A stretch of DNA of 64,000 nucleotides. It comes from Fimbriimonadales bacterium (GTDB taxonomy: Bacteria > Armatimonadota > Fimbriimonadia > Fimbriimonadales > JABRVX01). Shown in pieces: positions 1 through 64,000 of the stretch (within the stretch, counting starts at the first letter, position 1; each line of letters starts with the position of its first letter). The notes below the pieces were generated by a model. That model was not told the DNA's origin. It did no database searches and saw nothing but the letters and a program-made list of their open reading frames with translations. Made by a program: the position numbers and the translations under genes. Where the stretch lies: contig BTVI01000006.1 in NCBI GenBank assembly GCA_045862955.1, positions 37,703 through 101,702 on the forward strand, given 5' to 3'.

Positions 1-1929
1 CGCAACACCCGACGCACGCTGCGGGGATATTACGCGAAGGGTCTGCTCGATCGCGAGCCGCCGAAGCGCGTCGTTCGGGACGTAGTATGGGACTTCGGGG
101 ACGACCGTGAACGTACCGTGTACGAGAACATAACGAGCTACATCGACCGGCGTTTCGCTGAGACGCGTGCGGAGGAGCAGACGGGCAAGGGCTTCGTGAT
201 GGCGGTGTATCGGCGTCGTGCTGCCAGCAGTCTGGCGGCTCTGAAGCAGAGCTTGCTGCGGCGGAGGGAGCTGATAGGGCGATATCTGCGGCAGGAGACG
301 GGCGGTGCAGACCTCGAGCAAGACCTGCCAGAGGGAGAGGATCGATCCGATCTGCCTGATGAGGTTGCGGACCGGTTGTCTCCCTCGGTTCCAACGAGTG
401 TGAGTGCTGCGAAGTCGGAAGGTAGTGAGATCGAGGGCCTGCTTCGTTCGATTGACGATCTGTCGGGCACGGACAGCAAGCTGTATCGGTTTGTGGCCGT
501 CTTGGATGAGGTCACTGCAGACGGGCGAGCTTGTTTGGTGTTCACGGAATACCTGGACACGATGCTATACCTTCGGGAGCAGCTATTGCCGAGGTACGGG
601 ACGTCGCACGACATTGCCACGTATAGCGGCAAGGGCGGTTCGTGGTGGGATGGAAAGCAGTGGCAGGAGGTATCACGTTCGGAGGTTGCGCGCAAGCTGA
701 GCGACGGTGAGTTGCGCGTAGTGATCTGCACGGACGCGGCTAGCGAGGGTCTGAACCTGCAAGCTGCATCGGCACTCATCAACTACGACCTGCCGTACAA
801 CCCATCTAAGGTGGAGCAGCGGATAGGCCGCATCGACCGCATCGGCCAACGGCAATCCGAGGTCATAGTCACTAACCTGTTCTTAAAAGAGAGCGTGGAT
901 GAGAGGGTTTACACGCTCCTTCAGCAGCGATGCGGGATGTTCCGCGAGTTCATTGGACCGATGCAACCTGTTCTTGGTGAGGCGCGAAGTCTGCTATTGG
1001 GTCAGTCGGACGATGTTGGGAAACTCGAGGCGGCGATCCGTGACGTACAGGATGACGAACTCATGCTGGCATCCTATCGGGAGGCGGAGGCCGCCGATCT
1101 GCCTAGCCGACAGCCAGCACTGGAGGCGGAAGATCTGCGTGCCGCGCTCACGCTGCTCGGGGACGTGCCTGGATACCGCGTCATCATGCGCGACGGCGGG
1201 TCGAGCTGCGTATTGAGAGGGCCGGGTCGCAAGAAGTGGTCTCTCGGGCTTCGTCTGGAAGCGCTCGAACGCGATTTGTCACTTGTCCCGCTGAACCCGT
1301 CCGATCCCACGATGCGTCGCATCGCGGATTCGCTGGGCCAGGACCTGGGTGAGAGTCCGTTAGTTATTGGGTCGGTCGAACAGGGGGGGTTCCGTGCTAG
1401 CACGATGGTGTGGGTTGACGATACCGGTTCGAAAGAGATCCGTTCGGCGCGGGAGCTGCTGCATCTGGTGCGCCAGTGGGACGGCACTCAGCCAAGCCCC
1501 GCTGCTCTAACGCTTGCGAGGCGGCGTGCGCACGAGGCCTCGAACGAGCGTGTCACCCGTATGTTGAAGGAGGCTGGGGAACGCCAGCGCAAGATGAGGG
1601 ACCGGCAGGTGGCTGCGGCGCGTGCTCGACTAGCCTTCGACCTCTGCCGTACGCTTGGTGCACTAACCGGTAGTTTTTCGCTTACGGCCATCCACAACAA
1701 GATGCATGAGGAGATGCAAAAGGACGGGACTCGCGCGAGCACTCTCAAGAAAGCCCTTGAGCTGCTGGGTGGATATCCAGATCTGCCACTCCATCACCAG
1801 AAGCGGCTGGAGGAGTACGTGGCGAGACTGACGAGCGATCAGCGTGAGACGGCGGTGACGTTCATGATGGTAGAAGCCGCCCTGCGCGACCCACGCTGGG
1901 AGGCGGCAAAGGCAGCCTGCCACGAGTAA
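1..1929 (+). CDS. SNF2-family helicase, C-terminal part (5' truncated by window)
   Basis: Frame is open from base 1 (RNTRRTLRGYY...). Helicase-C motifs: LVFTEYLDT, ICTDAASEGLNLQ, INYDLPYNPSKVEQRIGRIDRIGQ. Confidence 0.9.
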   Translation, partial: RNTRRTLRGYYAKGLLDREPPKRVVRDVVWDFGDDRERTVYENITSYIDRRFAETRAEEQTGKGFVMAVYRRRAASSLAALKQSLLRRRELIGRYLRQETGGADLEQDLPEGEDRSDLPDEVADRLSPSVPTSVSAAKSEGSEIEGLLRSIDDLSGTDSKLYRFVAVLDEVTADGRACLVFTEYLDTMLYLREQLLPRYGTSHDIATYSGKGGSWWDGKQWQEVSRSEVARKLSDGELRVVICTDAASEGLNLQAASALINYDLPYNPSKVEQRIGRIDRIGQRQSEVIVTNLFLKESVDERVYTLLQQRCGMFREFIGPMQPVLGEARSLLLGQSDDVGKLEAAIRDVQDDELMLASYREAEAADLPSRQPALEAEDLRAALTLLGDVPGYRVIMRDGGSSCVLRGPGRKKWSLGLRLEALERDLSLVPLNPSDPTMRRIADSLGQDLGESPLVIGSVEQGGFRASTMVWVDDTGSKEIRSARELLHLVRQWDGTQPSPAALTLARRRAHEASNERVTRMLKEAGERQRKMRDRQVAAARARLAFDLCRTLGALTGSFSLTAIHNKMHEEMQKDGTRASTLKKALELLGGYPDLPLHHQKRLEEYVARLTSDQRETAVTFMMVEAALRDPRWEAAKAACHE

Positions 1930-2295
1930 GCCGATAGCGTCGAAGCTTGCACTGCCCGCCGGGTCAGAGCTACCGGGTATGATCCCAGGTAAGCCACCGT
2001 ATCTAGCTGTCTCAGGCTTCGCACAGTCCCGCGGGGGGCTCGGGGAATTGCATCGTTGCGGGGCGTTGGTTCAGGGCGCGCAACACCCTCGAAGGGCGAA
2101 GCCAGGTTCAAGCGACCTTGCTCGTGGGGCTGTCCCCGGTCTCCCCCTCCCCACGGGGCGTGGGATCCTCCTGCACGGTGGGGCCGGTTGCAGGAGACTG
2201 GATGATCGGTTACGTGCAGGCGGGCTCTTGCGCGACCCTTTGGCTTCCTCGAGGGCTTCGCAAGTCGAAGTGGGCGGCAAGCCACGGTGGGGGGC

Positions 2296-2324
2296 TTGAC
2301 GATTCGGCGAAACCGGGGTATAAT
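2296..2324 (+). promoter_or_regulatory. sigma70-type promoter
   Basis: TTGACG (2296-2301), 17 bp spacer, TATAAT (2319-2324), upstream of the glycan locus. Confidence 0.7.
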
Positions 2325-2368
2325 TAACCTTAAGCAAGTTTCTAACTTGCTTTCTCTTGACAACCTGT

Positions 2369-2382
2369 GATTAACCGATTAA
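2369..2382. promoter_or_regulatory. putative LacI-family operator
   Basis: GATTAACCGATTAA, a near-palindrome centred on CG. A second copy lies at 15236-15249 and a LacI gene is in the same operon. Confidence 0.55.
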
Positions 2383-2432
2383 CCTATAATAACCGAAAGC
2401 GGACGTTCGCCGCATTCAGAAAGGTGAAACGG

Positions 2433-3893
2433 ATGAAGAGGATCGGCGCGCTGGCAATGGGGTTGGCGTGGTTCCTGGGTCAGTCGGCACAGGCGCAGAC
2501 CACCGTGACCGATGTGGGTCAGTTTTCGGGCACCGGGCATTATTACTCGGTGTACGCGTTCGGCAACGTCAACTCGTTTGGCCAGGTCTCGGGCTACGGC
2601 AAAGACATCACTTTCACAGACACCGCGTTCCGATGGAGCAAGTCCACCGGGATTTTCGAGGAACTCTATCCTCTGGGTGGCCCCTTCACATTTCTGTACT
2701 GCTACGGCCAGGACATCAACGACTCCGGGACCGTGGTAGGGTTCGTGGCGGCCAGTTACAGCTACGACGAGCACATCGTGTACTGGGATTCGGCAGGAGT
2801 AATCCACGATCTCTTTACCCTGAGTGGCGGGTTCGGAGCCCGCGGCTGGGGGATCAACGATCTCGGTGAGATTACGGGTGAATCCGACACGGCGTCCGGC
2901 TCACGCCACGCCGTGTACTGGGACGGAATGAGCTTGAACGATCTCGGAGTTCCTGCTGGCTACAGTAAGAGTGCCGGGGCCGACATCAACAATGCCGGCA
3001 CAATTGCGGGCCACGCCGAAGACGCGCAAGGTATTCGCGTAGCCCACAAGTTTTCCGCAGGCACCTGGCAGTCTCTGGGGCTGCTCGACGGCTATTCCAA
3101 TAGCCAGAGCGTCCGAATCAACTCAGCGGGCAACGTGTGCGGATTTGCCAAGGAAGGCAACACCACGATGGCGTTCTTCCACGACGGTACGATGCATGCG
3201 ATAGGAACGTTTGGTGGGAGCAAGTCCACCGCCTACGGGATCAACAACCTCGACTTCGTCGTCGGCACGGCTACCAATGCTGCCGGCGAGTCGAGGGCGT
3301 TCCTGTGGAAGAACGGTCACCTGGTCAACCTGAACGACATTCTCCCGATGGGATCTCCATGGACTCTATGGTCCGCTACCGGCATCAACGATTCCAATGA
3401 GATTTGCGGCTGGGGCTACCGGGCAGACATTGACGACTTCCACTCGTTCCTTCTTGTGCCAGGAGCCTTCCTTGTCGGGAAGGTCGGGCTAAATCTGTTC
3501 GCTGGCGACCCCACCGGCCTGGGTGCGATGCTCGAGCTACGAGCGCCTGGCACGACGAATGTGTTGTACAACTACCCCATTGCTCTAGACGCACAGGGGC
3601 AGTACCTCGTGCCTGAGATAGCCACTGGAACCTTCGACCTAGCGGTGAAGTTCGACCATTTCCTGCGAAAGGTCATCCCTTCTGTGACTCTGGCCACGGG
3701 TTACAACGAGGCGGACTTCACAGTGGTGAACGGAGACGCAAACTCGGACAATAGCGTGGACCTGATGGACCTCAACGCCATCCTGCTCAACTTCGGTCTG
3801 ACCAGCTCGGCCGATCTCGACGGAGTCGCTCCGGTCTCGATCTCGGACCTCAACATCGTTCTGACCAACTTCGGTTCCGCGGGGCCGAACTAA
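2433..3893 (+). CDS. secreted HAF-repeat protein with C-terminal dockerin-like domain
   Basis: Signal peptide ending AQA; repeated GINDxGxIxG and HAF/RAF-type motifs; C-terminal NGDANSDNSVDLMDLNAILLNFG...DLDG...DLNIVLTNFG. Confidence 0.8.
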   Translation: MKRIGALAMGLAWFLGQSAQAQTTVTDVGQFSGTGHYYSVYAFGNVNSFGQVSGYGKDITFTDTAFRWSKSTGIFEELYPLGGPFTFLYCYGQDINDSGTVVGFVAASYSYDEHIVYWDSAGVIHDLFTLSGGFGARGWGINDLGEITGESDTASGSRHAVYWDGMSLNDLGVPAGYSKSAGADINNAGTIAGHAEDAQGIRVAHKFSAGTWQSLGLLDGYSNSQSVRINSAGNVCGFAKEGNTTMAFFHDGTMHAIGTFGGSKSTAYGINNLDFVVGTATNAAGESRAFLWKNGHLVNLNDILPMGSPWTLWSATGINDSNEICGWGYRADIDDFHSFLLVPGAFLVGKVGLNLFAGDPTGLGAMLELRAPGTTNVLYNYPIALDAQGQYLVPEIATGTFDLAVKFDHFLRKVIPSVTLATGYNEADFTVVNGDANSDNSVDLMDLNAILLNFGLTSSADLDGVAPVSISDLNIVLTNFGSAGPN

Positions 3894-3902
3894 CACGCAT
3901 CG

Positions 3903-3936
3903 GGAGCCGATGCGCTCCTGCGGGCGCATCGGCTCC
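3903..3936 (+). terminator. intergenic stem-loop
   Basis: GGAGCCGATGCGC-N8-GCGCATCGGCTCC perfect inverted repeat with no U-tract; may be an mRNA processing or stability hairpin. Confidence 0.45.
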
Positions 3937-3951
3937 ACTTCGAGGACAGTC

Positions 3952-5019
3952 ATGCCAGTACGTCGCAGTGAAATCGATACACCTCGTCCGCCCAGGATTC
4001 GTGACGTGGCGGAGCTGTCAGGCACTTCGGTAGCTGCAGTCAGCGTGGTGCTAACAGGAAAGTCCAAGGGGACCATACGAGTCAGTGAAGAGACAGAGCG
4101 GCGCATTCGCGAAGCTGCGCGCAAGCTGAATTACACGCCGAATCCGGTGGCTCGAGGACTCGCCACGGGACGCTGTCGTGTGCTGGGGCTGGTTTTCCCG
4201 TATTCGCGCGCATTCACCGATCGGAACCCCTTCTGTACCGAGCTCATGACGGGCGTGTTCGAAGAGGCGATTCGCGAACAGTACAACGTCATGCTCCACA
4301 CTGCAGTCGGGGAGGATTGGTACAGCGCAGACACGCGTATCTTGGCTGATCCGCGTGCCGACGGATTGATACTCACAATTCCTCGTCCGAACAGTGAGGT
4401 CGTGTCGGGACTAATCGATCGTCGCTACCCGCTGGTCACCGTCGTCTACGACCCGGGTGAGCAGGACGTATGTAGCGTCAACGCCGATGAGTACACAGGT
4501 GGCCGCCTAGCAGCTGAGCATCTTGTCAAACTCGGGCACAAGCGAATTGCACATCTTGCTGGGTTGGAAATCGTAGCTACGTCCGAGCCACGCAAGCGTG
4601 GCTTCCTCAGTGTAATGGAAGAGGCGGGGCTCGAGGTCGACCCTGCTCTCGTGCCGACGACAGGGTTCTCTCACGATTTGGCCTACGAGCGAACGGCAGA
4701 GTTGCTAGCCTTGCCTCGAAGCCGACGTCCAACGGCGGTGTTTGCCGCCAACGACTTGGCTGCGAGTGGCTGCATTGACGCCGTCCGCGATGCAGGTTTG
4801 GCAGTGCCCGACGACATTGCGGTCGTCGGATACGACGACACGTGGTTTGCAGAGATTACGAGCCCCAAACTAACTAGCGTGCACATGCCCATTCATGAGA
4901 TGGGAATGGAGGCCGCCAAAATTCTCACCCTTCTGGTTGAAGGCAAAGCCATCGCTGAAAAGCGCCCTGTTCTGCCCGTTTTCCTGACCGTACGGGAGTC
5001 GTGCGGAGCGAAACGGTAG
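3952..5019 (+). CDS. LacI-family transcriptional regulator
   Basis: IRDVAELSGTSVAAVSVVL HTH; YTPNPVARGL hinge; PDDIAVVGYDD...LTSVHMP sugar-binding domain. Confidence 0.95.
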   Translation: MPVRRSEIDTPRPPRIRDVAELSGTSVAAVSVVLTGKSKGTIRVSEETERRIREAARKLNYTPNPVARGLATGRCRVLGLVFPYSRAFTDRNPFCTELMTGVFEEAIREQYNVMLHTAVGEDWYSADTRILADPRADGLILTIPRPNSEVVSGLIDRRYPLVTVVYDPGEQDVCSVNADEYTGGRLAAEHLVKLGHKRIAHLAGLEIVATSEPRKRGFLSVMEEAGLEVDPALVPTTGFSHDLAYERTAELLALPRSRRPTAVFAANDLAASGCIDAVRDAGLAVPDDIAVVGYDDTWFAEITSPKLTSVHMPIHEMGMEAAKILTLLVEGKAIAEKRPVLPVFLTVRESCGAKR

Positions 5020-5049
5020 GACGGTGATCCTACAAGTGGAGAAGACACA

Positions 5050-5862
5050 ATGAGCAAGAATAGTGGATTCACCCTAATCGAGCTACTCGTCGTCATTGCA
5101 ATAATCGCCATTCTCGCGGCGATCCTCTTCCCCGTATTTGCGCGAGCCAAAGAGCAGGCCAACAAGGCGACCTGCTCCAGCAACCTGCATCAAGTGGCAA
5201 TCGCGATCCAGATGTATAGCGACAACACTAACGGAGTGTATCCGAGAGGCGAATTCTGGGACATGAGTCGACCATACACCGAGTCCTACCTCTGGAGCAG
5301 TGCACTGTGCATCGGACCCTATGTTAAGGAACCTGGGATCTATCGCTGCCCGACGGACAGCTTCGGGACCCGCGATGACAGTGCCTACGGTTTCAGGGCA
5401 CCCCGCAAGCCTGCTGCGAGTTCCTATCTGGCAAACTGTGCGACTCCTGCTGCGAACTACACGATGTTCGGTATTCGCGAGCCAAAGGGTCTCATGCCGC
5501 TGATGGACATCCGCTTCGGTGACACGCCAATTCCCTCGACGAAGAGCTCCTCCGTGACGAGACCTTCGGAGATCGTGATGATCGCCGAGGGCAAGTACGA
5601 GTACTACGACAAGATGTGGCAGTGTGGATTGTGGCTCAACAACGAGATTGACTGGTGCTACAACGCAGCCGGTGCCGGCATCAGCGCTGACTGGCAGATC
5701 AAGGCCCTCGTCTATGCACCAGACAGTGCGCCTTGGAGCAGAGCGTGGCGGAAGCACGGATCGGGTACGAACTTCCTGATGTCGGATGGGCACGTCAAGA
5801 TGCTCCCGCCGGGACAAGTGGACAACCCCAAGTACTGGCTCTGCAACGCTCCGGAGCTATGA
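5050..5862 (+). CDS. prepilin-type N-terminal cleavage/methylation protein (DUF1559-like, H-X9-DG)
   Basis: [26 protein letters not shown]-terminal KHGSGTNFLMSDGHVK. Confidence 0.92.
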   Translation: MSKNSGFTLIELLVVIAIIAILAAILFPVFARAKEQANKATCSSNLHQVAIAIQMYSDNTNGVYPRGEFWDMSRPYTESYLWSSALCIGPYVKEPGIYRCPTDSFGTRDDSAYGFRAPRKPAASSYLANCATPAANYTMFGIREPKGLMPLMDIRFGDTPIPSTKSSSVTRPSEIVMIAEGKYEYYDKMWQCGLWLNNEIDWCYNAAGAGISADWQIKALVYAPDSAPWSRAWRKHGSGTNFLMSDGHVKMLPPGQVDNPKYWLCNAPEL

Positions 5863-5865
5863 ATC

Positions 5866-6171
5866 ATGAAGCAAAGTGCAAAGGTCGGGCTCCTGTTGGC
5901 AGTCATCATTGCTGCGGTTGTCGCCATAATCGTAACGCGCGGAGTGCTTCAGCCGAGCAGCGGCCTCAGCCCAGAGCAGCAACAGACCGTATCACGACTG
6001 GATGAGATCGTCAAGCGAAGCGGAGGCAGATGGGAGGCTCTAACTCCGGCGGACAGGGACTTTCTTGTCAACGAGATGTCCTACGGCAACGAACAATCCG
6101 CCAGGATGTTGTTGCAAGCTTCGGCCGGCCAACTGAAGGGCAACCCGACCACGAAGGACTCCGCGAGATGA
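5866..6171 (+). CDS. small single-TM partner protein of prepilin-like gene
   Basis: N-terminal hydrophobic helix; starts 3 bp after the upstream stop and overlaps the next start. Confidence 0.75.
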   Translation: MKQSAKVGLLLAVIIAAVVAIIVTRGVLQPSSGLSPEQQQTVSRLDEIVKRSGGRWEALTPADRDFLVNEMSYGNEQSARMLLQASAGQLKGNPTTKDSAR

Positions 6172-7901
6172 TGGTGGCGCTGGGCATCGCGCTGATGGCA
6201 AACTTCGCGCCAGGTTTCTTTCGCGTGGAGAAGCAAGGTGATAGCTGGTGGTTTCTGACTCCATCCGGTGAAAAGTTCTGGTCTCTAGGTGTGAACTGCG
6301 TCTGGCGCGGACCCTCCAAGGACGAGTGGGATGAATCCAACCCATCTTACGCGTGGTGGCGATATCATTCCACGGAGGACGAATGGGCGAAGGAGGCTTT
6401 GGGGCGTCTCAGAGAATGGGGATTCAACTCACTGGGCGCTTGGTGCGACTACCAAGTGCTCAACACAGCCTCCACTCCCATGCCTTACACCGAGGTCCTC
6501 TACTTCGGCTCTTCGGTCAAGGCACCATTCGCAGATCTATTCAGCCCAGAGGTGGAGAAAGTAATCGATCAGGTCGCGAAGGAGGCGATCCCAAAGCTGG
6601 CAAACGATCCACTTCTCATTGGCTGGTTTAGCGACAATGAGCTTGGGTGGTGGGATGACACGCTACTCACCTACTTCATGGCTCAGCCAAAGGACAACTA
6701 CACTAAGAAACGCCTCGTTGCACTCATTGAGAGCTACTATGGCGGCAACTGGACCAAACTGTGCGAGGATTGGACGCCGAAGACTGCCAAGGGGTTCGAC
6801 GGCTTGTTAGACGAGACACAACTGGTACTACGTCCGGGAGGCCATGGCATGAGGTTGGTCAATCGATTCACCTTCCTGCTGGCCGACAGATATTACAGGC
6901 TCTGTCGAGACGCCATTCGCCGCTATGACAAGAATCACCTCTACCTCGGCGACCGCTACATTCAGTGGTATCCACAGGAAGTTGCTCGAGCGGCATCGAA
7001 CTATGTTGATGTGGTTTCGACCAACTACGGCGCCGACTGGCTCACTGGTGATATCTCTCGGTTCTTCTTGGAGAACCTGCACAGGCTAACAGGCAAGCCG
7101 ATCCTCGTTACGGAATTCTACTTCTGCGCAATGGAGAACCGGAGCGGGAACAAGAATACGGGTACGATATTCCCTACGGTAGACACGCAGGAACAGCGAA
7201 GCCGGAGCTTTCAACGCAACCTGTCATCACTGATGCGACTACCTTACGTAATCGGTGCACACTGGTTTCAATACACCGATGAACCTACGCACGGCCGTGA
7301 AGACGGCGAAGACTACAACATGGGCCTCGTCGACATCCATAACCAGCCCTACAACGGAATGATCGAGGCCGTCAAGAGCTGCACAGCAAAGATAGCGCAA
7401 CGTGAGAAACTCCACCCGCCGAGGCCTGACACGAGCATTCCCCGTGCCCGCCGCAACGTACTCGACGGGCTTGCAGCGTGGGATCTAGCCGACTGCTATA
7501 TCGAGAGCCAATCCAATGAGCCCTTTGCCGATCTGTACGCTTGCTGGGACCGCGACAGCCTGTACCTAGCCGTGCACACAGCCTGGTATGCCGACAAACA
7601 GCTCTGGGGTGGGCTGATTCCCGAAGAAGATAGGATGCAGCTAACGCTGGCACTAGGAGCCAACAAACAATCGATCCGAGTGTGGTTCGGTCCGGACGCC
7701 CCTATCAGAATTCAGCCCAACATGCCAGCCAAGCAGTGGAACCAGGCTGTGAGAACCACGATGATCGTCAGCGTAGACGCTAGTGTGCTGGCACAGGTCA
7801 GTTTCTCAGACGAGATGCAGATCCCCTTCACAGCACAACTCTCTTCTCCCGGCCGTGGCGAACTGATGTGTTGGGAAGGAACTCTGCGAATGAGGAGGTA
7901 G
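6168..7901 (+). CDS. glycoside hydrolase, GH50 (beta-agarase)-like
   Basis: GFFRVEKQGDSWWFLTPSG, WGFNSLGAW, LIGWFSDNELGW, KPILVTEF, IGAHWFQYTDEPTHGREDGEDYNMGLVD. Confidence 0.75.
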   Translation: MMVALGIALMANFAPGFFRVEKQGDSWWFLTPSGEKFWSLGVNCVWRGPSKDEWDESNPSYAWWRYHSTEDEWAKEALGRLREWGFNSLGAWCDYQVLNTASTPMPYTEVLYFGSSVKAPFADLFSPEVEKVIDQVAKEAIPKLANDPLLIGWFSDNELGWWDDTLLTYFMAQPKDNYTKKRLVALIESYYGGNWTKLCEDWTPKTAKGFDGLLDETQLVLRPGGHGMRLVNRFTFLLADRYYRLCRDAIRRYDKNHLYLGDRYIQWYPQEVARAASNYVDVVSTNYGADWLTGDISRFFLENLHRLTGKPILVTEFYFCAMENRSGNKNTGTIFPTVDTQEQRSRSFQRNLSSLMRLPYVIGAHWFQYTDEPTHGREDGEDYNMGLVDIHNQPYNGMIEAVKSCTAKIAQREKLHPPRPDTSIPRARRNVLDGLAAWDLADCYIESQSNEPFADLYACWDRDSLYLAVHTAWYADKQLWGGLIPEEDRMQLTLALGANKQSIRVWFGPDAPIRIQPNMPAKQWNQAVRTTMIVSVDASVLAQVSFSDEMQIPFTAQLSSPGRGELMCWEGTLRMRR

Positions 7902-7913
7902 CGGGCAGACTGC

Positions 7914-9260
7914 ATGCGTCTATTTTTCCTCGTCGCATTCCTGTGCCTCGTACTGCTATCTGTCATCGCCTGGCTCATCCAACCGGCAGATAGTCGAGAG
8001 GGTGTCACACGCATCGTCTGGGTCACAGATGACAATCCGGTACGGCGCGCACAGGTGGAGTTGTTCAACTCGATGCACCCAGACGTAGAAGTCGTGCTCG
8101 ATCCGGGCAATCGAGATGTGCAGAAGGTCATCGTTCAGTCACTGGCCGGAGTGGGACCGGATCTGTTCGATGCATTCGACGGCTCGGCACTCTCTGCATA
8201 CGTACGCTCCGGCGTCGCGTGGGATGTAACGGAGGAGTTCCGTCGGTTAGGGATAGACTTGAGACGGAATGTGTGGAAGGCACTTCTCCCTAAAGTCATC
8301 TTCGAAGGACGATGCTACGGGTTTCCTACGAACGGGGCGGTCAACGCCGTTTGGTTCAACAAGAAGATCTTCGACGAGGCGAACGTGCCCTATCCCCACG
8401 GCAAGTGGACGTGGGCGGATCTAATAGCGCTCGGAAAGAAGCTAACCGTTCGGGACAGCCAGGGGCGACCCGTTCGCTTCGGCTTTATCTTCGACTGGTG
8501 GAACTGGCAATTCTTCGTACTGCAGTTCGGCGGCAGGGTTTTCACGGACGATGGTACGGAGTGCATCGTAGACCGAGAACACGCCGTTGCTGCCATTCAG
8601 TTCATGTATGACCTGACGTACAAGTACGGAGTCAGTCCCACACCGCTCGACGAGGCGGGCATGAGTTCGCAGGGCGGCTGGGGTGCGGGGACGATTGCTT
8701 GGTTCGGCGCGGGCCGTGCTGCAATGGCCCTCGGTGGTCGCTGGTGGCTATGCACTCTTCGCCAGTACCCTGGTCTTCGGCTAGGCGCCATCGAGGCCCC
8801 CTATGCGAGAGTTCGGGCCTACACGACTTCTGGTAGGGGGACAATTATAAACGCTCAGAGCAAGCACAAGGTGGAGGCACTGGCCTTTCTTCGCTTCATG
8901 GCGAGCCGAGAGTATAATGAACTCGTGAACCGTCAAGCCGACGGCGTTGCTCCCGTGGTGGCATACTGCTACACTGATGAATTCGAGTACAATCCGAACT
9001 ACCCCGGCGAGGATTTCAACGCCGTATGGCGTGACGCGATGCACTTCGCAGTATCGGAAGAGGTCAGCCCCTTCGTGGGAGGGGCTATCGTTGCTCGAAT
9101 CATATACGATCAGATTGATTTGGTGAAAGCCAGACAGAAGGACCCCGCCACTGCGATGCGGACCGCGGCACGACAAATCAACGCCGAGATCAAACGCAAC
9201 GTGCTGCGAAACCCGGAACTGGCGAAGAAGTACGTGGCGCTTCGAGGCCGACTACCATGA
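7914..9260 (+). CDS. sugar ABC transporter substrate-binding protein
   Basis: GPDLFD, VWFNKKIFDEANVPYP, WTWADL; directly precedes two permeases. Confidence 0.9.
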   Translation: MRLFFLVAFLCLVLLSVIAWLIQPADSREGVTRIVWVTDDNPVRRAQVELFNSMHPDVEVVLDPGNRDVQKVIVQSLAGVGPDLFDAFDGSALSAYVRSGVAWDVTEEFRRLGIDLRRNVWKALLPKVIFEGRCYGFPTNGAVNAVWFNKKIFDEANVPYPHGKWTWADLIALGKKLTVRDSQGRPVRFGFIFDWWNWQFFVLQFGGRVFTDDGTECIVDREHAVAAIQFMYDLTYKYGVSPTPLDEAGMSSQGGWGAGTIAWFGAGRAAMALGGRWWLCTLRQYPGLRLGAIEAPYARVRAYTTSGRGTIINAQSKHKVEALAFLRFMASREYNELVNRQADGVAPVVAYCYTDEFEYNPNYPGEDFNAVWRDAMHFAVSEEVSPFVGGAIVARIIYDQIDLVKARQKDPATAMRTAARQINAEIKRNVLRNPELAKKYVALRGRLP

Positions 9261-10213
9261 GCCGGCGCTCACTGTGGACTGCGCTCGGTTTCCTAGCACC
9301 TAATCTGCTAGGTTTCGCAGTGTTTTCGCTAGTCCCTGTCCTTATCTCCATCGTAGCGACCTTTACCAATTGGGATCTTCAACGCACAGTTCCATTTCAG
9401 TGGACTGGGATGGCCAATCTTGTTGAGCTTCTGCATGATACGAAGTTCTGGTTGTATGCTGTTAACACCGTCTACCTGATGCTTGGGATGCCGCTGGCCA
9501 TAGCTGGCTCCCTTGCGCTCGCACTGTTGCTCAGCAAGAAGATCAGAGGCATCGTGGTCTATCGGACGCTGTTCTACCTGCCTAGCTTCACTAGTGGCGT
9601 CGCAATCATGATCCTCTGGAAGTCACTTCTCACTCCGGACTATGGGCCAATCAACCAGGGTATTAGAGCCCTGCTCGCGCTATTCGGCCTGGACGCCGTG
9701 ATCTCCGCACCCGAGTGGCTGTTGTCTACGAACAACATACTCGGCCTCTGCCCGGAGCATGTGGGGATCTGCGCAAGCCAGGTCGGACTAGGGGCCCGAG
9801 ACGCGATCATTATCATGGGGATATGGGTCGCCGTCGGCGGAAATGGGATGCTCTTGTACTTGGCTGCGCTGTCCAACATCTCGCAGGAGTTGGTGGAAGC
9901 TGGCAAACTCGATGGCGCACATCGATGGACTCTGTTCCGCCACATCATCTGGCCCCAACTGGCTCCTACCACCTTTTTCATTGTCGTTATGAGCTTCATC
10001 GGCGGGCTGCAGGGCGGATTCGAGCAGGCTCGAGTCATGACGAACGGCGGACCAGCGGGAACGACAACCACACTTGCGTTCTACATCTATAACAAGGCAT
10101 TCGAGGAGTTCCAGATTGGTTATGCCTCTGCCGTATCGTGGGTGCTCTTCACCGCGATCCTAGGTGTGACTTTGATCAACTGGCGCTTCGGTGCAAAGGA
10201 ACTCGGGTACTGA
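9257..10213 (+). CDS. carbohydrate ABC transporter permease
   Basis: Multiple TM helices; EAA-like loop ELVEAGKLDGA; MTNGGPAGTT. Confidence 0.92.
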   Translation: MSRRSLWTALGFLAPNLLGFAVFSLVPVLISIVATFTNWDLQRTVPFQWTGMANLVELLHDTKFWLYAVNTVYLMLGMPLAIAGSLALALLLSKKIRGIVVYRTLFYLPSFTSGVAIMILWKSLLTPDYGPINQGIRALLALFGLDAVISAPEWLLSTNNILGLCPEHVGICASQVGLGARDAIIIMGIWVAVGGNGMLLYLAALSNISQELVEAGKLDGAHRWTLFRHIIWPQLAPTTFFIVVMSFIGGLQGGFEQARVMTNGGPAGTTTTLAFYIYNKAFEEFQIGYASAVSWVLFTAILGVTLINWRFGAKELGY

Positions 10214-11037
10214 TGAACTTGCGTGCCAAAGTTCTATCCAACGTCGGTACTCACACCGTACTTCTTGCGATCGCGCTGGTAATGCTGCTGCCATTCGTGT
10301 GGATGGTTCTCATAAGTTTCAAGCCGCTTCACGAGGTCGAGAGCCTGAACCCACTTCCCACCGTTTGGCGCCCGCAGAATTATGTCGAGCTGTTTCGTCA
10401 GATACCTTTCGGGCGCTACTACTTCAACAGCATCTTCGTTGCAGCATGGGTCACCTTCCTGACCTGTCTGACGAGCTCGATGGCGGCCTATGCGTTCGCT
10501 CGATTGCGCTGGAAAGGGCGGGACACAATATTCAAAGCATATCTCGCGACCATGATGCTGCCCGGGGTGGTTACTATGATCCCGAACTACGCTATCATGG
10601 TGCGCCTACACCTGCTAGACAGCTATACGGGACTGATCCTTCCCGCAGCATTCGGTGCATTCGGCACCTTTCTCATGCGCCAATTCATGCTTAGCATCCC
10701 AGCTGCACTGGACGAGGCCGCAGAGGTGGATGGGGCGGGGCATTGGTGCATTTTCTGGGACGTAGTATTGCCTCTTTGCCGCCCTGGCCTGATCACGCTG
10801 GCAGTTCTTACGTTTCTTGGGAATTTCGGCTCATTCTTCTGGCCACTGGTTCTTATCAAGAGCGAGCATCTGCGGACGCTGCCTATCGGCATGCTATTCT
10901 TCGATTCCAACTACGGTAGGCAGACTAACCTTATCATGGCTGCTGGAGTGCTAAACGTTCTGCCATTAGTCATTCTCTTTGTCACCACACAGCGACAGCT
11001 TGTGCGTGGCATTCAACTCGGGGCCGTCAAGGGCTGA
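10213..11037 (+). CDS. carbohydrate ABC transporter permease
   Basis: FLMRQFMLSIPAALDEAAEVDGA; ends GAVKG; TGATG coupling to the upstream gene. Confidence 0.92.
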   Translation: MNLRAKVLSNVGTHTVLLAIALVMLLPFVWMVLISFKPLHEVESLNPLPTVWRPQNYVELFRQIPFGRYYFNSIFVAAWVTFLTCLTSSMAAYAFARLRWKGRDTIFKAYLATMMLPGVVTMIPNYAIMVRLHLLDSYTGLILPAAFGAFGTFLMRQFMLSIPAALDEAAEVDGAGHWCIFWDVVLPLCRPGLITLAVLTFLGNFGSFFWPLVLIKSEHLRTLPIGMLFFDSNYGRQTNLIMAAGVLNVLPLVILFVTTQRQLVRGIQLGAVKG

Positions 11038-11057
11038 CGGCGGAAGGGACTATCGTC

Positions 11058-13013
11058 TTGGAATTCGGCTGCGCTTGGTATCCTGAACACTGGCCGGAGG
11101 AGCGATGGAAAGACGACTTGCGACTCATGCGAGAGGCACGCATGACCGTTGTTCGGTTGGGTGAGTTCGCGTGGAGTAGGCTCGAGCCAGCAGAGGGTGA
11201 GTATGATCTGGAGTGGCTGGTGCGCGCGATCGACCTCGCGGCCGAGCACGGGTTGAAGTCCGTCGTAGGTACTCCCACCGCAGCACCCCCGGCCTGGCTT
11301 ACGCAACGATATCCGGATGTGCTGGCATTTGATCAGAACGGACGCCCGCACACTCATGGTAACCGCTGCCACTACAGGGCCTCTTCCAAAAAGTATCTCG
11401 AACTCTGTGCTCGGATCGCCGAGAGGCTAGCCAAGCGGCTCGGATCACATCCCAGCGTAATTGGTTGGCAGATCGATAACGAGTATGGAACCGTCTCCTA
11501 TGACGAAGAGACCCGCGAGCAGTTTCAGACCTGGTTGCGCCAGCGGTACGGCTCGCTCGAGGAGTTAAACCGTCGCTGGACGACTGTGTATTGGAGCCAA
11601 GAGTACTCCGACTGGCGCCAGATACCCATCGCAGACAGAGCACATCATCCGTCGCTAATGCTGGACTTCCGACGTTTCGTAACCTCCCTTTACCGTGAAT
11701 ACCAACGACGCCAGATCAAGGCGATTCGTGCTCACGCAGACCCGCGCCAGTGGATCACGCATAATTTCATGGGTTGGTTCGACAGGTACGATCACTACGA
11801 GCTTTGTGCTGACCTCGATCTGGCATCATGGGACAACTACATAGTCGGCGCGCACCTAGATCCGCTGGACAATGGAGCGATCCACGATCTGACTCGTGGC
11901 TTCAAGCAGAAGAACTTCTGGCTCATGGAGACTCAGCCTGGGTTTGTCAACTGGTTGGACATCAATAGCGCCCTCGACCGCGGCGAGGTTCGCACGATGG
12001 CTTGGCATGCGGTAGGGCACGGTGCAGACGCAGTGCTGTACTGGCAGTGGAGGAGCTCACTCGGTGGGCAGGAACAGTATCACGGCAATATAGTGGCATC
12101 CGACGGCGAGCCCCGCCCTATCTATCAAGAGATATGCGAGATTGGGAGAGACTTCGAAGCAGTATCCGAAGTGTTACGAGGTACTCAACCTGTTGCCCAG
12201 GCAGCCATACTTTACTCGTACGAAAGCCGATGGGCGATAGACTTTCAGCGCCATCATCTCGATTTCGATCCTGTTCGCTACCTATTGGCCTTTTACCGAC
12301 CACTCCGCCGCTTGCTACCCGGTGTGGACATCGTGCACCCATCAGCCGAGCTCGAACGATACAGGGTGGTGATAGCACCGGCTTTGCACGTGCTCTGCGA
12401 TGAGTGGGTCGAGGCACTCGAGCGATACATCGGCGCTGGAGGTCACTTGGTACTCGGAGCGCGCTCTGGGTTCAAGGACCTATACAATGCTTTGCTTACG
12501 ACTCGGCAGCCTGGTCCGCTCACGAAGTTGGTGGGAGCACGAGTGCAGGAGTACTATGCCTTACGTGATCCAGTCCCTCTCACTGGGCTGGGACAAGCCA
12601 CCATCTGGGCTGAATGGCTGGAACCTGTCGCAGACAATGTCGAGGTCATCGCCAGTTATGGACCTGCGAACGGCTGGATCGATGGGCAGCCCGCAATCGT
12701 CACGCGAGACTTCGCCTCTGGCAAGGTCACTTACGTCGGTACGTGGCCTGACGCGCACGCAATGACTGTCCTAATCACACGTATACTCGAAGAGAGTGGC
12801 GTGGCTTCCGATTTGCCCCCGTCCGATGACGGTGTCGAGCTGTCGGTGAGATCTGGTCGAGATCGACGCTTGGTGATAGCAGTTAATCATTCCAATCAAC
12901 CCAAGCAGGTGGCTCTGCCCTGTCCCGCTGTTGACCTGCTCACATCGAGTCCGATCGACGAGGTGCTAACTCTCCCGCCGTACGGCGTCTCAGTATTGCA
13001 GGAGGTTCGATGA
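11058..13013 (+). CDS. beta-galactosidase, GH42
   Basis: WYPEHWP, GEFAWSRLEP, GWQIDNEY, FWLMETQPG, GQEQYHG. Confidence 0.93.
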   Translation: MEFGCAWYPEHWPEERWKDDLRLMREARMTVVRLGEFAWSRLEPAEGEYDLEWLVRAIDLAAEHGLKSVVGTPTAAPPAWLTQRYPDVLAFDQNGRPHTHGNRCHYRASSKKYLELCARIAERLAKRLGSHPSVIGWQIDNEYGTVSYDEETREQFQTWLRQRYGSLEELNRRWTTVYWSQEYSDWRQIPIADRAHHPSLMLDFRRFVTSLYREYQRRQIKAIRAHADPRQWITHNFMGWFDRYDHYELCADLDLASWDNYIVGAHLDPLDNGAIHDLTRGFKQKNFWLMETQPGFVNWLDINSALDRGEVRTMAWHAVGHGADAVLYWQWRSSLGGQEQYHGNIVASDGEPRPIYQEICEIGRDFEAVSEVLRGTQPVAQAAILYSYESRWAIDFQRHHLDFDPVRYLLAFYRPLRRLLPGVDIVHPSAELERYRVVIAPALHVLCDEWVEALERYIGAGGHLVLGARSGFKDLYNALLTTRQPGPLTKLVGARVQEYYALRDPVPLTGLGQATIWAEWLEPVADNVEVIASYGPANGWIDGQPAIVTRDFASGKVTYVGTWPDAHAMTVLITRILEESGVASDLPPSDDGVELSVRSGRDRRLVIAVNHSNQPKQVALPCPAVDLLTSSPIDEVLTLPPYGVSVLQEVR

Positions 13014-14197
13014 TCGCTTTGCCCTTACTTCTAGCTCAAGCATTTGCTCTGAAAGACGGCGATGTAGTCTTGTTCTACGGTGACAGCATTACCGAGCAGA
13101 GGCTCTACACAACCTACGTCGAGACATTCGTTCGCACGCGCTTTCCAAAGCTCGACGCGGAATTCATTACGGTCGGCGTAGGGGGCGATGCGACTTGGGG
13201 TGGATGGGCTGGGGATGCGGCCACCCGCGTAGAGCGCGATGTGAAGCCGTTTCAGCCCACGCGCATCGTGATCATGCTCGGAATGAACGACGGAGGCTAC
13301 GTCCCGTACGACGCGAAGATCGAGCAGATCTTCGTTGATTGGTACCGCAAGCTTCTTGGCTACATGCGCTCGGCCGCACCCAAAGCGAAGCTGACACTAG
13401 TTCAGACCTCTCCATTCGATGATTTCACCAAGCGTCCCTCGCCATTTGCTGGCTACAACGCTACCCTGCTCAAGCTGGGCAAGAACATCGTGGAGTTGTC
13501 CAGGCAGGAAGGTGCGGATTTCGTAGACTTCAACGCCCCATTCGTTGCTGCCATGTCCCGAGCAAGCAATCCCGAAGCGTTCCTCCCAGATATGATCCAC
13601 CCAGGGCCTCCCGGCCACCTGGTGATGGCAAGCGTCCTCCTCAAGGATTGGCATGCGCCCTCGACGGTCGCCGACGTGGCGCTCGATGCTAGGGAACATA
13701 AGGTCGTGCGTGCCGACAACACGCTCGTCACTGGATTCGACGGGTTACGCTGGACCCAGAAGGACAACGCCCTACCCTTCCCCCTCGACGAGTCCACCAG
13801 GCCCGGGGCTGATGCGATTGGTTTCCAAACCGATCTTAACCGGCAGATGCTCATGGTGACTGGCCTCGAGGCTGGCCGTTATTCGCTCTCGATCGATGGC
13901 CAAACGGTCTCGGTATTCAGCGATATGCAGCTTGCGGCGGGTGTGAACCTGGCAGACTATGATACGCCCATGCTTCGCCAAGCGACTCAAGTGCTCGATC
14001 TGATCACTAAGCGCAACGAAGTTTTCTTCCTGTGGTGGCAGCGGATGGGCTGTGTGATGAACGGGTTTTCGGGGACACAAGAGGTAATCGCCGCTCTTAA
14101 GAAATTGGAGAAGAGCATCGCCAAAGAAGCACGAAGCGCCGCTCTGCCTCTCTCGCATCGTTATGAGCTATCGCCCGTAAAAGAAGCCTCCGAGTAA
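13010..14197 (+). CDS. SGNH/GDSL hydrolase (probable carbohydrate esterase)
   Basis: FYGDSIT, GVGGD, LGMNDG, DMIHP. Confidence 0.88.
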   Translation: MIALPLLLAQAFALKDGDVVLFYGDSITEQRLYTTYVETFVRTRFPKLDAEFITVGVGGDATWGGWAGDAATRVERDVKPFQPTRIVIMLGMNDGGYVPYDAKIEQIFVDWYRKLLGYMRSAAPKAKLTLVQTSPFDDFTKRPSPFAGYNATLLKLGKNIVELSRQEGADFVDFNAPFVAAMSRASNPEAFLPDMIHPGPPGHLVMASVLLKDWHAPSTVADVALDAREHKVVRADNTLVTGFDGLRWTQKDNALPFPLDESTRPGADAIGFQTDLNRQMLMVTGLEAGRYSLSIDGQTVSVFSDMQLAAGVNLADYDTPMLRQATQVLDLITKRNEVFFLWWQRMGCVMNGFSGTQEVIAALKKLEKSIAKEARSAALPLSHRYELSPVKEASE

Positions 14198-14417
14198 CCT
14201 GTGGCAAACGGCTTTCTTCCTTTCGACTGAGGCATCGCGACCTCGGCCATTGAGCGACGTAGTATGTTGCCCCAAGCGGCCGAAAGGCTTATCCGTTCGG
14301 CAAGCACCGCACGTGCATGAACGTGCTGCGGTCAAACGCACTGGCCTGCAAAGATCGGCGCATTGAAAGTTGCGGTAAGCACTGCCTTTGACTTGCCTCA
14401 CACCCGACTCATAGTAA

Positions 14418-14444
14418 GAGGGCCCAGGAGCATGCTGGGCCCTC
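14418..14444. terminator. hairpin between convergent genes
   Basis: GAGGGCCCAG-N7-CTGGGCCCTC. Confidence 0.5.
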
Positions 14445-14454
14445 GTTTGACCTC

Positions 14455-15174
14455 CTAGCGCGACTTTCGCCGTCCCAAGAACATCCCAAGGAGCACAGGA
14501 CCTAGGAGGGCTATCGCACTAGGTTCTGGGACCACGCGCATCTTGTTCAGATAAAGGTCGTGGTCGGTATTGTAGTTGAAAACGTCAACGCCGGCAATCG
14601 GACCACCGTTGACAGTCGTCTTTAGGCTGCCCGAAGCCTGATACAGACCGCTGATATCTACGTAATAGGTGTTCGCGCCCGTGAGAGTGACTGCCAGCGT
14701 ATAGCCCACGTCGCCGGCCGGCACGCCCGTAATGTGGTTGCCCGTATTGTCGGATAACCAGAACTGCCCCGAGCCGTAGCGATAGTCGAACAGAGCTAGC
14801 AGCTCCTCGCCGGAAGAGTTTACTAGTCGGATACCCCAGCTGGCGTCTCCCCAGTTGCCAAATTCGATCGTTAGTGCGCGGAAGTCGATGAGGAGAGTCT
14901 CTCCCACCGACATTGGGGCCGCCAGGTATCGGATGGCGGTAGCAAAGGCATAGTCGTAGTCATTGTTCAGGTTCCAGGCCGTGCCGAGCACCGTGCCCGG
15001 CTGAATTGAGCCCTCGCTCACGTTTGTCCACGGCTGCCAGCCGTAACCGCCATTCAACCCGTTCGACCAGCCTCCCGAGTAGACGGGATCATCAGCGTCA
15101 TCGTATGCGGGAGCGGCCCAACCGGCTGCCGCGCAAACCGCGAGAAGCAGGCAGCCTAGCGTTCGTTTGCTCAT
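14455..15174 (-). CDS. PEP-CTERM sorting domain protein
   Basis: Signal peptide; C-terminal VPEPSAIALL...RRKSR. Confidence 0.88.
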   Translation of the reverse strand: MSKRTLGCLLLAVCAAAGWAAPAYDDADDPVYSGGWSNGLNGGYGWQPWTNVSEGSIQPGTVLGTAWNLNNDYDYAFATAIRYLAAPMSVGETLLIDFRALTIEFGNWGDASWGIRLVNSSGEELLALFDYRYGSGQFWLSDNTGNHITGVPAGDVGYTLAVTLTGANTYYVDISGLYQASGSLKTTVNGGPIAGVDVFNYNTDHDLYLNKMRVVPEPSAIALLGPVLLGMFLGRRKSR

Positions 15175-15235
15175 TGTATTAACCTCATACCGATTTCCAC
15201 CAGGTTAGGTGGCGATACCGACTGTTTCGGGACTC

Positions 15236-15277
15236 GATTAACCGGTTTATTGTATCACGACTTTTGGCGTCCTGCAA
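15236..15277 (-). promoter_or_regulatory. promoter with overlapping LacI-like operator
   Basis: Minus strand TTGCAG, 17 bp, TACAAT (15277-15249), immediately followed by the GATTAACCGGTTTA site (15236-15249). Confidence 0.55.
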
Positions 15278-15609
15278 CCCTGAAAGCGACGATCCCCACA
15301 AATATTGCTGAGATGCTTAGGAGAAAGTGCACGGATCACGGGGCTGCGCCTTCCAGCACTGCGCGGCTTCGACGAATGCATCTATCCAGAGAAGAGAGCC
15401 GCGGATGATCCGCGTAGCAGGCCTGAGGTCTCCGTTCAACGTCTGACCTTCACGACCTATGGGCCTCGACAGCGGCACGAAACTACGAAAGTCAATTGTG
15501 CATCGCCACCAAGGGATGGCGATGCCCCTCGCTGGACCTAGAACAAACCGACAGGGGTGTCGTGTGAGACGGAGAATCTCGGATGCAGCACAGCGATTGA
15601 GGAAAGCGC

Positions 15610-18600
15610 ATGCACGGACTAGGGAGACTAGCCATGATTGCTCCGATTCTCGTCACCTTTGCCGAAGCGCACGGCGGGGGCCAGATCCAGGACCCCTCCG
15701 GTTCGACCGCTCGAGCGCACATTGGTGACCAGCTACAGGACGAGTTCGCCTCGCCCCCGGGCTGGGCCAGGCCACACACCTGGTGGCACTGGATTGACGG
15801 CAACGTCACCAAAGAGGGCATCACCGCCGACCTGGAGGCCATGAAGCGGGCGGGCCTCGGCGGCGCACACATCTTCAACGCGGGCAGTTTCGGCGGCCAT
15901 GACAGCAAAGGCAACTACGTGACGATGCCGAAGGGTCCCATCGCCTACAACACTCCCGAGTGGCGCGCGCTGATGGTGCACGCCATGCGCGAAGCCAAAC
16001 GTCTCGGTCTCGAGATAACCATCCATAACTGTGCCGGATGGTCATCCAGCGGCGGACCGTGGGTGCAGCCCGAGGACGCGATGAAGAAGGTGGTTTGGTC
16101 CACGGTGGTAGTGATAGGACCGTCGCAGGTCGATGCCACTCTCCCGCAGCCCCCGACGGTACGCGACGAGTACCACGACATCGCTGTATTCGCACTACCA
16201 GAAACCCAGGTGCCGGCACAACCCGACGAGCACCACGCATACCTAACAAGCCTAGGGGACAACGACGGCAAGCCGTTCGGCGATCTCGCCTGGCCGGTGG
16301 TCCCCCGAAAAGACATCATCGACCTTACTGAGCATGTGAGCGATGGTCGCCTGAAGTGGGCTGCACCGGCGGGTCGTTGGACCATCCTGCGGATCGGATG
16401 GACACTAACAGGTGCCCAGAACGTTGCCTCTAGCGACAGCGGCAGGGGCTTGGAGGTGGACAAGCTTTCTCAGGAGTCGTTCGACCGCTACTTCGATGGC
16501 AGTCTCCTGCCCCTCATCGAGGAGGCAGGGCCACTAGCAGGGGATACCTTTACAACTGTACTGATCGATAGTTACGAGACCGGCCGGCAGAACTGGACTC
16601 AGAACATGCTCGCGGAGTTCCGCAAACGTCGCGGTTACGAGCTGCTTTCTTGGCTCCCTGCCCTATGCGGGATCGCGTTAGACGATGCCGACACTACGCA
16701 ACGATTTCTGTTCGATTTTCGCCGCACCGTCGCCGAGATGTGGTCGGAGTACTACTCGGGGCGATTTGCCGAGCGCTTGAAGCAGCACGGCATGCAGCTG
16801 GCAGTCGAGCCCTACGGCAACGGGCCGTTCAATGCGTTTACCTACGCCGAGCCTGCAGGCCTTATCATGGGCGAATACTGGGTCGGCGAGGGGGTCATCA
16901 ACTCCAGTGTGAAGCTATCATCTTCGATCGCGCACGTGCTAGGTCGTAAAGTCGTCGGCGCGGAGGCATTGACCGCAACTCCGGATCGCGCTGGTTGGTC
17001 GAACCACCCATACCAGTGGAAGCCCTTTGCCGACCGTGGCTACATCAACGGAATCAATCGAATCATCTACCATCGGTTCACTCACCAGCCGTGGCCGAGC
17101 GGCGTGCTACCAGGCATGACGATGGGACCCTGGGGTTCTCATGTGGACCGAACGCAGACTTGGTGGCACCTAGCACCTTCTTGGCATGACTACCTCTCGA
17201 GATGCCAGTACCTGTTGCAGTCGGGGCAGTTCGTAGCGGATGTGTGCGTTTGCACCGGTGAAGACGAGCCTCAGGCCTACCAAGAGGAGATACATGGTCT
17301 GGCTCAGGTGCCGGAGGGTTATGATTTCGACTACTGCACTGCGAGTATGCTGATGGGAGCGACGGTGAGTGGCGGCCGAATCGTGTTGCCAGGGGGCATG
17401 AGCTACCGCTTGCTGGCACTGCCGAATACGGACCGAATGTCGTGGCAGTTTGCGGCTAAGGTAAGGGAACTCGTAGCTGCGGGCGCGACCATCGTGGGCA
17501 TTCCCCCGAGCCAAACGACCGGCTTGAGCGATCCGTCTCCAGAGAACACTCACATTATGGGACTATTGAATGGTACCGTGGCGGACGCGCTGCGAGAGCT
17601 GAAGCTGCCTCCCGACTTTCGCAGCGAAAGGGGGGGCGTGAGGGCAATCCACCGGCGGATTGGTGATGCCGACGCCTACTTCGTGACATGGTATGGGCGC
17701 CAAGCCATCGAGACGAAATGCTTCTTCCGCATCGAGGGCCGTCTGCCCGAGCTGTGGCATCCCGAGTCGGGATTGGTAGAGAAGGCGGTGATGTTCCAGC
17801 CGGTACCAGGCGGGGTGGAAGTGCTACTTCGACTAGGGCCCGCAGGTTCTGTTTTCGTGGTGTTTCGGACCGAGGGGCAGATGCGGGATCCGATAGTCCG
17901 GGTGGAAGCGGGCGTTGCCGAGGCTCCAGTGGAGAGCGCGGTGAAGATCATCAAGGCTGAATATGGTGTCATCGGTGACATGTGGAGGAGTCGCGATGTC
18001 ACGGATCGGGTCGCCGAGGCGATCGCAGCGTTCGGAGAGGTGGAAGCTACGAACGCGAGCATGGGTGGGGACCCTGCTGTCAACATCGTGAAGCAGTTGC
18101 GCGTGACCTACACTGATGGTGGCAAGGAGCGCGTAGTCACCATCCCTGAGGGTGAGACACTGCGGCTCGGCACCGCACGAGCCGTACCCAGCGCAACGTG
18201 GGAGATGAGAGAAGAGAAGGGTGCGCGCTACCTGCACGTGTGGCAGACAGGGTCGTATCGAGTGGTACATGACTCGGGAGCGTCCACAGCCATTGATGCG
18301 GAGGTCGCGCGATCTGTCGAGCTGTCAGGTCCATGGGAGGTTCGGTTTCCGTCAGGCTGGGATGCTCCGGAGACCACCACGTTCAGCGATCTCGTCTCAT
18401 GGACCGATCACCCCGAGTTCGGCATCAAGTACTTCTCTGGCACCGCAACATACCGACGGCAGTTCGACGTGGATGCCGCGTTGCTGGGAGAAGGTAAGCG
18501 ACTCGTGCTCGACCTCGGAACCGTGCGCGAGATCGCCGAGGTGTTAGTGAACGGGAAGAACCTCGGTGCGCTGTGGTGGCCACCGTTCCGCCTGGACGTT

Positions 18601-18885
18601 ACCGACGCCGTGAAGGCAGGCAGAAATGATCTCGAGGTGCGGGTGACCAACCTGTGGGTGAACCGACTGATCGGGGACGAGCAGCTACCCGACGACATCG
18701 GTTGGCAGGGCGTGACATTCAGCTCGTGGCCGGAATGGCTGGTCGAGGGCACACCTCGCCCCGAGCCGCGGCGCAAGACCTTCACTACCTGGCGCCACAA
18801 TCGCGCCGACACGCCGCTCATCCCTTCGGGCCTGATGGGACCGGTCGTGCTTCAGCCGGTCCGGGTGTATCGGCTTCCCGAATAG
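15610..18885 (+). CDS. GH106 alpha-L-rhamnosidase-like glycoside hydrolase
   Basis: RPHTWWHWIDGNVTKEGITADLEAM, GWSSSGGPWV, LIDSYE, VGAEALT, VTNLWVNRLIGD, PSGLMGPV. Start uncertain (alternative 15634). Confidence 0.9.
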   Translation: MHGLGRLAMIAPILVTFAEAHGGGQIQDPSGSTARAHIGDQLQDEFASPPGWARPHTWWHWIDGNVTKEGITADLEAMKRAGLGGAHIFNAGSFGGHDSKGNYVTMPKGPIAYNTPEWRALMVHAMREAKRLGLEITIHNCAGWSSSGGPWVQPEDAMKKVVWSTVVVIGPSQVDATLPQPPTVRDEYHDIAVFALPETQVPAQPDEHHAYLTSLGDNDGKPFGDLAWPVVPRKDIIDLTEHVSDGRLKWAAPAGRWTILRIGWTLTGAQNVASSDSGRGLEVDKLSQESFDRYFDGSLLPLIEEAGPLAGDTFTTVLIDSYETGRQNWTQNMLAEFRKRRGYELLSWLPALCGIALDDADTTQRFLFDFRRTVAEMWSEYYSGRFAERLKQHGMQLAVEPYGNGPFNAFTYAEPAGLIMGEYWVGEGVINSSVKLSSSIAHVLGRKVVGAEALTATPDRAGWSNHPYQWKPFADRGYINGINRIIYHRFTHQPWPSGVLPGMTMGPWGSHVDRTQTWWHLAPSWHDYLSRCQYLLQSGQFVADVCVCTGEDEPQAYQEEIHGLAQVPEGYDFDYCTASMLMGATVSGGRIVLPGGMSYRLLALPNTDRMSWQFAAKVRELVAAGATIVGIPPSQTTGLSDPSPENTHIMGLLNGTVADALRELKLPPDFRSERGGVRAIHRRIGDADAYFVTWYGRQAIETKCFFRIEGRLPELWHPESGLVEKAVMFQPVPGGVEVLLRLGPAGSVFVVFRTEGQMRDPIVRVEAGVAEAPVESAVKIIKAEYGVIGDMWRSRDVTDRVAEAIAAFGEVEATNASMGGDPAVNIVKQLRVTYTDGGKERVVTIPEGETLRLGTARAVPSATWEMREEKGARYLHVWQTGSYRVVHDSGASTAIDAEVARSVELSGPWEVRFPSGWDAPETTTFSDLVSWTDHPEFGIKYFSGTATYRRQFDVDAALLGEGKRLVLDLGTVREIAEVLVNGKNLGALWWPPFRLDVTDAVKAGRNDLEVRVTNLWVNRLIGDEQLPDDIGWQGVTFSSWPEWLVEGTPRPEPRRKTFTTWRHNRADTPLIPSGLMGPVVLQPVRVYRLPE

Positions 18886-19154
18886 CTTGGGCTGCTCGTG
18901 GCACTGCACCATGCCCCGTACGCGACGCAGCCGAGTCGGGTGCGGGCCGGTGAGGCGGTCTCCGGGAAGGAGCCCAAGCAGGATCGCGTTGACAGAGGGC
19001 GAATCTTCGGTTATTATGCTAGTGAGCGCCCGCGCTACGAACGCCGCCTGCAGACGGGATCGGCGGAAAAGAACTGCTGCCGAATAGCCCAGTCGGCCAA
19101 GATCGCACCCTGGGCCGAGTCTATTGGTACTAGAGGGGGTGCAGGGACAGCAGA

Positions 19155-20279
19155 GTGGAGGCAGCGGCCCTGTGGAAGCGCGGAGTCGACTCGCTGATTG
19201 GCGTGAACCCGGTGGGATCGGCTTGGATACGAGAGCGAATCGCCTCGCTTGTTTCGGTCCCGCGTGTTGCGCTCGACGGAGAAGGGTCTTGGCAGGCGCT
19301 TCGTCAAGCCGTTAGCAGGCGGGTGGCCGCGCACTCGCATGCAAGGTACTTGTCTTCCGAGGACCTCGACGATATCGTAGGCGAGGTGCTCGCTCGGGCC
19401 GCCCCGGCTCTCATGGGAAGAGACGATCCCGTGAGGAACCCGAGTGCTTTCGTGAACCGCGTGATTGCCAACCAGTTCCATCAGTTTCTGCGGAAGAGCG
19501 GGCCAGCGTGGACTGGGCTCAAAGACGAGATCGTGGATATCGCTCGCGGCAGGCGCGGAGAGCAAGGACTGGCCCTCTGGCACTGCGATGGCACCGCCCT
19601 CATCGGCTTGAGTGGCTGGCGCCACCGCAACATCGAGCCCACCGATGCTTACATCGACTCTTTGGCGAGCACAGGGCGCTGGCACAGGGCCCCGGAGCGC
19701 CATGGGCTCGACCCCCATCTCGCAACGGGAGCCTTGCTCAGGGCACTGCTCGGGTACCTGGGCACACCGGTTCCGATTTCACACCTCGTCAACTTGGTTT
19801 TCGAGCTTCGCGGAACCCAGGAGCTGCGACGCATATCGCTCGATGAGTTGGCAGTTAGCAGAGAAGAACCCGCCGATCCAGGTGACCCTTGTCATGACGC
19901 GGAAACGCGCCAGACAGTGCAGGAAATCGCCCTGGCTTGTGAAGCCCTCGATGACGATCGTCTCGCAGCTTTCGTTTTCCGCCTCGAGGGCGAGACGGCG
20001 TCATGTCTGTTGGGCTTGGCAAGGCCTGCGTTGGTGGCGCGCATCCAGAGCCTCTTTGCGTTGGCCTTTCCACCAGACGGTAAGAACGCGTTGCAGCAGC
20101 TACCACTCTGTGACAAACACACTGCTAGGATCATTGGAGTGCGTGCAACGGGAACACGAGACGCCCAGCTATGGATTTCCAATCTTCGGCGATCCGCACA
20201 GCGAAGGATCTCTCGAGAGGTACTCGGCAGTGCGGCGCGCATGAAAAGAGAGCGGCAGCAGGAGGTGCCCGGTGAGTAA
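19155..20279 (+). CDS. atypical sigma70/ECF-like sigma factor with large insertion
   Basis: Region-2-like EDLDDIVGEVL...AFVNRVIANQFHQFLRK; region-4-like LPLCDKHTARIIG...ISNLRRSAQRRI; overlaps a zf-HC2 anti-sigma gene. Start uncertain. Confidence 0.65.
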   Translation: MEAAALWKRGVDSLIGVNPVGSAWIRERIASLVSVPRVALDGEGSWQALRQAVSRRVAAHSHARYLSSEDLDDIVGEVLARAAPALMGRDDPVRNPSAFVNRVIANQFHQFLRKSGPAWTGLKDEIVDIARGRRGEQGLALWHCDGTALIGLSGWRHRNIEPTDAYIDSLASTGRWHRAPERHGLDPHLATGALLRALLGYLGTPVPISHLVNLVFELRGTQELRRISLDELAVSREEPADPGDPCHDAETRQTVQEIALACEALDDDRLAAFVFRLEGETASCLLGLARPALVARIQSLFALAFPPDGKNALQQLPLCDKHTARIIGVRATGTRDAQLWISNLRRSAQRRISREVLGSAARMKRERQQEVPGE

Positions 20280-21378
20280 CGGCTGCCCATCGCTGAATGA
20301 CCTGATTCGCTGGCTTGCAGGAGAGACCTCGGGGCGAGAAGCCGACACTATGCGTACCCACGTGCATTCGTGTGCGTATTGTCGGCGACTGCTCTCGAAC
20401 GCAGCACCTGCCGGGCTCATCGCTCAGGTTGCCGCGTCCGAGCACATCGACTCCATCACCCTGTCCGAGTATGCCGATGGAGCCCTCAGCGGTGCGAGGC
20501 GACAGCTAGTGAAGTCGCACCTCGATCAATGCCTCGAGTGCGACACCCGTCTAACTCGACTGCTCGAAGGCCGCTCCGTGCCTCGAACGGCTCCGGCTTC
20601 GAACGTCGGCTGGCATCGCAATGCACCGACTGCTAGGATTCTCGTATGGTGGAGAGACTCCGCAGCAGTACTCGCTGTCGCCCTTGCCGTGGTAGGAGTA
20701 TGGTGGTTTCTGAATCGAGGCTATCTGCTGGGCACAGATGGAGTTGTCGCAGTCCACCTACCGCTCGAGCTACTACGCGAGCTGCCCGCTGACAAGAGAG
20801 CAGTGATGGGTCAGTTGTGTGGAGATCTCGCTCGCACGACACCCGTCGTAGGGTCGAGTCAGGACGTCCGATACCGTGGCGCCGACCCCAATCCTGCACC
20901 GCCTCGGATCCAGATCATCTATCCCCTGCCTGGAGACAAGCTACCTACGCTCGACTTGATAGTACTCGTCCGGACCCCAGGTGATTCGGCTGCTACGGTA
21001 GAGGCAGTCGAGAAGGCAACCGGGGCAACAGTGGGTCGTTGGACCGTTCCTTCTGGCCAACCTACCCGTCTGCCTGAGAAGTTGGCCTACGGGCACACAT
21101 ACTCCATCGTCGCACACGTGGTAAACGACCCGTCGTTGCGTTCGGAGGATCGGCTCTTCAGTACCGCAACCGAATCACTGGCTGAACACGTTCAGCGTCT
21201 CTCCGAGCGATGCCACGGTGACATCCTACTTCTGGGAGCACTCTACGAGACGTATGGTATGTATGGTGCCGCGGATCGCTACTATGCCGCTGCCGCCGAT
21301 GTGTCGGATGCTAACACCCGAGGCACGGACGTATACCAGGCCTGGCGACTTCGCTCGGGATTGGAGGGGTCGCGCTGA
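20272..21378 (+). CDS. membrane anti-sigma factor with two zf-HC2 zinc fingers
   Basis: HVHSCAYC and HLDQCLEC (HxxxCxxC twice); TM helix AVLAVALAVVGVWWFL; extracytoplasmic C-terminal domain. Confidence 0.8.
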   Translation: MSNGCPSLNDLIRWLAGETSGREADTMRTHVHSCAYCRRLLSNAAPAGLIAQVAASEHIDSITLSEYADGALSGARRQLVKSHLDQCLECDTRLTRLLEGRSVPRTAPASNVGWHRNAPTARILVWWRDSAAVLAVALAVVGVWWFLNRGYLLGTDGVVAVHLPLELLRELPADKRAVMGQLCGDLARTTPVVGSSQDVRYRGADPNPAPPRIQIIYPLPGDKLPTLDLIVLVRTPGDSAATVEAVEKATGATVGRWTVPSGQPTRLPEKLAYGHTYSIVAHVVNDPSLRSEDRLFSTATESLAEHVQRLSERCHGDILLLGALYETYGMYGAADRYYAAAADVSDANTRGTDVYQAWRLRSGLEGSR

Positions 21379-21392
21379 GGGGCGGTGATGCG

Positions 21393-24131
21393 ATGCTCCG
21401 CAAGGCCTCAATCGTACTCGTGCTGTTGGTGGTAGGAAGTAGCATCACGGCGCCGGAGCAGCAACGGTCGAAGGAGACTGTTTCAACGGATCGGCTCGTG
21501 GCCCATGCTCGCACGCTGATCGCGCACGAGTCGGGCGAACCTGCGCCCTATCTGCTGCAGGCGCTCCAGACCCGCTCGGCACGAGGTGACCTCGAGGGTG
21601 TGGACGAGGTGCTTCGCTTGCTCGCCGACCACGCACGTGACGCGGGCGATGCCTGCCAGTGGGGCGAGCGGATTGTCCAGCTGGACCGGCAACGGGGGGT
21701 GGCAGACATCGTCCTGGCTCGCGACTTATTGGACCTCGCCAGGCAGTATCGATACGCTGGCAGACGGGCGGATGCTGCAGAGTGTCTCGACAATGCCGAG
21801 CGGATAGCTCGCAGTCGAGGAGACCTCGGCCTCTCGGCCGGCATTCTCGCGCAGCGCGCAAACATAGCTGGCGACGAAGGCAGGTTCATGGACGCCGGCA
21901 TCCTGCTCGAGGCCGCCCTAGAACTCTTCGAGCAGGCAGGAACGCCGACACGCGAGCATGCCGAAGTCCTGGCCGAGCTTGGGCAGTTGCAGGCGGACTC
22001 GGGACAGCTGCTCGAGGCATGGCAATCGTTCAGTCGCGCCGAGCAGATAAGTTCTCAGTGCTTGCCCGCCTGCAAGCAGTTCTGGCAGTGGAAGAAGGTC
22101 AATGACGCCGCCCTGTTAGCAAGCGTGGGCAGGGCGCAGATCCTTGCTGCCTTTGGACGGTTCGAGGACGCCATCCAAGAGGCCAAGTACGCTCGGGTCC
22201 TCGCACTTCGGTCGAGCCTGGGTGATCGAAGGTACATGATCTCGGCGGAGATGGCTGAGTGGGCGGCAAGAATCGGGAGGCCCGACCTGGCAGAGAGGTG
22301 GTACGAACTGGCGCTGCGCGTCGGCGATCCCCACGCCAAGAATCGCGTTCGCTTAGCATACGCAGGCTACCTCATAGAAACCGGTAGGGAGTCCGAAGCC
22401 CGCTTGCTGCTAGGTGAAATCCCATCTGACACCACGCCAAAGCAGCGTGTCGAGAGCTTGCTGCTCATGGGTCGAGCGGATCTCCTGCGAGGCGAAAGTC
22501 GGGCTGCAGCTGACCGGTTTCGAAACGCGGCGCGCCTTGCACGACAATTGGCGCCCGTACCAGCACTTCTGTGGCAAGCGCATTCGGGGCTCGGTGAGGC
22601 GCTCCTAAGTGATGGTAGGACCAACGAGGGCATACTAGAACTACAGGCCGCAGTGCAGGTGGTGCGCGACTGGGCAGGGGGTGTTCTCGATCCGGCGCTC
22701 GCTTACCAGGATGGACCGAAGTCCCCCTGGCACGCCTATGGTCTGTTGATAGCTACCCACGTGCGGCAGAATCGCACTCTGCAAGCCCTCGGCCTGTCCG
22801 AGGAGATGAAGGCAATCGCAACGATTGCTGACCGCGCCGAGGAGGGTGTGCAAGAGCCGGTAGCCGAGCATCTCAGTGGCCGGGTGTCTGACATCCGAAT
22901 TGCCATTGCCAGCGCAAGACGTGCGCTGCACGAGAACACGCTGCGGGACCCAATTGCCCGTTCTCGTGCCACCGCTGAGCTGCAGCTCTTGGACAACGAA
23001 CTCCTCCGCCTGATTGCGCAGCATAACCGTCCACTCCCGAGCAGTGATAGGTCCGAGGCGCTAGTTAGTGCGGCGCGAAAGATCGCGCAGGACCGAGCCT
23101 GTGCGTTCGTAAGTTTCTCCTTGAGCGCGAACCACGGGATCGCCTTCGTGATCACTGGGCACGGCCTCGAGACGAAGCAACTGAACCTATCGCAAGACCA
23201 GCTCCGCTCACTCGTGGGCCTCATGCGTATCTACCGAGAGTCACCGGACCACGCATGGAAATCCGATGCGGCTCCTCGTCTTCTTCGCGATCTGCGTACC
23301 GCCCTGATCGGGCCCATCGAGCCCGAACTGCGAGGTGTCAAGAGGCTAGTCATCATCCCCGACGGCGTGCTTTGGACGCTGCCGTTCGAGATGCTCTGGC
23401 AGCGGGATGGCAATCGAGTGCAGTACCTCATCGAGGAGTACGCCATCTCCTACGCTCCCTCGGTCCGAGCGGCTGTAGAGTGGGCCTCGCGCGCTAGAAT
23501 GGCGCGCCGGGCAGCGCCGCGCGATGTCCGCGTGGTCGCGAACGGAGTAGCTAGCAACGAGTCGAGCCGCGAACTCAGTCCTCGCCGAGTGTCTGTCGCG
23601 GCGAACGATGCGGAGATCGTGCGTCGGGCACTGGGAAGCCGTGTGAGCGTATTCGAAGGCAGTGCAGCAACCAAGTCCGCCTTGATGAGAGCACTCGGAG
23701 AGGCGGACGTGTTACATGTAGCAGCTCACGCGACCTATGCGGAGGACTATCCGCCTGCCTCCTACATCTCGCTTGCGCAAGAGCTCGGAGCTTCGTCCTC
23801 GGGCCTTCTTCGAGGGTGGGAGATCTCCGAAGCGAGGTGTCGTGCGGGCTTGGTGTTTCTGGCAGCATGCGACACGGGTAGGACGTCCTCGCTCCGTGGA
23901 CGCGGCTTGCTGGGTCTGACCGGTGCCGTAATGGCGGCGGGCGCCAACGCTTGCATCGGGTCGCGGTGGGCAGATCGCGATGCCGCGACGGAATCGTATA
24001 TAGCCCAATTCTATCAGCGCTACGCAAAGAGCCGGGATGCTTCGGACGCGGCGCAGAAGGCAGCCTGCAACCTCATCGCGGCGGGGGCGCCACCGTACGA
24101 CTGGGCGGCATTCATGGTGCTGGGATGGTGA
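21393..24131 (+). CDS. TPR-CHAT (caspase-like) protease with signal peptide
   Basis: Hydrophobic N-terminus; TPR-like helices; CHAT motifs LVIIPDGVLWTLPFEML, YLIEEYAISYAPS, VLHVAAHA (His), FLAACDTG (Cys), PYDWAAFMVLG. Confidence 0.9.
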   Translation: MLRKASIVLVLLVVGSSITAPEQQRSKETVSTDRLVAHARTLIAHESGEPAPYLLQALQTRSARGDLEGVDEVLRLLADHARDAGDACQWGERIVQLDRQRGVADIVLARDLLDLARQYRYAGRRADAAECLDNAERIARSRGDLGLSAGILAQRANIAGDEGRFMDAGILLEAALELFEQAGTPTREHAEVLAELGQLQADSGQLLEAWQSFSRAEQISSQCLPACKQFWQWKKVNDAALLASVGRAQILAAFGRFEDAIQEAKYARVLALRSSLGDRRYMISAEMAEWAARIGRPDLAERWYELALRVGDPHAKNRVRLAYAGYLIETGRESEARLLLGEIPSDTTPKQRVESLLLMGRADLLRGESRAAADRFRNAARLARQLAPVPALLWQAHSGLGEALLSDGRTNEGILELQAAVQVVRDWAGGVLDPALAYQDGPKSPWHAYGLLIATHVRQNRTLQALGLSEEMKAIATIADRAEEGVQEPVAEHLSGRVSDIRIAIASARRALHENTLRDPIARSRATAELQLLDNELLRLIAQHNRPLPSSDRSEALVSAARKIAQDRACAFVSFSLSANHGIAFVITGHGLETKQLNLSQDQLRSLVGLMRIYRESPDHAWKSDAAPRLLRDLRTALIGPIEPELRGVKRLVIIPDGVLWTLPFEMLWQRDGNRVQYLIEEYAISYAPSVRAAVEWASRARMARRAAPRDVRVVANGVASNESSRELSPRRVSVAANDAEIVRRALGSRVSVFEGSAATKSALMRALGEADVLHVAAHATYAEDYPPASYISLAQELGASSSGLLRGWEISEARCRAGLVFLAACDTGRTSSLRGRGLLGLTGAVMAAGANACIGSRWADRDAATESYIAQFYQRYAKSRDASDAAQKAACNLIAAGAPPYDWAAFMVLGW

Positions 24132-25288
24132 GCCGCACTGGTCCACTGCTACGATGCCTACTACTGGGGTGCCTGTTAGGATTGTTAGGTATCGTGGTCC
24201 TGGCGTGGCTCGAGCGCTCACGAGTAGCTGCCCCCAGGGAACGCATTGCCGAGATGGGTGGGAACACGCACTCCCCCCCGGTTCCTCCCCTACGATTCGC
24301 TACCAGGCATCACACCTTTGTCGAGGTCTTGGCTGGTGAGGACGTGCGTCCCTGCGGTCTGGTGCCTATTATTGGTCAGGCGTCCGCGATAGCACTCGAT
24401 TCCGACGGCGGCAGGCTAATCGCGACGCTAGATGACCAGCATACGATAGTAGCATTCGATACGCAGACGCTGATGCCGATAACCACCTGGTGTCTCGACG
24501 GGAGAGGGCTTCCCTGCTCCGACCTGGTCTACTGCGCGACCCGAAAGGCGCTGCTCGCCTCCGACCCCGGCACCACCGCACTCGTGCCTCTGCCCGACCA
24601 AGGCGGTCTAGTGAAGGCCGTGCACCTGCCCGAGGTACCCGAGCGGTGGCCTGCCGTCACGGACGCTACAGGGTCGCGAATCTTTCGGTCGGTTGTTCCG
24701 AACGGAACGTTGCAGGAAGCCGTCGAGGCCTATGAGCCGAAGAGTGCAACGCCTTCGGGTGTTGTGGCGCAAGTCGGCGGGCGGCCCGGCTGCGATGGCG
24801 ACCTCCTGTACCTAGCACACCCGCGTCGGCACGAGGTGTCGCTAATCGCACTGCGGACCGGACGTGTGCTCGCCCGCCGCAGCTTCAGCCAGGGCGAGCG
24901 GCCGTGGCACGAGTTCCCTGCTAACGTGCTTGCCGACCCCGTCGCTGAACGCGTCTACCTGCCGATGCAGGATCACTCCGATGCCATCCTAGCTCTAGAC
25001 GGGAAGACATTGAAGACGGTGTGGTCGGCCGAGGTCGGGCGACGGCCCACGCGCATCGCCCTCGACTCCGTTCGCCGCAGGCTGTACGTGACGCACCTCT
25101 TCGACTACCGTCTGTTCGTGCTGGACGCCGATACGGGCAGGGTCGTGTCGGTGCTGGAATACGACGACCTTCCACTCACCGTCCTGCCCGACCCTCGCAC
25201 CGGCCGGGTGTTCGTCCAGTTCGCCGGGATGATCTCGGTTCTAGAGGAAGCCACGTCGGCCACAGTTAGCCAGAGCACACGCCGCTAG
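24125..25288 (+). CDS. membrane-anchored YncE/YVTN-like beta-propeller protein
   Basis: N-terminal TM; blades LADPVAERVYL, VGRRPTRIALDSVRRRLYVT, LPDPRTGRVFV; start overlaps the CHAT stop. Confidence 0.7.
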   Translation: MVSRTGPLLRCLLLGCLLGLLGIVVLAWLERSRVAAPRERIAEMGGNTHSPPVPPLRFATRHHTFVEVLAGEDVRPCGLVPIIGQASAIALDSDGGRLIATLDDQHTIVAFDTQTLMPITTWCLDGRGLPCSDLVYCATRKALLASDPGTTALVPLPDQGGLVKAVHLPEVPERWPAVTDATGSRIFRSVVPNGTLQEAVEAYEPKSATPSGVVAQVGGRPGCDGDLLYLAHPRRHEVSLIALRTGRVLARRSFSQGERPWHEFPANVLADPVAERVYLPMQDHSDAILALDGKTLKTVWSAEVGRRPTRIALDSVRRRLYVTHLFDYRLFVLDADTGRVVSVLEYDDLPLTVLPDPRTGRVFVQFAGMISVLEEATSATVSQSTRR

Positions 25289-25420
25289 GGGACGCCAGTG
25301 CCGTATCGCGGCATCAGAGTATCATTTGCTTTTGCAGCGGCGGCAATGGTCTAGAAAGGCGCCACTCGGGATCGCTGCAGGCTTTGCGGGCAGGTGGAAC
25401 GACAGGGAGAGCGGAGGGAC

Positions 25421-27121
25421 ATGGAAGAGAGCATCCGAGGGACGAGGGGAGAAGCAGGAACCGACTTCATCCGGGAGGCCATTCGGCAGGACCTGAAGGA
25501 AGGGCGGTTCGACCGCGTGCATACGCGCTTCCCGCCCGAGCCCAACGCATACCTACACATAGGCCATGCCAAGGCCGTCTGGATTGACTATGGCATCGCG
25601 CTGGAGTTCGGCGGCCTGTTCAACCTGCGGTTCGACGACACGAACCCGGTGAAGGAAGAACAGGAGTTCGTGGACGCCATCATCGAGGACGTCCGCTGGC
25701 TGGGCGCGGACTGGGGCGACAGGCTCTTCTTCGCCTCGGACTACTTCGATCAAATGTATGTTTGGGCCTTAGACTTGATCAAAATGGGCAAGGCGTACGT
25801 ATGCGACCTTTCGCCCGAGGAGGTGAGCGCGACCCGCGGCACACTCACGACACCCGGCACGGAGAGCCCCTACCGCAACCGGAGCGTGGAGGAGAACCTG
25901 GACCTCTTCCAGCGCATGAAGGCCGGCGAGTTCCCGAACGGTGCAAGAACCCTGCGCGCTAAGATTGACATGGCCCACCCTAACCTGCTGATGCGAGACC
26001 CGGTGATGTACCGCATCCTGCACGCGGAGCACCATCGGCAGGGCAACAAGTGGTGTATCTATCCGATGTACGACTGGGCGCACGGGTTGGAGGACTCGAT
26101 CGAGGGCATCACGCACTCCCTCTGCTCGCTGGAGTATGAGATTCACCGCCCTCTGTACGACTGGTTCCTGGACCAGCTCGGCATCTATCACCCGCGGCAG
26201 ATAGAGTTCGCGCGCTTGAACCTCAGCTACACGGTGATGAGCAAGCGCCGTTTCATCGAGCTGGTGAACGGCGGCTACGTGAGCGGTTATGACGACCCGC
26301 GGCTGCCAACCCTGGCCGGGCTGCGGCGCCGCGGCTACACTCCCGAGGCAATCCGCGAGTTTTGCCGTCGCATCGGGGTGGCCAAGACCGACAGCGTGGT
26401 GGACGTGGCAGTGTTGGAGGACTGCATTCGCGAAGACCTGAACAAGCATGCGCCGCGCGTGATGGCAGTGTTGAAGCCGCTGAAGGTGGTGCTGACCAAC
26501 TACCCCCAAGGGCAGACGGAAGAGCTAGACGTAGTGAACAACCCAGAGGACCCCGCGGCGGGTACGCGCAAGGTGCCGTTTGGACGCGTGCTCTTTATCG
26601 AGCAGGACGACTTTCGGGAAGTCCCACCCCCCAAGTTCTACCGCCTTGCACCGGGACGAGAGGTGCGGCTACGCAACGCCTATCTGATAACCTGTGTGGA
26701 TGTGGTGAAGGATGCCGAAGGGAACGTGGCGGAACTGCATTGCACCTACGATCCGGCCACGCGGGGTGGTGATGCACCCGATGGGCGAAAGGTCAAGGCG
26801 ACGCTGCACTGGGTCTCGGCCGAACACGCTGTCGAGGCAGAGGTGCGCTTGTACGATCACCTATTCCGCAAGCCGAATCCCGACGACGTGGAAGAGGGGC
26901 AGACCTACTTAGACAATCTCAACCCCGACTCGCTGACAGTGACTAGCTGCCTCATCGAGCCCAGCGTGGTAGGTGCTGCCGTGGGGTCTCGCTATCAGTT
27001 CGAGCGCGTCGGCTATTTTTGTGTGGACCGAGACTCCACACCCGAGCGTCTCGTCTTCAACCGCACTGCCACCCTACGGGACACCTGGGCGAAGATCGAG
27101 AAGGCCACCTTGGGGAGATAG
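25421..27121 (+). CDS. glnS: glutamine--tRNA ligase
   Basis: [49 protein letters not shown]. Confidence 0.97.
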
Positions 27122-27213
27122 GGCTCCCCTGTCGTGTTCTCGACGCATAGTGATCTCATCGCGGGTGGCATACCCCCACGCCGTGGCTTGGACAGCCCGA
27201 GTGCGAAAGTTCT

Positions 27214-27317
27214 GTCATGCTGAGCCTGTCGAAGCATGCGCTACTGCGCCTCGACGTAGGATCTCGACCCGATGCTATGCGTAGTGCGATGTCATGCTTC
27301 GACAGGCTCAGCATGAC
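27214..27317. repeat. inverted pair of REP-like elements (family A)
   Basis: GTCATGCTGAGCCTGTCGAAGCATG at 27214-27238 and its reverse complement at 27293-27317; same core as the 59.5 kb array. Confidence 0.85.
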
Positions 27318-27350
27318 GTTCGGTGATCACGGTGAGGGAGAGACCCGCGG

Positions 27351-27680
27351 TCACATCGAGCGATCGCGATCATCCACCTTTAGGACCACAGCGCATAGGA
27401 GCAGAGCGATACCGGCCGTTGCATCCAACATGCGCCAAACTTCCTTCGTCAAGTGAACGGGCACGATCGGGTTGAATAGCAACGCAACGACACCTAACAC
27501 CCACACCGCCCATGCGACCGAAGCGCGCACCGCGACCCACGCGGCGACGGCGGCAGAGACTGATGTAACAACCCGCAGAACGGTGTAGTAGGCGTAGGGC
27601 CAGTCAGCTATCGCAATAAGGCACAGGACGCCGGCAACCACGCATGGCACGAAGTGCGGTCTCTCACGAAAATAGGTCAT
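27351..27680 (-). CDS. small membrane protein (DUF6804-like)
   Basis: PYAYYTVLRVV...LLFNPIVPVHLTKEVW motif; about 4 TM helices. Confidence 0.7.
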   Translation of the reverse strand: MTYFRERPHFVPCVVAGVLCLIAIADWPYAYYTVLRVVTSVSAAVAAWVAVRASVAWAVWVLGVVALLFNPIVPVHLTKEVWRMLDATAGIALLLCAVVLKVDDRDRSM

Positions 27681-27905
27681 TCTCAGCAGACCTCCTCGAT
27701 GTGCTTCCTAAGCGTCCCGTGCGTGCGACGATGATACTCGACGACGCGGCCGGCCCGAAGCCGATGCTTGTGTGGGCCGATGGCTCTACCGCTCGTTCCG
27801 GCGGCTTGCCCGTCCGCTGCACGGGGCCCGACGCCACGCGTCCCTTTCGCCAGCAAAGCCCGCCCTTGACCCGGACCCGCCCACGGTGCTAAGATGCATC
27901 GTCGC

Positions 27906-27981
27906 TGCCGGATAGCTCAACTGGCAGAGCGCCTGACTCTGGATCAGGAGGTTCTAGGTTCGAGCCCTAGTCCGGCAGCCA
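27906..27981 (+). tRNA. tRNA-Gln(CTG)
   Basis: Cloverleaf with TGCCGGA/TCCGGCA acceptor stem, CCTGA-CTCTGGA-TCAGG anticodon arm, GGTTCGAG T-loop and CCA end. Upstream TTGACC...TAAGAT promoter. Confidence 0.96.
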
Positions 27982-28254
27982 CCTCTTTCTCCAGTCTGAT
28001 GCCGGTCAGGCGGTAGGCTCTCTGCGCTTCGGGTTCGCTCAGAACCCACCGGGTCCTTGCGGAAGCAATCCGAGGCCGTGGGGCAACGGCCGGAGGGCGC
28101 GGCAACCCCTGGCCCCGAGGTTCGGGCGACATCGCTGCAGAGCCCGAGCTGCCCGGCACCGAGAGCCGCTCGATCGAGGGCAGCTCGGAGCCTCTCGTTC
28201 CGGAGTACGCTGCGTCAGGGCCTCAGCCGCGGACGGATCGGGAACAATATCCGC

Positions 28255-29067
28255 ATGGAACAGCCGCGCCTTCGAGAAAGGCTCTGGTTGTGGGGTCACC
28301 AGGAGGGCAGCCACAATGGCACTGCGTGGGGGCTCCCCGGCGACTCCCGCATTACCCCCGAGCAGGCATGCGCGTACATGGGTGTGCCAAATCTGATCAT
28401 GGTAGTGTATGGTGGTTACCCCACGCCACCCTTCGAGCCGGTCGCGAAGAGGCATGATCACCTAGACAAGGTCGTGTGGTCCATCGTTGGCGATGCGGGC
28501 AGCACCCGCAACGATACGAACACCGATCTGGACGAGGTCGTAAGCCTGACTGAGACACACCCCAACGTGGTCGGAGCGATCATAGACGACCTGTTCTTCG
28601 ATCCCAAGCCGGATGGCAGCTTCGCACGATTTAGCGCCGACGATCTCGCGCGATTCCGAAAGAGCCTGCAAGGCGCACGGAGACCTCTCGATCTTTGGGT
28701 GGTAGTGTATCGTCAGAACCTAGACCAACCAATACTCCCCCACCTGGCGCATGCCGATGTCGCGACCTTCTGGACCTGGCGTGCAGAGGATCTAACAACC
28801 CTGGCCGAATCGTTCGCGCGGTTCGAGACGTCCGCGCCGGACATGCGCAAGGTGTTAGGGTGCTACATGTGGGACTACGGCACCAACACACCCATGTCGC
28901 TCGAGCACATGCAGCAGCAATGCGAGTTGGGGATAGAATGGCTTCGGTCCGGCCGAATCGAGGGCATGGTGTTTCTTGCCACATGCATCTGCGACCTGAA
29001 TCTAAAGGCCGTGGAGTGGACCAGGCGCTGGATCGCCCGAGTGGGCGATGATGTGCTACCCGCTTAG
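28255..29067 (+). CDS. hypothetical protein (possible TIM-barrel, glycosidase-like)
   Basis: Coherent ORF with LWLWGH, GAIIDDLF, GCYMWDY motifs; family not recognised with certainty. Confidence 0.7.
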   Translation: MEQPRLRERLWLWGHQEGSHNGTAWGLPGDSRITPEQACAYMGVPNLIMVVYGGYPTPPFEPVAKRHDHLDKVVWSIVGDAGSTRNDTNTDLDEVVSLTETHPNVVGAIIDDLFFDPKPDGSFARFSADDLARFRKSLQGARRPLDLWVVVYRQNLDQPILPHLAHADVATFWTWRAEDLTTLAESFARFETSAPDMRKVLGCYMWDYGTNTPMSLEHMQQQCELGIEWLRSGRIEGMVFLATCICDLNLKAVEWTRRWIARVGDDVLPA

Positions 29068-29106
29068 CGCCGTCAGGGGTATCCTCGCCCGAAGAGGAGG
29101 AGCAGC

Positions 29107-29568
29107 ATGGACGAGAAGAGCACAACACAGAGCACCGGAGCGGCACCGAAGTTGCGGCGCGCGCTGATTTGGGTGTTAGTGTGCCTGGTCGTCGCGGCGG
29201 GGCTGTACGTGGTCGGCTACGTGAACGGCCGCAGTCAGGTGGCCGGGCTGCGCACCCGACTGGATGCAGCCCAGGAGAGCCTGGCCAGGGCCACCGAGCA
29301 GCGAAACGTGGCGCTGGCTCGAGCGCTCCTGTACCAAGCAGCGACCGATTTGGAAGAGCGTAACTTCGGCAAGGCGCAGGACCGTATCTCCCAGGCTTCG
29401 GCCAGCCTTGCTGCGCTCCCTGCCGGAGGGGGCGAGGCAGGGGACGCGATTCGCGCGGTGCAGAAGCGCGTGGAAGAGACCCGCATCGATGTGAGCACCA
29501 ATGTGGAAGCGCAGCGCGCTGCCATCCTAGAGATGGCGAAGCGTCTCGATTCGCTGCAGCCTAGATAG
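29107..29568 (+). CDS. hypothetical single-TM coiled-coil protein
   Basis: GAGGAG RBS; TM helix followed by an alanine-rich helical region. Confidence 0.75.
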   Translation: MDEKSTTQSTGAAPKLRRALIWVLVCLVVAAGLYVVGYVNGRSQVAGLRTRLDAAQESLARATEQRNVALARALLYQAATDLEERNFGKAQDRISQASASLAALPAGGGEAGDAIRAVQKRVEETRIDVSTNVEAQRAAILEMAKRLDSLQPR

Positions 29569-29681
29569 CCCAGGTCCGGCTAACTGACGGCCTGCGCCGC
29601 AGGCACGTCCCTGGCGAAGGCGGAAGAGGGTTCGCGCGCTGCCGGCCGCCTTCGCTTCCGACGCGACGAGCAATCGGGCAA

Positions 29682-29718
29682 CCCTCACCCCGACCCTCTC
29701 CCTTGGGAAGGGAGAGGG
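29682..29718. repeat. REP-like palindrome (family B)
   Basis: CCCTCACCCCGACCCTCTCCCTTGGGAAGGGAGAGGG between convergent genes. Confidence 0.6.
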
Positions 29719-29729
29719 AGGGGCTATGT

Positions 29730-29960
29730 TCACTGGCCGCCCTTAGCTTGGCCGCCGCCGGGTGCGCCGGCGGTGCCCGGAATCGGCGATGGCGGTAGTG
29801 CACCCTCGCCGGGAGGCGGCATATCGGTCTCTTTGATCACCTCGTAGGTCCCGCTGCCGGGGCCGGCAGGTGATGCGTACTTCCACACGATCACGCCGGC
29901 CACGGCAACCACTACTATGATGATGAGCGCAACGATCTTCGGGTCGAGACCCTGTTTCAT
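29730..29960 (-). CDS. small single-TM Pro/Gly-rich partner of prepilin-like gene
   Basis: MKQGLDPKIVALIIIVVVAVAGVIVW, then a Pro/Gly-rich tail; 10 bp downstream of the prepilin-like gene. Confidence 0.8.
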   Translation of the reverse strand: MKQGLDPKIVALIIIVVVAVAGVIVWKYASPAGPGSGTYEVIKETDMPPPGEGALPPSPIPGTAGAPGGGQAKGGQ

Positions 29961-29970
29961 CCTTGCGCCT

Positions 29971-30918
29971 CTACCTTATGGTGTCCCACTGATACTCGTC
30001 TAGGTCCAGGATCTGCCTGTTGAACGGGTTGACGCCACGGATGAGCTGCCCCAACCGCTGACCGCTCGCGTGGCCATCCGCGAACGACAGGTTAAACACC
30101 TGGCCGCCGCTGAAGAACGGGAAGCAGCCGCCCCACGCGTTCCACAGCGCCTTGCAGCCCGGGCTGTTCGGGTCGCCGTTGTTGGGCGCGTAGTAGCACT
30201 TCCAGCCACCGAGCCAAGCCCGAAGGTCGGCGGGAGCAGCAGGAGCATCCACCGCCCAGCTACCGCCACCGCGCGGTCGCCCCGAGGGCTCGCGTCCTCC
30301 GATCGAGTCCACGAGCAGAATCGTCCTTGCGGGAGAACCTATGGACGACCACCCCACGTTCTTCATGGTTGCCGCTTGGTCAAAGGTCACGGGGTAGGAG
30401 AGCCAGTTGTAGTTGAGCCCGTAGCTGGAGCGCCAGGCCCACGCCCAGTGCCTTCGCGCCGTCTGATCGGGAGGCACGTACTCGCCCGAGCCGGGCACGC
30501 GGGAAAGCGACTCATCGCTCGCATCGGGGTCCATGGGACCACGGAATACGTGCCACGACTTCGCATAGGGCTGGACGTTCTCCGGCCAGGGCATGTCGTG
30601 CTCGCTCCGTCCTGGCCCGTGCCATGCGCCGAAGAAGGGAGAGCCGAAGCCCCACGAGTTGACGGGCACGCAACGGTTGCCGTTGTCGTCGCGGTACATG
30701 AAGATCGCGTGGGCGCACTGACGGAGGTTGCTGATGTCCTGCGCACGCTTGGCCTGTTCCCTCGCCTGGCCGAACACCGGGAACAGGATGGAGGCAAGGA
30801 TGGTGAGCACGGCGACGACCACTAGGAGCTCGACGAGGGTGAACGCAGCACCCACTGCGGCGGGCCTCTGACGCCCTCCAACCGAGAACCGCTCCGTAGT
30901 CAACCTGCGGTTGAGCAC
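29971..30918 (-). CDS. prepilin-type N-terminal cleavage protein (DUF1559-like)
   Basis: AFTLVELLVVVAVLTILASILFPVF; C-terminal FNLSFADGHA. Start uncertain. Confidence 0.88.
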   Translation of the reverse strand: MLNRRLTTERFSVGGRQRPAAVGAAFTLVELLVVVAVLTILASILFPVFGQAREQAKRAQDISNLRQCAHAIFMYRDDNGNRCVPVNSWGFGSPFFGAWHGPGRSEHDMPWPENVQPYAKSWHVFRGPMDPDASDESLSRVPGSGEYVPPDQTARRHWAWAWRSSYGLNYNWLSYPVTFDQAATMKNVGWSSIGSPARTILLVDSIGGREPSGRPRGGGSWAVDAPAAPADLRAWLGGWKCYYAPNNGDPNSPGCKALWNAWGGCFPFFSGGQVFNLSFADGHASGQRLGQLIRGVNPFNRQILDLDEYQWDTIR

Positions 30919-31118
30919 GAGACGAGAGCTTCGCTCCTATCACAGCATGTCCTGCTGCTGGCACCAGCGACTCGTGTAGCCATACTAAGTAAACAAACGC
31001 ACCATCTATCTTGACCCATCTCGTCCGCAGATGGTGCACTAGGAGCACGGTGCGATACGACGGCACTGATGAGCTTATGTTCGTGTCGTGCACAATAATC
31101 GAACGGAGGTAGGACTAC

Positions 31119-32530
31119 ATGCGGAATTGCTTTCCCATAACTCTCCTGTGCGTCGTCTGCACGGCTTACGCCGACGATTGCCCGTGGGGGAGAGTCGTAG
31201 CGTCGTCCGGCCCACCGGACATTGCCCTGGTAGGACCCTCACCGGACCCGTCAGACCCCGAAGTGGGCGTGCCGCGCATCGTCTCTGGTGCGGAGTTGCC
31301 GGCTGCTGCGTTTCAGTTCACGCTGCCGCCAGCAGGCACGGCCTACCACCTGACCAAGCTCAGAGTGTATGCCGACCTGGCCTACGGCAATGGATTCCCG
31401 GCACAGGTCGAACTACGCGTCTTCTACGATCAGGCTGGCGCGCCGTCACCGCAGCAGGTGCCAGGCTCGTTAAGAGCGGCCTCCCCAGCGATCGGGCTGG
31501 CTCGCACTGCGAACAACGTCGACTACTGGGCCCAGCTGCGTCTTCAGTCGATGGTAGGTGTTGCCTTGAGCTTCAGCCCGGATCTCGTGCTGGATCCCGG
31601 CACTTACTGGATGACGGTCGCGGGGGCCGACGCACCGCTTGCGCTATACGCAGGGTCTGCGGGGGGCAACCGAAGGCCACAGCTGGCACGTGGACGTGGA
31701 ATGGACAGCAGTGGACCCTGGTGGACCAGCCCGAGCCGGGCACGCAGTGGCAGATGCCTGGGTACTCGACGGCACTAACACCCGGGGGCGTCAGGCCCAA
31801 TGAACTCCCTGACACGTCCAAGTACCGCATTGCCTACGCACTCGAAGACCTCATGCAGGGGGGCCTGCTCAAGGCGTCGCTGGTGGTGGACGGTTGGGCG
31901 GTGCCCGCTGACCCCTACCGTAACAGGTATTTCCGCGAAGATTCGGCAGGGATCCAGGACCCGCCAGCGCTCACCCCGGAAGGGCTGCGTTACGACCGAG
32001 ACTGGCACCTCGTCGTTGACGTGCTGTACTGCGATCCGGAGACGGGCCGTCCGTTCATCGTGGACACGTTGGCGTTGGGCCTACCTCTCGGGGAAGCAGG
32101 AGTCGAGATGCCCGTGTCCTCAGGTCGGGTGGCGGTCGGCGAGTACGAGGTTCGGATCTACTCCCGTCACCACTTGGTCGGCCGCTGGGAGTGCGACAAC
32201 CTTACGCAGACACACTACCGGGGGATGGGCCACGGCCACGTTCCTCTGGCGCTCCCCAACGTCCAGATCGAAGCGTGCCAGGACACCGACCTGGGCCAGA
32301 TCACAATGGCTAACGGTGACGGCGACCTGGACTGCGAAGTCGGCATGGCCGATCTCAGCCTCGTCCTGCAACGTTTCGGAGCCACGGTACTGATGGACTC
32401 GGGCTGTCCGCCTTCAGGGTGGAACAGCTACTACTCCAGCATCGATGCCGATTACAGCGGGGTCATCGTCGTTGCGGACCTGAACGTTGTCCTGAACAAC
32501 TTCGCCCAAACCGGCCCGCACCGCTGGTAG
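31119..32530 (+). pseudogene. secreted protein with dockerin-like C-terminus, split by frameshift at G6 run
   Basis: Signal-peptide ORF from 31119 (GGAGG RBS) shifts at GGGGGG 31661-31666 into the frame that ends NGDGDLDCEVGMADLSLVLQRFG...DLNVVLNNFAQTGP. Confidence 0.7.
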
Positions 32531-32946
32531 ACGTCGACACCGCGTAGCTGACGGTCCCGCCGCCATTCCGCACGATGCATGCGCAGGTGAGTTGCACGCG
32601 CCGGGCGATGGGCCGGGGCAGCGCAACGACAAGTCTCCACTGCGAGAGCAGTGGAGACTCCTCCATTGACGCCGCGTTCCGGCCCACCGCCGTTCGCGCC
32701 GCCCACATGCTTCATTCTATCCCAAGATGCCGCAGAATGCGACCGCTGCTGCACCAGCACGTGGAGTTCCTAGGCCTCGGTGCACCCGAACCCGGGTCCG
32801 CCGCACTCCGCCACCCTACCGCACACCGGCGACCTCGGCAGCCGAACGTCGGGGCCCTCGGGATGCCCCGGCGCGGTCCCTGGCCTCGTCGCAGGTGGGA
32901 GCTTGGCGGTAGCCGACCGGGACGCGGGCCAGGGCATGAATAAGTT

Positions 32947-33218
32947 GTCATTCCGATCGCAGCGAGGAATCTCTTTCTCCAGTGCCACCAGGCGAGAGTG
33001 CCCCGGCGCGGCCCTCGGGATCTCAGCAAGGGTGCGGTGGCTGGAGAGCTGCAAACGCGGACCGGGGCACCGAGAGATTGGATTCCCGCCTGCGCGGGAA
33101 TGACGACATGCTCGGCAACAGGGTGGAGGCGACATTCATTGGATTCCCGCCTGCGCGGGAATGACGAAGGTTACAGGCTTACACCCGTGATTCTCATTCC
33201 CGCAGAGGCGGGAATCCA
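32947..33218. repeat. cluster of ATTCCC-N8-GGGAAT palindromes (family C)
   Basis: GGATTCCCGCCTGCGCGGGAATGAC at ~33080 and ~33141; inverted CATTCCCGCAGAGGCGGGAATCC at ~33195; related GTCATTCCG...GAGGAATCT at ~32947. Confidence 0.75.
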
Positions 33219-33313
33219 GTCCGTCGCTCCGGGCCCACGACGTTCGGCTGCCGATGTCGCCCAAGGCGGGAGCTTGGCGCCAGTCGGCAACCGAAACGTG
33301 TAGGCATAGAAGA

Positions 33314-33339
33314 CCGGGCGCCCCACAAGGGGCGCCCGG
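33314..33339 (-). terminator. probable intrinsic terminator
   Basis: CCGGGCGCCCC-ACAA-GGGGCGCCCGG just downstream of the minus-strand operon. Confidence 0.6.
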
Positions 33340-33364
33340 CCACGCAGTAGATGCGACGAAGCCC

Positions 33365-33595
33365 TTACCGGCTACCCTTCGTCGAAGGAGCCAGCATTCC
33401 AGACCCCGGAACCACACCGCCCTCCTCGAGAGGAGGAGCGTCGACAGGAGACTTCTGCTTGGCCAGCTCGTCCAACGTGGACTGGGTCTTGTGCTGCTCG
33501 CTTCCGATGCCCGCCTTCTGGGCGATGAGCCAGGCTCCGCCGAGAACGATGACCGCGATGACGACGATCCACCAAGGGCTAACGTTCTTCTTCAT
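33365..33595 (-). CDS. small single-TM partner of prepilin-like gene
   Basis: MKKNVSPWWIVVIAVIVLGGAWLI with a Pro/Gly-containing tail; starts 1 bp after the prepilin-like gene stop. Confidence 0.8.
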   Translation of the reverse strand: MKKNVSPWWIVVIAVIVLGGAWLIAQKAGIGSEQHKTQSTLDELAKQKSPVDAPPLEEGGVVPGSGMLAPSTKGSR

Positions 33596-33596
33596 G

Positions 33597-34454
33597 CTAC
33601 TTCAGGTCCCACAGGTAGGCGTCGCGGTCGTAGATGCGTCCGGTCCAACCATCCTTAACCTCGCACCCTGCAGCGATCTGCGGGATCTTCATCGTCTTCA
33701 CGTGGGTATCAGTGAAGATGACGTTGACCATGTCGCCGTGCCACGGCCACGAACCGCCGTACACGTTCCATGCGAGCGGTTGGCTGGGCCTCCAGCCTCC
33801 GAACCAGTAGTACACTGTTGTTCCCGGCGGAAACACGAACGTGTCGATGTTGTCCACCGTGGTTCTCGCCGGCGGGTCGAGAGCCCAGTTGCCTCCACCC
33901 TTGGGAGCGCCGTTGTTCGGGTCGCGATCCCAGATGCTGTCCACGGCAAGGATCATCTTGGCTCGGGCCTCGATACGCCCGTCCTTGATTCCCCATCCTC
34001 CGCAAACGTTCTGCACACACGCCAGTGGCGACACGTACTGCATATTCAGGCCGACGTTGGCGAACGTGCCGCGGCCGTAGTACTTGCAGTTGTTATCGGT
34101 GGGAGCGCACGGTGCGTCTGTCAGGATGTTGCGCTCCAAGATGCTCGGCTTCTGGTTCGGGTCTGCCGGACAGCTCAGGATGTTCCAGCTCTTCAAATAC
34201 GGCTGAATCGTCCAAGTCCAGGGCTTGTCCGGATAGTTGTTAATGCGCGGGTCGAGGTTCGTCGGCGGGAACTTGGCATCGTTGTCTCCCTTGTACATCT
34301 CGACGCCCTTGCCGACCTGGTTGAAGTTGTTCGAGCACTGAATCTTCTTAGCCTGGCTTCGCGCCTGGGCGAAAACCGGGAAGAGAATGGCTGCGAGGAT
34401 GGCAATGATTGCGATCACGACGAGCAGCTCGATAAGCGTAAAGCCTCGTCTCAT
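33597..34454 (-). CDS. prepilin-type N-terminal cleavage protein (DUF1559-like)
   Basis: [42 protein letters not shown]-terminal [16 protein letters not shown]. Confidence 0.92.
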
Positions 34455-34569
34455 ATAGGTGAAACCTCCTTGATGCCCGGGCCTGTCGCGGCGCAAAGCG
34501 CCGTCCGAACGCCCAAGGGACCTTTTATTGTATCTTAACAGAGCCAATCTTGTTCCAAAAGCCGGGATT

Positions 34570-35049
34570 TCACACAGGCTCGACGGCAGATACGATGCGA
34601 TAATGGGCCTCCCCACGCGGCGTGCGAACCGTCACGGTCTCCCCGACCGCTCTTCCGATCAGCGCCTTGCCCATTGGCGACACGATGGAAATCAGCCCGT
34701 GCTCTGGGTCCGCTTCGAATGCGCCAACCAGGGTAACGGTGAACTCACCGCCCCGCTCCACGTCGTGCAGCGTCGCCTGAGAGCCGATGTGGAGCAGCTC
34801 GCCCATTCCATCCGGGCGTTCGACGATCTTTGCGTGGTCCAGGATCCACTCCAGGTCCCGAATTCGGCCTTCCAGCCGAGCCTGGACCGATTTGACCTCC
34901 TCGTACGCGGCGTTCTCGCGGATGTCGCCGTGGGCGCGTGCCTCACGCAGCGCCTCGCCCACTTGTGTCCGCTTCGGGCCCTTCAGCTCTTGTAGCTCTT
35001 GCAGCAGCCTCTCGCGGCCCGCTTTGGTCAGCAATACTTCGTCCTTCAT
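34570..35049 (-). CDS. greA: transcription elongation factor GreA
   Basis: [27 protein letters not shown]. Confidence 0.95.
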
Positions 35050-35116
35050 GTCGGCGCATAGCCTAACACGCCGCGGGCCCCGAGGTCAAGCGCGCAGGGC
35101 TCCAAACCTCGATTGC

Positions 35117-35145
35117 TTGACACGACGTGCTGACGGGGCTATACT
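35117..35145 (+). promoter_or_regulatory. sigma70 promoter of tRNA-Gly
   Basis: TTGACA, 17 bp, TATACT. Confidence 0.75.
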
Positions 35146-35156
35146 TCGATTGTCGA

Positions 35157-35231
35157 GCGGGAGTAGTTCAGCGGTAGAACGTCAGCTTCCCAAGCTGAAT
35201 GTCGAGGGTTCGACTCCCTTCTCCCGCTCCA
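35157..35231 (+). tRNA. tRNA-Gly(CCC)
   Basis: GCGGGAG/CTCCCGC acceptor stem, TCAGC-TTCCCAA-GCTGA anticodon arm, GGTTCGA T-loop, CCA end. Confidence 0.96.
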
Positions 35232-35327
35232 TTCCCTCTCCTTTCAGGACCTCTTGCGTAGCAGGCATCGCCCACACCGTACGGAATCAGGGGGTGAGAC
35301 TCGCATAGCCCTGAAAGGAGCTCCGGC

Positions 35328-36425
35328 ATGAAGTGGTCTTGGAGAATCGCAACGTACTCGGGTATTCCCGTGTACATCCACGCCACGTTCCTCTTACTTA
35401 TCGGGTTCGTGTTGTGGGTGCACTTCGAGCAGGGGCATAACCTCGCAACCGCGCTCGGGGGCGTCGCATTCATCCTGCTGCTGTTCCTCTGCGTGATTCT
35501 GCACGAGTTCGGACACGCGCTCACCGCAAAGCGCTACGGCATCAAGACCCGCGACATCACACTGCTTCCCATCGGTGGGGTGGCACGGCTCGAGCGCATG
35601 CCGGACGACCCTCGCCAGGAGCTGTGGGTGGCTCTTGCGGGTCCCGCGGTCAACGTGGTGATCGCCGTCGGACTGTACGTCGTGCTTTCTCTCACTAGCG
35701 GGCTCGAGGACCTGTCGCGTACGCAATTGGTCGGAGGCGGTCTGCTGCCGAAGCTGATGCTGGTAAACGTCTGGCTCGTCGTGTTCAACATGCTGCCCGC
35801 ATTTCCGATGGACGGGGGAAGAGTGCTTCGCGCTCTGCTCGCCATGCGCATGCCGTATGCTCAGGCGACCCAGATTGCGGCGGGCCTCGGGCAAGGCATG
35901 GCGTTCATCTTCGGTTTCATCGGGCTGTGGATCGGACACCCCTTCCTGATCTTCATCGCGCTGTTCGTGTACTTGGGAGCGGCAGGCGAGGCGTCCGCCG
36001 CCGTAATGCGCGCCTCGTTCGAGAACGTGCCGGTACGCGAGGCGATGGTAACCCATTTCCAGGCGCTGGACGCCAACTCGCCGTTGCAAGCAGCCGTAGA
36101 CGCACTGCTGGCGGGCTATCAGCAGGACTTCCCCGTCCTTGAGAACGGCGCGGTGGTGGGGGTCCTGACGCGCCAAGATTTGGTGAACGCGCTGGCTGCC
36201 GGGGGACCGAGCCAACCCGTTGCAAACGCGATGCGGCGCACGTGCGATGCGCTAGATGCCGAGCAAATGCTGGATGTAGGGTTCCAGCGCATCCAGGCTT
36301 CGGAGTGTCATTCGCTGCCAGTCCTGAGCCGCGGCCAGTTGGTGGGAATGATTACGGCGGAGAACATCGGCGAGTTCGTGATGGTGCGCACGGCCCTCAC
36401 CGAGCGAGCGCGACGCTCTCGCTAG
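35328..36425 (+). CDS. site-2 (M50) zinc metalloprotease with tandem CBS domains
   Basis: HEFGH, AGPAVN, FNMLPAFPMDGGR; two C-terminal CBS domains. Confidence 0.93.
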   Translation: MKWSWRIATYSGIPVYIHATFLLLIGFVLWVHFEQGHNLATALGGVAFILLLFLCVILHEFGHALTAKRYGIKTRDITLLPIGGVARLERMPDDPRQELWVALAGPAVNVVIAVGLYVVLSLTSGLEDLSRTQLVGGGLLPKLMLVNVWLVVFNMLPAFPMDGGRVLRALLAMRMPYAQATQIAAGLGQGMAFIFGFIGLWIGHPFLIFIALFVYLGAAGEASAAVMRASFENVPVREAMVTHFQALDANSPLQAAVDALLAGYQQDFPVLENGAVVGVLTRQDLVNALAAGGPSQPVANAMRRTCDALDAEQMLDVGFQRIQASECHSLPVLSRGQLVGMITAENIGEFVMVRTALTERARRSR

Positions 36426-36540
36426 GCGACACGGTCCAATGTCGGCTAGCCCGGGCCCGCGTCAAGGCCGATTGTCCCGATTTCAGCAGCTTGGTGATGG
36501 GCCGATATTTCAATAGTTCTATAATCATCGTAGCAACGCG

Positions 36541-36924
36541 ATGACACCGGACCAATCTCAGCTGGCAAGATACTTCAAGGCCCTGGGCGACCCTACCCGG
36601 CTTCGCATCTTCTGCTTTCTGCGGGACGCTTGTCGCCCGGTCGCCGTGGATGACACCGGCGATGTGCGGCGCGTACGCGGCCAGACCGTGGGAGAGGTGT
36701 GCTGCCACGTTACCGGCGTGGAGCGGGCCTCGTCGGCCATCTCCTTTCACCTGAAGGAGCTGCGCACGGCGGGTCTGATTGACGTCACTCGGAAGGGCCG
36801 TCACCTCATCTGCGCGGCCAACCACGAAGCCATCGAAGCCTTGGCGGCCTTCTTCGCGGGGGGCTGGGAGAAATCGGGTGTAGACTGCTGCGTCGAGGAA
36901 GGAGCAACGAAGAGTGGCAACTGA
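36541..36924 (+). CDS. arsR: ArsR/SmtB-family repressor
   Basis: FKALGDPTRLRI, VGEVCC, ISFHLKELRTAGLI, C-terminal CC; heads the ars operon. Confidence 0.9.
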   Translation: MTPDQSQLARYFKALGDPTRLRIFCFLRDACRPVAVDDTGDVRRVRGQTVGEVCCHVTGVERASSAISFHLKELRTAGLIDVTRKGRHLICAANHEAIEALAAFFAGGWEKSGVDCCVEEGATKSGN

Positions 36925-37747
36925 GAACGACCGATTCGAACAGGTTGAGCAAGCCGTGCGCGAGAGGTACGCGGGAGCGGCCCTGAGCGTCATATCGGGG
37001 AGCAAGGGCAGTTGTTGCGGTTCGGGGGGCTGCGACCCCGTGACCGCGGACCTCTACGGCCGGGAGGAGGCGGGTGCGCTGCCGGAGCAGGCCCTGCTCG
37101 CCTCGCTCGGCTGCGGCAATCCGACCGCGCTGGCCGAGTTGACCGAAGGCGAAATCGTTTTGGACCTCGGCAGCGGAGGCGGAATCGATGTGCTGCTGTC
37201 GGCCAAGCGAGTGGGTCCATCGGGGTTCGTCTACGGGCTGGACATGACGGACGAGATGCTGGAGCTGGCCGAGCGGAATCGCGCGGCGGCGGGCGTCGAA
37301 AACGTACGCTTCCTAAAGGGGCACATCGAGGACATCCCCCTTCCTGACGGCAGTGTGGACGTGATCATCTCGAATTGCGTGATCAACCTCTCCGCCGACA
37401 AAGACCGAGTGTTTGCCGAGGCTTTTCGGGTGCTTAGGCCCGGAGGGAGATTCGCCGTGTCGGACGTGGTGGTGGACGGAGAGTTGCCCGAGTCCGTGCG
37501 AAAGGACATGGAGCTGTTCGTCGGGTGCATCGCCGGCGCGCTGGAGCGCAAAGACTATATGCGAAGGCTCGAGGCGGCCGGATTCGGCGATATCGCCGTG
37601 GTGCCGACCCGGCGCTACACCTTCGCCGATGCCGATTCGATGGGACTGGAGTCCGATGCACTTCGCTCGATGACTCCCGAGGAGCGAAAGCGACTGGACG
37701 GTCGTATCATGGCGGCATTCATCCGCGCAAGGAAGCCGCAAGCGTGA
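36914..37747 (+). CDS. arsM: arsenite S-adenosylmethionine methyltransferase
   Basis: [36 protein letters not shown]. Confidence 0.95.
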
Positions 37748-38151
37748 AGCGGGTGCTGTTCGTCTGCGTACACAACGCTGGCAGAAGCCAGATGGCCGAG
37801 GCGTTCCTGCGGCGGCTCGGTGCGGACGTGGCAATCGCAGAGTCAGCGGGCACCGAGGGTGGCGCGACACTCAACCCGACGGTGGTCGAGGCAATGAACG
37901 AGATCGGTTACGATATGTCGGGCCATGCGCCCAAGCTGCTGACGCCGGAGATGGTACGAGCAGCCGACAGAGTGATCACCATGGGATGCGGGGTGGACTC
38001 GCAGTCATGCCCGGCATTGCACATGGAGTGCGAGGACTGGGGGTTGGACGACCCCAAGGGGCGCCCGCTGGAAGAGGTCCGAAAGATACGAGACCAGGTG
38101 CGCGCCCGAGTGGAGCAGTTGGTGGAGGAGTTGAGACGATGCGAAGGTTGA
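37744..38151 (+). CDS. arsC: arsenate reductase (LMW-PTP family)
   Basis: [21 protein letters not shown]...CP, DDPKG; GTG start overlaps the arsM stop. Confidence 0.92.
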
Positions 38152-39185
38152 GCTTGCTAGACCGCTACCTTACCCTCTGGATCTTTCTGGGTATGGCATT
38201 CGGCGTGGCCCTCGGGCACTTCTGGCCGGCTGTGGCCGAGATCAGCACGAAGTTCCAGGTGGGCACCACGTCTATCCCCATCGCGGTGGGTCTAATCCTG
38301 ATGATGTACCCGCCGCTCGCCAAGGTGCGATACGAAGAGCTGCCCAGGGTGTTCCGAGACTTCCGAATCCTCGGCATCTCGCTGCTACTCAACTGGGTGA
38401 TCGGTCCGGTGCTGATGTTCGCGTTGGCGATCCTGTTTCTGGCAGGCTACCCGGAATACATGGTAGGTCTGATCATGATAGGTCTGGCCCGATGCATCGC
38501 GATGGTTATCGTGTGGAACGACCTCGCCAAGGGCGACACGGAGTATGCCGCCGGGTTGGTCGCGTTCAACTCGATCTTTCAGGTCTTCTTCTACTCGGTG
38601 TATGCGTACGTGTTCGTCACGGTGCTACCACCGGTGTTCGGATTGAAGGGGAGTGTCGTTCAGATAAGCATCGGTCAGATTGCGGAGAGCGTGTTCATCT
38701 ACCTCGGCATCCCGTTCATCGCAGGCATGCTGACGCGGTACACGCTCGTCCGAGCGAAGGGGCGAGAGTGGTACGAGCGCAGGTTCATTCCGGTGATATC
38801 ACCCATCACCCTTATCGCTCTGCTCTTCACCATCGTTGTCATGTTCTCGCTGAAGGGCGAGGTGATCGTGCAACTCCCGTTAGACGTGCTGCGGATCGCG
38901 GTGCCTCTACTTATCTACTTCGTCGCGATGTTCCTGGTCTCGTTCTGGATCGGGAAGAGCTTGGGCGCCGACTACTCGAAGACCGCGACGATCTCCTTCA
39001 CCGCGGCGAGCAACAACTTCGAACTGGCAATCGCCGTGGCGGTAGCAGTCTTCGGGATCAAGAGCGGAGCGGCCTTCGCAGCGGTGATCGGACCTCTGGT
39101 CGAGGTACCCGTGCTGATTTCGCTCGTCAATGTCTCGCTGTGGTTCCAGCGCCGATGGTTACAGAGCATGCCCTCGGTCGCTTGA
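38139..39185 (+). CDS. acr3: ACR3-family arsenite efflux transporter
   Basis: [46 protein letters not shown]. Confidence 0.95.
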
Positions 39186-39244
39186 CTCCGAGCCATGGCG
39201 CATGCACACCCGCGCGGCGCGCACTGATGCACCCTCGCCTCTCC

Positions 39245-39685
39245 TCACCCCAGGCGCTGGCCGGGGCGGGACGTGGAGGCCTGGCCGTTGCGCTCACCCA
39301 CACCGAGGTCCAGATACCAATATCCCACCCAGCACACCGCCGCACTGCTACCCCCGATGAGAAGGGGAATTGCGGCGTCGAACACAGTATTGTACGTCAG
39401 GATTCCGTGGGATTGATACCCGAGCAGCATTCGGAAGCCATTCCAGAGCGCTGCGGCGGTAGCCGCACAAAGGGTGATGCCGATACCAGGCTGGCGACGG
39501 CTGAGATGCCAAAGTGGCCCTAGAACGACCAGCCCGAGCCCGCCAAAAACCAGCGCGCTCACTGCGGCCCCCTGGCTGTACACTCCCGTGCCCACGCCGA
39601 TCGATACCCATACGAGCCCGGAGAGGAAGCCAGAAACGAACCAGATGCCCGCGACCATGCCACACCGGGCCAGCCACTTCCCCAT
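39245..39685 (-). CDS. hypothetical 4-TM membrane protein
   Basis: Four hydrophobic segments; GGAGG RBS; last gene of the minus-strand cluster. Confidence 0.7.
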   Translation of the reverse strand: MGKWLARCGMVAGIWFVSGFLSGLVWVSIGVGTGVYSQGAAVSALVFGGLGLVVLGPLWHLSRRQPGIGITLCAATAAALWNGFRMLLGYQSHGILTYNTVFDAAIPLLIGGSSAAVCWVGYWYLDLGVGERNGQASTSRPGQRLG

Positions 39686-39689
39686 CGTC

Positions 39690-40318
39690 CTACCTCCCGC
39701 TCGCTCCCTCGATGAAGTACGTGGCGTTATCGCAGAACGCGAAGGCCCATGGGTCGCCTTCGTCCAGCCCGGGCACGCTTACCACCGATCCATCTATCTG
39801 GAGCCGCAATACCTGACAAACGGCACGAGCGTCGTCTGATTCCTGCACTTGTGCCCGTGCCATGGACATGCGAGAATGCCGAGACGAGCGGCTCGCGCCA
39901 GAATCCAGCGCCAGTGGTAGGCCGAGTCCCAGGGCTCGAAGTGGCGGATGTAGTAGTAGCTGACAGGATAGCGAACGTAGGGCGGCAGATCCCACGGGCA
40001 ACCGAAGATGAGGGGGAACCGTGTCCCGGTGGTCGGTCTCGGGTCCGCATCGCAGTGCATTACCCTGATGTCCTTTGCGTACGGCTCGATGGCCGACAGA
40101 TACCGTGGCGCGTTCCGCCAGCCGCCGTATTCGTCGCAGTAGGCTTGAAACGCGACGTAGAGGTTGCGCAGATTCGTCGTGCAGGACGTGCGCAGTGACT
40201 GTCGTCGCGCCTGCAGCACGACGGGGTAGATCAGCCCCAACACGACCGCTATTATCGCGACCACCACCAGCAGTTCGATAAGAGTGAAGCCGCGACGCCA
40301 CCGGTGCCGCGCCCGCAT
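39690..40318 (-). pseudogene. prepilin-type N-terminal cleavage protein, frameshifted near 39815
   Basis: [19 protein letters not shown]...CTTNLRNL...ACPWHG. The expected C-terminus VLRLQIDGSV lies in another frame that ends at 39690. Confidence 0.6.
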
Positions 40319-40419
40319 CGCCGGCGCACGTACACTGCCGTGGTAGCAATGAGGACCCGTTGCCGGGGCTGCACCGTCGCCTCCTCGGCGGCCGAGGTTC
40401 CAGTGTTTTCGCCTAACCA

Positions 40420-40794
40420 TCATTGCACCCAGGCAGGGCAGACGAAGTTCTGCAGGTCGTTGGCTCGGGCCTCCTCACACGAGATGGTGAAGTTGCAGCA
40501 GCCGCCGTTCAGCACGCACGGATCGGGGTAGCAGTCTGCCACATGCTTGCCGAGCAGGGCGCCTGTGTATGGAACGTAGCAGCAGTAAAGCCAGCAGCCC
40601 CAAGCGTATCCGTAGTTCCAACTGACAGGATTGCAGTAGTGCCTGGGCCAGTCGTAGCAGGCGGTGATCGGCCGCCAATACCTTATCCAGGACTCTCCCG
40701 GGCCGCATGGCACCGCCCCCGTCACGGCGATCCAACCCACGGCCCCCAGGGCCGCCACCATCGCGGCTTCTCTCCAAAGCGATGTCCAGTTCAT
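40420..40794 (-). CDS. secreted cysteine-rich small protein (12 Cys)
   Basis: GGAGGAG RBS; ATGA overlap with the upstream gene; hydrophobic leader followed by ~95 aa with 12 Cys, rich in Trp/Tyr. Confidence 0.7.
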   Translation of the reverse strand: MNWTSLWREAAMVAALGAVGWIAVTGAVPCGPGESWIRYWRPITACYDWPRHYCNPVSWNYGYAWGCWLYCCYVPYTGALLGKHVADCYPDPCVLNGGCCNFTISCEEARANDLQNFVCPAWVQ

Positions 40795-41733
40795 TTCTCT
40801 CCTCCGGTTTCCAGCACCCGTTCCACCTGCCGCAATATGGCCGCAGCGTCGGCGTCCTCGACGAGCCAGGAGGAGTGTTGCCAAACGACCCTGCCCTTCG
40901 GGTCGGTGACGACGACAAGAGGCGACATACGGATGGTGATGGTGTACCGAAGCGGGGTACTCGCGGTCTCCACTGGACGCTGGAAGATCCGTGAGTACGT
41001 CGCCAAGTCCTCTTTGGGTCGCACGAATGCTACACGCTGCCCGAAGGCGGCCCGGAGAATCCGGTACGCCGACTCACAGGGTGGGCACCCTGGCTTCCAT
41101 TACAAACACTCGATTGGCGATTGCCGTTGGGCCGACCTCGACTGATTGCACGAACCTCTGCGCCGGGACCCCGAGGAGTGACGGCTGCTGGGGGCGCGCG
41201 CCCACCGGCGCAGGCCCACGATCCGTCTGCATGGCAACGCTCTTGGTGGCAACTGCCGAGGACCCCCAGACCGCGAGCGACACGCCCACTAACACACCGA
41301 CAGGGAGCGGCCCGGCAAGTTTCGGCATGGGCATACTCGGCTGGACCGCTGCGGGCATGGCCCCCCCGAGAAGGCTCACCAGGAGGGGCAGCACGATCGG
41401 CTCCGTCAGGCGGGGCAACCCGTGCAACTCGCGAAAGCGTTGGTACGCGCGTCGCGACCCCGGCTCGGACCAGTCCCACACCTCGATCCCCGGTGTCCGT
41501 AAGATCTCGGCAAGCATCGCGCGGCACTGGGGGCAGCTCGGGGCGGTCACGAAGTAAGCGTCGTACTACGCGGCGAGCGCATCAGTCTGTGCTGAAGCCG
41601 AAAGGGAGTAAGCTACTACTGTCGGAAAACCCGCTGCTGCAACGAGGACGGGCAGCAGACCGACTAGGACGCGGCTCCGCGTGGAGCGAGCCCCGGCAGT
41701 GGCCTCAGAAGAGGGTGGTGGCTTCGCGATCAC
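40791..41733 (-). pseudogene. membrane protein with two thioredoxin-like CxxC domains, disrupted
   Basis: TM segment, in-frame TAG at 41566-41568, YFVTAPSCPQC, second TM, 1-bp frameshift at ~41097 into KPGCPPC...PLVVVTDPKGRVVW. Confidence 0.6.
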
Positions 41734-41831
41734 CTGAGGACCTCACTCGGACTCTAATATCGCACACCCTCTCACGAAATGCGAGACCGCGCCGAGTCTC
41801 GAATCCGCCCTCACTCCATCTGGCCTGATAG

Positions 41832-43640
41832 CTAAGGCTTTGGGAGACCAAAAGCCGAGAGCCACTCGCAGAGCCTTTGCACCCGCTCGGGGCCGGCCTC
41901 GGGTAGTTTCAGCGGCCTGCCGCGCGCGTCAATGATGATGCCCACCACACCGCCGTTGAGCGCTCGTCGCACCGACTTGCCCTTGCCCTCCCCCACATCG
42001 AATCCACGTGCTGGGCGAATCTCCGCCTCGACCGTCTGACGCTCCGGCAGTGGGATGACCAGGATATCCCCGAATGCCACCTTGTGCTCCGCACCGCCGA
42101 TGGAGACAGTGACGCATGGGTCTCCGCGCTTTGCCAGTCCCACCGGGGCGATGCAATCCCCCAACCTCACCAAGCAGTCCCGATCGAACACCTGATCGGC
42201 CGCTTCGGGCAAGACCTTGGACAGCACGCCCAACTGCGGCATCATGAAGATGGAGTCCACCGCGAGCATTGTGATGCCCTGCGGTTGATAGGCATCCATC
42301 ATCATCAGGGCGCTCTGCGCACGGCGCGGGGCGTGGCTGAGGACGCCTCCCGAGCCGATGATCATGCCCAGCGCGAACATGTCCACCAGCGTCATTCCGG
42401 TCTCGGTCTGCTCGAAGGCTTCGCCGATGCCCCGCTGCTGCTGGACTCCCTTCAGACCTCGAGCCAGCAGTTTGTGATGCTCGAACGCCAGCCGAAGCGC
42501 TTCTCGGGCCACAGCCTGCTCCAGCAGCAGGTCGTGATAGGTCTGTGGGATGGTGGTAGGCCGGATCATTTTGTTACGCATCCGGTTGCGCACCTCGAAC
42601 GGATCGATCTCGAAGGGCACCCAGCGCTGAATGTTTGCAACGCCGGTCTCCGCGAGCACATTGCAGATCGAGTAGCTCATGCCGAGGTTTGCGGAAACCG
42701 TGCGGTTCGCCGTGCCTCCGAATACAGAAAAGGTGTCCGTGGTGGCACCGCCGATATCCACACCGAGAATGTCCATCCCGCGCTGACGCGCGATGGTCCG
42801 CATGATTTCGAAGACCGCGTTCGGGGTAGCCATGATGTCCTCGCTAACCCACTCGGACAGTTTGGAGTAGCCGGGCGCCTGCTGCATGACGTGCTCGAGG
42901 AATAGCTCGTGGATGGCGTCGCGGGCGGGGCCGAGTTGCTCTTTGTCGAGGCTCGGTCGGAGGTTATCCACGATCCGGACGTCGATCTTGCTTCCGAGCG
43001 TCTCTTTGATCGTCTCTCGGGCATCCTTGTTACCCGCGAAGATGACGGGCAGCTTCATACCACCGAAGCGGGGCTTCGCGTCCGCAGCGAAGATAGTCTC
43101 CGCGATGTTATTGAGTTGGTCTACGTTCCCACCGTCGGTACCACCAGAGAGCAGAACCATGTCGGGCCGGAGCATCCTCAGCCGTTCGACCCGCTCGTGC
43201 TCCTTTCGGCCGTCGTCCACGGCGACCACATCCATGATGATGGCTCCGGCGCCCAGTGCGGCGCGCTCTGCGCTTTCCGCGCTCATGGTGCGCACCAGGC
43301 CCGCAACCGTCATCTGAAGGCCGCCACCCGCACTCGAGGTAGAGAGATAGAGATCCGCGAAGTTCTCGTCCTTGCGCGTTCCGATTCGCTTGCCCCGGTG
43401 GATGTACGAGAAGACCTTGCCTGTTTCATCCAAGAACTTCTTGCCGGAAAGCTCCTCGACTTCGCTCACAGCGTTGACGACGCCTACGGTGACGTCCTCG
43501 AACGGTGCTTCTACCGTAGTCGGAGCCTCACCTCGGACGATGAGCCGGTACTCGTCTCCCTTCTTCTCGATGAGAATGGCCTTGGTGGTGGTGCTGCCGC
43601 AATCCGTTGCGATGATGGTCTGGACTTCGTTGTCGGACAT
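41832..43640 (-). CDS. glmL: glutamate mutase L (GlmL/MutL-like ASKHA protein)
   Basis: ATDCGSTTTKA, STSSAGGGL, SGGTDGG, VDIGGATTD, GSGGVLSHAP. Confidence 0.82.
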   Translation of the reverse strand: MSDNEVQTIIATDCGSTTTKAILIEKKGDEYRLIVRGEAPTTVEAPFEDVTVGVVNAVSEVEELSGKKFLDETGKVFSYIHRGKRIGTRKDENFADLYLSTSSAGGGLQMTVAGLVRTMSAESAERAALGAGAIIMDVVAVDDGRKEHERVERLRMLRPDMVLLSGGTDGGNVDQLNNIAETIFAADAKPRFGGMKLPVIFAGNKDARETIKETLGSKIDVRIVDNLRPSLDKEQLGPARDAIHELFLEHVMQQAPGYSKLSEWVSEDIMATPNAVFEIMRTIARQRGMDILGVDIGGATTDTFSVFGGTANRTVSANLGMSYSICNVLAETGVANIQRWVPFEIDPFEVRNRMRNKMIRPTTIPQTYHDLLLEQAVAREALRLAFEHHKLLARGLKGVQQQRGIGEAFEQTETGMTLVDMFALGMIIGSGGVLSHAPRRAQSALMMMDAYQPQGITMLAVDSIFMMPQLGVLSKVLPEAADQVFDRDCLVRLGDCIAPVGLAKRGDPCVTVSIGGAEHKVAFGDILVIPLPERQTVEAEIRPARGFDVGEGKGKSVRRALNGGVVGIIIDARGRPLKLPEAGPERVQRLCEWLSAFGLPKP

Positions 43641-43743
43641 GTCGTGCGCGTTCCTCCGGCGGTTGGGTCGGGGTGGATTCGACCCAGAGTCTAGCATTGC
43701 GCGGGGCTTCGGCAAAACGAAACCAGTTTTCTGGGCTCCGGGC

Positions 43744-43772
43744 TTGACAGACAGCGATTCCTGGGTTAGACT
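43744..43772 (+). promoter_or_regulatory. sigma70 promoter with no downstream CDS
   Basis: TTGACA (43744-43749), 17 bp, TAGACT (43767-43772). Confidence 0.7.
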
Positions 43773-43775
43773 GTA

Positions 43776-44030
43776 GTCAGTGAGAGGACGGATCACCGTC
43801 CCGGTTCGGAGCAGGAAACTGCTCGAATACTTTGTTTATCGCCTTGACTTGGATAGGAAGAGGATGCAATAAGCATCCCGTCTCGCAAGTACACTGACAA
43901 TTGTGTTTGTGATTCCTCGATCTGGATAGGTACGGGTCTTACGACCCATCACTGCTTTGTAGTGTTTGGACCAATCTGGCTGGCGTGAGTGCTCCCTAGT
44001 GAGCACTCGGGTAAGCACTCACCCAGTCAT
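43776..44030 (+). ncRNA. candidate structured non-coding RNA of unknown family
   Basis: Own promoter; at least six hairpins plus a closing helix; no credible ORF. Confidence 0.55.
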
Positions 44031-44038
44031 TCCCGTTC

Positions 44039-44716
44039 TCAGTCTTCCCTGCACACCGTTAGCGCCGTAACGTGGCTCGCACCGGCCGCCATCAGCTCCC
44101 CCGCACACTCTCCCAGCGTGTAGCCGGACGTGTACACGTCGTCCACCAGCATGAAGCTTCGCCCCGTCACCCGGCCGCGGTTCACCACCCGGAACGCACC
44201 TGCGATGTTCCTACGCCGCTCCTGCCGTGTGCGCCCGACCTGCGGCGGAGTTCTTCGGTGCCTGACGAGCACGTCCGTAGCGCAATTCAACCCCAGGGCC
44301 TCTGCAACCGGTCTGGCGATCAGTTCCGCCTGGTTGAACGTCCGCTGCCGTTGCCGAGAGGCGTGGATGGGAACAGGTATGACCTCGTCCACGTCCGCTA
44401 CCTCGGGCCAAGCTCGCACTGCCTCCGCCAGCAGCTCACCGAGAGCGTTCCCTAGCGCGTACACGCGGTCGTACTTCAGTCTACGCACCGCAGCGCCGGC
44501 CGCTCCGTCGTATCGAAAGGCGGAACGGCAGGGGGCGGGCTGCTCCGGGCAGTGGTCGCAAGCGCCGCCCGGCCTGCCACAGCGCGGGCAGACGGGGCCC
44601 GATATGGGTTCCAGTAGTTGTCGGCAGTCGTCGCAGAAGACGGTGCGCCGAAGGCCGTCACAGACTCCGCATCGCGGAGGGAACAAGAGGTCGAGCAAAC
44701 CCTCGACCAGAAACAT
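44039..44716 (-). CDS. comF: ComF family protein (double zinc ribbon plus PRTase)
   Basis: LFPPRCGVC, CPRCG, PVPIH...RTFNQA, LVDDVYTSG. Confidence 0.93.
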   Translation of the reverse strand: MFLVEGLLDLLFPPRCGVCDGLRRTVFCDDCRQLLEPISGPVCPRCGRPGGACDHCPEQPAPCRSAFRYDGAAGAAVRRLKYDRVYALGNALGELLAEAVRAWPEVADVDEVIPVPIHASRQRQRTFNQAELIARPVAEALGLNCATDVLVRHRRTPPQVGRTRQERRRNIAGAFRVVNRGRVTGRSFMLVDDVYTSGYTLGECAGELMAAGASHVTALTVCRED

Positions 44717-45229
44717 CTAGTTCAGCTGCTCCAGCAGCACCTTGCTTCGTTCGTCCAGCGCAGACCAGTCAGGTATCTCGAATCGCACACCGTCAACGCT
44801 GGTGATCATCCACCTACCAGGCGAAAGCTCGTACGCGTTGTCACGCCAGTGCCGAACGTAGAACTGACAGCGCCCTCGGGTGGTCTCCACGTCGAACAAC
44901 CAAAGTGTGGCGTCCTGCTTCAGTCCTTTGATCGCTAGGATCGAGGGGGTGAAGTAGCGGCGGGCGAGGTCCTGGCGGACGATGGCTGCCTGTGTCTCAG
45001 GCAGTACCCCGACATCCTCGATGAGGCCGATCTCGTGACCATCGGCATCGTACGCCCCGATGAACCGCTCTGGATCGGAGAACGGGTAGGCGCGAGCGAA
45101 GTGAACATCGTAGTAGGTTGTCTCTCCGCCGACCGTCACCTTGGGGGTCTGTCTGCGCTCGTCCATCTCGATCTGCAGTTCGCTCGGAGCAAGAACCCGC
45201 ACCTGCGGCATCGGACGCTCGCCACTCAT
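44717..45229 (-). CDS. DUF1854-like protein
   Basis: RAYPFSDPERFI, ARRYFTPSI, VETTRG, DGVRFEIPDWSALD. Confidence 0.75.
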   Translation of the reverse strand: MSGERPMPQVRVLAPSELQIEMDERRQTPKVTVGGETTYYDVHFARAYPFSDPERFIGAYDADGHEIGLIEDVGVLPETQAAIVRQDLARRYFTPSILAIKGLKQDATLWLFDVETTRGRCQFYVRHWRDNAYELSPGRWMITSVDGVRFEIPDWSALDERSKVLLEQLN

Positions 45230-45397
45230 ACAACGATTCTACCGCGCTCTCCGAAAGCGCCACCGTACCCTAAAGAGGACACCGCCGACTACCGAAATCT
45301 AGGGTAGGCGGCAAGCGCTACCGGTGGGCTTCGCGCTGGGGCGAAGACGACGGCTTGGCTTGCGCCAAATACCCAATTACGGAGTTAAGGGAAGAGC

Positions 45398-45676
45398 ATG
45401 AAGAGCAAGAACTCTCAGACCACCACCAACTACACCCCCGGGACCGCTCCCGTCTACAATTGGAACGACATCAACGAGCCGGGCACCTACCTGTTCATCG
45501 AGTGGGGCACGCTTTGCCGCGTCCCCTACGACGGCGTTGCAGAGGGCAGGAGCCCGCGGGTGACGTTCTTTAGCAACATCCCCGTCGCCGTGGCGAAGCT
45601 GTCCGACGATCCGTACATCCCGATCTCCAAGGCTCGCCAGCTTGCGGCGGACAACGACCTCGTCGTCAACTTCTAA
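45398..45676 (+). CDS. small hypothetical protein (92 aa)
   Basis: Good RBS, biased codon usage and a following hairpin; INEPGTY...KARQLAADNDLVVNF. Confidence 0.75.
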   Translation: MKSKNSQTTTNYTPGTAPVYNWNDINEPGTYLFIEWGTLCRVPYDGVAEGRSPRVTFFSNIPVAVAKLSDDPYIPISKARQLAADNDLVVNF

Positions 45677-45702
45677 GCGGTTCCTAGAGACCGAACGATT
45701 CA

Positions 45703-45730
45703 TCGGGGAGAGAGCTAGCTCTCTCCCCGA
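45703..45730 (+). terminator. hairpin after small ORF
   Basis: TCGGGGAGAGAGCT/AGCTCTCTCCCCGA perfect palindrome. Confidence 0.6.
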
Positions 45731-45807
45731 TTCCGTTGCTGCGTACAGGCCTTCGCTAGACCCGTATGCGGCTGCTGCAGCTCGTAATCGCGGAGTCCCG
45801 CCGAGCC

Positions 45808-46936
45808 CGGTTCCCCCTGCAGCTCTGCGGAAGGGGGGAACCTCGAGGAACGGTTCCCCCTGCAGCCCTGCGGAAGGGGGAACCTTAAGGAGGGGGTCGC
45901 TTCCCCATGCCCCGGCCCGCGCCCGCCGCACAGCACCGACGCGTCGCGCGCCGCTGACCCAAGGACCGCGCCGGGGCAACTGCAGCACTTGCGCCCCCTG
46001 GCGGTCCTTTGGCCAGCCGAGCGCCGCGGCCCCCGAGAAGAACCCCCTCCCCAGCTTCGCAGGCCCTCCCCCTTCCGCAAAGCCTCCAGGGGGAGGGGTT
46101 GTACGCGCAAGCCTTTCCTCGCCTTTCCGGATTGCCACCCAGAGGAGGCAAGGAAAGCCGCAGAGATCGCAGACGGTGAGAGGCGGCGTGAGGACAGCGG
46201 TTCCCCGTGCAGGCTTTGTGGAGGGGGGGGCGAACCTGGAGGAACGGTTCCCCCTGCAGCCCTGCGGAAGGGGGAACCTTAAGGAGGGGGTCGCTTCCCC
46301 ATGCCCCGGCCCGCGTCCGCCGCGCAGCACCACCTCACCGCGCGCCGCCGACCCAAGGACCACGCCGGGGCAACTGCAACACTTGCGCCCCCTGGCGGTC
46401 CTTTGGCCAGCCGAGGGGCGCGGCCCCCGAGAAGAACCCCCTCCCCAGCTTCGCAGGCCCTCCCCCTTCCGCAAAGCCTCCAGGGGGAGGGGTTGTTCGC
46501 CCTAGCCTTTCTCCGCCTTTCCGGATTGCCACGCAGAGGACGCAAGGAAAGCCGCAGAGATCGCAGCTAGCAGGAGGCGGCGTGAGGACAGCGGTTCCCC
46601 CTGCAGGCCCTGCGGAAGGGGGAACCTTAAGGAGGGGGTCGCTTCCCCATGCCCCGGCCCGCGTCCGCCGCGCAGCACCACCTCACCGCGCGCCGCTCAC
46701 CCAAGGACCGCGCCGGGGCAACTGCAACACTTGCGCCGTCTTGGCGCTCCTTTGGCCGGCCGAGCGCCGCGGCCCCCGAGAAGAACCCCCTCCCCAGCTT
46801 CGCAGGCCCTCCCCCTTCCGCAAAGCCTCCAGGGGGAGGGATTGTACGCCCCGGCCCGCGCCCGCCGCACAGCACCGACGCGCCGCGCGCCGCCGACCCA
46901 AGGACCGCGCCGGGGCAACTGCAACACTTGCGCCGT
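45808..46936. repeat. tandem mosaic of ~350-395 bp GC-rich palindromic units
   Basis: CGGTTCCCCCTGCAG...GGAAGGGGGAACCTTAAGGAGGGGGTC unit starts at ~45851, ~46245 and ~46592, plus a partial fourth copy at ~46847-46936. Confidence 0.9.
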
Positions 46937-47278
46937 CCCGGCGATTGGGAGTATCCGGCGAGGGCGCCGGAATTACCTCTTCCGACGCAGGCCGCGTCGC
47001 CGACGAAGACGATATCGATCCCGTCGGAACTGCCGAGGACCGGCGTGCCGACGGGGTGCCCATCGCAGGTGTAGGTCCAGACCGGATTCGCTCCAACTGA
47101 GAACACGCCGTTGGTCTGCGATACCTGGTAGCAATACACCTTGTCGTCGTCGGCCCCCACGTAGAACCGGTAGCCGCGCTGCTCATCCCTTGGACCGGGC
47201 GCCACACCGGTCGCTGGCGCGGGGGGGGGTGAACAGGTACGCAGCCGCGACGGCTGCGAAGAAGAGGCATCCTTTCAT
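46937..47278 (-). pseudogene. fragment of secreted PQQ/BamB-like beta-propeller gene
   Basis: Signal peptide MKGCLFFAAVAAAYL; frameshift at a C9 run; FYVGADDDKVYCY, PVWTY, GTPVLG, IVFVGD blades; frame then runs into the repeat mosaic. Confidence 0.55.
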
Positions 47279-47612
47279 CGTCTTGGGTCTCCGCATGTGC
47301 CGAGCTCGGCCCGTGCGGCGGCTCTGGCTGCAACGTCGCCCGCGGGAATCTACTTAGCACACGAGCACGGGTGCAGCAAAGCTCGCTGATCCGCAACCTC
47401 GCGCAAGTTCGTTCTACACGAGCGCACTGTGCTAGCCATGCTAGGACTCTGCAGTATGGGGCCGCCGGCCTCGACGGCTCGACTGCGAAGCCTACGAGAG
47501 TGCCCCTGCGCGGTCCCCGGCTTATGCTGGATGGGAGCTTTACCGAAATGGATCCGGACGCGCGCTGGGGCATGAAGATCGAACCGGCCCGAGCAGTCAG
47601 ACGATGGGGCTG

Positions 47613-48554
47613 CTACTGCTTCGCCAGCAGCCGGTACTTCGCGCGGTCAAGCAGCACAGCGAGCAGAAGGATGACGCCCGTTACCACCATCTGGTAGAAC
47701 GCGTCCACGTTCTTCAGACGCATCACGTTCTCCACGATGCCCATGATCAACACCCCTACCACGGTGCCGCTGATAGTCCCCACGCCACCGGACAGCGACA
47801 CGCCGCCCAGCACGCAGGCCGAGATGGCCTGAAGCTCTAGCTTCTCTCCCGCGTTGTTACTCGCTACCACCAGGCGCGAAGCCGTGATTACCCCCGCGAA
47901 TGCTGCGGCCATGCCCGAGATGACGAACACGGCCATCTTGGTCCTCGCCACCGGAATGCCGGCCAAGTGGGCAGCTTCGCGATTGCCCCCTATGGCCAGC
48001 GTGTTGCGCCCGAACACCGTCTTGTTCAGCATGATGCCAAACAGTACGAAGAACGCGATCATGATCCAGATGGGCAGCGGCACCGAGAGGTACGTCTGAT
48101 TGCCCAGGTACTCGAAACCCGGTCGCGAGGCGGTTACCGGCGTCCCGTGCCCCAAGATGTTCGTCAGGCCGCGCACGATCTGCATGGTGGCCAGAGTGGT
48201 GATCAGCGCGTTGATTCCGAAGCGAGAGATCACCACACCGTTGACCGAGCCCACCAAGGCACCGGCAGCCACCGCACACAACGCTCCGTACCACAGACTC
48301 CCCGAGGCGTTCGCGACCAACACCGCCACCATGCCGCCAAGCGCGAGAGTGGAACCGACAGACAGATCGAAGTCACCGCCCGCCAGGCAGAACAGCATTG
48401 CGCAGGACACGATCCCGACCGACGAAACTTGCAGCCCCAGGCTGATCATGTTGTCTAGGCTGAGAAAGCGGGGAGTGATCAGGAATGCGGCCACCACGAC
48501 GAAGCCGAACACCACGATCATGCCGGACTGGACAACGAACTGCTTGAGGTTCAT
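47613..48554 (-). CDS. araH: monosaccharide (arabinose-type) ABC permease
   Basis: GDFDLSVGS, TVFGRNTLAIGGNREAAHLAGI, ELQAISACVLGGVSL. Confidence 0.85.
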   Translation of the reverse strand: MNLKQFVVQSGMIVVFGFVVVAAFLITPRFLSLDNMISLGLQVSSVGIVSCAMLFCLAGGDFDLSVGSTLALGGMVAVLVANASGSLWYGALCAVAAGALVGSVNGVVISRFGINALITTLATMQIVRGLTNILGHGTPVTASRPGFEYLGNQTYLSVPLPIWIMIAFFVLFGIMLNKTVFGRNTLAIGGNREAAHLAGIPVARTKMAVFVISGMAAAFAGVITASRLVVASNNAGEKLELQAISACVLGGVSLSGGVGTISGTVVGVLIMGIVENVMRLKNVDAFYQMVVTGVILLLAVLLDRAKYRLLAKQ

Positions 48555-50044
48555 GCGGACACTCCGGTGGAGACGGACTTGGGCAGTGCGAGTTCCAGCA
48601 GAGCCTGCTCAGTAGCCTCCGAGGTGGGCATCTCACCGGTGACACGGCCCTCGCACATCACGATGACGCGATGGCTCAGCGCCAGGATCTCGGGCAGTTC
48701 GCTGCTGACGAAAACTACGCCGATTCCTTGTGCTGCTAGCCCGCGGACGATGCCGAAGATCTCGGCCTTGGCTCCGACGTCGATCCCGCGCGTAGGCTCA
48801 TCGAACAGGATTACCTTCACATCTTCGCTGAGCCAGCGCGCAAGGATCACCTTCTGCTGGTTTCCGCCGCTCAGATTCGCTACGGGGGTCTCTAGCGACC
48901 CAGTGCGGATGCGGAGCTTTTCGATGAAGCGTTGCGCGTTCTCCCGCTCCCGCCGAGCGGCCAGCCACACGCGCAGGCGCGCCAGTGCTCGGCGGATGCT
49001 GAGATTGATGTTCTCGGACACCGAGAGCATGGGCACGATGCCCTCCTTCTTCCGGTCCTCCGGACAGAAGACGATGCCCGCACGGATCGAGGAATCGGGC
49101 CCACGGCGCGACACTGGCACGCCACGGACCAGCACCTCGCCCACACGGCCCATGTAGATGGCCTTCAGCAGTTCGGTCCGGCCCGCACCGACGAGTCCGA
49201 AGATGCCGACAATCTCTCCCTCCCGGGCGACGAGGCTGACCGGCTCGGCCAGGCCAGGGCCGTGGACGCCCCGAACTTCGAGCACAGGCGGACCATACTC
49301 GGCTGGGATCTCGGACTTGACATGGATCAGTTCTCTGCCCACCATGCGGTTGGTGATCACCCCCGCGTCCACGCCCTCCATGCTCGTGAAGGTCTCGATG
49401 TGCTGGCCGTCTCGAAGCACCGTACAGGCATCGCACAGCTGCACCACTTCGTCCATGCGATGCGACACATAGAGCACGGAGAGACCTCGGTCGCGCAGTT
49501 CCCGAATGAGCGCGAACAGCGTGTCTACTTCTCGCGCACTAAGACTGCTCGTCGGCTCGTCGAAGGCGATCACGCGCGCGTTCCGAGAGAGAGCCTTCGC
49601 AGTCTCCACCATCTGCCTCTGGGCGAGGCTGAGAGACCCTAATCGAGTCCACGGGTTCAGGTCCAGCCCGACGCGCCGAAGCGACTCGGTGGTCTTCCGC
49701 GCCAGCTCCCGGCGGTCCACGAACGGTCCCTTTCTGGCGAAGTGCCCCAGCCACACGTTTTCGGCCACGCTCATCTCGGGGACCAGGTTCAGCTCCTGGT
49801 AGATGACGGCCACGCCGGCATCCAGAGCCTCCCAGGTGGTGTGAAAGCGGTAGACCTTGCCGTCAATCTCGACGTGTCCCGTCTCCGGCCAGTGGACGCC
49901 GCTGAGTACCTTGAGCAGCGTGCTCTTTCCTGCGCCGTTCTCGCCACACAGCGCATGGATGCTGCCATCGGCAACGGTGAACGACACGTTCTGCAGGGCC
50001 TGCACCCCTGCAAACGACTTGGAGATGGAGTGGAAGCCGACCAC
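48551..50044 (-). CDS. araG: monosaccharide ABC ATP-binding protein (two ABC domains)
   Basis: GENGAGKST, FDEPTSSL, CPEDRK, LSGGNQQK, DEPTRGIDVGAK. Start approximate. Confidence 0.88.
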   Translation of the reverse strand: MVGFHSISKSFAGVQALQNVSFTVADGSIHALCGENGAGKSTLLKVLSGVHWPETGHVEIDGKVYRFHTTWEALDAGVAVIYQELNLVPEMSVAENVWLGHFARKGPFVDRRELARKTTESLRRVGLDLNPWTRLGSLSLAQRQMVETAKALSRNARVIAFDEPTSSLSAREVDTLFALIRELRDRGLSVLYVSHRMDEVVQLCDACTVLRDGQHIETFTSMEGVDAGVITNRMVGRELIHVKSEIPAEYGPPVLEVRGVHGPGLAEPVSLVAREGEIVGIFGLVGAGRTELLKAIYMGRVGEVLVRGVPVSRRGPDSSIRAGIVFCPEDRKKEGIVPMLSVSENINLSIRRALARLRVWLAARRERENAQRFIEKLRIRTGSLETPVANLSGGNQQKVILARWLSEDVKVILFDEPTRGIDVGAKAEIFGIVRGLAAQGIGVVFVSSELPEILALSHRVIVMCEGRVTGEMPTSEATEQALLELALPKSVSTGVSA

Positions 50045-50060
50045 GATCGTTGCTGGCCGA

Positions 50061-51095
50061 CTACGGCAACGACAGGCCCTGCTTTTTCAGAGCCTCCTTG
50101 TAGTTGGTCCTGTTGATGATGGTCCCGGTGGTGTACGTCTCCTTCGGGGGCTCTTTGCCTTCCGTGATCCATCGGTACATCATCTCTACGGTGTCGGCAC
50201 CGTGAACCCTCGGCTGCAGCAGCACCGAGGCCACCATTCCGGTCGGTGTGCCCTTCTCCCACTCTGCTGCAGCGAGCGCCCCGTTGATGCCTACTCCGAT
50301 GATGCCGCTCGCGGGAATGCCCCGATTCGAGATGGCGCGGATGCCCCCGAGCACGCCGTCATCGTTGGAGCTGAAGACCACCCACTTGCGGAAGTGGCTG
50401 CGCGCCGTCAACACGCCGTTCGCAGCGTCGCTCGCGGCTGCGATGTCCACTGAGCCGGTCCACGGCGCCTCGAAGATGTTGGCCTCCCTAAACCCGTTCG
50501 CCAGCAGCACTTCCTTGGCGCCCCTAACGCGTTGTCTCGCGGTCTCCAACGCGGGTGCCGTGATTGCTAGCCCGGCAACCTCGTCCGGCTTCCATCCGCG
50601 CCGGCCCATCTCGTCCACGATCGCCTGGCCCACCTGCTTGCCGATGTTGTAGGCGTCAATGCCGAGATGAGGGATGTCGGTGAGAGGTTGGCCGTCTCCA
50701 CCGACGAGTCGGTCGTCCACGCTCATCAGCTTCATGTTGTGCCTCGCGGCCGCCGCCTTGATGGCGCTACCGAGCTGCACCTCGGGAGAGCAGATGATGA
50801 TGCCTTGGCAGCCGTTCGTAGCCATCGAATCGATGGTGGTGAGGACGGCGTTGCCGTTGAGCGCCTCTTGGACGATGATCTCGACCCCCAATTCCTTCGC
50901 CTTCTCCTTCGCGAAGTTCGTTTCGCTCTGAAACCAGCTGTCGGCCATGGACTTGACGATGAAGCCGATCTTGACGTGCTTAGGGCCGCCGCCTGGCTCC
51001 GGCGACTTCTGGCCCGTGCCGTTCTCACCGGCTGGGTTACAACCGAACAGCAGCAGGCCGAGGGCAGCGACGACGAGTGACGCGGTTCTAGGCAT
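50061..51095 (-). CDS. araF: arabinose-type ABC substrate-binding lipoprotein
   Basis: Lipobox LLFGC; KIGFIVK...WFQSE, KLMSVDDRL, IIGVGING resemble AraF. Confidence 0.82.
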   Translation of the reverse strand: MPRTASLVVAALGLLLFGCNPAGENGTGQKSPEPGGGPKHVKIGFIVKSMADSWFQSETNFAKEKAKELGVEIIVQEALNGNAVLTTIDSMATNGCQGIIICSPEVQLGSAIKAAAARHNMKLMSVDDRLVGGDGQPLTDIPHLGIDAYNIGKQVGQAIVDEMGRRGWKPDEVAGLAITAPALETARQRVRGAKEVLLANGFREANIFEAPWTGSVDIAAASDAANGVLTARSHFRKWVVFSSNDDGVLGGIRAISNRGIPASGIIGVGINGALAAAEWEKGTPTGMVASVLLQPRVHGADTVEMMYRWITEGKEPPKETYTTGTIINRTNYKEALKKQGLSLP

Positions 51096-51206
51096 GGCAG
51101 CACTCCTTTGGGCGGATTCCGTGGCCGGGGGTACCGACGCTGCGAAGAGTGTTCGCCTCGCACCACGGATCGCCTGCTCGGAGCGAGGCTCCGGCGGCAT
51201 ACGTAA

Positions 51207-51281
51207 TGGTGGGCCCGGCAGGATTCGAACCTGCGACCAAGCGGTTATGAGCCGCCCGCTCTACCCCTGAGCTACGAGCCC
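51207..51281 (-). tRNA. tRNA with CAT anticodon (likely Ile2, otherwise elongator Met)
   Basis: GGGCTCG...GGCGG-CTCATAA-CCGCT...GGTTCGAATCC...CGGGCCC-ACCA; lacks the initiator C1 mismatch. Confidence 0.92.
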
Positions 51282-51333
51282 ACGCGCACCCGATTCTAGC
51301 ACCCTCCGAGTCTGCGCTCGCCTATAGGAGAAG

Positions 51334-52704
51334 CTAGCCGGCAACGAGAAGTGGCATGATCGTCGAAACGTCTGCACACTGCTCCAGGTTCATTACGGCC
51401 TCTCGGATCGCATCGCATCGCGCCTTGCCGAACGCTCCCGCTGCGAGCGCCTCGAACTTCACGCGGATTTCCTCCACCGTCATCGGGTCGCGGAAATCAC
51501 CTTTCGGCACGTCCACGCGCTCGGCGAAGGACCTTCCATCCTTCAGCGTCACGGTCACGCGAGAGGGTTGGATCTCCGGGAAGAGCTTCTCGAACTCCTC
51601 GTTGGCGACGGCTTTGACCGTATCCATCAGTGGATGCAGTGCGGGGTCGGCGATGCGCTGCGCAGTGAACTGCAACGGGGTGACCTGTCTATCAGCCAGT
51701 GCGACGGCAAGGCAGTAAGGCAGGCTGTGATCCGCCGTCTCCTTGGATGCGGGCCGATACTTGGCCGGGTCGGAGAGGATATCGGCTGCCCTCGCGATGG
51801 TCTCCACACGAATCTCTTGGACCTGGTCAGGACGGATGTCGTGAGCGTTCACGAGGCGAAGCAGCGCGGTGACCGGGGAGTGGGACAGGGCCTCGATGGG
51901 GAACGCCTTCATCCCGCACTTCGGGATCCGATAGTCGCGGCCCAGGCTTTCGGTGAGGAGCTCGGTTTTCCAGTCTGGCCCCAGGCAGTGCATCAGCCCT
52001 TCCTTGCCGTCCAGCACGTGCTCCGGCCCGGTGTAGCCTTTTTCGGCGAGTAACGCTGCGGTCACTCCGGCCTGCGTCGCCATCGGGTCAACTGTATTCT
52101 TCATCATCGTCAGCTTGCCGGCGGTTACCGCGCCCAGCGTGGCCGAGTGCGATGCGGAGATTCCCACGGCATGCTGGATTTGCGTCGCGCTCAGCCCGAG
52201 TGCCCGGCCGACCGCGATGGGAGCGGCGAATGCGGTCAGCGTCGCATGGTGCCAACCACGCTCACGGATCCCCGGCTGCCCGAACTCGCAGAGCCTCATC
52301 TCCATCTCGTAGGCGATGACGGTTGCCACGATGAGTTCCTTGCCGGAAAGCCGCTTCCACTCGCAGATTGCTAGCGGACCAGAGAGGATGTCCGACGGAT
52401 GGCAAGGGTCGGCCTTCCAATAGATGTCGTTGTAGTCCATTGCTCGGATGGCCAGTGCGTTGAACAGAGACGCATTCACGGCCGAAGTGCGATAGCCGGT
52501 GCCTATGCAGGTGCAGTGTGGGTTGCCGCCCATATCTTGCAGGTGGTGCAGCAGTAGCTCACAGTCCTCTTGCCGATAGCCCCCGAGCGCGCAGCCGATG
52601 GAGTCGTACAGGAACCGCTTGGCGGCGTCCACCGCATCGGGAGTGAGGTCTTCGTATCGCAGCCCGGCGGCCCACTCCGCCAAGCGATATGTGATTGTGG
52701 CCAT
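51334..52704 (-). CDS. prpD: MmgE/PrpD family protein (2-methylcitrate dehydratase-like)
   Basis: LYDSIGCALG, RAMDYND, HPSD, RGWHHAT, ETADHSLPY. Confidence 0.88.
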   Translation of the reverse strand: MATITYRLAEWAAGLRYEDLTPDAVDAAKRFLYDSIGCALGGYRQEDCELLLHHLQDMGGNPHCTCIGTGYRTSAVNASLFNALAIRAMDYNDIYWKADPCHPSDILSGPLAICEWKRLSGKELIVATVIAYEMEMRLCEFGQPGIRERGWHHATLTAFAAPIAVGRALGLSATQIQHAVGISASHSATLGAVTAGKLTMMKNTVDPMATQAGVTAALLAEKGYTGPEHVLDGKEGLMHCLGPDWKTELLTESLGRDYRIPKCGMKAFPIEALSHSPVTALLRLVNAHDIRPDQVQEIRVETIARAADILSDPAKYRPASKETADHSLPYCLAVALADRQVTPLQFTAQRIADPALHPLMDTVKAVANEEFEKLFPEIQPSRVTVTLKDGRSFAERVDVPKGDFRDPMTVEEIRVKFEALAAGAFGKARCDAIREAVMNLEQCADVSTIMPLLVAG

Positions 52705-52756
52705 CGCATTACCCCTTCGTATTGCGTGTCTTCGAGCAGCGTCGCTCGTGAATCCC

Positions 52757-52832
52757 TGGTGAGCCGGCTGGGACTCGAACCCAGGACCCACGGCTTAAAA
52801 GGCCGTTGCTCTACCTACTGAGCTACCGGCTC
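52757..52832 (-). tRNA. tRNA-Lys(TTT)
   Basis: GAGCCGG acceptor stem, ACGGC-CTTTTAA-GCCGT anticodon arm, GGTTCGAG T-loop, CCA end. Confidence 0.96.
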
Positions 52833-52878
52833 CGGGCGCGAATCCTACCTGTCTGACTTGGTGCAAAGTCAAAGACGA

Positions 52879-52907
52879 TGCGGGACGCCGGGTGCCGGCG
52901 TCCCGCA
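52879..52907 (-). terminator. hairpin downstream of subtilase
   Basis: TGCGGGACGCCGG-GTG-CCGGCGTCCCGCA. Confidence 0.6.
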
Positions 52908-52928
52908 AGTTCGAGTCGCGGCCGACCT

Positions 52929-54575
52929 TTAGTTGCTGGTCAACTTAACCTGGAGCAGGTCGGTATAGACGGAGTGCGACTGGCTCGAGGAGGTATTAAC
53001 GAGCACGCGCACTTGGTTGGACGATGAGACGTAGCTGGATACCGGGCTCGGGAAGTTGATGGTCCGGAACGTCTCGGTGGTGGTAAGACTCGCGCCAGTC
53101 AACGCATTGTCCCAGCGAGCGAGCGGCCAGTTGTACACTTGCACGGTAAGGCTCACGGACCTCGAGGCCTTGGCGCTGAGTTCGATGACGCCGCTTGCCC
53201 AGCTCGCTGCCGACACGGTGTATTCGGCATAGTATTCGGTTACGCGCGCCGAGCCCGACTGGACCGCGGACATCTGTACGTACAGGTTGTCGTCATCATG
53301 AAGTAGGGTTGGATCGCCTAGCTGCATGGTGCCTCGTACTCGGACGACGTTGGTCGCATCGAAGGTGCTGGTCTGTCCGCCGCCCCCTCCGCCGAGCTGA
53401 GCCATCGCGGCACCGATATCGATCCTGCCCTTGGCTACCCACGAGCCGACGTAGACCGCCGTGCTCTCGAGCAGATTGCGCACTTGGGTAGCGGTAGCAT
53501 TGCTTCGGGCGCCACCGATCTTGCTGTACAGCAGCGCGGCTGCGCCGGCCACATGCGGCGAGGCCATCGAAGTGCCAGAGAGGTTCGCGTAACCGGAACC
53601 GTAGGTCGAGTAGATGGTGTTGCCCGGTGCGGCTACGTCTACCCACGAAGCGCCATAGTTCGAGAACGACGAGCGCGCGTCGTTGCTGTCGGTAGAGGCG
53701 ACGGCGATCGCGTTCGTGTATGCGGCTGGATAGAACATCGTGGTGTTGCCGTTGTTGCCTGCCGCACAACACACGACGACGCCGTTATTCCACGCGTTGT
53801 CCACGGCGCTTTGAAGAGTGCTGGAGCTACTCGTGCTTCCTAGGCTCAGGTTGATCACCTTCGCACCGTTGTTCGTAGCGTAGTTGATGCCGGAGGCAAC
53901 GTTCGTGAGGGTACCGGAGCCGTTCGACCCGAGGACCTTGACGGCCATGAGCTTGCAATTGAATCCGACGCCGGCAATGCCCGTGGCGTTATTGGTCTCT
54001 GCGGCGGCGATGCCGGCGCAGTGGGTTCCGTGCCCATTGTCGTCCATCGGATTGCTATCGCCATTGTGGTAGTCGTACCCGCCGACGTACTTGTCGTTGA
54101 GATCCGGGTGGTTGTAGTTGATGCCGGTATCCACGATAGCGATGACTGTTCCTGCGTCCCCCTGGCCGTAGTTCCAGGCCACGTCACAACGAATCTTCTT
54201 GGGCCCCCACTGGTTGGCCCAGTACGTGTCGTTCGGCGTGAAGGCCGTGTAAAGGATATAGTCGGGCTCGGCAAAGCGGACCTTCGGGTCCGCACTGACC
54301 GTTCGGATGACCGAGAACACGTCGCGCTCGGCCGGGTACTCGATGAGAGCCACACCGATCTCCGGTAGAAGCCGGGCTACGGTGCCCCCGAATAGCTGGT
54401 CCCCCGGCTGGACGGGGGGTAACACGCCACCCTGAAATCCGACCAGCACGTGCCCCTTCACATAGGCGCTCCCGTCGGGAGCGACAGCCACTTGGTATGC
54501 CGGGGCCTGAGCGAAGACCTGAGCCGAGACGAGAACGAAGAGGCCGATCGCTGCCGACCACTTTCCAGAAGCCAT
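52929..54575 (-). CDS. S8 subtilase (thermitase-like) with C-terminal beta domain
   Basis: IVDTG, HGTHCAG and GTSMASPHVAG catalytic triad motifs; signal peptide. Confidence 0.94.
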   Translation of the reverse strand: MASGKWSAAIGLFVLVSAQVFAQAPAYQVAVAPDGSAYVKGHVLVGFQGGVLPPVQPGDQLFGGTVARLLPEIGVALIEYPAERDVFSVIRTVSADPKVRFAEPDYILYTAFTPNDTYWANQWGPKKIRCDVAWNYGQGDAGTVIAIVDTGINYNHPDLNDKYVGGYDYHNGDSNPMDDNGHGTHCAGIAAAETNNATGIAGVGFNCKLMAVKVLGSNGSGTLTNVASGINYATNNGAKVINLSLGSTSSSSTLQSAVDNAWNNGVVVCCAAGNNGNTTMFYPAAYTNAIAVASTDSNDARSSFSNYGASWVDVAAPGNTIYSTYGSGYANLSGTSMASPHVAGAAALLYSKIGGARSNATATQVRNLLESTAVYVGSWVAKGRIDIGAAMAQLGGGGGGQTSTFDATNVVRVRGTMQLGDPTLLHDDDNLYVQMSAVQSGSARVTEYYAEYTVSAASWASGVIELSAKASRSVSLTVQVYNWPLARWDNALTGASLTTTETFRTINFPSPVSSYVSSSNQVRVLVNTSSSQSHSVYTDLLQVKLTSN

Positions 54576-54894
54576 ATTCTTCGAACTCCTTACACCAGAG
54601 TAGTTTGGCGCGCGGTGCGCAAGAGCGTGACACGGCACCTTCGTCGAGGGTGGTTCGAAGCACGCACGACGTTAGAAAACCCTGAATCGGTGCCTGGTAG
54701 AAGTATACGACGATCGGCCCATTAGTGCAAGAACCGAGTTTCTTCGATCCGAGTCCCGGTCATCTCGCCAGGTTCGAAGTAAGAATGCTCCCCTGCCCTG
54801 TCCGTAGCGCCCCTTTTTCCCACAGTAGCCCCTACCAATTTGGCACGAAGTGTGTTACCATGTACACGAAGTCAAGCAAAGGAGGGGTCTTGTA

Positions 54895-55587
54895 ATGAAA
54901 GCGAAGCTAACCTCTCTTTGTATTGCCGCCGCGGCGACCTTCGTGCTCTCGGGCGCGGCCTTCGCAGCGTGGTCGGATAACTTCGATTCGTATGCTACGG
55001 GTTCTAACCTGAATGGCCAGGGCGGCTGGTTCGGTTGGGACGGCGTGGCCACTTGTGGCACCGTCGTCAGCACCTTTGCACTCAGCGGCCCGAACTCAGT
55101 GGAGATCGACAACGCGGACGATACGGTCCACGCTTACACCGGCGTTAGCTCCGGCGCTTGGACCTACAGCGCGTGGATGTTCATCCCAGATAACTTCACC
55201 GGCAAGACTTACTTCATCTTGCTGAACACGTACAACAACGGTGGGCCGTATAGCTGGAGCGTCCAGCTCACGTTCGATGCCGCCACCGGCAAAGTCACCG
55301 ACGACATCGGGTCGGGGTCGAGCCTGCCTTACATCGTGAACGCGTGGACGGAGATCAGGGTCGAATTGAACCTTACGGCCGACACCAAGTCCATCTACTA
55401 CGGTGGCACCCTGCTCGGCTCCAGTGGCTGGAAGAACGACGGCGTGCTGAACCTCGCTGCCGTGGACCTCTACAGTGAGGGCTCTCCAGTCTACTACGAT
55501 AACCTGTCGCTCGTCCCCGAGCCAGGCACGATCGCCGCGCTGGCGCTCGGTCTCGGCGCGCTCGTGATTCGGCGCAAACGGTCATAA
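54895..55587 (+). CDS. PEP-CTERM sorting domain protein
   Basis: GGAGG RBS; signal peptide; VPEPGTIAALALGLGALVIRRKRS. Confidence 0.9.
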   Translation: MKAKLTSLCIAAAATFVLSGAAFAAWSDNFDSYATGSNLNGQGGWFGWDGVATCGTVVSTFALSGPNSVEIDNADDTVHAYTGVSSGAWTYSAWMFIPDNFTGKTYFILLNTYNNGGPYSWSVQLTFDAATGKVTDDIGSGSSLPYIVNAWTEIRVELNLTADTKSIYYGGTLLGSSGWKNDGVLNLAAVDLYSEGSPVYYDNLSLVPEPGTIAALALGLGALVIRRKRS

Positions 55588-55699
55588 CCGTTACAGATCG
55601 ATAAAATGCTGGGCCGCCCGATGCCCTCCGGCGTCGGACGGCTTAGCGTTGGCCCACTTCGCTTGGCGCATAGCCTCGGTGCTGTGGCACAATCCCGGC

Positions 55700-57175
55700 A
55701 TGTCCGTTCGCGTTCGCTATGCCCCCAGCCCGACCGGGTCTCCCCACGTCGGCAACATCCGCACTGCGCTGTTCGACTGGCTTCTCGCACGCCATACCCC
55801 CGGCGGTAAGTTCATCCTCCGCATCGAGGACACGGATCGAGCCCGAGAAGTCCCTGGTGCACGCGAGGAGATCATGGAGAGCCTGCGGTGGCTCGGCCTA
55901 GACTGGGATGAGGGGCCGGGCGTGGGAGGGCCGTTCGGGCCCTATCTTCAGAGCGAGCGATTAGATATCTATCGAGAGCAGATCGCCATATTACTGGCGA
56001 AGGGTGCCGCCTACAAGTGCTTCTGCACCCCCGAGCGCCTCGCTGCGCTTCGCGAGGCGCAGGAGAAAAACAAACAGCCCACCATGTACGACCGCACCTG
56101 CCGCAAGCTATCGGGCGAAGAAGCGAGACGCCGCGAGAGTGCGGGCGAGCCCTACGTGATCCGACAGGCACTGCCGACCGAGGGCACTACGGTGGTGCAA
56201 GACTATCTGCGAGGCCCAATCGAATTCGAGAACGCCCTGCTAGACGACCCCGTCTTGATCAAGTCGGACGGCATGCCGACCTACCACTTTGCCGCGATGG
56301 TGGACGATCACCTGATGCAGATAACCCACGTGATCCGGGCGGAGGAATGGATTAGCAGCGCACCCAAGCACGCCCAGCTCTTCATGGCCTTCGGTTGGGA
56401 ACAGCCGGTCTGGGTTCATCCGTCGATCATCCTCGGCCCCGACAAGAAGCGCCTCAGCAAGCGGCACGGTGCCACGGCGGTCCTGGAGTTCCGTAACGAG
56501 GGGTTCTTGCCCGACGCTCTGGTCAACTTCCTCGCACTGTGCGGCTGGGCCCCGGGCGACGACCGAGAGGTCATGACGCGCGACGAGTTGATCGAGGCCT
56601 TCTCGCTGGACGGCATCCAGACCAGTCCCGCCATCTTCGACCACGAGAAGCTACGGTGGATGAACGGGGTGTACATCCGTCAGCTGGCACCGGAACGATT
56701 CGTCGAGCTGTGCAGGCCCTATTTGGTCGAGGCGAAGCTCGTGCCGGAAACCGCCGACGAAGAGGGCTTAGCGTACCAGCGGCGCGTGCTGGTACTCGAA
56801 CAGGAGCGTATTCGCACTCTTCCGGAAATTGCCGACGCAGTGTCTTTCTTCTTCCGCGACGACTACCCGTTCGACGACAAGGGAGTGGACAAGTGGTTCC
56901 GCAAGCACGATGGACGCGCTACGTTAGCGGCAGCAGCCAATAGGCTGCGGGCACTCGGCACCTGGACGCACGACGACTTGGAGGCTGCCGTCGAGGGCGC
57001 TGCCGCAGACCTCGGCTTGGAGAAGCGCGCACCCGTAATCCACGTCCTGCGCATCGCGCTGACGGGACGAACCGCGGGGCCAGGCCTGTTCGAGCTGATG
57101 GAAGCAATGGGACGAGAGCGGGTCCTCGCGCGAATCGAGCGCGCCACTGCAGCCCTGGAGGTAACGCACGCATGA
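55700..57175 (+). CDS. gltX: glutamate--tRNA ligase
   Basis: RYAPSPTGSPHVGN, LRIEDTD, CxC, ITHVIRAEEW, RLSKRHG. Confidence 0.97.
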   Translation: MSVRVRYAPSPTGSPHVGNIRTALFDWLLARHTPGGKFILRIEDTDRAREVPGAREEIMESLRWLGLDWDEGPGVGGPFGPYLQSERLDIYREQIAILLAKGAAYKCFCTPERLAALREAQEKNKQPTMYDRTCRKLSGEEARRRESAGEPYVIRQALPTEGTTVVQDYLRGPIEFENALLDDPVLIKSDGMPTYHFAAMVDDHLMQITHVIRAEEWISSAPKHAQLFMAFGWEQPVWVHPSIILGPDKKRLSKRHGATAVLEFRNEGFLPDALVNFLALCGWAPGDDREVMTRDELIEAFSLDGIQTSPAIFDHEKLRWMNGVYIRQLAPERFVELCRPYLVEAKLVPETADEEGLAYQRRVLVLEQERIRTLPEIADAVSFFFRDDYPFDDKGVDKWFRKHDGRATLAAAANRLRALGTWTHDDLEAAVEGAAADLGLEKRAPVIHVLRIALTGRTAGPGLFELMEAMGRERVLARIERATAALEVTHA

Positions 57176-57261
57176 GCCGGCAAGTGAACCGTGCAACCCC
57201 GAGCCCGAGTAACGTGTAGGTATTATGGGCGGCCCGCCAGCGCTGTGCCCCGAGGTGTTCC

Positions 57262-57561
57262 GTGCCGACAGTCGTAGCGATCATTCTGGCCATCGGTGTG
57301 ATGGTTTTTCTCATCCAGCTCGGAGAGGCTCTCACGAAGCGGTCCTCTGCGAAGGCGCGGGGCATCTCCGACAAGGAACTGGACGAACTGCGGAAGCAAA
57401 TGGACTCGTTGCGTCGCGAGCTGACCGAGTTGCGAGAGACTGCCGGCGAGCACGCCCTGAGTGTAGATCGAAGCCTCAGCATGCTAAGCGACAGGCTCGG
57501 ACGCTTGGAGCGGGGTGGTGCTACCGAGCAACTGCAGCAGCGGCTCGGGGGCGAGGTGTGA
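57262..57561 (+). CDS. small TM plus coiled-coil protein
   Basis: TM helix then heptad helix; shares HALSVD...L...RL..LE...QRL with the next gene. Confidence 0.7.
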   Translation: MPTVVAIILAIGVMVFLIQLGEALTKRSSAKARGISDKELDELRKQMDSLRRELTELRETAGEHALSVDRSLSMLSDRLGRLERGGATEQLQQRLGGEV

Positions 57562-57610
57562 TGCCGACGGCTACAGAGCTACGCTGCGCCGGGCACGGGG
57601 AGGCCGAGTG

Positions 57611-57922
57611 ATGAACGTCGAGATTCTGGCCCTACTGATTCCAATCACGGCGTTGTGCATCCCCATCGTAGCGATTCTCACGGTGCATCAGCGCAAGATG
57701 GTCGAGATGCGCGTGCAACTCGAGAGGGATCGCGTGGGCACGGGCTCAGAGGATGTGCGAAGGCTGCGAGAAGAGTTCCAAACGCTGCGCGAAGGGCTGA
57801 CGGCCCATGCGATGAGCGTGGACGAGAACCTGAAGACGCTGGCTTCGCGAGTCGCACACCTGGAGAACAAGGTGAGCGGCACGGGTAGCTCGGAGGGCAC
57901 CATCGAGCAGCGCCTGCGGTAA
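57611..57922 (+). CDS. small TM plus coiled-coil protein (paralog of upstream gene)
   Basis: LIPITALCIPIVAILTVHQRKM; HAMSVDENL...RVAHLE...EQRLR. Confidence 0.75.
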   Translation: MNVEILALLIPITALCIPIVAILTVHQRKMVEMRVQLERDRVGTGSEDVRRLREEFQTLREGLTAHAMSVDENLKTLASRVAHLENKVSGTGSSEGTIEQRLR

Positions 57923-57970
57923 TCTAGCTTTGGCGATCCGGCGATTCCGGCTCGCAGAGGAGGGGTTGTC

Positions 57971-58486
57971 ATGGGTGCTGGACTGGTGCAGACTGGTCAT
58001 ACCTTTCCAGACTTCACACTGCCGGACCTCAGCGGCGAGAACCGATCCACTGCCGAGGCTCGGAGCAAGGGCCTGTTGCTCATTGCGTTCTTCAAAGTCA
58101 ACTGCCCCACGTGCCAGTTGACGTTCCCGTTTCTTCAGAAGCTGGCCGATGCTTGCCCTTCGCTGACCGTCTGGGGGGTGAGCCAGAACGACGCGATGGA
58201 GACGCGGGCGTTCGAACGGGATTTCGGCACGTCTTTCCCCATGCTGCTGGACAAGGGCTTGGAAGTGACTGATCGCTTCGACCTCCAGAGTGTGCCGGCG
58301 ATGTACCTGACGGACGAGTCGGGAGTGGTGCTGGAGTACATGGGAGCGTGGAGCAAGGACTTCATTAACGGGGTCGCTCGGCGAGTGGCCGAGAGAGACG
58401 GCTCGGAGCCGATGATGCCGGTTACCGATGCCGACCGCGTCCCGGCGTTCACGCCTGGCTGAGGGTCGAAGCGTGGGTCCAGGTAG
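57971..58486 (+). CDS. AhpC/TSA/TlpA-like redoxin, probable selenoprotein (UGA at 58460-58462)
   Basis: FFKVNCPTC active site; ...PAFTPG-TGA-GSKRGSR-TAG with a SECIS-like hairpin immediately 3' of the TGA. Confidence 0.8.
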
Positions 58487-58502
58487 GACCGTCGTTTCCC
58501 GA
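58466..58502 (+). promoter_or_regulatory. putative bacterial SECIS element
   Basis: GAAGCG/CGTTTC lower stem, GGTCC/GGACC upper stem, and an AGGTA loop about 20 nt after the UGA. Confidence 0.65.
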
Positions 58503-58554
58503 TTGCGATATTGGTAACTGCTGGGGCGTTGGCGTAGGGGGAGGGGCGATAAAT

Positions 58555-59454
58555 TTGAAGGTTGCACTGACCGGAGCTTCTGGCTTTCTCGGACACTACC
58601 TGACGAAGGAGCTGTTGGACCGTGGGCACCAGGTGAGAGCCCTGGTGCGCGAGTCCAGCCGCCGTGAGCTGCTGAGCAAGTGGGGCGTCGAGATGGTCCC
58701 AGGCGATCTGCACGATGTAGCATCGCTGGAGGCGCTGGTGGACGGGACCGAAGTGGTGCTGCACAACGCGCTGGAGTGGGTGAACTTCACCGAAAGCCCT
58801 CGCGAGGCGTTCGAGACCAACGTCGGTAGGAGCCTGGACCTGTTGGAGTTCGCCCGCAAGCACGGGCGACAGCAGTTCATCTTCGTCAGCTCGATCGCCG
58901 CCCTCGGTGCAGTGGCCCCGGATATTCCGCTCAGCGAGATCCATCCCATCTGGCCGGACACGATTTACGGCACTTGCAAGGCGATGGTGGACGACGCCTG
59001 CACCGGCTATCACCACGTGTACGGAATGAACACCTCGTCCTGGCGCCCTGCTCTGGTTTACGGCGTGGACATGCTAGACCCGAAGCGGGCCACCTGGCGG
59101 AATCTGATCCTTTCGGTCGCGCGCGGCGAGCCATTTTCCAGCGACGAAGGAGGCTCGGTCAACTCCATGGAAGACACCGCGCACGCGATCGTCCTCGCAG
59201 TCGGCAACCCGGCAGTAGCAGGCCAGCAGTACAACGTGGTGGACTGCTACTGCTACAAGCAGCAAGTGGCGCAGTTCGCCAAGGAGTTGAGCGGCAGCAG
59301 CGCGGTGATCGAAGATCGGATAGGAGCGGCGGAGCCGCGTTTCCGAGTGCTATCGGACAAGGCGCGCGCCCTGGGAGCCCGGCTGAACCGCGGCCTCGAT
59401 GGGGTGCGAGAGCACGTGCGGCGGGTGCTGGAGTTGAGCAAGGGCGAGTGGTAA
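58555..59454 (+). CDS. NAD-dependent epimerase/dehydratase
   Basis: LTGASGFLG, FVSSIA, YGTCK, RPALVYG. Confidence 0.9.
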   Translation: MKVALTGASGFLGHYLTKELLDRGHQVRALVRESSRRELLSKWGVEMVPGDLHDVASLEALVDGTEVVLHNALEWVNFTESPREAFETNVGRSLDLLEFARKHGRQQFIFVSSIAALGAVAPDIPLSEIHPIWPDTIYGTCKAMVDDACTGYHHVYGMNTSSWRPALVYGVDMLDPKRATWRNLILSVARGEPFSSDEGGSVNSMEDTAHAIVLAVGNPAVAGQQYNVVDCYCYKQQVAQFAKELSGSSAVIEDRIGAAEPRFRVLSDKARALGARLNRGLDGVREHVRRVLELSKGEW

Positions 59455-59485
59455 GGTCAATGAGAGCGCGCGGCCGGCGGGAACC

Positions 59486-59941
59486 GTCATGCTGAGCCTG
59501 TCGAAGCATGCATCGGTCGGTGGGAGCGTGCTACCGTACGCGACCGTCATGCTGAGCCTGTCGAAGCATGCATCGGTCGGTGGGAGCGCACAGCCGGCGG
59601 GAACCGTCATGCTGAGCCTGTCGAAGCATGCGTCGCTCGGTGGGAGTGCGCAGCCGACGGGAACCGTCATGCTGAGCCTGTCGAAGCATGCATCGGTGAG
59701 TGCCAGAGCCACCTGCTGAAGTCGAGAACGTGCGGCCGGTGGGGTCATGCTTCGACAGGCTCAGCATGACGATAGGCTCAGCATGACGACGAGCTCGGCA
59801 TAGAGGCAGGCTCGGTGCGGCCGGCGGGGTCATGCTTCGACAGGCTCAGCATGACGATAGGCTCAGCATGACGACGAGCTCGGCATGACGACAGGCTCAG
59901 CATGACGACAAGGCCAGCATGACGGCGGGGTAGGCATGACG
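59486..59941. repeat. REP array (family A)
   Basis: Four direct GTCATGCTGAGCCTGTCGAAGCATG copies at 60-bp period (59486, 59546, 59606, 59666); inverted copies at 59746 and 59831; then decaying GGCTCAGCATGAC subrepeats. Confidence 0.9.
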
Positions 59942-60014
59942 GCGCCGGTGATCCATCCTCGGCGGGTGGTAGGGGAGGTCGCGTATGGGCCCTACCCGAC
60001 TAGTCGGGCGGTCC

Positions 60015-60131
60015 CCGGAACTATCTCCACGCCCGACGATCCATGGTGCGATTCATAGAGGTCCAGACCTTCCGGACCAAAAAGGAAATCCAACCGGAAC
60101 TATCCCCACGCCCGACGATCCATGGTGCGAT
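60015..60131. repeat. 38-bp direct repeat duplicating the 3' end of yifB/comM
   Basis: CCGGAACTATC(T/C)CCACGCCCGACGATCCATGGTGCGAT at 60015-60052 and 60094-60131. Confidence 0.85.
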
Positions 60132-61638
60132 ACTGCACCGCCTCGGCCACATGCGGAACGGCGATGTCGGAAGCACCTTCCAGATCCGCGATCGTCCGCG
60201 CCAGCTTTACCAACCTGTCGAAAGCTCGCGCCGAGAGCCCCAGTTTGCGGCAGCTCATCTGCAGGAACTCTCTTGCTGGCTCGCCGAGGGGACACGTCTC
60301 CCTGAGCTGTCTGGGAGTGAGGTGCGCATTCACGTAGACGCCGGTTCCCTTCAGCCTGTCGTACTGGCGTTCTCGTGCCGCCGTAACCCGTTCCCGAATC
60401 GCCGCGGAGGGTTCGCCCAGATCCAGGCCGAGCAGGTCTTCCTGGCGGACGCGCGGCACCTCGATGTGAATGTCGATTCGGTCTATGAGCGGTCCAGAGA
60501 TACGTTGGAGATACCTCCTGATTGCGGACGGGCTGCAGGTGCACTGCTTCATGGTGTCGCCGTAGTACCCACATGGACACGGGTTTGCGGCGGCAACGAG
60601 TTGGAACTTCGCCGGGAAGTCTATGTGCCCGGCAACGCGAGACACCGACACGAGCCCGTCTTCGAGCGGCTGACGCAACGCCTCGAGCACGTCTCTGTCG
60701 TATTCCGGCATCTCGTCGAGAAACAGCACACCGTTGTGCGCGAGGCTGATCTCACCCGGCCGCGGGAACTTTCCTCCGCCTACGATGGCCGCGTAGGACG
60801 AAGTGTGGTGCGGAGCGCGGAAGGGACGCAGCGCGAGCAGGCCCTGGTGTGGACCCATCAGGCCCTTGGCGCTATGGATACGCGTGGTCTCGATGGACTC
60901 GGACAGGGTGAGGGACGGCAGAATGGTCGGGAGGCGCCGAGCGAGCATGGTCTTGCCCGAGCCGGGGGGACCTATCATGATCATGTTGTGCCCGCCCGCT
61001 GCCGCGACTTCCAGCGCGCGACGCGCCGTCTCCTGGCCCTTCACGTCGCGCATATCTTCTTCGCACTCGGCCAGCGCGGAGCCGAACTCCACGGTGTGCA
61101 CCGGCTGAGGCTTGGCGGATGACGGGTCCACCAAGATGTCTATGGCTTCTAGCAGCGACCCAGCACCGTACACCGGAAGGTCATCGAACACTGCCGCTTC
61201 CCGGGCGTTGTCGAGGGGCAAGAGCAGGGCCTGCATCTCGGGATCGGCCTGTGCGTAGATAGCCGCGGAGAGCGCGCCGGCAATCGGTCGTGTCGTGCCA
61301 TCCAGGCCGAGCTCGCCGAGGATTAGCGTATTTCCGAGGCAATCCGGCGAGAGCTGGCCAGTAGCGGCGAGAATGCCCAGCGCGATGGGCAGGTCGAAGT
61401 TGGGCCCTTCCTTTCGCACATCGGCGGGCGCGAGATTGACGGTGATGCGCGTGTGGGGGAAGGAGAGCCCAGAGTTCTTTATTGCCGTGCGAACTCGCTC
61501 TTTGCTCTCGTTGACGGCGGTGTCGGGCAGTCCGACGATGACGAAGTTGGCCAAGCCGGGGTGCACATCCACTTCGACGGTGACAGCATAAGCATCGATC
61601 CCTACTAGCGCGCTGGATGTCACTCGGCCTAAGGACAT
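60100..61638 (-). CDS. comM: YifB/ComM Mg-chelatase-like AAA+ ATPase
   Basis: IVGLPDTAVNESKERV, NLAPADVRKEG, GPPGSGKTMLARR, PFRAPHH, NPCPCG, ARTIADL. Confidence 0.94.
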   Translation of the reverse strand: MSLGRVTSSALVGIDAYAVTVEVDVHPGLANFVIVGLPDTAVNESKERVRTAIKNSGLSFPHTRITVNLAPADVRKEGPNFDLPIALGILAATGQLSPDCLGNTLILGELGLDGTTRPIAGALSAAIYAQADPEMQALLLPLDNAREAAVFDDLPVYGAGSLLEAIDILVDPSSAKPQPVHTVEFGSALAECEEDMRDVKGQETARRALEVAAAGGHNMIMIGPPGSGKTMLARRLPTILPSLTLSESIETTRIHSAKGLMGPHQGLLALRPFRAPHHTSSYAAIVGGGKFPRPGEISLAHNGVLFLDEMPEYDRDVLEALRQPLEDGLVSVSRVAGHIDFPAKFQLVAAANPCPCGYYGDTMKQCTCSPSAIRRYLQRISGPLIDRIDIHIEVPRVRQEDLLGLDLGEPSAAIRERVTAARERQYDRLKGTGVYVNAHLTPRQLRETCPLGEPAREFLQMSCRKLGLSARAFDRLVKLARTIADLEGASDIAVPHVAEAVQYRTMDRRAWG

Positions 61639-61719
61639 TCGATGAAGAACCTCGCGGCGATTGTAGCACCCGAGTCGTAGCTGCACGGCGGCCGATGTTG
61701 CGGTATTCTCCGTCGCGTC

Positions 61720-62730
61720 ATGCGAGCTCGCGTTCTTCTTCCCATTCTCTTCCTTCTCAGCACGTGCCTGAGCTGCGTTTCGACTGCCGTTCCGTTGGAA
61801 CCGGATAGGCGCACGGACAAGTCTTCGCTGGTGCTCATGACGCTGAACGCCGAATGGCTGTGGGACGGACTGCCTCCCGAAGAGGGACAAATCGAGTTCG
61901 GGGAGCGGCGTGGGTCTCCACAGAAAGCGGCCCAGCATATGGAAGCCATCGCGGGGATCATAGCCAAGGGCGATGCGGACATCGTGCTGCTTTGCGAGGT
62001 GGAGAATCTGCAAGCGCTCGAGATGCTGAACGACCGCTTCCTGAAAGGCAAGGGCTACCGAGCGTTTCTGGTAAATGGCAAGGATACGCACACGGGACAG
62101 GACGTTGGGCTACTGACGAGGCTGGACCCGATAGGCGACCGGATCACTCGCGACGATCGGAAGGGAAGCAGCGGAGCGACGAGCAAGGGGGTAAGCAAGA
62201 ACCTCGTCGCACGGTTCGAGTCGCAGGGCTCCCGTCTGGCGGTGATCGGCGTTCACTTCCTGGCGGAGCCAATGAATCAGGAGCGTAAAGCGGACAGGGA
62301 GGCACAGGCGGACGCCGTGCGGGGGATGGCACAGGACCTGTGGAAGCAGGGCTATTTCGTCGTCGTCATGGGGGATCTCAATGACTTCGACGGTGCCGAG
62401 GACAGCCTGGACAAGGCAAGCAGCAAACCAATCACGAAAGTGCTGAAGACCATCCGCGAACTCGACCCCAACGACAAGACGGACGACCTGCTCAACGCAG
62501 CAGCCCACGTGCCAAAAGAGCTGCGCTACACCTGCTTCTTCGACCGTAACAAAGACGGCAGAGTCGATCCCGAGACGGAGTTCGACTCGATCGATCACAT
62601 TCTGCTGTCCCGGCCGCTCTACCATCGCATCCGAAAGGTGCGCATCCTGCACGATCACGATCCGACGAAGGTCACGGATCACTTCCCTGTCGTGGTGAAG
62701 CTCGCGTGGCCCGCCGCCGCCAACCGGTGA
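61720..62730 (+). CDS. secreted endonuclease/exonuclease/phosphatase family protein
   Basis: MTLNAEWL, LCEVEN, MGDLND, IDHIL, TDHFPV; possible lipoprotein signal. Confidence 0.88.
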   Translation: MRARVLLPILFLLSTCLSCVSTAVPLEPDRRTDKSSLVLMTLNAEWLWDGLPPEEGQIEFGERRGSPQKAAQHMEAIAGIIAKGDADIVLLCEVENLQALEMLNDRFLKGKGYRAFLVNGKDTHTGQDVGLLTRLDPIGDRITRDDRKGSSGATSKGVSKNLVARFESQGSRLAVIGVHFLAEPMNQERKADREAQADAVRGMAQDLWKQGYFVVVMGDLNDFDGAEDSLDKASSKPITKVLKTIRELDPNDKTDDLLNAAAHVPKELRYTCFFDRNKDGRVDPETEFDSIDHILLSRPLYHRIRKVRILHDHDPTKVTDHFPVVVKLAWPAAANR

Positions 62731-63782
62731 ACGACGGGGACCTTCGCGCCCTGCGCAGACGGCTGCTAGCATGGTACGACCGAGAGAAGCGCGTGCTTCC
62801 CTGGAGGGGATCCGACGACCTCTACACGGTGTTGGTATCCGAGGTGATGCTTCAGCAGACGCGCGTTGGCACGGTGGTGCCTTACTTCGAGCGCTTCGTG
62901 GAGCGCTTTCCAGACCTGCGTTCGCTCGCGGCGGCCTCGGAGAAAGAGGTGCTAGCGGTCTGGCAAGGTCTCGGCTACTACGGTCGAGCTCGAAGCCTGC
63001 TTCTGGCTGCTCGGCGCCTGACGGCGGGCCCTACTCCCCGCGACGTAGCGGCGTTTCGCCAACTGCCTGGAATCGGCGAGTACAGCGCGGCAGCCTTGGC
63101 GAGCCGTGTGCTGGACGCCCCGGTCGCGGCGGTAGATGGGAACGTGGAGCGTGTCGTCGCACGGGTGTTCGGCATAGAAGGGAGGTTGAACGTCGCACCG
63201 GGGAAGTCGGCGATCCGCCAGGGGGCAATGAGATTGCTAGACAGTCGCCGGCCCGGCGACTGGAACCAAGCGATGATGGAACTGGGCGCTCGCATCTGCG
63301 TTGCCGGCGAGCCGAGATGCGCCGAGTGCCCAATCTGCAAGTACTGCCGCGCTTACCGCGAAGGCCTTACCGATCGGATCCCCGCGCGTCAGGAATCGCG
63401 TCAGCCGGTGCGATTGTTTCACGCTTGCGCGGTGCTCACCGACGGCAGGCGGGCGAAGTTGGTGCGCATCGGGCCGGGCAGGTGGTGGAGCGGTCTATGG
63501 GAGTTTCCGAGAACGGAGGTATCGCGCGGCGAGAGCGCTTCGACTGCCGCACGAAGGGCAGCGCTCGAGGCTGGTGTGTCTACCGATACCGGTACACCGC
63601 TACCGAGAGTGACGCACACTGTCACCTACCACCGTATCACGTTGCACCCTGTTCTTTTCCGAGTTACGCGGAGCCCGAGGTCTTGGACGCGCCTCGAGCT
63701 GTTAGGTAACACTCCGATGCCTGCGCCTCAAAGAGTGGTAGCGGACCACCTGCTAGCCACTCTCTTCGGAACACGACGGTAA
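62727..63782 (+). CDS. mutY: A/G-specific adenine glycosylase
   Basis: VSEVMLQQTRV, WQGLGYY, LPGIGEY, VDGNVERV, FeS cluster CxxxxxxCxxCxxxxxC, GLWEFP NUDIX-like tail. Confidence 0.95.
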   Translation: MNDGDLRALRRRLLAWYDREKRVLPWRGSDDLYTVLVSEVMLQQTRVGTVVPYFERFVERFPDLRSLAAASEKEVLAVWQGLGYYGRARSLLLAARRLTAGPTPRDVAAFRQLPGIGEYSAAALASRVLDAPVAAVDGNVERVVARVFGIEGRLNVAPGKSAIRQGAMRLLDSRRPGDWNQAMMELGARICVAGEPRCAECPICKYCRAYREGLTDRIPARQESRQPVRLFHACAVLTDGRRAKLVRIGPGRWWSGLWEFPRTEVSRGESASTAARRAALEAGVSTDTGTPLPRVTHTVTYHRITLHPVLFRVTRSPRSWTRLELLGNTPMPAPQRVVADHLLATLFGTRR

Positions 63783-63925
63783 TCGGTTTTTGCACTTTTT
63801 TCAGGGCGTTTGCGGGACCTTGCTTCGCGGTAGAAGGAACTTCGCGAAAACGAAAGCTTCCGGCACATTTGCCGGCCTGATCGCCGCCGGATTCCCCTAG
63901 ACGGTCGGCACCGGGTTTGTGCAAT

Positions 63926-63954
63926 TTGACGACAATGCGGGGAGGTGATAGAAT
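63926..63954 (+). promoter_or_regulatory. sigma70 promoter for a gene beyond the window
   Basis: TTGACG, 17 bp, TAGAAT. Confidence 0.65.
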
Positions 63955-64000
63955 GATGGGTGGTGGGCGATTCCAAGCCCTAGTGCTCAACCCCCGGCGG

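Follow-up and report, generated by a model that had tools for sequence, protein, structure and literature searches.

In regulated intramembrane proteolysis of the RseA/DegS/RseP and RsiW kind, two-step cutting of a single-pass anti-sigma factor frees an ECF sigma factor. A caspase-like counterpart is the DdvS/DdvA pair of Myxococcus xanthus: DdvA is a zinc anti-sigma factor fused to a periplasmic TPR-CHAT, a cryo-EM structure exists (PDB 8ROT), processing by RseP has been shown on truncated DdvA, and the CHAT domain has been proposed as the site-1 protease; no autoproteolysis was seen, and mutants of the dyad kept their repressing activity (PMC11506125). Fused DdvA-like proteins are reported only from Myxococcota and one Comamonas species, and only some of the pairs lie near defence genes (PMC11506125). 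In the type III-E craspase, Cas7-11/Csx29 cleaves Csx30, releasing CASP-sigma (PMC10028731). In the ECF54 group, described as actinobacterial only and as being without a putative anti-sigma factor, the gene for an ECF-type sigma factor adjoins one for a separate TPR-CHAT protein, and subtilases are frequently present as well (PMC7826278 supplement).

Here we describe a four-gene locus within a window of 64,000 nucleotides (the whole stretch of DNA that was analysed). A sequence-only reading of this locus knew of no experimental description of such an arrangement, a claim that does not survive comparison with the literature: DdvS/DdvA is a fused equivalent (PMC11506125), and ECF54 sigma genes stand next to TPR-CHAT genes (PMC7826278 supplement). 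We consider it moderately probable that the locus encodes a DdvA/DdvS-type switch from envelope to transcription in split form: a TPR-CHAT protease with a gene of its own, and with export predicted, would make the first cut in the anti-sigma factor and so free the sigma factor.

Organization of the gene cluster

The features of the locus, all on the forward strand, are as follows.

18989..19017, +, sigma-70-type (housekeeping) promoter-like site; 11/12 consensus matches, 17-nt spacer
19155..20279, +, sigma-factor gene, 374 aa; ECF-like, enlarged (sigma-2 at about 36-116, insert of about 130 aa, sigma-4 at about 246-362)
19695..19823 (approximate limits), +, part of the sigma insert; resembles the helices at the N-terminus of RNA polymerase subunit delta
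20272..21378, +, anti-sigma gene, 368 aa; membrane anti-sigma candidate with two zinc fingers, TM helix, linker, Ig/FN3-like domain and C-terminal TPR-like hairpin
20359..20382, +, zinc finger 1 (His30-Cys34-Cys37); at least 90% conserved (alignment A3)
20518..20541, +, zinc finger 2 (His83-Cys87-Cys90); invariant in 74/74
20872..20880, +, linker motif Tyr201-Arg202-Gly203; candidate CHAT cut or docking site
21393..24131, +, TPR-CHAT protease gene, 912 aa (clan CD, separase/craspase-type); signal-like N-terminus
23727..23729, +, catalytic His779; kept in 105/106 paired CHATs
23868..23870, +, catalytic Cys826; kept in 105/106 paired CHATs
24125..25288, +, beta-propeller gene, 387 aa; membrane-anchored, YncE-like, a lineage-specific fourth gene outside the conserved core

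The tight coupling described in the sequence-only reading is borne out by the ORF coordinates: the sigma and anti-sigma genes overlap by 8 nt, a gap of 14 nt precedes the CHAT gene, and the CHAT and propeller genes overlap by 7 nt. All four genes are syntenic in a genome of the same genus (G001), with identities of 58, 57, 70 and 72% for sigma, anti-sigma, CHAT and propeller, and the flanking GH106 and glnS genes are the same. The promoter-like site is the single one between 18800 and 25500, a count that is itself at chance level (shuffles 1.2 +/- 1.2); both of its hexamers are kept at the equivalent position in G001. The site is seen in the sequence, and would likely supply standby expression of the operon. 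Sequence blocks that G001 also keeps recur 5-34 times across the genome (one match on contig C9, far from the cas genes), and a search of 70 and 111 upstream regions for a motif common to the sigma genes found nothing that clearly exceeded shuffles. An opposite-strand ORF over the sigma gene (19035-19718, minus) has no Pfam match.

The locus had been read as independent of CRISPR, and in position it is indeed unlinked: the RAMP genes of the genome (four matches, in separate frames) and its intact cas1 lie on another contig (C9), the site of a type III CRISPR locus, while the repeats on the contig of the module are short-palindrome tandem units and no CRISPR array. Neither Cas nor cyclase (CBASS) families were found among the 93 and 89 neighbours scanned. 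The single PADLOC match, a weak one of the CHAT domain to BovA (E 4e-6), was not read as a sign that the module belongs to such a system.

The sigma factor, its anti-sigma candidate and the propeller

The first gene has a sigma fold, as judged from family profile and model alignment, which upholds its reading as an enlarged sigma70-like protein. Pfam gives a weak Sigma70_r2 match just under the cut-off (E 3.8e-5), and the family profile matches sigma factors in the PDB (E 5e-6 to 4e-5). In the AlphaFold model (pLDDT 84.8) residues 36-116 align with an ECF sigma-2 domain (Z 7.7, rmsd 2.3, 79 aligned) and residues 249-361 with an ECF sigma-4 domain (Z 7.2, rmsd 2.2, 69 aligned); the best 12 rows of the structure alignment are all sigma factors, every one with Z <8, and Foldseek with the same model returned no match at E<=0.001. 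Homologues (126 representatives at E<=0.001) are mostly 300-400 aa long, with Sigma70_r2 recognized by Pfam in 55/114 family members and Sigma70_r4_2 in 13/114; single-sequence searches found three close proteins and no loci. The ATG start lies at the same place in G001.

Sigma-2 and sigma-4 are thus present as in a canonical (group 4) ECF sigma factor, but the short compact linker between them is absent: there is an insert of about 130 aa, and sigma-4 is itself interrupted by about 45 aa, so that the protein is ECF-like rather than canonical. The insert family profile matches PDB 2krc over 42 positions (E 6.6e-5). The first half of the insert gave no significant PDB match, for which reason a circularly permuted delta/HARE-HTH domain, tried as an explanation, was set aside; no Pfam family recurs in the insert.

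The second gene carries the two HxxxCxxC fingers, TM helix and outer domain ascribed to it at first reading: zf-HC2 matches twice (E 1.7e-11; motifs at residues 30 and 83), and there is one hydrophobic segment within residues 123-150. The best PDB match of the family profile is DdvA 7-112 (E 2.7e-7), TPR and FN3 matches being weaker. In the Atlas, clusters of DUF928/TPR type resemble the outer domain with TM 0.75-0.76, and an MtxA-like one does so with TM 0.68. Two fingers are found in 127/142 anti-sigma factors of the family.

The fourth gene was expected to belong to the system as a membrane-anchored propeller. Gene and anchor are real (residues 5-32 are hydrophobic, and the match to a YncE-like propeller, at E 9.6e-7, falls well short of the cut-off), but its place in the core is not upheld: apart from G001, relatives stand beside the sigma gene in just 2/194 other loci, one of them weak. 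That a membrane propeller is the sensor activating CHAT is therefore very improbable, even though the start of its gene runs over the CHAT stop codon, G001 retains it at 72% identity and YncE-like counterparts occur among the neighbours of three loci (L083, L080 and L162). Since detectable homologues are so few, the propeller cannot be the sensor of the family; a role as a local target or an accessory is probable.

Linkage of the TPR-CHAT protease to the anti-sigma candidate

The third gene encodes TPRs followed by a CHAT domain (629-911, E 2.7e-56), and by its His-Cys dyad and fold matches is assigned to the CHAT family (PF12770, clan CD). Foldseek with the model (pLDDT 84.9, pTM 0.84) ranks Csx29 (E 3e-13), DdvA (1e-12) and separase at the top, and DdvA is the best PDB match of the family profile (E 2.7e-12); a phmmer search of the PDB with just the CHAT domain had no match. 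Both the intact dyad and the signal-like N-terminus noted at the outset hold across the family: the hydrophobic N-terminus (residues 1-20 here) is present in 95/108 CHATs against 8/108 for an internal control segment, on hydropathy only. The protease is thus predicted to be exported, and as the signal-like N-terminus is widespread, protease and anti-sigma outer domain are likely to lie on the same side of the membrane.

A gene-neighbourhood survey, proposed in the sequence-only reading, shows that sigma factor, anti-sigma and TPR-CHAT co-occur in other genomes: judged by gene content they form a conserved module in many uncultured bacteria. A zinc-finger gene lies directly downstream of sigma in 116/132 full-flank loci and CHAT lies within 9 kb in 90/132. 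The linkage of CHAT survives reshuffled gene order. No finger-CHAT fusion was found among 194 loci; alternative partners at some of the loci that lack CHAT are transporters fused to fingers (5), kinases (2) and peptidase C14 (2).

These data bear on a rival explanation, namely that the sigma and anti-sigma factors make up an envelope switch of the ordinary kind, with a general protease doing the cutting, and that the exported TPR-CHAT is an output with secreted proteins to process or foreign ones to attack. In its favour, the CHAT gene often has a convergent orientation and hence a transcript of its own (63 of 113 loci; 32 upstream, 11 downstream, 7 upstream-opposite); 42/132 sigma loci have none; and the genes alongside vary, often coding for secreted hydrolases or propellers (among 89 scanned, subtilases 3, S9 peptidases 2, further propeller-type proteins 5). 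Against this, CHAT goes with a single kind of outer domain, being nearby in 85/99 full-flank loci with an Ig+TPR anti-sigma outer domain (the other 14 have no CHAT within the flanks) vs 5/33 without, counts that ignore kinship and use an HMM built from CHAT-linked loci; with an earlier HMM, based in part on loci that lack CHAT, the counts were 62/74 vs 4/20. CHAT also tracks a motif in the linker, and DdvA holds both parts in a single chain. On balance we regard CHAT as an output as unlikely.

The linker motif lies between TM helix and outer domain and takes the family form hydrophobic-[Met/Leu/Arg]-[Gly/Ser]. By a pattern defined only after the alignment had been viewed, it is present in 109/149 anti-sigma factors vs 17% of shuffled linkers, and in 91/115 of those with CHAT nearby vs 5/14 without. 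Tyr201-Arg202-Gly203 is thus a candidate cut site. An alternative is that CHAT and anti-sigma rest as a complex with the linker as a securin-like pseudosubstrate, and that a cue splits the complex, so that an active CHAT could turn to targets elsewhere and the anti-sigma factor would lie open to other proteases. The commonest middle residue is Met or Leu (69/108), and securin inhibits separase through a bulky hydrophobic residue that it sets at P1 (PMC10317155); nor does the middle residue co-vary cleanly with any CHAT column. Craspases, however, cut after Met or Leu (PMC11506125), so that a hydrophobic P1 can belong to a true substrate, and Arg versions such as Arg202 fit a substrate. We hold the pseudosubstrate to be quite improbable.

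Co-variation of the motif with the protease pocket was not counted as evidence for the cut site. The two positions compared were the middle residue of the motif and CHAT position 863, which alignment spans suggest to lie about one turn before the separase Asp that binds a P1 Arg. A first set (17/5/2/49) looked strong; in a larger one (Arg+Asp 21, Arg+other 17, Met/Leu+Asp 3, Met/Leu+other 61) the association was weaker, and on the tree it was not significant (six independent pairs: about two the same way, none opposite, four unchanged). The analysis covered 80 of the 397 confirmed places of one locus search. Complex prediction for CHAT 96-912 with anti-sigma 186-368 gave no answer (score 0.00 in both runs) and counts neither way.

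A probable split switch compared with known systems

For the split switch we envisage the following steps. At rest the operon would be expressed from the housekeeping promoter, and the tandem zinc fingers – to judge from ZAS proteins and DdvA – would hold sigma at the membrane. CHAT, whose hydrophobic N-terminus is seen, would be exported and remain inactive until its TPRs bind a cue; it would then cleave, most probably after Arg202, in the stretch of linker that directly precedes the bulky Ig+TPR domain. RseP, a homologue of which scores over the family cut-off in the genome, would finally cut the TM helix, as with truncated DdvA, and release sigma. Cleavage of the anti-sigma factor by CHAT is something we infer, here as in DdvA. 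A broader claim is more tentative, its chances falling somewhat short of even: that across a widespread family in uncultured bacteria an exported caspase/separase-like protease, as dedicated site-1 enzyme, cuts a separate double-zinc anti-sigma factor at hydrophobic-[Arg/Met/Leu]-Gly, freeing a structurally distinct class of sigma factor that bears a delta-like domain. If CHAT does make the first cut, bacterial caspase-like signalling would reach past the cytoplasm and past CRISPR. The module also points to a family of extra-domain sigma factors largely missed by Pfam.

In comparison with known systems, a TPR-CHAT works in trans in the craspase, as it would in the module, upon a sigma inhibitor that is a protein of its own; Csx29 is the top Foldseek match. 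The craspase differs in being cytoplasmic and RNA-activated via Cas7-11, and its Csx30 does not belong to the membrane ZAS proteins; linked Cas7-11, Csx30 and a CRISPR array are absent from the module. Unlike ECF54, the module has a TM double-zinc anti-sigma factor as its most constant partner (by the downstream count above), and unlike RseA/DegS/RseP and RsiW its site-1 enzyme would be a cysteine protease of clan CD, dedicated to the task, whose gene lies next to that of the substrate. With DdvS/DdvA the module shares its layout: an ECF-type sigma factor, a ZAS anti-sigma whose zinc domain is N-terminal and which has one TM helix, and an extracytoplasmic TPR-CHAT with a His-Cys dyad, DdvA being the best PDB match of anti-sigma and CHAT profiles alike. 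DdvA has one finger, however, and carries CHAT in the same chain, whereas the module has two fingers and (in G001 also) a separate CHAT gene, an anti-sigma factor with an Ig+TPR outer domain of its own, a sigma factor of 300-400 aa with inserts, and no CBASS or CRISPR family among the neighbours scanned. What is new relative to DdvA/DdvS is the split protease gene, the 374-aa sigma factor with its insert, the tandem fingers and the conserved linker motif. That CHAT starts regulated intramembrane proteolysis was proposed for DdvA, where enzyme and substrate are one chain; the split version, with its candidate cut site, makes the question directly testable with two soluble proteins.

Layout and conservation of the module

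The sequence-only reading had described four tightly coupled ORFs, and an ORF check of the window bore out both the ORFs and their junctions. The block is flanked by a GH106 rhamnosidase gene and glnS. Gene content hints that the source genome belongs to the Armatimonadota.

Features of the module (window positions; G001 is a genome of the same genus)
18989-19017, +, sigma-70-type promoter-like site, kept in G001; one such site per region equals the shuffle expectation
19155-20279, +, gene 1, enlarged sigma: Sigma70_r2 (Pfam, weak match)
20272-21378, +, gene 2, anti-sigma: zf-HC2 (Pfam, two matches)
Tyr201-Arg202-Gly203 of the anti-sigma, linker motif at this locus, following the family pattern
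21393-24131, +, gene 3: TPR and CHAT (Pfam, E 2.7e-56 for CHAT)
24125-25288, +, gene 4: YncE-like propeller (NCBIfam, weak match)

The two HxxxCxxC fingers (residues 30 and 83) and transmembrane (TM) segment ascribed to the anti-sigma were confirmed, as was the intact CHAT dyad, His779 (23727)/Cys826 (23868); gene 3 is the sole CHAT match in the source genome. In G001 all six genes stand in identical order; identity is 57-72% across the four block genes, 85% and 94% for the flanking pair. Three short blocks (19074-19123) between the promoter-like site and the sigma start are also kept there, and may mark a second promoter or operator, specific to the sigma. In a genome of the same order (G340, locus L020) a sigma/anti-sigma-like/CHAT trio also adjoins glnS, on its other side.

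Co-occurrence of sigma, anti-sigma and CHAT

Profile matches to the sigma occur in 78 of 401 own-phylum genomes (E<=1e-10, source genome counted) and in 25 of 401 genomes from the phylum of G425, a member of the Terriglobales (E<=1e-25). Of 411 places, 397 were upheld by a pattern scan; the best 80 of these – mostly Acidobacteriota – were taken, together with 74 of 92 other own-phylum places and 33 of 35 from the G425 phylum (those left out being mostly partial, short-contig or duplicate). With nine paralogues added and two duplicates removed the set comprised 194 loci, of which 132 have full flanks (at least 4.5 kb upstream and at least 6 kb downstream); survey counts of dyad, N-terminus, fingers and gene linkage are raw, kinship being ignored.

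Among the full-flank loci a zinc-finger gene lies directly 3' of the sigma in 116, the anti-sigma has an Ig+TPR outer domain in 99, and CHAT lies within 9 kb in 90. CHAT accompanies 85 of 99 loci with the outer domain vs. 5 of 33 without it (kinship ignored), as judged by an HMM made from CHAT-linked loci; an earlier HMM, whose build included CHAT-less loci, gave 62/74 vs. 4/20. The gene-neighbourhood survey thus upholds co-occurrence of sigma, anti-sigma and TPR-CHAT. Linkage is looser in the own phylum (28/56) than in the named set (39/42), and CHAT position varies: of 113 loci, 63 have it convergent, 32 upstream, 11 downstream and seven upstream-opposite. CHAT might be an output of the sigma's regulon, a rival reading of the mechanism that we consider rather unlikely.

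The propeller had been counted as part of the system. As a core part it was not supported: beyond G001, homologues among the 194 loci appear only at L083 (E 9e-9) and L080 (E 9e-4), and a sensor role for it is very improbable. Flanking genes (89 scanned of 130 picked) are mixed, including subtilases, S9/M1/M64 peptidases, several unrelated propellers and housekeeping genes. No Cas or cyclase families were found among these 89 at E<=1e-8, nor among 93 own-phylum neighbour genes, and the RAMP genes and intact cas1 of the source genome sit on another contig, C9: by gene position, the module is not linked to CRISPR.

That contig carries a multi-gene type III-like CRISPR-Cas locus (42010-61972; four RAMP matches, cas1 and an array of ~41 repeat copies). 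In the window, 59483-59725 holds four 60-nt units in tandem, based on a short palindrome with further copies elsewhere on the window's own contig; they are REP-like and do not form a CRISPR array.

Several loci show other partners. At five (L012, L013, L014, L015, L017) the gene after the sigma fuses the double zinc-finger anti-sigma domain to a complete symporter of the sodium:dicarboxylate type (PF00375, E 1e-70 to 1e-94); a second symporter gene comes next in four, CHAT is absent nearby, and the fusion is a candidate transporter-as-sensor variant. A peptidase C14 (metacaspase-like) gene lies directly 3' of the anti-sigma at L023 (7495-9792), where it is the sole clan CD protease seen, and at L030 (8988-11315). 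A Ser/Thr kinase replaces the anti-sigma after the enlarged sigma at L011 (10932-11966) and L044 (10983-11936), which suggests control by phosphorylation. L039, L040 and L047 have the order CHAT, enlarged sigma, ordinary short ECF sigma with single-finger anti-sigma. At L134 the ORF upstream of the sigma homologue (7122-8726) has a match to PF18276, the C-terminal family of the Tc toxin TcA. Paralogous enlarged sigmas occur several to a genome in G424 (7 matches) and G422 (5 matches), most of those fetched being accompanied by their own anti-sigma and CHAT; such sets would permit specificity tests.

Protein features and a candidate cut site

Relatives of the enlarged sigma number 126 representatives (phmmer, E<=0.001), mostly of 300-400 aa, and Atlas look-alikes are mainly in Acidobacteriota. 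A 114-row family profile matches FliA and ECF sigmas in PDB. In the AlphaFold model (pLDDT 84.8, pTM 0.63) residues 36-116 superpose on ECF sigma-2 and 249-361 on ECF sigma-4, with Z values of 7.2-7.7 (the tool's caution line is 8); Foldseek with this model returned nothing at E<=0.001. Since the sigma-4 region aligns at only 69 residues, the model implies an insertion of ~45 residues. The sigma fold proposed earlier is thus supported, all Z values lying below 8, by the agreement of profile and predicted structure. A conserved ~130-aa insert separates sigma-2 from sigma-4. A profile search finds a resemblance between its second half and the N-terminal helices of the RNA polymerase delta subunit (E 6.6e-5); the first half had no match when searched.

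Of 106 paired CHATs, 105 retain the His-Cys dyad and the remaining one is a broken gene; an uncharged hydrophobic stretch lies within the first 90 residues in 95/108 vs. 8/108 for a control segment. Most family anti-sigmas (127 of 142) have two fingers. The TM helix leads into a variable linker, after which come an Ig/FN3-like domain and a TPR-like hairpin; among Atlas models this outer part matches DUF928/TPR clusters (TM 0.75-0.76) and an MtxA-like cluster (0.68).

Shortly before the Ig domain, 109 of 149 anti-sigmas carry a motif, hydrophobic-[Met/Leu/Arg]-[Gly/Ser], vs. 17% in shuffles, the pattern having been picked only after the alignment had been viewed. It is commoner with CHAT nearby (91/115 vs. 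5/14). In clan CD substrates a small residue typically follows the cut. PMC11506125 gives Met or Leu as the residue after which craspases cut, and Arg for separases. Because of these preferences on either side of the cut, the motif is a plausible candidate for the CHAT cut site; that it is a securin-like inhibitor instead is improbable. Asp at CHAT position 863 pairs with Arg as the middle residue in 21 of 24 cases, but 17 of the 38 Arg cases lack Asp863; the tree's six independent pairs (about two changing the same way, none opposite, four unchanged; p 0.5) give no evidence of co-variation.

A proposed split DdvA-type switch and its known relatives

Anatomy, conservation and co-occurrence are established at this locus; CHAT export, sigma binding, anti-sigma cleavage, the cut site, the trigger and the targets we infer. 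On balance we favor, by some way short of certainty, a split DdvA-type switch. The anti-sigma fingers would retain the sigma; TPR-CHAT would be exported and, on activation by a cue, would cut the anti-sigma, probably at Arg202, and so remove its bulky outer part; and RseP, a homologue of which is encoded in the source genome, would complete processing, as PMC11506125 shows for truncated DdvA in Myxococcus.

In the literature searched, which includes few subscription journals, the split trio and the enlarged sigma were not described; table S7 and fig. S17 of the DdvA supplement may bear on the point. ECF54 had been noted earlier as a neighborhood of a sigma and a separate TPR-CHAT, described as having no anti-sigma (PMC7826278). 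The arrangement had been thought to lack experimental precedent; DdvS/DdvA of Myxococcus xanthus is, however, a fused equivalent, and DdvA is the best PDB match of two profiles, that of the anti-sigma (to DdvA residues 7-112) and that of CHAT (to 830-974). Since the fusion that defines DdvA is absent (no finger-CHAT fusion occurs among the 194 loci), the module falls outside DdvS/DdvA membership, though probably working alike: it is real, and is a variant of the known DdvA-type switch.

Follow-up and report, generated by a model that had tools for sequence, protein, structure and literature searches.

The 398-nt gap between a GlmL-like ATPase gene and a ComF-family gene in the window (the whole stretch of DNA that was analysed, 64,000 nt) is best explained as the site of an independent plus-strand gene for a structured small RNA (sRNA), likely a stable RNA that regulates in trans, mainly via a protein bound at its long 3' hairpin, P4; we give this reading a probability of roughly 0.55. 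The sRNA has a size of about 260–320 bases and represents a new, lineage-restricted sRNA family; its placement on the plus strand is established by inference, from the promoter and from the logic of its G-U pairs. The initial annotation had proposed an unannotated, trans-acting noncoding RNA at this place; an independent, structured and conserved gene that is represented in RNA libraries is indeed found, and the trans mode of action is what we infer beyond these observations. The comparisons below involve the genome of the window (G000), a second genome of the same genus (G001), and a genome of the sister genus (G002), all of one family within the Fimbriimonadia; the host is not an actinobacterium and, to judge by the sister genus, belongs to the Armatimonadota.

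Genomic context and promoter

Base composition and promoter signals set the intergenic region apart from its surroundings. The GC content over positions 43700–43999 is 0.495–0.53 vs. 0.58–0.70 in the flanks, in agreement with the AT-rich character that had been noted at first sight. The proposed promoter of the sRNA (Table 1) is likewise borne out as the sole sigma-70-like site within 43500–44200, where shuffled sequences yield a mean of 0.2 such sites; on the minus strand of the same interval, no promoter-like site was found. Across the 20 kb from 34000 to 53999 only one site scores better, and it lies ahead of the tRNA at 35157. This top-ranking site, TTGACA-17-TATACT (11 of 12), is positioned directly upstream of the tRNA gene (35157–35228, within the plus-strand region 35117–35228), which demonstrates that stable-RNA genes of this host are marked by near-consensus sigma-70 boxes; inspection by eye places TAnAnT-type -10 boxes ahead of the host genes for 6S RNA, RNase P RNA and tmRNA, too. 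Place and spacing of the sRNA promoter are kept in the relatives, as TTGACA-17-TAGACT in G001 and as TTGACA-17-TACAAT in G002.

The sRNA has no plus-strand gene downstream, and the claim that the promoter lacks a downstream open reading frame holds: the only plus-strand frames at the locus measure 30, 34 and 44 amino acids, and none of them is conserved. Between G000 and G001 the 30-amino-acid frame differs in five residues and has one silent difference besides, and its region is absent from G002; small coding frames were rejected on these grounds of non-conservation.

Table 1. Features of the sRNA locus, in coordinates of the window.
Feature	Position	Strand	Remarks
GlmL-like ATPase gene (PF13941)	41832–43640	-	E 6.9e-125; adjacent to the sRNA and divergent from it in both genera
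Candidate promoter of the GlmL-like gene, TTGCCG-16-TAGACT	43688–43715	-	Identified by eye, under the scan threshold; tentative assignment
Sigma-70-like promoter of the sRNA, TTGACA-17-TAGACT	43744–43772	+	Scores 10 of 12
sRNA core, predicted start to conserved tail past the 3' hairpin	43779–44038	+	Start predicted from the -10 box
P1, 5' strand (GTCAGTG + GAGA)	43776–43785	+	Partner is 43881–43898
5' domain inside P1 (hairpins GGACGG/CCGTCC, GAGCAG-GAAA-CTGCTC, TATC/GATA, GGATGC/GCATCC)	43786–43880	+	Genus-specific
P1, 3' strand (TCTC ... CACTGAC)	43881–43898	+	Internal loop GCAAGTA
Linker, AAUUGUGUUUGUGAUUCCUCGAUCUGGAUAGGUAC	43899–43933	+	Predicted single-stranded, G/U-rich
P2 hairpin, GGGTC-TTAC-GACCC	43934–43947	+	
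P3 hairpin, CACTGC-TTT-GTAGTG	43950–43964	+	Identical in G001
P4, long 3' hairpin	43977–44029	+	Base of 7 bp + bulged pyrimidine + 7 bp, invariant; apex varies and covaries
Conserved tail, TTCCCGTTC	44030–44038	+	W-TCCCGTTC in all three family genomes
ComF-family gene	44039–44716	-	Convergent with the sRNA

The protein names of the neighbors are to be read at family level only: the left neighbor, a member of PF13941 ('MutL'/GlmL-like), and the ComF-family protein on the right both fall under every NCBIfam cut-off. The GlmL-like ATPase (602 amino acids, 63–72% identity across the order) scores 225 bits against an NCBIfam equivalog cut-off of 475 bits; of 151 genomes of the order, a tally that includes the unpublished genome G036, 144 contain its gene, which thus is near-universal there. 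Its candidate promoter and that of the sRNA stand back to back. The sRNA gene and the GlmL-like gene are divergent in G002 as well, where the other neighbor of the sRNA gene is a different convergent open reading frame without a Pfam match, so that the sRNA is independent of comF; adjacency to comF was seen in only two of 30 GlmL-like loci, both of this genus. Further genes of the neighborhood, all on the minus strand, include one for a DUF1854 protein (44717–45229) immediately upstream of the ComF-family gene, annotated by NCBIfam as 'cyanophycin metabolism-associated' under the cut-off, and one for a protein with a type IV pilin-like N-terminal methylation motif (39794–40423) downstream of the GlmL-like gene; between the GlmL-like and pilin-like genes, the open reading frames at 41074–41550 and 40420–40884 gave no family match.

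Architecture and predicted fold

The plus strand of 43776–44035 folds with a minimum free energy of -101.7 kcal/mol and a z-score of -4.43, and none of 200 shuffled sequences was as stable; the G002 homologue has a z-score of -2.85. All helices listed in the initial annotation occur at the positions given for them, and the repeated GGATAGG lies at 43851 and 43924. Comparison among the family genomes speaks for P1 (GTCAGTG/CACTGAC), for GGGTC/GACCC and for the long 3' hairpin, and is neutral for most helices of the 5' domain; the part inside P1 measures 109 nt in G000 and G001 and is an 18-nt loop in G002. A pseudoknot between ACTTG and CAAGT, suggested as a possibility, is not helped by the comparison: CAAGT reads GAAGT in G001, with the loss of one pair. 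The alignment with G002 offered no clear equivalent of P3. P4 comprises 19 pairs, or 23 in the hairpin model with the outer flank pairs included, and reaches predicted energies of -32.3, -28.7 and -29.3 kcal/mol in the three family genomes.

The first hairpin of the 5' domain (43786–43801, plus strand) reads CGGAUCACCGUCC; its GGAUCACC portion is shared with the 3' end of 16S rRNA, beside the anti-Shine-Dalgarno sequence. Since this hairpin is absent from the sister genus, the resemblance is probably due to chance.

No intrinsic terminator site was found within 43500–44200; P4 carries neither a U-tract nor a T-run and is followed by the tail UUCCCGUUCUC. Terminator-like sites in general are not enriched in this host region (8 vs. 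10.6 in shuffles). In G002 the conserved tail overlaps the last codons of the different convergent reading frame mentioned above, and its conservation is therefore not due to comF.

Sequence conservation, covariation and selection

Among 41 relatives searched by BLAST with positions 43700–44040, only the three family genomes match; G001 shows 91% identity over the full length, and G002 shows 75% over the last 69 nt. The sister genus nonetheless keeps the promoter, P1, a G/U-containing linker, P2, and P4 with its flanks. The three genomes illustrate how the helices are maintained. Pair 6 of P1 reads U-A, U-G and C-G, and pair 4 reads A-U, C.U (broken, in G001) and G-U; two one-sided changes of G001 within the 5' domain keep their pairing as G-U. 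P2 preserves its stem under an altered loop in G001 and has two pairs with compensatory changes in G002 (U-A to G-C and C-G to U-A). In P4 all three genomes agree in the 14 basal pairs, and four apical pairs have changed on both sides. The comparison of related loci that had been proposed as a check thus finds the RNA in each of the three family genomes, with compensatory changes in P1, P2 and the apex of P4. As a caveat, covariation was drawn from three genomes of which two are 91% identical, and it rests on few events for that reason.

Substitutions between G000 and G001 avoid the predicted helices: the 22 differences fall on 4 of 125 paired and 18 of 146 unpaired positions (Fisher P = 0.0067). 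At the distance of the sister genus, the GlmL-like gene provides a yardstick; its product is 82% identical in amino acids between G000 and G002, and of its 271 four-fold degenerate sites 97 (36%) are identical, which indicates that neutral sites are saturated between the genera. Over the same distance, ACCAATCTGGCTGG-GTGAGTG matches at 21 of 22 positions, and CACTCACCCAGTCA-TCCCGTTC at 22 of 23 (counted from the alignments). To judge from these comparisons, the sRNA is under strong selection and at the same time a very young gene, confined to one family, with sister families lacking it at this locus.

Distribution

The combination of promoter and hairpin motifs was found upstream of the GlmL-like gene in three of 30 loci, all of them in the family; in other families the stretch free of open reading frames upstream of this gene is short, 0–249 nt by a crude measure. 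Searches with the hairpin model (R1) agree. In an order-level sample of 150 genomes that included G000 and the unpublished G036, the model found the three family genomes, plus two of the 147 others at E-values of 0.058 and 0.095; a phylum-level sample of 150 genomes, again including G000, gave two matches at E-values of 0.0075 and 0.0089, one of which sits at the end of an apparent coding frame. All four additional matches were rejected as chance occurrences; the E-values of the two from the phylum sample are at about the chance level over 150 genomes.

Extension to 100 GlmL-like loci, 80 of them from metagenomes, yielded no R1 match; the 80 metagenome loci kept were all at most 73% identical and contained no further family member. 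The exact hairpin pattern did not occur in metagenome contigs, and in contigs of species-representative genomes it recovered only the sister genus. The heptamer TCCCGTT was rejected as a general motif (351 occurrences vs. about 410 expected in the genome), and its two copies ahead of GlmL-like genes of other families have no relation to the sRNA. So far, the sRNA is known from three genomes of one small Fimbriimonadia family only.

Representation in RNA libraries

Parts of the region 43000–44800 are contained in six RNA libraries, of which four, from three studies, were examined (X15 and X17 belong to one study); all four contain contigs identical to the window over the sRNA. Library X15 covers 43788–44103 at a word depth of 28.4, and X17 covers 43748–44095 at 25.6; X18 covers 43791–43968 at a depth of 9.7 and 43950–44100 at a depth of 2; X16 covers 43884–44034 at 2.1. 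The sole flank contig of X15 lies in the GlmL-like gene (43397–43665, depth 2). X16 has two pieces in the genes to the right at a depth of 2, the same as that of its sRNA piece, and thus shows no preference for the sRNA. Assembled contigs indicate neither strand nor ends, and their depth reflects expression poorly; uncovered stretches (43666–43787 in X15 and all flanks in X17) were given no weight as evidence. Within these bounds, the transcript check suggested at the outset finds contigs over the sRNA in RNA libraries of three studies. The organisms with this locus occur in sequencing runs labelled as sludge, bioreactor, wastewater or aquatic.

The X17 contig begins at 43748 and so precedes the predicted start by about 30 nt. 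The contigs of two studies stop at 44095–44103, about 65 nt past P4, which is only a weak hint of an end. These stops, together with a P4 hairpin that lacks a U-tract, make the 3' end of the sRNA uncertain between about 44035 and about 44100; the true end may lie near 44095–44103. An sRNA that extends to about 44100 would overlap the last ~60 nt of the ComF-family gene in antisense.

Proposed function and alternative explanations

In the model favored here, transcription would start at about 43779 and proceed through P1 with its variable 5' domain, then through the G/U-rich linker (single-stranded by prediction) and the hairpins P2 and P3, and the transcript would end at P4 or up to ~65 nt past it. 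As a free-standing RNA, the sRNA would act in trans; a protein would bind the invariant base of P4 and its flanks in a sequence-specific manner, and the sRNA would function either as the component of a ribonucleoprotein or as a sequestering RNA. Recognition of the P4 module by a protein is predicted because base and flanks are near-invariant and the apex covaries, at a distance where neutral sites are saturated; it is a conservation-based prediction of modest confidence. A more far-reaching version, in which the sRNA represents a new, abundant class of structured, protein-binding RNA that is confined to one Fimbriimonadia lineage and whose P4 module docks a global regulator or forms a new ribonucleoprotein, seems to us rather unlikely; if true, one variant of it would provide the first RNA antagonist in a lineage with csrA beside fliW.

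The plus-strand assignment on which this model depends has to be weighed against a minus-strand element (a comF 3' UTR or terminator, or a leader of the GlmL-like gene) and against a bidirectional terminator without function in trans, which we consider improbable. The minus strand folds well too (z-score -3.70), the contigs are blind to strand, and in both genera the convergent gene has its stop codon directly ahead of P4; yet the interval 43500–44200 lacks a promoter-like site on the minus strand, and in G002 the upstream minus-strand gene differs while the plus-strand promoter is kept. The substitutions themselves are informative: three of the four paired-position changes between G000 and G001 lead to G-U pairs on the plus strand, and these one-sided changes, as well as the invariant G-U pairs of P4, would amount to A.C mismatches on the minus strand. 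The hairpin model R1 accordingly scores 107.7 bits on the plus and 31.3 bits on the minus strand. A plain terminator, moreover, does not explain invariant hairpin arms when four-fold degenerate sites have dropped to 36% identity.

For a plus-strand sRNA, the mode of action is the next point of contention, and here a base-pairing, Hfq-assisted sRNA deserves tentative consideration as the main rival, although we would not bet on it; its linker would serve as a seed for C/A-rich mRNA sites in the manner of GcvB, and P4 as a terminator or stabilizer. Since Hfq genes are present in all three family genomes, this mode is just as feasible; ProQ was not found in any of the three. The linker is suitably placed between stable hairpins, contains 66% G+U in its 35 nt in G000 and G001, and shares, by eye, a core of AUUGU..UUUGU between the genera; the sRNA gene is divergent from its neighbor, as gcvB is from gcvA. 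Against these points, the two genera have very dissimilar linkers (35 nt vs. 52 nt with 52% G+U in G002), the U-rich 3' tail is missing, and a seed model does not predict the invariance of both helix arms. A target scan of 2662 start regions, based on crude gene calls, did not stand out from shuffled controls; the best duplex of 43896–43935 reached -36.1 kcal/mol and eight shuffled linkers reached -36.3 to -42.0 kcal/mol. The start region of the GlmL-like gene ranked 46th of the 2662 as a linker target.

Sequestration of CsrA through repeated UGGAU/GGA motifs, as in CsrB and Rsm RNAs, is a poor prospect by comparison. CsrA genes (PF02599) occur in all three family genomes, and the sRNA of G000 contains nine GGA motifs vs. 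4.9 expected (P 0.0135) and four GGAU motifs vs. 1.2 expected (P 0.017), with one UGGAU in the P1 hairpin loop of G002; but GGA is not enriched in G002 (3 vs. 3.9) and only weakly in G001 (7 vs. 4.7, P 0.13), most GGA motifs of G000 are placed inside predicted stems, and P4, the best-conserved part, has none. The csrA gene, furthermore, is part of a flagellin-fliW-csrA cluster. Such a FliW-linked arrangement is known from Bacillus. CsrA of this type is antagonized by the FliW protein, and to our knowledge, no sRNA sponges are known for it. On contig C10 of G000 (62632–65787), genes for a flagellin-like protein, FliW and CsrA stand in a row and are followed by a GcpE (IspG) gene. A second 6S-like or an Ms1-like RNA polymerase binder, finally, appears very improbable. 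Some bacteria have two 6S RNAs, and the size of ~260–320 nt, the strong structure, and a library word depth far above that of the flank contig would suit this role; on the other side, RF00013 gave no match at E ≤ 10, canonical 6S RNA exists in the host and in both relatives, and the predicted folds show no rod that is formed by pairing of the two ends and interrupted by a central bubble. The neighborhood of a HAD hydrolase and an oxidoreductase that goes with Ms1 (PMC9130861) is absent, and Ms1 has been described in Actinobacteria, whereas the host belongs to the Armatimonadota. Protein binding at the P4 module thus remains the preferred reading.

In the portion of the literature consulted, no publication on small or noncoding RNAs of Armatimonadota (Armatimonadetes) or Fimbriimonas was found; the sRNA would be a first candidate regulatory RNA of this little-studied phylum with comparative, structural and metatranscriptomic support. 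It also makes a clean case of an RNA gene that is very young and yet strongly selected, and it will gain more than limited practical importance only with a partner or a phenotype.

Comparison with known RNA families

The suggestion of a new RNA class is upheld by a search against the 4227 families of Rfam, which produced no match at the gathering threshold in the whole window, and none at E ≤ 10 on either strand of 43600–44100; only two hits appeared, both at chance level and to eukaryotic families. The initial failure to match the RNA by eye to tmRNA, RNase P or SRP RNA is confirmed as well: none of them matches in the region, and all are found elsewhere in G000 (SRP RNA at 68.7, RNase P RNA at 312.3 and tmRNA at 159.8 bits).

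With 6S RNA, the sRNA shares the character of a noncoding RNA of a few hundred nucleotides with a strong promoter of its own. The proposal of a divergent 6S-like RNA was not borne out: RF00013 remained without a match at E ≤ 10 on either strand of 43600–44100, the host has its 6S RNA elsewhere, as do both relatives, and the molecule is not a rod closed by its ends, since the predicted folds have the 5' domain alone enclosed by P1 and a row of separate hairpins along the 3' half. The 6S RNA of the host (contig C7, 53367–53540) scores 46.5 bits, barely above the Rfam cut-off of 46.4, and G001 and G002 each have a counterpart; outside the family, genome G023 of a different family reaches 38.2 bits, and a 5.2-Mb genome (G055) gave no match. 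The 6S model is near its detection limit in this order.

The likeness to CsrB, RsmY and RsmZ consists in several GGA/GGAU motifs and in the presence of CsrA in the host; the differences are a low motif density that is not conserved in G002, and the location of csrA in the flagellin-fliW-csrA cluster. GcvB combines multiple hairpins with a G/U-rich linker, and gcvB is divergent from gcvA. The sRNA resembles GcvB (RF00022) in its multi-hairpin form, its single-stranded G/U-rich linker, and a gene divergent from its neighbor; it differs in that no Rfam match was obtained, the neighbor is a GlmL-like ATPase and not a LysR regulator, and predicted targets show no excess.

The raiA motif RNA invites comparison by its genomic position. 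It is a structured RNA of ~200 nt and an independent, abundant transcript, as a rule a neighbor of comFC and located downstream of it in 74% of cases (PMC10861870); the family (RF03072) has helices P1–P8, two pseudoknots and 51 conserved positions, and is reported from Bacillota and Actinomycetota. The sRNA described here also abuts a ComF-family gene, but it lies on the strand opposite to comF, this adjacency is limited to one genus, and the host belongs to the Armatimonadota; RF03072 matched neither the region at E ≤ 10 nor the whole genome at E ≤ 1, and no raiA/hpf gene was seen beside the sRNA. Ms1 is similar as a structured, abundant and stable RNA of ~300 nt. Searches for Ms1 have been defined by the neighborhood of a HAD-IB hydrolase and an oxidoreductase, in Actinobacteria (PMC9130861); this neighborhood is not matched by the GlmL-like, ComF-family and DUF1854 genes of the present locus in an armatimonadotal genome, which speaks against an Ms1 identity. 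The sRNA is thus set apart from Ms1 by phylum and gene neighborhood, a distinction made by description and not by sequence. The closest correspondence is with trans-encoded sRNAs in the generic sense: the locus has its own promoter, no conserved open reading frame, a conserved structure, and a transcript in RNA libraries whose strand and ends are deduced.
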